Source: an uncultured beta proteobacterium (GTDB lineage Bacteria > Pseudomonadota > Gammaproteobacteria > Burkholderiales > Burkholderiaceae_C). From it: a stretch of 32,000 nucleotides of DNA. The stretch lies in the NCBI GenBank assembly GCA_903822205.1, contig CAIJOK010000024.1, positions 6,512-38,511 of the forward strand. The letters are read 5' to 3'. Both the position numbers and the translations under genes were made by a program. Shown here one piece after another: positions 1 to 32,000 of this stretch. The notes beneath the pieces were generated by a model. The model made no database searches and was not told the DNA's origin. It saw only the letters and a list, made by a program, of their open reading frames with translations. Position 1 is the first letter of the stretch, and the number at the start of each line of letters is the position of its first letter.

Positions 1-414
1 GACCAATGTGACGGCAAGGGCATTCTGGAGCAAGTTTGTCAGGTGATCAAGTCTAAAATGCCCGTAAATCAAGCACAGTTTGCTACTGATGCAATAGCGT
101 GGATGGGACCTTGCATCGGTCCAACGGCCTTTGAAGTGGGGCCGGATGTCCATGCAGCGCTGACCCGCCACCACCCGCAGGCTGCCGAGATGTTTTGCCC
201 TGTAGCCACCGTCAATACCGTCAAATGGCGGGCGGATTTGGCAGGTCTGGTGCGCCAAAGGCTGCTGTCACTGGGTATAAGCCAGATTTTTGGCAATGAC
301 TCAACTGCACCATGGTGTACGGTCAGTCAGCCTGAGCGATTTTTTTCGCACCGGCGCGACGGTGTCAGCGGGCGACTTGCAGCCAGTATCTGGCTCCAAT
401 CCAGTACATTTTGA
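1..414 (+). CDS. pgeF: YfiH/PgeF-family (DUF152) laccase-domain protein, C-terminal part. The frame is open from base 1, so the 5' end lies outside the window.
   Basis: Frame 1 is open from position 1 to the stop at 412-414. The C-terminal motif FFSHRRDGVSGRLAASIWL and the MGPCIGPTAFEVGPDV segment are typical of the YfiH/DUF152 family. Confidence 0.7.
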   Translation, partial: DQCDGKGILEQVCQVIKSKMPVNQAQFATDAIAWMGPCIGPTAFEVGPDVHAALTRHHPQAAEMFCPVATVNTVKWRADLAGLVRQRLLSLGISQIFGNDSTAPWCTVSQPERFFSHRRDGVSGRLAASIWLQSSTF

Positions 415-453
415 CTTTCATGGATACTCACCTCATCCAAAAAGGAGCACACG

Positions 454-2193
454 ATGAAAGACAACGACATCAACGCACAGAACACATTATTTGAATCTGC
501 CCGTCAGTTTCAACAAACCCTGACCGAGGGCTGGTCTAAAGCCATGACCTCAATGTTTTCCACAGAGATGGGCAACGCTGGCATTCGCTTGATGGAGCGC
601 GCCACCAAGGCACAGAGCATTAGCTTCGACCCCGAAAAGCTGCAAATTTTGCAGCAGCAGTACTTTGCGGATGCAGGTGAGTTATGGGCACAAAGTTTGC
701 AGGGTGCTGTCAAACTTCAGACCACGGACAAGCGTTTTGCCGATCCATCCTGGCAGGCCAGCCCCTTGGCGGCCTTTACGGTAGCCACTTATTTGCTCAA
801 CGCCAAAACCCTCTGCGGACTGGTCGATGCCGTCGATACGGATGCCAAAACCCGCGCCCGCATTCAGTTTGCCGTTGAGCAGATCAACGCCGCCCTGGCC
901 CCCAGCAATTTCATGGCCTTGAACGTTCATGCCCAGCAAAAAGCGCTAGCCACCCAGGGTGCAAGCGTCGCCCAGGGCATCACCAATTTGCTGCATGACA
1001 TCGGACAGGGCCATATCTCCATGACCGACGAGAGCGTTTTTGAAGTGGGCAAAAACGTGGCCACCACCGAGGGCGCGGTGGTGTTTGAAAATGATCTCTT
1101 TCAATTGCTCGAATACAAGGCTCTGACCGACACCGTCTTTGATCGGCCCTTTTTAATCGTACCTCCTTGCATCAACAAGTTCTACATTCTGGATTTGCAG
1201 CCTGAAAACTCATTGATACGCTACGCCGTGTCGCAGGGTCATCGCACTTTTGTGCTCAGTTGGCGCAACCCCGATGCCTCATTGGCCCACAAAACCTGGG
1301 ACGATTACGTTGAAGATGCCGTGATCAAGGCGATATCTGTCACCCAGACCATCTGCGGCGCGCCCACCGTCAATACGCTGGGTTTTTGCGTTGGCGGCAC
1401 CCTGCTGGGATGTGCCCTGGCGGTACAGGCGGCGCGTGGCAACAAACCCGCAGCCAGCGCTACGTTTTTGACCTCCATGCTTGATTTTGCAGATACGGGG
1501 GTGCTCGATGTCTTCATTGACGAAGATTTTGTCCAGTACCGTGAACAAGAGCTGAGCAAGGGCGGCCTGCTCAAAGGTCAGGATTTGGCCAATACCTTTA
1601 GCATTTTGCGTCCCAATGACCTGGTGTGGAACTACGTAGCAGGCAACTATTTGAAGGGCGAAACCCCGCCGCCGTTTGACTTGCTGTACTGGAACAGCGA
1701 CAGCACCAATTTGCCAGGGCCGTTGTACGCATGGTATCTGCGCGCCACTTACCTTGAGAACCAACTGACCCAGCCTAGCAAGGCCATCGTCTGCGGCCAA
1801 CCCATCGATTTGGGTCGTCTGGACATGCCGGTGTACATCTATGGGTCTCGTGAAGACCACATCGTGCCAATCGGCGGGGCCTATGCCTCTACGCAGTATT
1901 TGCCCGGCCACAAGCGTTTTGTCATGGGGGCATCCGGGCATATTGCCGGCGTGATCAACCCCCCCGCCAAAAACAAACGCAGTCACTGGCTGCGCGAGGA
2001 TGGCATTTTTCCGGCCACCCATGCGCAGTGGGTCTCAGGGGCCACTGAACACCCTGGCAGTTGGTGGACAGACTGGAGCCACTGGTTGGCGCTGCAAGCG
2101 GGCGACAAAAAAGCCGCCCCCAAGCACTATGGCAAGGGCAAGTTCAAGGTGATTGAAGCGGCTCCCGGGCGCTACGTCAAAGTTAAAAGTTAA
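454..2193 (+). CDS. phaC: Class I poly(3-hydroxyalkanoate) synthase
   Basis: 579 aa. Lipase-box-like GFCVGGT with the catalytic Cys, an N-terminal PhaC region (FADPSWQASP), and a conserved LYWNSDSTNLPG segment. An AAAGGAG Shine-Dalgarno lies about 8 nt upstream of the ATG. Confidence 0.95.
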   Translation: MKDNDINAQNTLFESARQFQQTLTEGWSKAMTSMFSTEMGNAGIRLMERATKAQSISFDPEKLQILQQQYFADAGELWAQSLQGAVKLQTTDKRFADPSWQASPLAAFTVATYLLNAKTLCGLVDAVDTDAKTRARIQFAVEQINAALAPSNFMALNVHAQQKALATQGASVAQGITNLLHDIGQGHISMTDESVFEVGKNVATTEGAVVFENDLFQLLEYKALTDTVFDRPFLIVPPCINKFYILDLQPENSLIRYAVSQGHRTFVLSWRNPDASLAHKTWDDYVEDAVIKAISVTQTICGAPTVNTLGFCVGGTLLGCALAVQAARGNKPAASATFLTSMLDFADTGVLDVFIDEDFVQYREQELSKGGLLKGQDLANTFSILRPNDLVWNYVAGNYLKGETPPPFDLLYWNSDSTNLPGPLYAWYLRATYLENQLTQPSKAIVCGQPIDLGRLDMPVYIYGSREDHIVPIGGAYASTQYLPGHKRFVMGASGHIAGVINPPAKNKRSHWLREDGIFPATHAQWVSGATEHPGSWWTDWSHWLALQAGDKKAAPKHYGKGKFKVIEAAPGRYVKVKS

Positions 2194-2243
2194 AAACCAG
2201 TCGTTCAAATTTTCGCATTTTCTTTTTTTGAGAGGGGTACACC

Positions 2244-3425
2244 ATGCAAAAAGACATCGTGATCGTTTCAGCCGTTCGCACCGCTGTGGGCAAGTTTGGC
2301 GGCACTCTGGCCAAAACCCCTGCGCCTGAGCTGGGGGCCATTGTCATCCGCGCCCTGCTTGAAAAAACCGGTCTTGCCACAGACCAGATCGGCGAGGTTA
2401 TTTTGGGACAAGTGCTGACGGCAGGTTCAGGCCAAAACCCCGCGCGCCAGGCTGTCATCACAAGCGGTCTGTCTGACCACACCCCTGCGCTCACGATCAA
2501 CGCTGTTTGCGGGTCAGGCCTCAAGGCCGTGATGCTGGCCGCCCAGTCGATTGCTTGCGGTGACAACGAGATCGTGATAGCCGGAGGGCAAGAAAACATG
2601 AGTGCTTCCCCGCATGTTTTGCCTGGCTCTCGCGACGGTCAGCGCATGGGTGACTTTAAGCTGGTCGATTCGATGATCGTCGATGGACTGTGGGATGTCT
2701 ATCACCAAGTCCACATGGGCATCACGGCCGAAAACGTCAGTCAGCGCTATGGCATCACACGCGACATGCAAGATGCCCTGGCCCTGGCCAGTCAGCAAAA
2801 AGCCGCAGCAGCACAGGATGCAGGCCGTTTTAAGGACGAGATCACCCCAGTGCGTACCGTCCCCAAAAAGGGCGACCCGATTGTGTTTGAGACCGATGAG
2901 TTTTTGAACCGCAAAACCACCGCACAGGCCCTGGCCGCTTTGCGCCCGGCTTTCGACAAGGCTGGCAGCGTGACGGCAGGCAACGCCTCGGGCATCAACG
3001 ACGGTGCGGCAGCCGTGATGGTGATGACCGCTCAAAAAGCCGCCACACTGGGCCTGACTCCGATGGGTCGCATCGCTGGATTTGCCACCAGTGGTCTGGA
3101 CCCCGCCATCATGGGCATGGGGCCGGTGTCGGCATCCAGACGGGCACTGGCTTGTATCGGCTGGCATGTGGATGACCTGGACCTGCTTGAGATCAACGAG
3201 GCCTTTGCAGCACAGGCCTGCGCTGTTAACCAAGAGATGGGCTGGGACACCGCCCGGGTCAATGTCAATGGGGGTGCGATCGCGATCGGACACCCGATCG
3301 GTGCTTCAGGCTGCCGCATTTTGGTCACGCTGCTGCATGAAATGCAGCGCCGCAATGCCAAGAAAGGCCTGGCCAGCCTGTGCGTCGGAGGCGGGATGGG
3401 CGTGGCCCTGTGCGTTGAACGCTAA
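2244..3425 (+). CDS. phaA: Acetyl-CoA acetyltransferase (beta-ketothiolase)
   Basis: 393 aa. Thiolase signatures: INAVCGSGLKAV (active-site Cys), NVNGGAIAIGHPIGASGCRIL and CVGGGMG at the C-terminus. It lies directly downstream of phaC. Confidence 0.93.
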   Translation: MQKDIVIVSAVRTAVGKFGGTLAKTPAPELGAIVIRALLEKTGLATDQIGEVILGQVLTAGSGQNPARQAVITSGLSDHTPALTINAVCGSGLKAVMLAAQSIACGDNEIVIAGGQENMSASPHVLPGSRDGQRMGDFKLVDSMIVDGLWDVYHQVHMGITAENVSQRYGITRDMQDALALASQQKAAAAQDAGRFKDEITPVRTVPKKGDPIVFETDEFLNRKTTAQALAALRPAFDKAGSVTAGNASGINDGAAAVMVMTAQKAATLGLTPMGRIAGFATSGLDPAIMGMGPVSASRRALACIGWHVDDLDLLEINEAFAAQACAVNQEMGWDTARVNVNGGAIAIGHPIGASGCRILVTLLHEMQRRNAKKGLASLCVGGGMGVALCVER

Positions 3426-3511
3426 ACCCCGTCGCTAGAATCCACGCCCCAATTGCTTGGGTGTATGTCCCGAGTCTTTGGGGGTGCGCCTTCCATCTTT
3501 CTATTGTTTTT

Positions 3512-5866
3512 ATGCACTTGCCCCCCGCCCCTCATTCCCCCCTTCGTTTTTTGCATGTGCTTGGTGTTCTCGCTTTGGCCTTGCTTCTTGACACAAGCTT
3601 GCAAGCGCAGACCCCTACAGTCACGACCAGCTCTGTCTTTGGCCCCGCAACTGTCGGTGCGTTCACAGAGGCAAACTCTGTCGTGACGATACCGGCAGGC
3701 CCCTTTGCCACTGGCAGGGTATCGGGCAATACGCCGCAATCTGCATCCAAAAATGCAGACATCACCCGTCCCAATGCCCCTGCAACCGACATCGTAGCTT
3801 CACGGCCGCCCACACGGGTTGCAGGCCCCAACCAGTTTCAGCGTTTTGTGCAAGAAACCACTGGTGGGCTGCTGCCGGTCTTTGGCAGTGAGCTGTTTAC
3901 GTCTCCCCAAGCCTACGCCGCCAACACGGCTTTGCCAGCCCCTGACAACTATGTGCTGGGCCCGGGTGATGAAGTTCAACTGCAAGTCTTTGGTCCGCAA
4001 GATTTTGATGCCAGTCTGACGCTGGACCGCAATGGTCAGGTCAGCCTGCCAAAAGTAGGCACGGTTGCCTTGGCCGGCGTGGCCGTGCGCGACCTTGAAA
4101 AAACCATGACCCATCACCTGGGCAAGGTTTTTGCCAATTTCAAAGTCAGCGCTACGCTGGGACGACTGCGCAGCATTCAGGTCTATGTGGTGGGTCAGGC
4201 GCATCAGCCAGGCACTTACTTGCTGTCCAGTCTCAGCACCTTGGTCAATGCTTTATTTGCCAGCGGTGGCCCCAGCGCCAACGGGTCCATGCGCAGCATT
4301 GAACTTAAACGCGCTGGAAAAACCGTGACCACGATCGATTTGTATGACTTTATTGCACGGGGCGACAAGTCCCGCGACCTGACACTGCTCTCAGGCGATG
4401 TCATCGTGATCCCCCCTGTGGGGCATCGCGTCGCCGTGACCGGTGCCTTTGACCAGGCCGCCATTTTTGAATTGAAACCTGGCACAAACAGCATCGCCGA
4501 CATCTTGTCGCTGGGGGGCGGAGTTCCTGCTTTGGCAACCAGTCAAAAGGCGGTGCTTGAGCGCATCACACCTGCAAGCATCCCCCCACGTCAGGTACTG
4601 GATGTCGTTCTTGACGCAACAGGGCTGCACCAGCCGCTTCAGGATGGCGATGTGCTGACACTTTTGGGCATCAGTCCGGCCTTTGCCAATGCCGTGACCT
4701 TGCAGGGCACGGTGGCATACCCTTTGCGTTACCGATGGTTTGAGGGCATGAAAATATTGGACTTGATTCCGGAGCGCGATGCCCTGATCACCGGCGACTA
4801 TTACAAACGCAAAAATTTACTGGTACAAAACGCTGAGGCTGCCAAAGTGGCAGGGGCCAATGTCTCTGGCCAAATTCGGGGCATGGTCGATCAGATCAAC
4901 TGGGACTACGCCGTGATCGAGCGACTGGATCGCAACAAACTGAGCACGCAATTGATCCCATTCAATCTTGGACGGGCTGTGTTGCACCATGACCCCGCAC
5001 ACAACCTGCCGCTTCAGCCGGGGGATGTCGTCACCATCCTGAACCAAAACGACATCAGAGTACCGCAAGACCGGCAAAGCCGTCTGGTTCGTATTGAGGG
5101 CGAAGTGGCAGCTCCTGGTATTTACCAGGCTTTGCCCGGAGAGACACTGCCCCAAATCATCACCCGCGTGGGTGGTCTGACCCCACAGGCCTATGTGTTT
5201 GGCACTGAATTTAGCCGTGACTCCGTTCGCACACGCCAGCAGGACAACCTGGACACCTTGATCCGGCGGCTGGAGGCCCAGTCGCAAGCCCAGTCCGGTT
5301 CGCTATCGGCCAACCGCAGTGGCATGGATACCACCACCATTGCTTTGCAACAGCAACAGCAGCAGGCCCAACTTAAAAGCCAGATCGACAGGCTTAAATC
5401 ATTCAAGAGCAATGGCCGACTGGCGCTTGAACTCTCTCCTGAAGCTCAGCATTTGGACACTCTGCCACCCTTGGTACTGGAGGATGGCGACCATATCCTG
5501 ATCCCCAGCATGCCTGGTTTTGTCTCGGCTTTGGGGTCGGTCAACAATGAAAACGTGTTCATCTACAAGCCTGGCAAGACGGTGGCTGATGTCATTCGAT
5601 CTGCCGGCCTGACGGAAGACGCAGAGCCTGCCCAGGCCTTTGTGCTGCGGGCCGATGGCAGCATCGTGGCACGGGCCGACCGTGGTGGCTTGTTTGGAAA
5701 CAATTTTGAGTCTTTGATCGTCATGCCGGGCGACACGGTGGTTGTACCTGCGCAAGTGGACCGTGAAACCCGCTACAACGCCATCGTCAGGGGTGTTAAG
5801 GACTGGACCCAAATTCTGTCCAATCTGGGCTTGGGTGTTGCGGCTTTTCGGTCCATGGGCTATTAA
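3512..5866 (+). CDS. Large outer-membrane polysaccharide export protein (Wza-like Poly_export domain plus multiple SLBB-type repeats and a Gln-rich coiled-coil segment)
   Basis: The ORF track gives 3461..5866. I prefer the ATG at 3512 because it yields a signal-peptide-like N-terminus (MHLPPAPHSPLRFLHVLGVLALALLLDTSLQAQ). The Poly_export-like block is YVLGPGDEVQLQVFGPQDFDASLTLDRNGQVSLPKVGTVALAGV. Repeated G-D-x-I/V-x-I/V-P motifs are typical of SLBB domains. Confidence 0.82.
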   Translation: MHLPPAPHSPLRFLHVLGVLALALLLDTSLQAQTPTVTTSSVFGPATVGAFTEANSVVTIPAGPFATGRVSGNTPQSASKNADITRPNAPATDIVASRPPTRVAGPNQFQRFVQETTGGLLPVFGSELFTSPQAYAANTALPAPDNYVLGPGDEVQLQVFGPQDFDASLTLDRNGQVSLPKVGTVALAGVAVRDLEKTMTHHLGKVFANFKVSATLGRLRSIQVYVVGQAHQPGTYLLSSLSTLVNALFASGGPSANGSMRSIELKRAGKTVTTIDLYDFIARGDKSRDLTLLSGDVIVIPPVGHRVAVTGAFDQAAIFELKPGTNSIADILSLGGGVPALATSQKAVLERITPASIPPRQVLDVVLDATGLHQPLQDGDVLTLLGISPAFANAVTLQGTVAYPLRYRWFEGMKILDLIPERDALITGDYYKRKNLLVQNAEAAKVAGANVSGQIRGMVDQINWDYAVIERLDRNKLSTQLIPFNLGRAVLHHDPAHNLPLQPGDVVTILNQNDIRVPQDRQSRLVRIEGEVAAPGIYQALPGETLPQIITRVGGLTPQAYVFGTEFSRDSVRTRQQDNLDTLIRRLEAQSQAQSGSLSANRSGMDTTTIALQQQQQQAQLKSQIDRLKSFKSNGRLALELSPEAQHLDTLPPLVLEDGDHILIPSMPGFVSALGSVNNENVFIYKPGKTVADVIRSAGLTEDAEPAQAFVLRADGSIVARADRGGLFGNNFESLIVMPGDTVVVPAQVDRETRYNAIVRGVKDWTQILSNLGLGVAAFRSMGY

Positions 5867-5876
5867 GGTGAGCTTG

Positions 5877-7088
5877 ATGAACCTTTCTGACCCTTCTGCT
5901 GCAACCACCACGGCGATGATGTCTGCGCCAAGTGCGGGCATCGCCGATGACGAAATCAGCCTGCTGGACCTGCTACAGGTCGTTTTTGACAACCTGCGCC
6001 TGCTGGTGCTGGGGCCATTGGCCGTCGGTCTGTTGGCGCTTGGTGTCAGCTTTTTGATCGCCCCCACCTTTACCGCCACCACCCGGTTCATGCCCCCACA
6101 GCAACAGCAGGGCGCAGCAGCAGCCATGTTGCAGTCGCTGGGTGCCCTGGGCGGACTGGCCGGGGCCGCTGCCGGCATCAAAAATCCATCAGACCAGTAT
6201 GTGGCCTTGATGAAAAGCCGTACGGTTCAAGACACACTGCTCGACCGATTCAAATTGATGGAGCGCTACCAAGCCAAATACCGTGAGAGTGCGCGGGCTG
6301 CCCTGGATGGCAATGTGGTGATCGTCGGTGGCAAAGACGGTCTGATCAGCGTGGATGCCAGCGACAAAGACCCTGCTGTAGCGGCCCAAATCGCCAACGC
6401 CTATGTGGATGAACTGGCTCGCTTATTGACGCGTCTGGCGGTCACCGAAGCGCAGCAACGGCGTTTATTTTTTGAGAAACAACTGGGCGACACCAAGGAC
6501 AAGCTAACCCGCGCCGAAGTCGCGCTCAAGTCCAGCGGCATCAACAGCAGCGTACTCAAAACCAGCGCAACTGCTGCCATTGAAAATCTGGCCAAACTCA
6601 AGGCCGCCATCACCGCCCAAGAGATCAAACTGGCCAGCATGAGAGGCTACCTGACCGAAAGTTCGCCAGACTTTAAACAGGCCCAGACTGAGCTCTCAGC
6701 AATGCGCAGCCAGTTAACCCGAGCCGAAACACCCGACCCCACCAGTGCTGGCGCAGACAGCAGTTACATCACCAAGTTTCGAGATTTCAAGTACTTTGAA
6801 ACCCTGTTTGAACTGTTTGCCAAACAGTATGAAATCGCCCGCATCGACGAAAGCCGCGAGGGAGCGGTCATTCAGGTGGTCGATACTGCCGTGCCACCTG
6901 AGCTTAAGAGCAAGCCCAAAAAGTCGCTGATCGCCTTGCTCAGTACCTTTGTGGCGGGGTTTGGACTGCTGCTGTTTGTGTTTATCAGGCAGGCCGTGCG
7001 CAACGCTGCCCACATGCCAGAAACCGCCCAAAAGCTCTTGCGCCTGCGCCAGGCATGGCTTAGGGCACTGGGGCGAACACCGTCCTGA
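5877..7088 (+). CDS. Wzz/GumC-like polysaccharide chain-length determinant (PCP family, no kinase domain)
   Basis: The ORF track starts at 5742 inside the previous gene. The ATG at 5877 is preceded by AAGGTGAG. The protein has an N-terminal TM helix (LLVLGPLAVGLLALGVSFLI), a Wzz-like segment, a long coiled-coil periplasmic region, and a C-terminal VVDTAVPPELKSKPKK motif followed by a second TM helix. Confidence 0.82.
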   Translation: MNLSDPSAATTTAMMSAPSAGIADDEISLLDLLQVVFDNLRLLVLGPLAVGLLALGVSFLIAPTFTATTRFMPPQQQQGAAAAMLQSLGALGGLAGAAAGIKNPSDQYVALMKSRTVQDTLLDRFKLMERYQAKYRESARAALDGNVVIVGGKDGLISVDASDKDPAVAAQIANAYVDELARLLTRLAVTEAQQRRLFFEKQLGDTKDKLTRAEVALKSSGINSSVLKTSATAAIENLAKLKAAITAQEIKLASMRGYLTESSPDFKQAQTELSAMRSQLTRAETPDPTSAGADSSYITKFRDFKYFETLFELFAKQYEIARIDESREGAVIQVVDTAVPPELKSKPKKSLIALLSTFVAGFGLLLFVFIRQAVRNAAHMPETAQKLLRLRQAWLRALGRTPS

Positions 7089-7335
7089 AACAGCCCGTCA
7101 GGACCCGCAGCGAAGCTCGCCCTCTTGCGCCACGGGGGCAGGGCCAAAAGTCTCTGAGCGACGCTAACTGTCATGTGAATTGCAAGGAAAAAACGGATTC
7201 AATCGCTTCCAGGTGGTCGCGGGGGATTTTGAGTCGTATGCGCGCACCCGTTTCACCACCCGGTTCAACCATCAAAACGAGGGTTGGATGGCCTTTCCGA
7301 GTGATCGCGTGATCGGGGACTTGTTGTTTTCCTGA

Positions 7336-9114
7336 CTACTTATTGACCCAAAAGCCCGACCCCGGCGTGAGATCGCGTTTGCTGGCCGTAAAGTCCAAAT
7401 AGCCCTTGGCGGCAATGTAGTCGGTCAATCCCTTGCCGCCGTCTTTGGCCTCATAAGTGGGTGCATAAAAATACCACTTGGACTGTGGGCCGTCCCACGC
7501 CCACAGGGTGGTCAGGTTAAGGGACACCACGCCTGCTACGGGCGGTGTCGCGCTCAGGTCACCATTAAAGCTGCTGGCGCTTTTTGCCTTGCCGATCGCC
7601 ACCAGGTTCCAGCCCGTCCTAAGTGCATGGGTGTTGCCAGCCTGGAAGTCAGTGCTCGTGACGGGTGTTGTGGTGGGCAGTACCACGGTAAACGGCTGTT
7701 TGACATTGACCCAAAAGCCCTCGCCGGCACCGATTTCGCTCAGCACGCCATAGCCCTTGCTGGCGGCGTAGTTTTGCAGTTCTTGCGCGTTCATGCTGGG
7801 CGAATAAAACTGCCATCCGTTTTTGGGTGCATCCCACTTCCAGACCGTGGTCACGTTGGCTGTATTTCCAAAAATGGTGGCAACTGGCAGTGCCTGGCCC
7901 CAGCCATTGCCAAGCAAGTTCCAGCCACTATCCAGCATCAGGGTGTCACCCGGGGTGCCCGGGGTAGTGCTGTCCAAAACGCTCCAGCCTAAACGGACGA
8001 CTTGCGTTGTGGTGGTTGTGGTGGCAACCGTGCTGGTGCTTGTGGTGGTCGCTGGCGCAGTGGATGTTGTCGATGTGGTGGTCGTCGTTACCGGCAAAGA
8101 TGTCGTTGTCGTGGTAAATGTCGTCGTACTGGTCGATGTGGTCGTCGTTACCGGTAAAGATGTGCTTGTCGTCGTTGGCGCGGTGGTGGGGGTGACAACC
8201 ACAGGTGTGCCAGTGCGCACCAGTCGGACTGAAAGGGTTTGGGTCTTCAGATACCAGTCGCTGCTGGCATTGAGAGCGACACCACGGACTCTCGACACGG
8301 ATGACTGTTCATTGGTAGGTGAAGTTGACCAAACCTTGGCCGTCACACCGCCCGGAAACAGGGATGCGCTGATCGTTGACCGTGATTGCGTGAAATTGAC
8401 CAGACCCCACAGTTCAGCTTCAGTCGGCACTCGCCAGTCTGTTTTGCCTGCCAAACTGCTGAATATTTGCGAGGTCTCATCCCATGAATAGACACCTACC
8501 GTACCGCTACAGGTGCCGATTGTCCAGCTTTGTCCCATCAGGCAGCGCTGCCAGACCAGGCCTGAGGTGGTGTCCGTGACCGTTCCATCCCCTTGACCGA
8601 CATAGTCGGTATCGGGACGACTGATGCCTGTTAGACCCAAAGACTGTCCGGCTCGGACAAGTCGAACCAAATACGAAGCGCTCACGCTTGATGAGGCAGT
8701 TGCGCCATACGAATCCATGCTCAACGCTGATGATGCAGAGCTTGACAACACTGAAGACGACCACAGTCTTCTTTGAGAGGAGGAGAAATAGGTGAACTCA
8801 ACGTCGGCGATCCTCATCGTTTGCAATTCTGCAATGTTTGGCAGTCGCCAATCCGTCTGACCTGCAAACGACACCGCTCCTGTTCGCGCATTGGCTTGAT
8901 CCCACGTGTAGATGTTGGGGCTGGCAGTACACCCCCCCGTCGTTTGAACCCAAGTCTGCCCCTCGGCACAACGCTTCCAGACCAGCCCCGTGGTGGGGTC
9001 GGTCACCGTGCCGTCGCCGTTGTCGGTGTAGGTTTTGGCTGCCAGCGCATGGGCTGCGCCCGCCATCAGGCAAGCAGCAAGCAAGTAGCGAATCAGGTGT
9101 CGAAAGATATTCAC
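7336..9114 (-). CDS. Secreted modular protein: signal peptide, two DUF1566 (Lcl C-terminal-like) domains, a Thr-rich linker, and two copies of an approximately 95-aa C-terminal repeat (GWNL...W.WD...W.FY.P...KGY...G.GFWVN)
   Basis: GTG start at 9114 with GGAG 7 nt upstream. The signal peptide is LLAACLMAGAAHALA. The DUF1566 hallmark GDGTVTD.T.GLVW.RC occurs twice. The internal duplication of the C-terminal module is visible directly in the translation. Confidence 0.8.
   Translation of the reverse strand: MNIFRHLIRYLLAACLMAGAAHALAAKTYTDNGDGTVTDPTTGLVWKRCAEGQTWVQTTGGCTASPNIYTWDQANARTGAVSFAGQTDWRLPNIAELQTMRIADVEFTYFSSSQRRLWSSSVLSSSASSALSMDSYGATASSSVSASYLVRLVRAGQSLGLTGISRPDTDYVGQGDGTVTDTTSGLVWQRCLMGQSWTIGTCSGTVGVYSWDETSQIFSSLAGKTDWRVPTEAELWGLVNFTQSRSTISASLFPGGVTAKVWSTSPTNEQSSVSRVRGVALNASSDWYLKTQTLSVRLVRTGTPVVVTPTTAPTTTSTSLPVTTTTSTSTTTFTTTTTSLPVTTTTTSTTSTAPATTTSTSTVATTTTTTQVVRLGWSVLDSTTPGTPGDTLMLDSGWNLLGNGWGQALPVATIFGNTANVTTVWKWDAPKNGWQFYSPSMNAQELQNYAASKGYGVLSEIGAGEGFWVNVKQPFTVVLPTTTPVTSTDFQAGNTHALRTGWNLVAIGKAKSASSFNGDLSATPPVAGVVSLNLTTLWAWDGPQSKWYFYAPTYEAKDGGKGLTDYIAAKGYLDFTASKRDLTPGSGFWVNK
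8005..8200 (-). repeat. Thr/Ser-rich low-complexity linker containing an approximately 30-bp duplicated DNA unit (cgatgtggt(ggt)cgtcgttaccgg[c/t]aaagatgt at about 8071-8103 and 8134-8163)
   Basis: The translation reads TTAPTTTSTSLPVTTTTSTSTTTFTTTTTSLPVTTTTTSTTSTAPATTTSTSTVATTTTTT. The SLPVTTTT unit appears twice at about 60-bp spacing. Confidence 0.85.
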
Positions 9115-9226
9115 AATCAGTCTCCGTTAACAGGGTTGGGTGGGTTCTGACCACAAGAGCGCGATCAGCGTGGGATGGTCACTATAGCTGAAACACAGGG
9201 CCGTTTTGGGGATGGACGCTTCTTGA

Positions 9227-9673
9227 TCAAGCACCAGATCGCTGTTCAGCCTCCCAGCCCTTGCAGGCCAGCGCCACGTAGCGCGGCACGGGGCGTGCGC
9301 CAGTGCCATAGGCGCTGATGGTGCGAACTGTCATGCCCAGCGCCCGGGCCGCTTGGGGCAAAGTCAGCGCATTTTGGCTGCGCCACTGCACAAAAATGCG
9401 CGTGTTGTCGTCCACCGCGTTTTGTGCCCGGGCATCAAGCCACAGGGTATCAGCACCGATTTGAATGTCGTGCTTGGGCCATTCCACAGTCCAGCCCTCG
9501 CCTTCGATCAAGGTGGCATCCGCAAAAGCTTGGGGTTGGCGCAAAGGGGCTAGGCCAGGATACCTGTCAAACGCATCGGCCAACGACACGGTATAGACGC
9601 TTGAATCGACAAACGTCAGGCGTAACCGGTAGCCACTCAAAGCCTGCACGACCTGCAAACGAGGTCGCTTCAT
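9227..9673 (-). CDS. DUF2442-domain protein fused to a C-terminal XRE-like helix-turn-helix
   Basis: The DUF2442-like core is LRLTFVDSSVYTVSLADAFDRYPGLAPLRQPQAFADATLIEGEGWTVEWPKHDIQIGADTLW. The C-terminal HTH-like segment is LTLPQAARALGMTVRTISAYGTGARPVP. The ATG at 9673 overlaps the upstream gene's TGA as ATGA. The ORF track offers alternative starts at 9691 and 9682. Confidence 0.72.
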   Translation of the reverse strand: MKRPRLQVVQALSGYRLRLTFVDSSVYTVSLADAFDRYPGLAPLRQPQAFADATLIEGEGWTVEWPKHDIQIGADTLWLDARAQNAVDDNTRIFVQWRSQNALTLPQAARALGMTVRTISAYGTGARPVPRYVALACKGWEAEQRSGA

Positions 9674-9910
9674 CGTTGCCATGTTTTCCACTCCTCAATT
9701 AAGTCCACCTGATGGATATGTAACCAGGCGGTGACTTCAGCCAGCACACCCGCTGGTACGATACCCGCCACCAACGACAGCGTGGCCAGATCAAATTTGG
9801 CATTGACTTCACCGCCAACCAAATGCACGTGCATGGGATCGTGGTCTTTTTCGCGCAACTGCAAACAACTGCAAACGGTACTTGTTGCGAAAGCGCTGTT
9901 TGGTGGTCAT
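9670..9910 (-). pseudogene. DUF4160-family gene disrupted by a +10 bp frameshift (exact tandem duplication)
   Basis: The ATG at 9910 opens MTTKQRFRNKYRLQLFAVARKRPRSHARAFGWR*. The DUF4160-like body (REKDHDPMHVHLVGGEVNAKFDLATL...IEEWKTWQR) is in another frame and starts only at a TTG at 9864. Deleting one 10-bp copy joins both parts into a 76-aa protein with a typical DUF4160 layout. Confidence 0.7.
9857..9876. repeat. Exact 10-bp tandem duplication (plus strand aactgcaaac x2)
   Basis: Read directly from the sequence: c-aactgcaaac-aactgcaaac-g at 9856-9877. Confidence 0.95.
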
Positions 9911-9989
9911 GGACTAGACTGGATTGTATAGAAATAATGTCTATATGTTTGATGATAACCAAGAGTGCAAATTCGAGAGCTGACTCTCA

Positions 9990-10718
9990 TCAGTCCGCAC
10001 GCTGATGCTGCTCGCGCCAGGCCTTGGCCTTTGCAAAATGCCCGCAACCGATAAATGGCACGGGGGGCCGCAGCGCCGACAGGGGGGATGGGTGGTTGGC
10101 ACACAAAACCAGATGGCTCTTGGCATCGATCAGCGCACGTTTGCTCTGCGCGTGGCTGCCCCACAGCATGAACACAACGTGGGGCGCGGTGTCAGACACC
10201 AAACGGATGACGGCATCAGTCAAGGCCTCCCAGCCACGACCTGCGTGGCTGGCGGGCTGGCCCTCTTCAACCGTCAAACAGGTGTTGAGCAACAAAACGC
10301 CGTGTTTGGCCCAACGCACCAGACTGCCGCCTGGCATCGGAAAGGGGGGCAAAGGCTGTCCCAGGTCACGTTGCAGCTCTTTGAAAATATTGCGCAAAGA
10401 TGGGGGCAGTGGCACCCCCGGAGCGACCGAAAACGCCAGACCCTCGGCCTGACCGCGCCCGTGGTAGGGGTCTTGCCCCAAGACAACGACACGCACGGAC
10501 TCAAGTGGTGTCAGTTCAAGGGCGCGCAGTGGCTGGGGCGGAAAGACGACGGCTCCCTGTGCCAGTCGTTGCTGCAAAAATTTAAGCAATTGCTGCCCCG
10601 CAGCAGAGCCAAAAAACTGGCTGACCAGGGCTGTCCAGCTTGCCGCAACAGGCCAAGCATCAGACGTTGCGGCAAGCAGTTGGTCAGGCAGGGGCACATC
10701 CAAAAGAGTGGCAGACAT
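9990..10718 (-). CDS. ung: Uracil-DNA glycosylase (family 1)
   Basis: Motifs VVVLGQDPYHGRGQAEGLAFSV and CANHPSPLSA. Start chosen at the ATG (MSATLLD...) at 10718, 4 nt downstream of the trpC stop. The ORF track's start at 10739 would overlap trpC. Confidence 0.94.
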   Translation of the reverse strand: MSATLLDVPLPDQLLAATSDAWPVAASWTALVSQFFGSAAGQQLLKFLQQRLAQGAVVFPPQPLRALELTPLESVRVVVLGQDPYHGRGQAEGLAFSVAPGVPLPPSLRNIFKELQRDLGQPLPPFPMPGGSLVRWAKHGVLLLNTCLTVEEGQPASHAGRGWEALTDAVIRLVSDTAPHVVFMLWGSHAQSKRALIDAKSHLVLCANHPSPLSALRPPVPFIGCGHFAKAKAWREQHQRAD

Positions 10719-10722
10719 GGCG

Positions 10723-11520
10723 CTACACCTCAAACCCAAACAAGGCCGCCAATTCTTCGCCAGGCTCTGCGGCTTGCATCAAGGCCTCGCCCACCAAAAA
10801 CGCTTGTACGCCGGCCGCCTGCATTTGCAGCACGTCATCGCGGGCATGAATGCCACTTTCGCAGACCAGCAAACGATCGGCTGGCACATCGCGTCGCAAC
10901 TGCAAGGTGGTATCCAGCGAAACCTCAAAAGTCTGTAGATTGCGGTTGTTCACGCCGATCAAGGGGGTTTTGAGCCTCAAGGCGCGTTCCAGTTCACGTG
11001 CATCGTGAACCTCGACCAGCACCGCCATGTCCAGCCCCTGGGCGATGGCCTCAAAATCTCGCAGTTGTGTATCGTCCAGCACTGCGGCGATCAACAAAAC
11101 GGCATCTGCGCCGATCACCCTGGACTCGTAGATTTGATAGGCATCGACCATAAAGTCTTTGCGCAACACTGGCAAATGGCACGCGGCACGCGCTTGCTTA
11201 AAGCCATCGACACTGCCCCCAAAAAACTGCTGATCCGTCAGCACCGACAAACAGGCTGCGCCATATTCGGCGTAACTTTGGGCCATGTCGGCTGGATAAA
11301 AATCAGCGCGCAAAACGCCACGGGACGGGCTGGATTTTTTGATCTCGGCGATGACGGCGGCCTGACCGCCGGCCATTTTGCTGCGCAGGGCAGCTTCAAA
11401 ATTGCGCGTCAATACGCGGCTTTCGGCATCCGTCCGCACGTCAGACAGGGGTTTGCGCTTTAAGGCGGATGCCACCTCGGTGCGTTTGACCGCGACGATT
11501 TTGTCCAGGATATGTGTCAT
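10723..11520 (-). CDS. trpC: Indole-3-glycerol phosphate synthase
   Basis: [16 protein letters not shown]..., [42 protein letters not shown] and CESGI are classic TrpC blocks. The internal ATG at 11520 is preferred over the ORF-track start at 11601. Confidence 0.94.
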
Positions 11521-11569
11521 GAAAGTGGATGAAGTGAAGAAAGCAGGGGGACGTGGAAGAACGCCGCAG

Positions 11570-12541
11570 TCACGGCAGTGTGATCTGGGTATCACGCGCA
11601 AAGGGCCACTTGCGGTTGATCTCGTTGGTCAATTGGCCGATACGCCGCAGGTTGGCCTCAATCTCGGCACGCAGAGTGACCAGGTCGGTGCTGGCCACGC
11701 GGACATTGGCCCCCACCGCCTGGGCCTCGGCCAACACGGCATCCACTTTTTGCAAGCTGGCGCGGGTGTCGCTCAGGACGGCGGTCAGTTGTGCCGTGGC
11801 CGTCTGGGTGCCGGTTAGGGTGGTCATCACGCCGTCTATCACCCCTTTGTCACCATAGATGCGTTGCTGTGTGGTGGCCAACAGCCGGTTGGTTTGGTCC
11901 AGTGTGGTGATGATTTTTTGGGCATGAAGCTCACTGCCCAGCACACCGGTCAGCACCCCATAGCGACCGGTTGTACGCTCGGTCACAGTCTTCAGGTTAG
12001 CCAAGCTGGTGTTCAGACTGGACTGCGGGCCGGTCATGTTGGTGAGGTTCTCCAAAAGCTCGCGGGCCGATGCCACCAGGCGCGGAATCTCGGCCCCAGT
12101 GTCGCCGCGCAGCAAGGTGCGCTCGGCGTTGGCAGGCAGTGGTGGGTCTGTCAAAACGCCGCTAAAGGCGCGAATGCGGGTGTCGCCCACCATGCCGCGT
12201 TCCATCGTAAAAATGCTGGAGGTGCGCAGCCAGTGGGCATCTTTGCGCGGAACATCGACCACCATGCGGGCCTTGCCGTCAGTGCTCAGCTCGATGCGCT
12301 GCACCCGCCCGATGGGAAACCCCGAAAAAGTGACCTCCATGCCCACCATGACGCCCTCTGAGTCATCAGACACCAGCACCAATTGCTGCGTACTGTCAAA
12401 CACGCCCCGGGCCACCATCACGTAGAGCGCAAAACCGGCGATCAGGGCGGCAGCGGCCACCAACAACAGCGCAGCCTTGCGCTCCAGATGGGCAATGGGG
12501 GGCAGGGTGTTGGGGGGTGAAGGGTTGGAATCGTCTTGCAT
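11570..12541 (-). CDS. MlaD/MCE-domain membrane protein with a long C-terminal helical region
   Basis: An N-terminal TM helix ([20 protein letters not shown]) is followed by an MCE core ([35 protein letters not shown]). Start chosen at ATG 12541 (MQDDSNP...). Confidence 0.78.
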
Positions 12542-12597
12542 CGTCAGATTTGGGGGGCAGTTTTGCGGAGACCCTGCGATTATTATTGCTTGTGAAC

Positions 12598-13686
12598 ATG
12601 AACAGTCCGGCCTCGATCCGCATCGGCCCACACACCCTGCCTAACCGCGTGTTTTTGGCCCCCATGGCCGGTGTAACCGACCGGCCATTCAGGCAGTTGT
12701 GCAGGCATTTGGGCGCGGGCTATGCGGTGAGCGAGATGGTGGCATCGCGCTTCGATCTGCGCACCTCGCATCAAGCCTTGCGCCGCTTATGTCACGACGG
12801 TGAGACTGGGCCGATTGCCGTGCAAATTTTGGGCACCGAACCTGCTGTCATGGCCGAGGCCGCACGCGCCCACATCGGTCTGGGGGCGCAGATCATCGAC
12901 ATCAACATGGGCTGTCCGGCTAAAAAAGTTTGCCACCAGTGGGCGGGGTCGGCCTTGATGCAAGACCTCGATTTGGCGATCCGCATCGTCAGTGCCGTGG
13001 TCCAGGCTTGTACGCCGCATGAGGTTCCGGTGACGCTCAAAATGCGCACAGGCTACAGTGCATCGCACAAAAACGCGGTGCAGTTGGCAAGGCGGGCACA
13101 AGATGCCGGTGCAGCCATGATCACGGTACACGGGCGCACCCGTGACCAGCGTTACAGAGGCCAGGCCGAGTACGACACTGTGGCCGCAGTCAAGGCTGCT
13201 GTATCAGTGCCTGTGGTGGCCAATGGCGATATTGATACCCCTGCCAAAGCCTGTGCTGTCTTGGCCGCCACGGGAGTGGATGCCGTGATGGTGGGGCGTG
13301 CAGCGCTGGGGCGGCCCTGGGTTTTTCGCGACATGGTGCATTTCATGGTCACAGGCCAGTGCTTGCCTCAGCCGCAGGTGGCCGATGTCAAACAGTGGGT
13401 GTTGTCCCATCTGCAAGACCATTACGCGTTGTATGGTGACTACATGGGGGTGCGAACAGCACGCAAACACATCGGTTGGTATTTCGGGCTTATGCCTGGG
13501 GGTGCTACATTGTGTGCCCGTTTGAACACGTTGGACGATGGCCTGCAACAGTCACAGGCCGTGGCGGCTTTTTTTGATACCCTTGCCGACCAGTTGGATC
13601 GATGGCCTGATGCCGATGCCCTGACGGTCGTCCCCTCACGGTTTTCTTCACATTCACATCCCCCTGTCTTGGAGTCCCTACGATGA
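12598..13686 (+). CDS. dusB: tRNA-dihydrouridine synthase B
   Basis: IRIGPHTLPNRVFLAPMAGVTDRPFR, DINMGCPAKKV and the ITVHGRT motifs. It is followed by fis with an ATGA overlap, the canonical dusB-fis operon. Start chosen at ATG 12598. Confidence 0.92.
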   Translation: MNSPASIRIGPHTLPNRVFLAPMAGVTDRPFRQLCRHLGAGYAVSEMVASRFDLRTSHQALRRLCHDGETGPIAVQILGTEPAVMAEAARAHIGLGAQIIDINMGCPAKKVCHQWAGSALMQDLDLAIRIVSAVVQACTPHEVPVTLKMRTGYSASHKNAVQLARRAQDAGAAMITVHGRTRDQRYRGQAEYDTVAAVKAAVSVPVVANGDIDTPAKACAVLAATGVDAVMVGRAALGRPWVFRDMVHFMVTGQCLPQPQVADVKQWVLSHLQDHYALYGDYMGVRTARKHIGWYFGLMPGGATLCARLNTLDDGLQQSQAVAAFFDTLADQLDRWPDADALTVVPSRFSSHSHPPVLESLR

Positions 13687-13934
13687 AACAACCTGTTGCA
13701 GACTGTGTGCGCCACAACCTTGAGAGTTATCTGCGCAGTTTGAAGGGCAGCCCACCCAGCGGCATGTACGACATGCTGGTTGCGACCGTAGAAAAGCCAC
13801 TGCTTGAGGTGGTGATGCAACACACCGGTCACAACCAGTCGCTGGCTGCGCAATGGCTGGGCTTAAATCGCAACACATTGCGCAAAAAACTCTTGCAGCA
13901 CCAGATTAACCCGTCGGGTGATGCGGTGTTGTAG
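13683..13934 (+). CDS. fis: Fis-family nucleoid-associated DNA-binding protein
   Basis: 83 aa with the C-terminal HTH GNQSLAAQWLGLNRNTLRKKL. Its position immediately after dusB supports the call. Confidence 0.9.
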   Translation: MKQPVADCVRHNLESYLRSLKGSPPSGMYDMLVATVEKPLLEVVMQHTGHNQSLAAQWLGLNRNTLRKKLLQHQINPSGDAVL

Positions 13935-13986
13935 CCGGCATCACCAGCCATAAACCCTTTAGCACCTCCCACCCAACGAGCCCACC

Positions 13987-15609
13987 ATGAATGCACTTTT
14001 ATCTGTCTCTGACAAAACCGGTATTGTTCAATTTGCCAGAGCCCTGCACGCCTTGGGCATCAGGCTGCTTTCTACAGGTGGCACGGCCAAGTTGCTGGCG
14101 GACCAGGGTCTGCCTGTGACGGAGGTCGCAGAGGTCACGGGGTTCCCCGAGATGCTCGACGGCAGGGTCAAAACCCTTCACCCCAAGGTTCACGGTGCCT
14201 TGTTGGCCAGGCGCGATGTGCCAGAACACATGGCCGCGTTGCTTGCCCACGGTATCGACACCATCGATCTGTTGGTGGTCAATTTGTACCCGTTTGAGGC
14301 CACCGTAGCCCAGCCTGCGTGTACTCTGGACGATGCGATCGAAAACATCGACATCGGTGGACCTGCCATGGTGCGCAGCGCTGCCAAAAACTGGAAGGAC
14401 GTGGGAGTGGTCACGGACGTGTCCCAGTACGACACCGTTTTGGCTGAGCTATCGGCCACAGGCCACCTGACGCAAGCAAGCCGGTTTGCCCTGGCGGTCG
14501 CTGCCTTCAATCGCATCAGCCAGTACGACGGCGCGATCAGTGATTACCTATCGGCAATCCAGTTATCGTTTGAGGCTGACCAGCCTGACCAGTCTCTCCA
14601 AAGTACGCCTGTGCGTCAGCGTTTTCCTGCGCAATTCAATGGCCGATTTGTCAAAGTGCAAGACCTGCGTTATGGCGAAAACCCCCACCAAAACGCTGCG
14701 TTGTACCGCGATTTGCAGCCTGCGCCAGGCTCGTTGGTCATGGCGCAGCAGTTGCACGGCAAAGAACTGAGCTACAACAACATCGTCGATGCCGATGCCG
14801 CCTGGGAATGCGTCAAGAGCTTTGACCCCGCCACCGATGGGGCGGCTTGTGTCATTGTCAAGCACGCCAACCCCTGTGGCGTGGCCCTGGGGGCCGATGC
14901 CCAATCGGCATACCAACGCGCCTTTCAGACCGACCCCACCTCAGCATTTGGCGGCATCATTGCCCTAAACTGCCCGTTGGACGGGCCTGCGGCGCTACAA
15001 ATATCAAAGCAATTTGTTGAGCTTGTGATAGCGCCCGGCTTTACCCCTGATGCTTTGGCGGTTTTCCAGTCCAAGGCCAACGTGCGTCTTTTGAAGATCA
15101 CCCTGCCCATGGGGGGCGACGATGTGGGGGGCCAGGGCCACACTGCGATGGACCTGAAGCGCATTGGTGGTGGACTGTTGATGCAAACCCCAGACCGTTA
15201 TCCACTGTTGCCGGACAGTCTGAAAGTGGTGACACGGTTGCAGCCCACCCCGGCCCAGATGGCCGACCTGCTATTTGCCCACAAGGTGAGCAAGTTTGTC
15301 AAAAGCAACGCCATCGTGTTTTGCAAAGACGGCATGACGCTGGGCGTGGGGGCCGGTCAGATGAGCCGCCTGGACTCGGCCCGGATAGCCAGCATCAAGG
15401 CCGGCGCTGCGGGTTTGTCACTGGCCGGCACGGCGGTGGCCAGCGATGCGTTTTTTCCGTTCCGGGACGGGCTGGATGTGGTGGTCGATGCCGGGGCCAC
15501 CTGCATCATTCAACCAGGGGGGTCTGTGCGTGACCCCGAGGTGATCGCTGCCGCAGATCTGCGCGGCGTGGTGATGGTGTTGGGTGGGGGTCGCCACTTC
15601 AGGCATTAG
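13987..15609 (+). CDS. purH: Bifunctional AICAR transformylase / IMP cyclohydrolase
   Basis: N-terminal [19 protein letters not shown] and [13 protein letters not shown]-terminal [17 protein letters not shown] and [10 protein letters not shown]. Confidence 0.97.
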
Positions 15610-16622
15610 CCCTCAGTCGCCGCAAAGTCAGCGTAGGCCAGGCTTAAACCCTGTACCAGGGTGACGCGGGGTTGCCAGCCCAGGCGGTTGATCAAGGCGC
15701 TGTCCATCCACTTGCGGGGTGCCCCGTCGGGCTGGGTAGGGTCAAACGCGATGCGACCGGTATAGCCCACCGCCGCGCCCACCGCATGGGCCAGTTCATG
15801 GATCGTGATGTCACTGCCAAAACCCACATTGATGTGGCTCTGCATGGGCAGAGTGTGGGCAGCATAAGTGGCATACGACAGTTGCATCACAAACACGCTG
15901 GCTGAGGCCATGTCATCCACATACAAAAACTCGCGCCTAGGTGAGCCGGTGCCCCAGATGACAACCTCTAAGGCATTGGCCACCCGGGCCTCGTGAAATC
16001 GCCGTATCAGTGCCGGTATGACGTGACTGTTTTGGGGGTGGTAGTTGTCACCCGGGCCATACAAATTGGTGGGCATGACGCTGCGATAGTCGCGTCCATA
16101 TTGGCGGTTGTAGCTTTCGCAGAGCTTGATGCCGGCAATTTTGGCCACAGCATAAGGCTCGTTCGTAGGCTCTAGCGCACCGGTCAGCAAGGCTGCCTCG
16201 GACATGGGCTGAGCAGCCAGGCGCGGATAAATACAGCTTGACCCTAAAAAAAGCAGTTTTTGCACGTCGTTGCAGTGTGCAGCGTGGATGATGTTGGCCT
16301 GCACCATCAGGTTGTCATAGATAAAGTCCGCTGGATAGGTGTTGTTGGCGTGAATGCCGCCCACCCTGGCCGCCGCCAGATAGACCTGTGTGGGCCGTGT
16401 TTGTTCAAAAAAATCATGGACCGCAGCTTGGTTACGCAGGTCAAGACTGGCTTGGGTGCGGGTGATGATCTGGGCCGATGGGACACCTTGGGCCAGCAAG
16501 GCCCTGACGATGGCTGACCCAACCATGCCGCGATGACCGGCAACGTAAATTTTGTCAGTCGATTCGGTCAATTCAGTCAATTCAGTCAATTCAGTCGATA
16601 GAGTGGAATGTGCAGTTGTCAT
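15606..16622 (-). CDS. fcl: GDP-L-fucose synthase (GDP-4-keto-6-deoxy-D-mannose 3,5-epimerase/4-reductase)
   Basis: [35 protein letters not shown] and the [11 protein letters not shown] blocks. The start is uncertain: ATG 16622, GTG 16652, or a TTG inside the 9-bp repeat. The N-terminal extension carries the TELTELTEL repeat. Confidence 0.88.
16558..16596. repeat. 9-bp in-frame tandem repeat (plus strand gtcaattca x3, flanked by a degenerate copy gtcgattcg and a partial gtc)
   Basis: Read directly from the sequence. On the coding strand it is ACTGAATTG x3, giving (TEL)3 within [14 protein letters not shown] at the 5' end of fcl. Confidence 0.92.
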
Positions 16623-16750
16623 GGGAGAAAACCGAAGAGGGTGAAAGGGCACACTCAGCAGGCCAGACGGCCAGGTCAGTGTGGGTGATGATGGTCATCT
16701 GAACCAGAGGTTGAGGTCACCCCCGCCCCCAGGGGGTACTTGCATCCTGT

Positions 16751-16759
16751 GGGGGGGGG
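16751..16759. repeat. Homopolymeric G9 (C9 on the gene strand) tract in the ftsZ-fcl intergenic region
   Basis: Read directly from the sequence: ctgt-ggggggggg-attt. Confidence 0.9.
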
Positions 16760-16779
16760 ATTTCACGACCGTTAGGGGG

Positions 16780-18015
16780 TTAGTTCTGCAATGCCCGCAA
16801 ATACGCCGGAATCTCAATGTCGCTCATGCCGCCGCTGGACAGCGCGTCGGCCCTGCCTGCAATGTTGCGCTCGCGGTTGGTGCGCCAGACGGCAGGGGTA
16901 TTGACATCCGATTGCCCTCGCATGGGACCCTGATCAGTGGGGGCGGTGTTTTGGCCCTCGCAAGCTGCGCCCTGAAGCAAAAGATCATTCGACCCCGTGC
17001 GCCATTTGGTTAGGGGCCGTGGGCCACCACCTGATACCACCTGAAGCTTGGGGCGGGGCTGGCTTAGGCCCGTGGCCAACACCGTGACACGAATTTGGTC
17101 ACCCAGTGTCTCGTCATACGCAGAACCGTAAGTGATGATGGCCTCTGGAGAAGCGTATTCGCTGACGGTGTTCATCGCTTGTTTTGATTCTGACAGTTTG
17201 AGTGTAGATTTGCTGCCCGAAACCAAGACGACCACGCCCTTGGCACTGGACAAGTCCAATCCTTCAAGCAGAGGGCAAATCAGGGCCTGGGTAGCTGCAG
17301 TGCCGGCCCTGTCCGGGCCAGATGCCACGGCGGTGCCCATGATGGCCTTGCCAGGCTCTTCCATGATGGATTTCACATCTTCAAAGTCCACGTTCACCTG
17401 ACCTGTCACATTGATGACTTCGGCCAAACCGCCCACGGCATTTCTCAACACGTCGTTGGCCAAGGCAAAAGCCTGCTCTTGCAATATGTCTTCGTTTTCC
17501 TCAGTCAATAGTTTTTCATTCAACACAACGATCAGGGAATCGACATTGGCCTCCAGTTCTTTCAGTCCGGCCTCGGCTTGATTCATGCGGCGTTTGCCCT
17601 CAAACTCAAAGGGCTTGGTCACAACGCCAACGGTCAAGATGCCCATTTCACGGGCGATGCGGGCGATCACCGGGGCAGCACCACTGCCTGTTCCGCCGCC
17701 CATGCCGGCTGTGATAAACAGCATATGGGCACCGTCAATGGCTTGGCGAATGCTGTCAGTCGCCAATTCTGCTGCCTCACGCGCACGGTCGGGCTTGCCA
17801 CCGGCACCCAGACCGGTGGTGCCCAGCTGGATCAGGCTGCCGGCACTGCACGTGTTCAGCGCTTGCGCGTCTGTGTTGGCGCAGACAAAGTCAATGCCAA
17901 GGACGTTGCTGGCGATCATGTGAGACACGGCGTTGCCGCCGCCGCCACCAACACCGATCACTTTGATGTGTGTGCCGCGATTAAAGGTTTCGACACCGAT
18001 CATTTCGATAGCCAT
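16780..18015 (-). CDS. ftsZ: Cell division GTPase FtsZ
   Basis: IKVIGVGGGGGNAV, the GGGTGSGAAP tubulin signature and a C-terminal DIEIPAYLR peptide. Start at ATG 18015 with GGAGAA upstream. The ORF-track extension to 18123 runs through the AT-rich spacer and is not credible. Confidence 0.97.
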   Translation of the reverse strand: MAIEMIGVETFNRGTHIKVIGVGGGGGNAVSHMIASNVLGIDFVCANTDAQALNTCSAGSLIQLGTTGLGAGGKPDRAREAAELATDSIRQAIDGAHMLFITAGMGGGTGSGAAPVIARIAREMGILTVGVVTKPFEFEGKRRMNQAEAGLKELEANVDSLIVVLNEKLLTEENEDILQEQAFALANDVLRNAVGGLAEVINVTGQVNVDFEDVKSIMEEPGKAIMGTAVASGPDRAGTAATQALICPLLEGLDLSSAKGVVVLVSGSKSTLKLSESKQAMNTVSEYASPEAIITYGSAYDETLGDQIRVTVLATGLSQPRPKLQVVSGGGPRPLTKWRTGSNDLLLQGAACEGQNTAPTDQGPMRGQSDVNTPAVWRTNRERNIAGRADALSSGGMSDIEIPAYLRALQN

Positions 18016-18085
18016 AATATTCTCCAAAAAATCAAGGGGGTATGAAAACAAAAAAATATACAAATACAAATACAACAAAAGAAAT

Positions 18086-19318
18086 CTAAAAGTTTTTGAC
18101 GATCCAGTCACGCAGGCTGCCAAAAGCAGTCTTCATGGAGCCATTTTTTTGGGCCACCTTCAGGCCGCGCAGACGGGCTTGACGCGCTTCTTCAAGCATG
18201 CCCATCACAGTGGCAGCGCGAGGTTGTGCCACCATGTCTGACAGTGCGCCGGTGTATTTGGGGATGCCGCTACGCACCGGCATGGTCAAGAAAATGTCCT
18301 CGCACAGATCGACCATACCGGGCATGATGCAACTGCCGCCAGTCAACACCACGCCGCTGATCAGCGTGTTGGAAAAGCCGGACTCGGTGACGATCTGGTG
18401 CATCAGCCTGAATATCTCTTCTACCCGTGGCTCGATCACGCCGGCTAGGGCCTGGCGACTTAACATGCGTGGGCCACGGTCGCCCAGACCAGGTACTTCA
18501 ACCTGGGCCTCGGGGTCAGCCAGCAACTGCTTGGCGTAGCCGTTTTCTATTTTGATGTTCTCGGCATCCTTGGTGGGCGTACGCAATGCCATGGCGATGT
18601 CACTGGTGATCAAGTCTCCGGCAATCGGGATCACGGCGGTGTGGCGAATCGCCCCCCGCGTGAAAATGGCCAAGTCGGTCGTTCCTGCGCCGATGTCGAT
18701 CAGGGCCACGCCCAGCTCGCGCTCATCGTCGGTCAGTACGGACAGACTTGATGCCAGCGGATTGAGCATCAGCTCTTCAACCTCCAAGCCGCAGCGACGG
18801 ACACATTTGATGATGTTTTCAGCGGCGCTCTGGGCACCTGTCACGATGTGAACGGTGGCATCGAGTCGCACACCGCTCATTCCAATAGGCTCTTTGACAT
18901 CCTCGCCATCAATGCTGAACTGCTGAGGTTCCACCAGCAACAGACGCTGGTCTGAGGATATGTTGATGGCTTTGGCGGTTTCGATCACCCGCCCAACGTC
19001 GGTGGCGGTGACCTCGCGCTCGTTGATGGCCACCATGCCGTGCGAATTGATACCACGCAGGTGGCTGCCCGTGATACCGGTATAGACACGGGTGATCTTG
19101 CAGTCGGCCATCAGCTCTGCCTCTTTGAGGGCCTGCTGAATACTATGGACGGTGGCATCAATATTGACCACCACGCCGCGTTTCAAGCCACCGCTGGCGG
19201 CCACACCCAGACCGGCCAGTTTTAAATCGCCGCTGGCGGTGACCTCGGCCACGACGACCATCACCTTGGCGGTGCCAATGTCCAGACCGACGACCATGTC
19301 CCTAAATTCTCTTGCCAT
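18086..19318 (-). CDS. ftsA: Cell division protein FtsA (actin-like ATPase)
   Basis: VVGLDIGTAKV, DIGAGTTDLAIF and VLTGGSCIMPGM. It sits between ftsQ and ftsZ. Confidence 0.96.
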   Translation of the reverse strand: MAREFRDMVVGLDIGTAKVMVVVAEVTASGDLKLAGLGVAASGGLKRGVVVNIDATVHSIQQALKEAELMADCKITRVYTGITGSHLRGINSHGMVAINEREVTATDVGRVIETAKAINISSDQRLLLVEPQQFSIDGEDVKEPIGMSGVRLDATVHIVTGAQSAAENIIKCVRRCGLEVEELMLNPLASSLSVLTDDERELGVALIDIGAGTTDLAIFTRGAIRHTAVIPIAGDLITSDIAMALRTPTKDAENIKIENGYAKQLLADPEAQVEVPGLGDRGPRMLSRQALAGVIEPRVEEIFRLMHQIVTESGFSNTLISGVVLTGGSCIMPGMVDLCEDIFLTMPVRSGIPKYTGALSDMVAQPRAATVMGMLEEARQARLRGLKVAQKNGSMKTAFGSLRDWIVKNF

Positions 19319-19324
19319 TGATGT

Positions 19325-20167
19325 TCACCTGTTGGTTGTGACGGATGGATTAGAACGATTGGCGGCGACCGTGCTGACACCGCCCAGACGCATGGCGTAG
19401 CCATCGGTGTGGCGCAGATCGACCGAAGCCAGTTGCGACGGGCTGCGCTTGAAAGCGGCGGTGGCCCGCGTCATGGTGCGCAAAAAGCGCTCGGTACGGG
19501 CCACGATGGCATCGCTGCTGCCACTGCCAAATATCAGTTCGGTGTCGTCGTTTTGGAGGCCGCGCCAGCCACCGCGTGCGGTCAATTCAAGCTGGGTGAG
19601 CGTCAAGTCGTGAGGGGCAAACAGGCCTTGCAGCTTTTGGTACATGGCCAACACCTGCACAGACTGGTCGTCAGGGCCGATCAGCCTTGGCAGGTTGTCG
19701 GCATCCACCTCGTCAGGGTTGGCATCAAAAATCTCGCCAAAACGGTCGATCAATCGCATGTCGCCATCGGTATTGCTGCTGTCGATTCCACTGCCATCGG
19801 ACCCTTTGCTGCCAGGCATCCAGTAGGCCACTGTTTGATGCTCAGAAAGTGCGACTTTCAGGCGGTTTGGGTACGCACGGTGAACGACGGCGTGCCTGAT
19901 CCATGGCAGTGATTCAAAGGCATGACGGGCGGCATTGACATCCTGGCTAAAAAAGTTACCACTCAAATGGGGCAACACATGGGCACGCAAGGTTACGGCG
20001 TTGTAGTGCGACACATCGCCGGTCACGGTGATTCCTTGAAGGTCAAACTGTGGCAGTTGCGTCACATAGGCCACTACTACACGCAGTGCCAGCAACAGTG
20101 CCAGCCCCACCAGAACTTGGGTCACCCTGTTCATCAGCCAAATATCAAAGGGAACGGGGGCACTCAT
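19325..20167 (-). CDS. ftsQ: Cell division protein FtsQ
   Basis: A single N-terminal TM helix followed by a POTRA-like segment ([19 protein letters not shown]... [19 protein letters not shown]). Its position between ddl and ftsA supports the call. Confidence 0.9.
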
Positions 20168-21117
20168 ACGGTTCCGTAGTCACAGCAAGCACTGGACAGC
20201 AGCAGCAGGCACAGCGCTTGGTAGCTGATGCCGGCTGCCCGGGCCGACATGGGTACCAGCGAGTGGCTGGTCATGCCGGGCGACGTGTTGATCTCTAGCA
20301 AAGAGGGCAAACGGGTGGGTGCATCGATCATCACATCGACACGCGCCCAGCCCCTGCAGCCCAGGCTGCGATAGGCCTCTTGCGCCAGTTGCATGATGCG
20401 GGCCTCTTCACCGTCTGGCAAACCGGCAGGCACCAGATATTCGGTGGTGTCTGTAAAGTATTTGTTGTTGTAGTCGTAATTGCCGTCCGGTGCCTTGATG
20501 CGGACGACCGGCAGCGCACGGGCATCGGCGCATGTACCCAAGACAGGCACGGTGACCTCATCGCCTGCAATGTATTGCTCACACAAAACCTCGTCGCCCA
20601 GCCCTGCTGCCAAGGCGTAGGCAGCTTCGCACTGACCCACTGACGTGACTTTGGTCAGACCGATCGTGGAACCCTCACGCGAGGGCTTGACGATCATCGG
20701 ACAGCCGAGATCACCAAGTGCCGTACGGGTAGCCGCAGCGCTATCCACTTTGAGCCAGTTTGGCGTAGGCAGACCATCTGCTCGCCAGATATGCTTGGTC
20801 ATGATCTTGTCGATGGCAATGGCGGATGCCATCACACCCGGGCCGGTGTAAGGAATGCCCATCAGCTCAAGCGCGCCTTGCACCGTACCGTCTTCGCCAA
20901 AGCGTCCGTGCAGGGCGATAAAGCAGCGCGTAAAGCCCTCTTGTTTGAGGCAAACCATGTCACGCACTGAGGGGTCAAAGGCGTGGGCATTGACACCCTG
21001 CCCCTGAAGGGCCTGCAATACGCCGTGCCCTGACATAAGCGATATCTCGCGCTCGGCAGAGGCCCCACCCATCAGCACGGCCACCTTGTCAGATGCCAGG
21101 TCAAATGGACTCATCAT
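20164..21117 (-). CDS. ddl: D-alanine--D-alanine ligase
   Basis: [45 protein letters not shown] and EINTSPGMT. The start at ATG 21117 overlaps the murC TGA (ATGA). The ORF-track start at 21207 lies inside murC. Confidence 0.95.
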
Positions 21118-22553
21118 GCCCGTCCCGTCTGCATGGAGTGCTCTGCATTGTGTAGCATTTCGACCACTTGAGCCGCCACCGAGCCGATCGTGCCGGCCCC
21201 CATGCACAAGACCACGTCGCCGTTTTGGGCGTTGTCGCAGATGGCCTGCGGCATGTCGGCAATGTCGGCCACAAACACAGGCTCAATGCGGCCCGCCACC
21301 CGCAGGGCACGGGCCAGACTGTGGCCGTCGGCTGCCACGATAGGTGACTCTCCGGCGGCATACACATCAGCCAACAACACCGCATCAGCCTGGGCCATGA
21401 CGCTCACAAAATCATCAAAACAGTCCCGGGTGCGGGTGTAACGATGCGGCTGAAACGCCAGCAACAGCCGTCGCCCGGGGTAAGCCCCGCGCGCTGCCGC
21501 GATGGTGGCAGCCATTTCGGCTGGATGGTGTCCATAGTCGTCGATCAGCGTGAACGTGAACGTGCCACCACCGACGCAAGCCGTTAGATCGCCGTGGTGT
21601 TGAAAGCGCCTACCCACACCCTTAAACTGGGCCAAGGCGCGCAAAACGGCATCATCGGCAAGGTTCAACTCAACGGCCACGGCAATCGCCGCCAGGGCAT
21701 TCAACACGTTATGACGACCGGCCAGGTTAAGCACCACTTGCAGATCAGGCAGCACCACGCCGTTGCGACGCTGCACCGTAAAGTGCATTTGCACCCCTAC
21801 CGCCCGCACATCCACAGCGCGAACCTGCGATCCTTCAGAAAAACCATAGGTGGTTACAGGGCAGGTGACTTGCGGCACGATGGATCGGACGGCGGAGTCA
21901 TCGGTACACAAAATGGCCGTGCCATAAAACGGCATACGGTGTAAAAACTGGACAAACGCTTGCTTCAGACGGTCAAAGTCGTGACCATAGGTGGCCATGT
22001 GGTCGGCATCCATGTTGGTCACGATGGCCATGAGGGGCAGCAGGTTCAAAAATGAGGCATCGGACTCATCAGCCTCAACGACGATGTGGATGCCTTGTCC
22101 CAGACGGGCATTGGCCAAAGCACTGTTCAGCCGCCCGCCGATCACAAAGGTGGGGTCAAGGCCGGCTTCGGCCAAAAGGCAGGCCACCAGACTGGTGGTG
22201 GTGGTTTTGCCATGGGTACCGGCAACTGCAATGCCCTGCTTGAATCGCATCAGCTCAGCCAGCATCAGGGCGCGTGGCACCACCGCTATGTTTTTGGCAC
22301 GTGCGGCCAACACTTCGGAGTTGTCGGCGTGTACTGCCGTAGAGGTCACCACGACATCAGCGCCTGCAACGTGTTCTGGCGCATGGCCCACAAACGTGCG
22401 AATGCCTAGAGCAGACAGGCGTTGCAGGGTGACACTGTCAGCCTGGTCGGAGCCTGACACGGTGTAGCCTAAATTGAACAACACCTGGGCAATGCCGCAC
22501 ATGCCCGAGCCACCGATGCCCACAAAATGGATATGTCGGACGGCGTGTTTCAT
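21114..22553 (-). CDS. murC: UDP-N-acetylmuramate--L-alanine ligase
   Basis: [18 protein letters not shown], the [12 protein letters not shown]-loop and DDYGHHP. Confidence 0.96.
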
Positions 22554-23662
22554 AGGATGTCCTCACACGCCGCCACAATGGCCTCTGTGGCGTGGGTTTG
22601 TTGCAGGCATTTGGCCTCGATCGCTTTGTTCATCAGTGTGGTTCGCTCTGTATTCATGAGTATCTCAGCCAATTTTTCAGGGCCAAACTGAAACTGCGGC
22701 AGCAGCCAGGCAGCCCCCTGATCAACCAAAAATCGGGCATTTTGGGTTTGATGGTCATCGACGGCATAGGGGTAGGGCACAAACAAGGCTGCAGCTCCCA
22801 CGGCGGCAATCTCGGTCACGGTACTGGCACCCGCACGGCAAACCACCAAGTCAGCGTCGGCCATGGCCTGCGCCATGTTGTCGATGAACGGCAGCAGTTG
22901 GGCATCCACGCCGGCATCGGCATAGTGGCGCTGCACGGCCTCGATCTGCAATGCACCGCTCTGATGGGTGACCATCGGGCGACGGTGCTGCGGTATCAGG
23001 GCCAGAGCGCGTGGCACGACTTCATTAAAGGCCTGTGCGCCTTGACTGCCGCCAATGACCAGTACCCTGAGCGGCCCGGTGCGGCCCATAAAACGATCCT
23101 GGGGCTCTGGCACCGTCAAAAACGCTATGCGCAAGGGATTACCCACCCAGCGGGCACCTTTGATCACACACGGAAAAGCCGTGAACACGCGGCTGGCCAA
23201 ACGGGCTTGCAGCCGGTTAGCCAGACCAGCGACGGCATTTTGCTCATGCAGCACCAACGGAATGCCCAGCAACGCGCCCATCGATCCGGCGGGTGCCGTG
23301 ATATAGCCCCCCAGTCCCACCAGCACATCGGGTCGAACGCGGCGCAGCACCAGCAGGCTTTGCAACCACGCCACCATCAAGCGCAAAGGCAAGAGCGCCG
23401 TCATCCACCATCCGCGTCCACGCACACCCCCAAAGTGGATCGCGTCAAAGGCAAAGCCTTGAGGGGGAATCAACAGGCTTTCCATACTGGGATGCGAACG
23501 GCTGCCCGCGCCACCCAGCCAATGCACCCGCCAGCCGCAAGACCGCAAGGCATGGGCTATGGCCAGCCCCGGAAAGATGTGTCCGCCAGTGCCACCGGCC
23601 ATGATCAAGGCACACTTGCCCGCAGGGGACCGTGTGGAAGGCGTGACCGTCCGGTGGGTCAT
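22550..23662 (-). CDS. murG: Undecaprenyldiphospho-muramoylpentapeptide beta-N-acetylglucosaminyltransferase
   Basis: [22 protein letters not shown] and the [14 protein letters not shown] blocks. Confidence 0.95.
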
Positions 23663-24921
23663 GTCCGGCCTCCCGGCATCAGGGCACGGTTTTCGTGATC
23701 GACTCGCAGCACCACGGCGATCGCAGCCAGGTTAAGCAGCATGGCGCTGCCGCCGTAGCTCATCAGGGGCAAGGTCAACCCCTTGGTGGGCAATGCACCC
23801 AGGTTGACACCCATGTTGATAAAGGCCTGAAACCCCACCCAGATGGCTACGCCCTGGGCCAGCAGTCCGGCAAACACCCGCTTCAGGGTGATGGCTTGCC
23901 GGCCAATGTTCATCATGCGCCGCACCAGCCATAAAAACAGCCCGATCACCAGCATGATGCCCACAAGACCAAACTCCTCGCCGATCACCGCGAGTAAAAA
24001 ATCGGTATGGGCCTCTGGCAACCAATTCAGCTTTTCGACGCTGCCGCCCAAACCCACCCCAAAGACCTCGCCTCGCCCGATGGCAATCAGCGAGTGGGTC
24101 AGTTGATAGCCTTTGTCCAGAGCGTAATCGGCGTTCCATGGGTCAAGGTAAGCAAAAATGCGTTTACGGTGCATGTCGCTGAAGGTGACCATCAGGCCAA
24201 AAGCCGCCACCATGGCCGCCGTGATCAGCAAAAAAACCGTGGCATTGACACCACCTAAAAATAAAATGCCCATCGCGATCACGGCGATCACCAAAAAGGC
24301 ACCCATGTCGGTCTCGGCCAACAGCAATACCCCTGCTGCCAGTACCGCAGCGCACATGGGCCAGACGGCCTTGAACAGGTGCTCTTTGTCCTCCATCTTG
24401 CGCACCATGTAGTCCGCTGCATACAGCACCACGGTAAATTTGGCCAACTCTGACGGCTGAAAACTGAGCAGACCCAAGCCTATCCATCGTCGCGAACCAT
24501 TGACCACCTTGCCGATGTGTGGGATCAAGACCAGCACCAGCAATACCAATGACAGTGCAAACAAAGGGCGGGCCAGCTTTTCCCAAACGGAGATCGGCAC
24601 TTGCCAGGCCAGCAGAGCCACGATCGACGAGATCAGCAGCCACAGCGCATCAAGCTGTAGAAAATGATGATGGGTGTAGCGTACATAGCGGTCCATCTCG
24701 GGTAAAGCGATCGAGGCTGAATAGACCATGACGAGCCCCCACAAGAGCAGGATGGCAGTGACCCAAATCATGGCCTGATCAACCGTCTCGCCCTCTGCGT
24801 CTGGCGGGCCTGATGCCTGCAAATGTCGGGCATTGAGGCGCACGGGCAAGGTCATGGACGCATCATCTTGTGGACTTGTGCGACCTGATTGGCTGAACTT
24901 GCGAAGCAGACGGGCGATCAT
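23659..24921 (-). CDS. ftsW: SEDS-family peptidoglycan glycosyltransferase FtsW
   Basis: Polytopic membrane protein with QPSELAKF, the [14 protein letters not shown] region and [12 protein letters not shown]. It sits between murD and murG. Confidence 0.93.
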
Positions 24922-26411
24922 GATGAGCCTCCCGGCGCAGCGATACCGTGTACCGCCTGCACAAACATCCTGGCACGGTGGGCATAGTCGTTAAACATGT
25001 CCAGGCTGGCGCAGGCCGGTGACAACAACACGGTGTCGCCTATCTGCGCCAAGGCATAGGCCTGTTGCACGGCATCGTCCATGGCCTGTGCGTACCGCAA
25101 CGGCACACCGGTGTCTGCCAAAACCGCATGGATCAGATGAGCGTCCCGTCCGATCAACACGGCAGCCCGTGCAAACTGCCTGACAGCTTGGGCCAGAGGG
25201 CCAAAATCCTGCCCTTTGCCGTCACCGCCCAAAATGATCACGACTTTGCAGGTGGCCCCCACACTGCCAAGTGCCGCCACAGTGGCCCCCACGTTGGTCC
25301 CCTTGCTGTCGTCGATAAAGTCAATACTGCACACCGAATTTACCCATTGCACACGGTGCGGTTCGCCGCGATAGGCACGCAGGCCGCCCAGGGTGAGGTT
25401 TGGCGGACAGCCCGCCGCAGTCGCCAAGGCCAGGGCCGCCTGCGCATTGAGTGCGTTGTGATGGCCCCGGATCAACAAGTCGCCGGTGGGTAGCAACCGC
25501 TGTAGGGGCAGGGCCGATGCTTGCCCACCGTGTAACTCCGTGGTGATCTCTGTGGCGCGAACAAGCCACGTCACGCCGTCTGCCACATCCAGTCCAAAGT
25601 CACCCGGGCGCTGCGGAACATCGCTGCCAAAGGTCACCGTGTTTGATGCAGTGCCCGGACATGGGGCTGCGCCTGTTTGCATCGCCATCACAGCAGGGTC
25701 ATCGCGGTTAAGCACTTGTAAACGTATTTGCAAACCTGCGTGACCAAAAATTCGGCTTTTGGCTTGGGCATAGGCCGCCATACTGCCGTGCCAGTCGAGG
25801 TGATCCTGCGTGAGGTTGAGCACCGTGGCCGCAGTGGGGCAAAAACCGTCTGCGCTATCCAGTTGAAAGCTGGACAGCTCAAGCACCCACACCTGGGGCA
25901 GGTCGTCAGCATCCAGCCGTGCCGCCAAGGTGTCAAGCAGCGTGGGGCCAATATTGCCGGCCACTGCCACGGTCCTGCCGGCGTGTGCCACCAGTTGGCC
26001 GGTCATCGACGTGACCGTGGTTTTGGCATTGGTGCCGGTGATCGCCAACACGACGGGGGCATAGCCACGGCTGGAGGCAAGCTGCGCCAGCGCCTGTGCA
26101 AACAAAGTCAATTCGCCGCTGACGCTGATGCCGCTTGCCTGCGCGGCTGTGGCAATCACTGCGATCTCTGCCGGGCTGAGGCCCGGGCTTTTGAACACGG
26201 CATTCACACCCTGCAACAGGCCGGCAGTGAATGCACCGCCGACAAAGCGGATCATGGGCAACTCACTTTGCAGCACGGCCAACTGCGGCGGGTTTTGCCG
26301 TGTATCGGCTACCGTGACCCGTGCGCCGCAACGGACACACCAGCGCGCCATGCCCAGGCCGGACGCGCCCAGGCCCAGAATCAGAATGTGTTGGTGTTGA
26401 AGGGAGTTCAT
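24918..26411 (-). CDS. murD: UDP-N-acetylmuramoylalanine--D-glutamate ligase
   Basis: [16 protein letters not shown] (N-terminal Rossmann fold), the [12 protein letters not shown]-loop, [11 protein letters not shown] and [11 protein letters not shown]. Confidence 0.93.
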
Positions 26412-26431
26412 GGTTCGTGTGATTCAGTCGA

Positions 26432-27391
26432 TCAAGCGCATTGCATGGATAACTCAAATGGCCGCCATTCGTCAAATAATGAAGTTTTGACTGCGCCGGT
26501 TTGACTGTATTCTTGAATGGCGTTTGCGATAAATGTGCCGAGATTGACCGGAACGGCATTTCCGATCATTTGCTCCAAGTTTGTTTTGGTACCAAAAAAT
26601 TTGAAATCGCTGGGGAATGTTTGAATATAACTGCGCTCAATGGTCGTGAGTGGCCTGACATTTTTGAGATCAACATGATCCGGATCGCAAGTATTGAGCT
26701 TGTAACCTTTGGGCACAGGCCGATTGACACCCCGGACAGTTGGGCTGGGTTCATCGATCGTAAAAACGCCCCTGCGGTTATAGTTTCTGGGGTGGCGATA
26801 ATAAACCTCCAAACCAAGCTTGTTGCCAAGATAATCACGGATTGTCATTTGTTTTTTGGCAAGATTTTTTTTGATGATTCCGTCAAGTTGATGATGAGGG
26901 CCATTCAAGATGCCTATCAAAAAGAATCTTGTTCTGGACTGAGGTACGCCACAAAATGAAGCATCAAGAATAATTGATGTCAAACCATAACGCGCCTTGT
27001 CAAATTGCTCTATCACATCCGCAAGAATGTGGCTCTTTTTGATTTGTTCAACATTTTCCATGACAAACCACATGGGTTTCAATGCACAGACAATATTCGC
27101 AAAATGACAGGTCATATCTGCCCTTCCTTGTGTGACATCCCGTTTTCCTGCACTTGAAAAATCCTGGCAGGGCGGGCCCCCCATGATGATGTCTGGCGCA
27201 AATTCCTTGATTTTGTCAATGGATTCTTTTTCATTGGACAAATCCTGATTGAATACAGGATGAGAAAAATTTTGTTGATACACATCAATGGCAGGTTGCC
27301 AATGATCAAAAGCGGCAACGACATCCAGTCCGGCTTGTTGAAAGCCCAGGGAAAGTCCTCCGCAACCTGAAAAAAGATCAACGCACTTCAT
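26432..27391 (-). CDS. DNA (cytosine-5)-methyltransferase, type II R-M modification subunit
   Basis: All canonical m5C-MTase motifs are present in order: I DLFSGCGGLSLGF, IV GGPPCQDFS, VI FVMENV, VIII QSRTRFFLIG, IX ERSYIQTFPSDF, X GNAVPVNL. There is a short variable (TRD) region between motifs VIII and IX. Confidence 0.95.
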   Translation of the reverse strand: MKCVDLFSGCGGLSLGFQQAGLDVVAAFDHWQPAIDVYQQNFSHPVFNQDLSNEKESIDKIKEFAPDIIMGGPPCQDFSSAGKRDVTQGRADMTCHFANIVCALKPMWFVMENVEQIKKSHILADVIEQFDKARYGLTSIILDASFCGVPQSRTRFFLIGILNGPHHQLDGIIKKNLAKKQMTIRDYLGNKLGLEVYYRHPRNYNRRGVFTIDEPSPTVRGVNRPVPKGYKLNTCDPDHVDLKNVRPLTTIERSYIQTFPSDFKFFGTKTNLEQMIGNAVPVNLGTFIANAIQEYSQTGAVKTSLFDEWRPFELSMQCA

Positions 27392-28434
27392 ATAAAAAGA
27401 TGAGGGGAATTGAACAAGATAGCATCGAAACGACGTTCAGGACTCAACAAATTCTGACCGCCACCCAAAATGATGTTTTTGATTTCTGATCGTCTGATGA
27501 TGGGTTTGATCAATCTGGGGCAGGACATGTACGGATTGGTGATATTTCCTGAAGAAGCGAAAGCCTTGTCATTTTTTGTATTGAATGACAGTTCGTCAAT
27601 AATCCTTTCGTGATTAAATTTATTATTATCTTTAATATCGCTCAACATCTTATATAGCCAAATTGCGGTTCTGGTTTGCCGTGTGATGTTTGCGGAGTCG
27701 GGGTTTTGATTGGCTATACTTGAAATAAAATAACCAAATCCGGCATTGCTCCAGACAAATACATCCAAACAGTTTTCAGAAAGTTCTGGTGATTTTCCGT
27801 TGGTTTTCCAGATGGGTTGCAGCAAAAATGCTTTTTGTTGTTTTTGAAGTGCGACGGAAATTAACTTAATGGCACAAACAATGGCATCTATTTTCTCTGA
27901 TACTTGCCTCGCATCAGACCAGTCCGTGATGGCGATCGACGGTACATGATCTCCAAGTGCACTGGATAAACTCATAGCCATGCTGCAAGCCAGATAAACG
28001 ATCGTATCGGGTCTGATGACAATTTCGCTTCCATAAAGATTTTCGTCAAGATCACACGTCGTATTGTCAGGCAAGGCTGTCAATTTGACATCCAAACCGG
28101 CCAAACATTCTCCAGTACTTTCCTTTTGAACCACCAAATCTGTTCTGGGCAAAGAACCCACCACAAATTTTTGAAATGGCGTATGCTGTGATTCGAATGC
28201 AAAATAAGCATCCTTATCATCTGCACGGATTCCAAATACATTTTGGATTGGAATAAAACTTTGGATTAACTTGCCGTTTTCAATTGCCAGATAATTGCCT
28301 GGCAAATTTTTGGATGCTAAATAACAACATAATGCAGCAGGAAATGATGAATTAAATTGATTCTTACCCCAGGTTTCCCGTTGAGTAAAATCCCGATTGG
28401 TACGATTCAAACCAAATAAGCAGGGGGTGTTCAT
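27388..28434 (-). CDS. Candidate type II restriction endonuclease (family not identified; PD-(D/E)XK-like E81...D99-x15-D115-V-K117)
   Basis: The 348-aa intact ORF has a stop that overlaps the MTase ATG (ATGA at 27388-27391). It has the same low GC content as the MTase and an AAAGG Shine-Dalgarno upstream. The segment FAFESQH...PRTDLVVQKESTGECLAGLDVK fits a PD-(D/E)XK core. The functional call rests on context plus this motif only. Confidence 0.6.
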   Translation of the reverse strand: MNTPCLFGLNRTNRDFTQRETWGKNQFNSSFPAALCCYLASKNLPGNYLAIENGKLIQSFIPIQNVFGIRADDKDAYFAFESQHTPFQKFVVGSLPRTDLVVQKESTGECLAGLDVKLTALPDNTTCDLDENLYGSEIVIRPDTIVYLACSMAMSLSSALGDHVPSIAITDWSDARQVSEKIDAIVCAIKLISVALQKQQKAFLLQPIWKTNGKSPELSENCLDVFVWSNAGFGYFISSIANQNPDSANITRQTRTAIWLYKMLSDIKDNNKFNHERIIDELSFNTKNDKAFASSGNITNPYMSCPRLIKPIIRRSEIKNIILGGGQNLLSPERRFDAILFNSPHLFI

Positions 28435-28462
28435 GGATGTGATACCTTTATTATTAGTTTTT

Positions 28463-29641
28463 TTACCGCAGCTTCAAGGTACTCAACCCCACCAGGCATA
28501 ACAGCATGGTGATGATCCAGAAACGGACGACGACCTGGGTTTCTTTCCAGCCAGTTTTCTCAAAATGGTGGTGCAGCGGGGCCATTTTGAGAATGCGACG
28601 GCCCTGGCCGTATTTCTTTTTGGTGTATTTGAAATAACCCACCTGCACCATCACCGACAGGGCCTCGGCCACAAAGATGCCGCCCATGATGGCCAGCACA
28701 ATCTCTTGCCGCACAATGACGGCGATTGTTCCCAGGGCACCCCCCAGGGCCAGCGCCCCCACGTCGCCCATAAATACCTGCGCCGGATGGGTGTTAAACC
28801 ACAAAAACGCCAAACCCGCCCCCGACATGGCAGAGCAAAAAATCATCAGCTCACCGGCCCCTGCAATATGGGGCAAAAACAGATAGCGGGCAAAAACGGC
28901 ATTGCCGGTGACATAAGCAAAAATACCCAAACATGACCCTACCATGACCACAGGCATGATGGCCAGACCGTCCAGGCCATCGGTCAGATTGACGGCATTG
29001 CTGGCCCCCACGATCACCAGATAGGTCAGCAGCACAAAGCCCCACACCCCCAGTGGGTAGCTGATCTCTTTGAAAAACGGCAGCATCAGCCCGGCCGTGG
29101 GCGGCAGACTGACATCAAAGCCGGACTGCACCCAGGTAAAGAACAGCTCCAGCACGCGGGCGTTGGTGTTCTCGGAGATGCAAAACACCAGGTACAGCGC
29201 GGCGGCCAGGCCGATCAGCGACTGCCAGGCAAATTTCTCGCGCGATGACATGCCCTCGGGGTTGTGATCGACCACCTTGCGCCAGTCGTCAGCCCAGCCA
29301 ATGGCACCCAAGCCCAGGGTGACGGTCAGCACCATCCAGACAAAGCGGTTGCTCCAGTCAAACCAGAGCAGCGTTGAAAGCAAAATACTGAGCAGAACCA
29401 GCACGCCGCCCATGGTGGGTGTGCCACGTTTGACCAGGTGAGACTCTAGGCCATAGCCCCGGACGGGCTGTCCAATTTTGATGGCGGTCAGGTAGCGAAT
29501 GACCCACGGGCCAGCAGCCAGTCCCAGCAACAGCGCGGTCATGGCGGCCATCACCGCCCGAAAGGTTTGGTACTGAAAAACGCGCAAAAAACCCAGATCG
29601 GGTGACAGGGATTGCAGCCATTGGGCCAGCCAGATCAGCAT
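28463..29641 (-). CDS. mraY: Phospho-N-acetylmuramoyl-pentapeptide transferase
   Basis: Polytopic membrane protein with Kx[32 protein letters not shown] and the APLHHHFE motifs. Confidence 0.97.
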
Positions 29642-32000
29642 ACGATGCTCCCGTTTTTGGTCACGGTCATGATGGCCTTCACCACGCGCTCCATCTGCAT
29701 AAAACGCGAACCTTTGACCAAAATGCTGGCCACTCCAGGCAGTGCGGCCAGAACGGCGGCCTGCAAATCGACCATGTCGGCAAAAGCTCTGACGGCATCC
29801 AATTGAACAGCGGCCTGTGCAAATGCAGCACCGATGACCAATACTTGGGTTGAACGTTGGGCCAACGCATGGCGCAGGGCCTCGGTGTGAAACTCATGGC
29901 TATAGCCGCCTACCTCGCCCATATCGCCCAGAACCAACAGACGCGGGACGGGCAGGGTAGCCAATACGTCAATGGCTGCGCGTACCGAATCGGGGTTGGC
30001 GTTGTAGCTGTCGTCGATCAGCGTAAGGGGGCGGCCTTGGCAAGTCACGGACAGCGAACGGCTGCGGCCCTTGACGGGTTCAAAAGCACCTAAACCCGTC
30101 GCAATGGCGGCCAGCGGTATATCAGCAGCCAAGGCGCAGGCCACGGCAGCCAAAGAGTTTTTGACATTGTGCAGACCGGCAATAGCCAAGTCATAACGCA
30201 AATCACCTACTGGTGTGGTGGCCACCACCTGCCAGGCCGTCCCCGTCCAAGTGACTGTTTGCGGATAGACATCGGCATCGGCCTGCGGTGCAGCCGCAAA
30301 GCGGATGACACGGCGAGCGCCAGCCATTTGCGACCACAAGGGGTTGAAGGGATCATCTGCTGGAAATACGGCCACGCCGTCCTCAGGCAGGGCATCGATG
30401 ACACTGCCGTTTTCTTGCGCCACGGCGCTGACGCTGTGCATGAACTCAAGGTGTTCGCGCTGAGCGTTGTTGACCAGCGCCACGGTGGGACGTGCGATGG
30501 CGGACAGCAGGGCGACCTCGCCAGGGTGGTTCATGCCCAGCTCGACCACGGCCATTCGGTGCAGGTCGGTCAGGCGAAGCAGCGTCAAGGGCACGCCGAT
30601 AGCGTTGTTGAGGTTGCCAAGGGTGGCCAGTGCGGCATCGGCCATAGAGGCCCGCAAAATGGATGCCATCATCTGCGTGACCGTGGTCTTGCCGTTGCTG
30701 CCGGTGACGGCGATCAGGACAAGAGCAAACTGCGCACGCCACAGCGTGGCCAGTTCAATCAGTGCCTGGTGGGTGTCTGGCACCACCCAGCCTGGCAGGC
30801 CGGCCTGCGCCATTTGGGCAGCGGCCTCGTCACCCTGACACAAAGCGGCCACAGCTCCGCCCGTGTGTGCCTGCTGCAAAAAGTTATTGGCATTGAAGCG
30901 TTCGCCAGGCAAAGCTACAAACAGGTCACCGGTCGCCATGCTGCGGCTGTCGGTGTACACCCTCGCAATGCCCAGCGTCTGCGTGGCGGTGATGCCAACG
31001 GGTTGCGCCTGCGGCAACGACGAGACGGCCTCTTGCAGGGTCATCGGGGTGTGGCGTGTTGGCGGATGCCTACGGGTGACACAGGGTGCGGGCCGCATGG
31101 CCAGGGCGCGCTGAACTTGGACCAGGTCGCAAAAAGGCAGGCGCAGACCCTTGATCTCCTGGTAGTCTTCATGGCCTTTGCCGGCTATCAACACGACATC
31201 TGCGGCTGCGGCCCGGGCCAGGGTCTGTTCAATGGCCCGGGCGCGGTCGGGTTCAACGGTGACGTGGGGAACGCCGGTCAAGCCCAGCAATATTTGGCTG
31301 ATAAGGGTGTCGATGGCCTCGCTGCGGGGGTTGTCGCTGGTCACCACCACGTGGTCAGCGTGGCTGCCGGCGATGACACCCATCAGCGGGCGTTTGCCAC
31401 TGTCACGGTCTCCGCCACAACCAAAGACGCACCAAAGCTGTCCGCCGCGTTGTTGCGCCAATGGCCTTAAAGCATCGAGTGCCTTGGCTAAAGCGTCAGG
31501 GGTGTGGGCGTAATCCACAGCCACCAGCGGTTGGCCAGCTTGATTGACGCATTCCATGCGGCCTGGCACAGGGGACAGACGGCTACAGGCCTGAACCGCA
31601 GCGGCCAGCGGGATGCCCAGAGTGCGCATGGCGGCGATCACACCCAGCAGATTGGACACGTTGTAGCTGCCAAACAGGCCGGTGGTCAAAACCTTGCGCA
31701 AGGCCCCTTCAACGACGGCAAAGCGCATCCCGTGTGGGCTGTGCTCTAAGTCCATGGCCCGCAGTCTGGCCGGGATGTGCATCGACACCGTCCAGACATC
31801 CAGCGATGAATGCTGCGGACGGGTCTGTAGATCAGCCGCCAGTGCCTGTCCAGTGGGGTCGTCCACGTTGATCACAGCCGCTTGCAGACCCGGCCAGCCA
31901 AACAACCGGGCTTTGGCCTGCCAGTAGGCGGCCATGCTGCCGTGGTAATCCAGATGGTCTTGGGTAAAGTTGGTCAAGACAGCGGTATGGATGCGGGTGG
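29635..32000 (-). CDS. murE-murF: Single continuous ORF encoding the MurE C-terminal two-thirds fused to full-length MurF. The 5' end lies outside the window.
   Basis: The frame is open to base 32000 (...[20 protein letters not shown] is the MurE Mur-ligase middle domain; DNPRSE and GKGHE are the MurE C-terminus). No stop codon precedes the MurF-type sequence ([11 protein letters not shown]... TDSR... GSNGKTT P-loop ... DDSYNANP). The putative junction and internal ATG are at 31044, after the Pro/Arg-rich linker [19 protein letters not shown]. Confidence 0.9.

What the first reader, a model, noticed from the sequence alone, without database searches (positions are those of the whole stretch)
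26412..28462. Foreign restriction-modification cassette inserted inside the dcw operon between mraY and murD
Seen in sequence. The minus-strand order is murE/F-mraY-[348-aa ORF][m5C MTase]-murD-ftsW-murG-murC-ddl-ftsQ-ftsA-ftsZ, and the two extra genes are co-directional with the operon. They are separated from mraY by 28 nt and from murD by 20 nt, with no hairpin or T-run in either spacer. GC drops to 25-42% in hand-counted lines versus about 60% in the flanks. No integrase, transposase or tRNA is nearby. Established knowledge. The mraY-murD adjacency is one of the most conserved gene neighbourhoods in bacteria, and much of dcw transcription originates upstream at the mraZ promoter and reads through. 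Inference. Transcripts feeding murD through ftsZ from upstream promoters must read through a defence module. The nuclease and methylase are therefore probably expressed from an essential, growth-coupled operon. Imprecise loss of the cassette risks polar damage to essential genes, which would be an unusual way of anchoring a selfish or defence element. I do not know of a described case at this junction.
Basis: partly seen in the sequence, partly recalled or inferred. Interest (0 to 1): 0.82.

Follow-up and report, generated by a model that had tools for sequence, protein, structure and literature searches.

The report
Old restriction-modification cassette inside dcw operon
A two-gene restriction-modification defence system (BsaHI/HgiDI family, site GRCGYC) sits exactly between the essential cell-wall genes mraY and murD of a freshwater Comamonadaceae bacterium; it is real and foreign in origin but old and inherited with the operon, which makes it a neat new example of a known habit of such systems rather than a new kind of thing.

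Summary
On the minus strand, mraY (28463-29641) is followed after 28 nt by a 348-aa HindVP/BsaHI-family restriction endonuclease (27388-28434, Pfam 3e-131). A C5-cytosine methyltransferase (26432-27391) overlaps it by ATGA, and murD follows after 20 nt. The insert has GC 0.415 against 0.585 for the rest of the window. The window holds no tRNA, integrase or transposase, and neither spacer holds a terminator-like site. Two independent assemblies match the window exactly across the junctions.

- The host DNA is almost free of the family's site GRCGYC (1 site against 47-63 expected), with a matching excess of the 5mC-deamination product.
- A second, diverged lineage (L139, MurD 64% identical) has the same insertion with homologous junctions. 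Cassette dS equals host-gene dS, and dN/dS is about 0.09. The insertion is therefore old, vertically kept and under selection, yet still AT-rich.
- The window's endonuclease alone has D in place of the family-invariant E of the proposed catalytic ExK motif.

R-M insertion into operon-like clusters, and between the essential genes pheS and pheT in Neisseria, is already described. This is a new member of a known kind at a new locus. Co-transcription and anchoring remain untested.

The parts
28463..29641 (-). mraY (392 aa), the upstream host gene. Its C-terminus ...LSTLKLR* is intact and identical to that of relatives.
   Evidence: Pfam Glycos_transf_4 and MraY_sig1. C-terminus compared with L056, L058 and L139.
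28435..28462 (-). Left spacer of 28 nt: aaaaactaataataaaggtatcacatcc. All but about the first 6 nt is the cassette's own leader (purine-rich AAAGG, Shine-Dalgarno-like). There is no hairpin or T-run.
   Evidence: The leader aligns with free-standing cassette L001 (CAATTGAAAAGGTATCAC) and with L139. Terminator scan.
27388..28434 (-). R gene: 348-aa restriction endonuclease of the HindVP/BsaHI/HgiDI family (PD-(D/E)xK), predicted site GR/CGYC.
   Evidence: Pfam PF09519 at 3.1e-131 covering 1-332 of 332 profile positions. PADLOC REase_II 3.6e-110. Signature motifs WGKNQF, KNDKAFAS and QNLLSPERRFD are present (motifs defined in PMC2413257). dN/dS against L139 is 0.085.
28090..28092 (-). Codon 115 of R (GAT, Asp) in the proposed catalytic ExK motif. 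It is Glu in all 91 other near-full-length homologues.
   Evidence: Motif counts are EIK 60, EVK 31, DVK 2 (the window and its identical copy L054). This is the only deviation in 81 columns conserved at 95% or more. D is also present in L055 and in strain variant P0121. L139 has EVK.
27424..27444 (-). SPERRFD motif of R (residues 331-337). Mutagenesis showed it is essential for BsaHI activity.
   Evidence: Intact here and in 82 of 93 family members. Function from PMC2413257.
27388..27391 (-). ATGA overlap of the R stop and M start, the geometry of translational coupling. It is conserved across the closer cassette relatives.
   Evidence: The same R-then-M order with overlap or a 0-3 nt gap occurs in the closer related loci; more distant ones have gaps of up to about 70 nt.
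26432..27391 (-). M gene: 319-aa C5-cytosine DNA methyltransferase with motifs FSGCGG (I), PPCQ (IV), ENV (VI), QSRTR (VIII) and GNAVP (X). The C-terminal tail is altered (PFELSMQCA*, where other cassettes have PFELPNKxLNRMG*).
   Evidence: Pfam PF00145 5.2e-72, TIGR00675 2.2e-47, PADLOC MTase_II 7.5e-155. Only one conservative deviation (L93M) in 79 conserved columns. Tail comparison. dN/dS is 0.094.
26412..26431 (-). Right spacer of 20 nt (tcgactgaatcacacgaacc) with no Shine-Dalgarno sequence and no terminator. It is homologous to the 26-nt spacer of L139.
24918..26411 (-). murD (497 aa), the downstream host gene. In cassette-free relatives its start overlaps or abuts the mraY stop.
   Evidence: Pfam MurD-like_N, Mur_ligase_M and Mur_ligase_C. 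Empty-site junctions in L056 (4-nt overlap) and L058 (TAG CC ATGAAC).
16780..24921 (-). The remaining downstream dcw genes, all co-directional and tightly packed: ftsW 23659-24921, murG 22550-23662, murC 21114-22553, ddl 20164-21207, ftsQ 19325-20167, ftsA 18086-19318, ftsZ 16780-18123.
   Evidence: ORF list. Pfam matches for ddl, ftsQ, ftsA and ftsZ and precomputed Pfam hits for ftsW and murG. murC is assigned from its Mur-ligase sequence and its position, matching the annotated relatives L058 and L139.
28429..28436 (-). Left copy of the 8-nt CCATGAAC, at the R start codon.
   Evidence: Read directly from the sequence.
26406..26413 (-). Right copy of the 8-nt CCATGAAC, at the murD start codon. 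The empty site in L058 reads TAG-CC-ATGAAC.
   Evidence: The meaning is uncertain (microhomology or coincidence).
12350..12355 (+). The only GRCGYC site (GACGCC) in the whole 32-kb window.
   Evidence: 1 site found against 47.2 +/- 6.6 expected from dinucleotide-preserving shuffles.

Best explanation
This is a Type IIP restriction-modification cassette of the BsaHI/HgiDI/HgiGI/HindV family. The endonuclease cuts GR/CGYC and the m5C methyltransferase methylates the central cytosine. DNA consisting of little more than the two ORFs plus a roughly 20-nt leader was inserted once, flush between the mraY stop codon and the murD start codon. This happened in a common ancestor of at least two now well-diverged freshwater Comamonadaceae lineages.

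Shown.
- The identity of both genes.
- The insertion relative to cassette-free relatives.
- Shared junctions in two lineages.
- Cassette divergence equal to host divergence.
- Strong purifying selection on both R and M.
- Near-total loss of GRCGYC from host DNA, with a 5mC-deamination signature.

Inferred.
- The cassette has no terminator and no convincing promoter of its own. It is therefore probably transcribed as part of the long dcw transcript, which must pass through it to reach murD through ftsZ.
- R is probably translated from the cassette's own purine-rich leader. M is probably coupled to R through the ATGA overlap.
- murD used to be coupled to the mraY stop and now sits 20 nt after the M stop without a Shine-Dalgarno sequence.
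- The system has acted in vivo for a long time as a methylating, restricting defence module.
- In the window's lineage the nuclease carries E115D in the proposed catalytic ExK motif. It may now be attenuated, and the nearly site-free genome makes that harmless to the host.
For: Identity. R matches Pfam RE_HindVP at 3e-131 over its full length. M matches PF00145, TIGR00675 and PADLOC MTase_II. R has the family signature motifs WGKNQF, KNDKAFAS and QxxxSPERRFD, as defined in PMC2413257. The family's specificity GRCGYC and central-C methylation were shown experimentally for BsaHI and M.HindV (PMC2413257, PMC2615612).

Insertion. The relatives L056 and L058 have mraY and murD overlapping by 4 nt or 2 nt apart. 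None of more than 130 other cassette loci has dcw neighbours. DNA homology to other cassettes covers only the two ORFs plus about 20 nt of leader.

In vivo activity and specificity.
- GRCGYC occurs once against 47.2 +/- 6.6 expected from shuffles, or 62.8 expected from an order-2 Markov model.
- GACGCC/GGCGTC is the most depleted of 771 non-palindromic hexamers (1 against 28.9).
- GRTGYC/GRCAYC is in excess (182 against 120), which matches the deficit.
- Host flanks of 47 other cassette loci hold 63 sites against 298 expected. The control site GYCGRC has 254 against 368.

Age and vertical inheritance.
- L139 (R 81%, M 83% identical) has the same mraY-R-M-murD order, the same odd M tail PFELS(T/M)Q and homologous spacers.
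- Host proteins between the two lineages are 64-91% identical.
- dS is 1.35 for R and 0.96 for M, against 0.88-1.63 for mraY, murD, ftsW and murG.
- The two cassettes are sister taxa in 200 of 200 NJ bootstraps.
- WIN and L139 form a bipartition in a 120-taxon MurD tree in 80 of 100 bootstraps.

Selection. dN/dS is 0.085 for R and 0.094 for M. Lineage-specific change in R is symmetric, 17 against 15.

Read-through. Neither spacer holds a terminator-like site. Promoter-like hits are no more numerous than in shuffles (6 against 4.5 +/- 2.1).

Not an artefact. Independent assemblies are identical across both junctions.
Against: No expression or methylation data exist, so co-transcription, translational coupling and current nuclease activity are all inferred.

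The window's R has D where 91 of 91 homologues have E in the proposed catalytic motif. HindVP itself, which lacks ExK, is inactive (PMC2413257, PMC2615612). The nuclease here may therefore be weakened or dead.

The cassette keeps GC3 of 0.33-0.43 in hosts with GC3 of 0.62-0.74. A simple amelioration model would take that as a recent arrival. Synonymous sites are near saturation (pS 0.52-0.66), so 'equal dS' is a coarse statement.

The WIN+L139 grouping in the MurD tree has only 80% NJ support and joins two long branches. GRCGYC avoidance is also complete in L056, which has an empty junction, so avoidance alone does not prove that this particular copy is the agent. The host avoids many other palindromes too.
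Confidence: 0.78

Rival explanations
1. The cassette spread laterally between the two Comamonadaceae lineages, or inserted twice at the same spot, rather than being inherited from their common ancestor. Homologous recombination through the highly conserved mraY and murD flanks would carry it across, as R-M islands between conserved genes spread in naturally transformable bacteria.
For: By raw identity the window is the most divergent of the four dcw loci. MurD is 64-66% identical between the window and each of the others, while L139 is 74% identical to the cassette-free L056 and L058. Both carriers come from the same metagenome series (BUCK21-1). The cassette is still AT-rich. The mraY 3' end is 83% identical at nucleotide level, which is good recombination substrate.
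Against: Cassette dS (0.96-1.35) is not lower than host-gene dS (0.88-1.63). The junction spacers and the altered M tail are homologous but themselves diverged. MraY next to the junction is no more similar between the two carriers (90.6%) than between carrier and non-carrier (92.5%). WIN and L139 group together in the 120-taxon MurD tree (80 of 100). Independent insertion at the same nucleotide with the same truncated M tail is very unlikely.
Confidence: 0.12
2. In the window's organism the nuclease is already dead because of E115D. The locus is then functionally an orphan m5C methyltransferase plus a nuclease relic, not a working defence system.
For: D115 replaces a residue that is E in 91 of 91 homologues and lies in the proposed catalytic ExK. 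Family members lacking ExK (HindVP, Crocosphaera) are inactive (PMC2413257). R decay with M retained is common in this family: Microcystis loci L045-L052 keep only about 90 residues of R. A genome almost free of target sites removes post-segregational selection.
Against: D is the other permitted acid of the PD-(D/E)xK motif. R shows no other deviation in 81 conserved columns, no frameshift and no excess of lineage-specific changes (17 against 15). SPERRFD is intact. Both strain variants keep a full-length ORF. The catalytic assignment of ExK in this family is itself only proposed.
Confidence: 0.25
3. The arrangement is an assembly chimera that joins AT-rich foreign DNA to a dcw contig.
For: Some contigs break near or inside the cassette. 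L054 starts 86 nt upstream of R, and L055 ends inside R at window position 27903. There is a sharp GC step at both junctions.
Against: The two assemblies overlap each other and match the window exactly across both junctions. The window's exact R is recorded on 5 contigs and its M cluster on 9, the longest 47 kb, from NCBI, Logan and ENA. A 99%-identical MurD variant also has a gene ending 20 nt upstream. A second, diverged organism has the same arrangement.
Confidence: 0.02
4. The methyltransferase has been recruited as an epigenetic regulator of cell division or cell-wall genes, like CcrM or Dam, which would explain its place in the dcw operon.
For: It is probably co-expressed with division genes. 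It has been retained for a long time under purifying selection.
Against: The genome has almost no GRCGYC sites left to regulate (1 in 32 kb and none in the dcw region). R is equally conserved. The same cassette sits in unrelated operons elsewhere: ferredoxin-hydrolase in Simplicispira and glnE-lpqE-like in L141.
Confidence: 0.03

Closest known systems
BsaHI / HgiDI / HgiGI / HindV Type IIP R-M systems (REase Pfam PF09519; GR/CGYC; m5C at the central C)
   Same: Both proteins are clear homologues. R matches the family profile over its full length and has the three signature motifs (WGKNQF, (Q/K)(T/N)DKAF(A/S), QxxxSPERRFD). M has all the m5C motifs checked. Host DNA avoids GRCGYC and shows the expected central-C deamination products (PMC2413257, PMC2615612).
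   Different: The proposed catalytic ExK reads DVK here. Direct identity to the characterised enzymes was not measured, because their sequences were not retrieved. The genomic position inside dcw differs from all other sampled members.
NmeDI (and other allelic R-M systems) between pheS and pheT in Neisseria meningitidis
   Same: A Type II R-M with an m5C methyltransferase is lodged between two adjacent essential genes of one operon, with presence or absence varying among related lineages (PMC7973814, PMC3082526).
   Different: The locus (pheS/pheT) and the enzyme family (RCCGGY, with a Vsr gene) differ. In Neisseria the locus is a hot spot with alternative occupants exchanged by transformation. 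Here a single cassette appears to have been kept vertically for genus-level time.
R-M systems as self-contained mobile units that insert into operon-like gene clusters or insert with long target duplications (Kobayashi and co-workers)
   Same: The insert consists of R and M only and has no integrase or transposase. It lies co-directionally inside a gene cluster. The same cassette family is also wedged into other co-directional arrays (L002/L007, L141) (PMC2993543, PMC2853133).
   Different: There is no long (over 30 bp) target duplication and no flanking inverted repeats. At most there is an 8-nt CCATGAAC repeat. The target here is the most conserved gene cluster of bacteria.
Restriction-site avoidance in genomes carrying the cognate R-M (established general knowledge)
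   Same: The cognate site is strongly under-represented in host DNA, here and in flanks of 47 other cassette loci.
   Different: The depletion is unusually complete (ratio about 0.02). It can be attributed quantitatively to C-to-T change at the methylated base.

Membership tests
BsaHI/HgiDI/HindVP restriction endonuclease family (PF09519) | Full-length match to the family profile above the curated cut-off | tested here: met
   437.8 bits against a cut-off of 25, residues 22-347 on profile positions 1-332 of 332. PADLOC REase_II 3.6e-110.
BsaHI/HgiDI/HindVP restriction endonuclease family (PF09519) | Signature motifs WGKNQF, (Q/K)(T/N)DKAF(A/S) and QxxxSPERRFD (R351 of BsaHI is essential) | tested here: met
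   WGKNQF is at 22-27, KNDKAFAS at 287-294 and QNLLSPERRFD at 327-337. Motifs are defined in PMC2413257.
BsaHI/HgiDI/HindVP restriction endonuclease family (PF09519) | Proposed catalytic ExK of the PD-(D/E)xK core. It is present in the active enzymes and absent in inactive HindVP. | tested here: inconclusive
   The window has D115-V-K117. All 91 other homologues have E. D is chemically allowed in PD-(D/E)xK but is unprecedented in this family, so activity is unknown.
BsaHI/HgiDI/HindVP restriction endonuclease family (PF09519) | Recognition and cleavage of GR/CGYC | not testable with these tools
   There is indirect support only. GRCGYC occurs once against 47-63 expected in host DNA, and GACGCC is the most depleted of 771 non-palindromic hexamers. 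Flanks of the cassette family as a whole hold 63 sites against 298 expected.
BsaHI/HgiDI/HindVP restriction endonuclease family (PF09519) | PD-(D/E)xK fold | tested here: inconclusive
   The AF2 model has pTM 0.73 and pLDDT 67, with the catalytic loop below 50. Foldseek against PDB gave no hit with E below 2. No family member has a solved structure. The fold assignment rests on the literature (PMC3424549, PMC2413257).
C5-cytosine DNA methyltransferase (PF00145) cognate to a Type II REase | Conserved motifs I (FxGxG), IV (PCQ), VI (ENV), VIII (QxRxR) and X (GNAVP) | tested here: met
   FSGCGG is at 7, PPCQ at 73, ENV at 112, QSRTR at 151 and GNAVP at 277. There is only one conservative deviation in 79 conserved columns. 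PF00145 5e-72.
C5-cytosine DNA methyltransferase (PF00145) cognate to a Type II REase | Methylates the central C of GRCGYC in vivo | not testable with these tools
   Indirect support: the excess of GRTGYC/GRCAYC (182 against 120) equals the deficit of GRCGYC. M.BsaHI methylates the central C (PMC2413257).
Type II R-M gene pair | R and M adjacent and conserved as a unit across hosts | tested here: met
   The same R-then-M order occurs in essentially all related loci that have both genes, overlapping or up to about 70 nt apart. R and M give congruent trees.
[quoted passage not shown] 2010) | Flanking direct repeats over 30 bp that match a single copy at the empty site, or flanking inverted repeats | tested here: not met
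   There are no terminal repeats of 12 nt or more at the insert ends. Only the 8-nt CCATGAAC is repeated.
[quoted passage not shown] | The cassette is co-directional and lies between genes that are adjacent in relatives, with no linked mobility gene | tested here: met
   Empty site in L056 and L058. Co-directional with 28-nt and 20-nt spacers. No mobility gene or tRNA in 32 kb.
[quoted passage not shown] | Co-transcription with the host operon | not testable with these tools
   Consistent only: neither spacer holds a terminator-like site, and promoter-like hits are not above chance.

The most novel reading that the evidence does not exclude
The cassette may have become a fixed, load-bearing part of the dcw operon. 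On this reading, transcription and murD translation now depend on it. Its persistent AT-richness would be maintained by selection rather than recency, for example because the AT-rich 2 kb supplies internal promoters or attenuates read-through to tune the ratio of upstream mur genes to downstream murD-ftsZ. This would make it a selfish element kept for genus-level time by being wedged into an essential operon, even after the genome has been purged of its target sites and its nuclease has begun to soften (E115D).
Probability: 0.12. Interest if true: 0.7.

Novelty: new member of a known kind. Interest (0 to 1): 0.42.

Why it matters
The locus has three uses as a worked example.

First, atypical base composition is not a clock. 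A cassette with GC3 of about 0.35-0.43 has sat in hosts with GC3 of about 0.62-0.74 for as long as their essential neighbours took to reach dS of about 1. Low GC in R-M genes therefore cannot by itself be read as recent transfer.

Second, it is an unusually clean natural record of what an m5C R-M system does to its host genome. The target site is almost completely removed, and the loss is accounted for by C-to-T change at the methylated base.

Third, even the mraY-murD junction, one of the most conserved adjacencies in bacteria, can accept and keep a 2-kb selfish or defence module. This is relevant to how dcw expression tolerates insertions, and to the idea that position within essential operons stabilises such elements.

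None of this changes the current understanding of R-M biology. It extends known behaviour to a new and striking locus.

Tried and rejected
- Vectors. No copy was found on viral contigs or phage genomes. Plasmids carry only distant (36%) homologues, on small mobilizable enterobacterial plasmids. The donor and vector are unknown. The nearest free-standing cassettes are in Methylococcaceae/Crenothrix-type genomes.
- Terminal repeats. I found no inverted repeats or long direct repeats, so a transposon-like or long-target-duplication mechanism is rejected. The 8-nt CCATGAAC repeat, and the resemblance of the right spacer to the cassette leader, could be microhomology or chance. ATGAAx is a common start of R in this family.
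- Internal promoters. Four promoter-like hits lie on the coding strand in or next to the AT-rich insert, but the total is no higher than in shuffles. I draw no conclusion from them.
- GRCGYC avoidance as proof that this copy is active. This is weakened because the host avoids many palindromes and because cassette-free L056 also lacks GRCGYC. It was rescued in part by the non-palindromic members GACGCC/GGCGTC being the most depleted hexamer, and by the deamination signature.
- Raw-identity topology. Pairwise identities first suggested (WIN,(L139,(L058,L056))), which would require a loss. I rejected this as a rooting artefact after the 120-taxon MurD tree grouped WIN with L139, though support is moderate.
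- First 'tight wedge' statistic. It was confounded by spurious ORFs in GC-rich DNA and was redone. Of 48 loci, 7 have same-strand ORFs abutting both sides.
- Rfam. No RNA families were found in the window.
- Literature search on amelioration of R-M genes. Nothing directly relevant was returned.


Full report
**1. What is there**

On the minus strand the window encodes a complete dcw cluster. The order is a fused murE-murF ORF, mraY (28463-29641), two extra genes, murD (24918-26411), ftsW, murG, murC, ddl, ftsQ, ftsA and ftsZ. The extra genes are a 348-aa ORF (27388-28434) and a 319-aa ORF (26432-27391) that overlap by ATGA. They lie 28 nt after the mraY stop and 20 nt before the murD start.

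GC of 26412-28462 is 0.415, against 0.585 for the rest of the window and 0.60 in the immediate flanks. Neither spacer holds a terminator-like site. Promoter-like matches are no more frequent than in shuffled sequence (6 against 4.5 +/- 2.1). The window has no tRNA, no Rfam RNA and no integrase or transposase among the large ORFs scanned. The insert has no terminal inverted or long direct repeats. Only the hand-counted GC range was a little low.

**2. It is not an assembly artefact**

A Logan assembly of run ERR4194175 (L054) matches the window exactly from 86 nt upstream of R to murG. An ENA assembly (L055, ERZ18643531) is 100% identical over 4098 nt, from the murE-murF ORF through mraY into R. 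The look-ups also record the window's exact R on 5 contigs and its M cluster on 9, the longest 47 kb, from NCBI, Logan and ENA. A 99%-identical MurD variant from another sample also has a gene ending 20 nt upstream of murD.

**3. What the genes are**

The 348-aa protein matches Pfam RE_HindVP (PF09519) over the whole profile (3.1e-131) and PADLOC REase_II. The 319-aa protein is a C5-cytosine methyltransferase (PF00145 5e-72, TIGR00675, PADLOC MTase_II 7.5e-155). It has motifs I, IV, VI, VIII and X.

PF09519 is the family of BsaHI, HgiDI and HgiGI, all of which cut GR/CGYC. [quoted passage not shown] The family belongs to the PD-(D/E)xK superfamily (PMC3424549). The window's R has the three family signature motifs: WGKNQF, KNDKAFAS and QNLLSPERRFD.

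**4. It is an insertion**

MurD searches place the host in Comamonadaceae near Rhodoferax, but on an isolated branch. Apart from its own 99% cluster, the best hits are 64-66% identical. In two of the nearest relatives, mraY and murD overlap by 4 nt (L056) or are 2 nt apart (L058...CGC TAG CC ATGAAC...). MraY's C-terminus (LSTLKLR*) is identical in all of them.

The R-then-M pair occurs as a unit in 53 genome loci and 80 metagenome loci from many phyla. These include Methylococcaceae, Crenothrix, Simplicispira, Sulfuriferula, Gallionellaceae, Neisseriales, Deinococcales, Cyanobacteria, Bacteroidota, Clostridia and Patescibacteria. None of them has dcw genes next to the cassette.

Nucleotide homology to those cassettes covers the two ORFs and about 20 nt of leader (CAATTGAAAAGGTATCA). 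Homology begins no more than about 6 nt after the mraY stop. At the other end it fades inside the last roughly 10 codons of M, whose tail reads PFELSMQCA* instead of PFELPNKxLNRMG*. The inserted DNA was therefore essentially two ORFs plus a short leader, placed flush between a stop codon and a start codon.

An 8-nt CCATGAAC occurs at both the R start and the murD start, and the empty site in L058 reads CC ATGAAC. This could be microhomology used at insertion or coincidence. I leave it open.

**5. The host genome has been shaped by this specificity**

GRCGYC occurs once in 32 kb. Dinucleotide-preserving shuffles predict 47.2 +/- 6.6, and an order-2 Markov model predicts 62.8. The host avoids many palindromes, so the informative members are GACGCC and GGCGTC, which are not palindromes. 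Together they are the most depleted of 771 non-palindromic hexamers, with 1 observed against 28.9 expected. The next lowest ratio is 0.20.

Among single-base neighbours of the site, GRTGYC/GRCAYC has the largest excess. This is the product of C-to-T change at the central, methylated cytosine. Its count is 182 against 120 on both strands, and the excess equals the deficit of GRCGYC (2 against 125).

In the host flanks of 47 other cassette loci, GRCGYC is found 63 times against 298 expected. A control site of the same composition, GYCGRC, is found 254 times against 368.

This is indirect but coherent evidence for two things. The family's specificity applies here, and methylation (and probably restriction) has acted in vivo for a long time. 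There are caveats. The cassette-free relative L056 also has 0 sites against 18.6 expected, while L058 has 33 against 32.6. Isospecific systems are evidently common in this group, and avoidance alone does not prove that this copy is the agent.

**6. The insertion is old and vertically kept**

The closest R outside the source organism (P0122, 81% identical) lies on contig L139 from the same metagenome series. L139 has the same arrangement: mraY (partial), R, M, murD, ftsW, murG, murC. It shares the odd M tail (PFELSTQ*) and has homologous left and right spacers, so the two copies descend from one insertion event.

The hosts are nevertheless far apart. Identities are MraY 90.6%, MurG 71.8%, FtsW 72.0% and MurD 64.2%.

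| Gene | dS (window vs L139) | dN/dS |
|---|---|---|
| R | 1.35 | 0.085 |
| M | 0.96 | 0.094 |
| mraY (3' part) | 0.88 | 0.065 |
| ftsW | 1.27 | 0.157 |
| murD | 1.46 | 0.168 |
| murG | 1.63 | 0.125 |

The two cassettes are sister taxa among 31 cassettes in the R, M and concatenated trees (200 of 200 NJ bootstraps). They are only slightly closer to each other than to Methylococcaceae-type cassettes.

Raw identities suggested that the window is an outgroup to L139 plus the cassette-free relatives. That is a rooting problem, not a result. In a 120-taxon MurD tree the two carriers form a bipartition against 118 Rhodoferax-like sequences (80 of 100 bootstraps). The simplest history is one insertion in their common ancestor and vertical inheritance since, with both genes under purifying selection.

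Synonymous sites are near saturation and the tree joins two long branches. Early lateral spread through the conserved flanks therefore cannot be excluded. I give it about 0.12.

**7. Two oddities**

First, despite this age the cassette is still AT-rich. GC3 is 0.38-0.43 in the window and 0.33 in L139, against 0.62-0.74 for the host genes. The cassette is AT-rich in nearly every host sampled, including hosts with strong site avoidance. Composition therefore cannot be used to date this insertion. I did not test why amelioration has not occurred.

Second, the window's R differs from family consensus at only one of 81 columns conserved at 95% or more. That column is the glutamate of the proposed catalytic ExK motif. 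It is E in 91 of 91 other homologues, including L139, and D here. D is also present in the identical assemblies and in a strain variant.

Family members that lack ExK, such as HindVP, are inactive (PMC2413257, PMC2615612). D is the alternative acid of PD-(D/E)xK. R shows no other sign of decay, and lineage-specific changes are symmetric at 17 against 15. The nuclease may be normal, attenuated or very recently inactivated. I put about 0.25 on 'dead'.

**8. How it most likely works**

Shown:
- Gene identities and the tight co-directional placement.
- No terminator-like site in either spacer.
- The ATGA overlap of R and M.
- A purine-rich leader before R that is conserved with free-standing cassettes.
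- No Shine-Dalgarno sequence before murD.
- Relatives in which murD starts at the mraY stop.

Inferred:
- Transcripts from upstream dcw promoters run through R and M to reach murD through ftsZ, so the cassette is expressed with the operon.
- M is translationally coupled to R.
- murD, formerly coupled to mraY, is now reached 20 nt after the M stop.
The data do not separate the two.

The same cassette family is wedged co-directionally into other gene arrays:
- Between a ferredoxin-like gene and a hydrolase in two Simplicispira genomes, with the M stop overlapping the next ATG.
- Between glnE and an LpqE-like gene in L141, with the R start overlapping the glnE stop.
- Overall, 7 of 48 loci have same-strand ORFs abutting both sides.

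Operon embedding is therefore a recurrent habit of this cassette and not a peculiarity of dcw. Free-standing copies also exist (L143).

**9. Comparison with what is known**

The system is a member of the BsaHI/HgiDI/HindV R-M family, with one motif variant whose effect is unknown. [quoted passage not shown] NmeDI lies between the essential genes pheS and pheT in Neisseria (PMC7973814, PMC3082526). This locus does not fit the 'long target duplication' or transposon-like classes. A full-text search for R-M together with dcw, mraY and murD found no report of this junction being occupied. That search covers open-access literature only.

**10. Verdict**

The core interpretation (a foreign R-M cassette inside dcw between mraY and murD) is supported. 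The functional inferences are plausible but untested. The implied novelty is overstated, because the phenomenon is known at other loci.

The added value here is threefold: evidence for old, vertical, selected retention; near-complete purging of the target site with a deamination signature; and the persistent compositional anomaly. I classify it as a new member of a known kind and score interest at 0.42.

Noticed in passing
window 29635-32000 (- strand; continues beyond the window); L055 3029-6007: murE and murF are fused into one 992-aa ORF with no internal stop, and a short Pro/Arg-rich linker region joins the halves (...[27 protein letters not shown]...). The relatives L056 and L058 have separate, 4-nt-overlapping murE and murF. 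MurE-MurF chimeras are known, especially in beta-proteobacteria (PMC10214165).
   Followed up: partly
whole window (host part): The host avoids many hexamer palindromes besides GRCGYC. Observed against order-2 Markov expected: GGCGCC 0/26, CCGCGG 0/14, ATGCAT 0/10, GTCGAC 0/9, CAGCTG 1/24, GTGCAC 1/13, GGGCCC 2/20, GCATGC 2/19, CTGCAG 3/18. GRGCYC (6/36) and GTYRAC (10/36) are also low. This suggests exposure to many R-M specificities.
   Followed up: partly
L056 (whole locus, 6.8 kb) versus L058 (11.5 kb): The cassette-free relative L056 has 0 GRCGYC sites against 18.6 expected, while its relative L058 (MurD 82% identical) has 33 against 32.6. L056's organism probably carries or recently carried an isospecific system elsewhere.
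   Followed up: no
L002 5965-8012 and L007 5974-8012 (Simplicispira MAGs); L141 5001-6994: The same cassette is wedged co-directionally into other host gene arrays with overlapping stop and start codons. In two Simplicispira species it lies between a ferredoxin-like gene and an alpha/beta-hydrolase-like gene at the same site. In L141 it lies between glnE and an LpqE-like gene, downstream of petB-petC-sspB.
   Followed up: partly
L045-L052, L133-L138 (Microcystis loci): In many Microcystis genomes only the first 80-90 residues of R remain, next to an intact M. This is recurrent decay of the nuclease with retention of an orphan methyltransferase.
   Followed up: no
all cassette loci L001-L052: The cassette is AT-rich (GC 0.31-0.51), and lower in GC than its flanks in nearly all 47 hosts, by up to 0.27. 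This holds even where host DNA is strongly depleted of GRCGYC (for example L005: host 0.64, cassette 0.38, sites 2 against 23.5). A few hosts show no depletion (L003 5/5.8, L016 9/10, L036 11/6.8). These may be recent arrivals, inactive copies or copies with changed specificity.
   Followed up: partly
protein P0123 (437 aa): One R homologue carries an internal tandem duplication of about 87 residues (CSLIVSVGRHLDEHLEKIKIRDW...FVWSNAGFAH repeated). It is either an assembly artefact or a duplicated middle domain.
   Followed up: no
window 27903 and 28520 (ends of contigs L055 and L054): Independent assemblies break inside or just upstream of the cassette. L055 ends within R, and L054 begins 57 nt inside the mraY 3' end. 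The cause could be the composition or coverage change, or strain heterogeneity at this locus. I saw no empty-site contig for this organism.
   Followed up: partly
window 26406-26413 and 28429-28436: The 8-nt CCATGAAC is present at both the murD start and the R start. L139 has CCATGAAC and CAATGAAC at the same places. The right spacer (ATCACACGAACC) also resembles the leader of free-standing cassette L001 (ATCACGAAC). This may be a trace of the insertion mechanism or chance.
   Followed up: partly
window 9990-10739 (- strand): A uracil-DNA-glycosylase-superfamily protein (PF03167, 2.6e-15) is encoded about 16 kb from the cassette. No Vsr-type T:G mismatch endonuclease was seen in the window, although the genome shows a strong 5mC-deamination footprint.
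   Followed up: no
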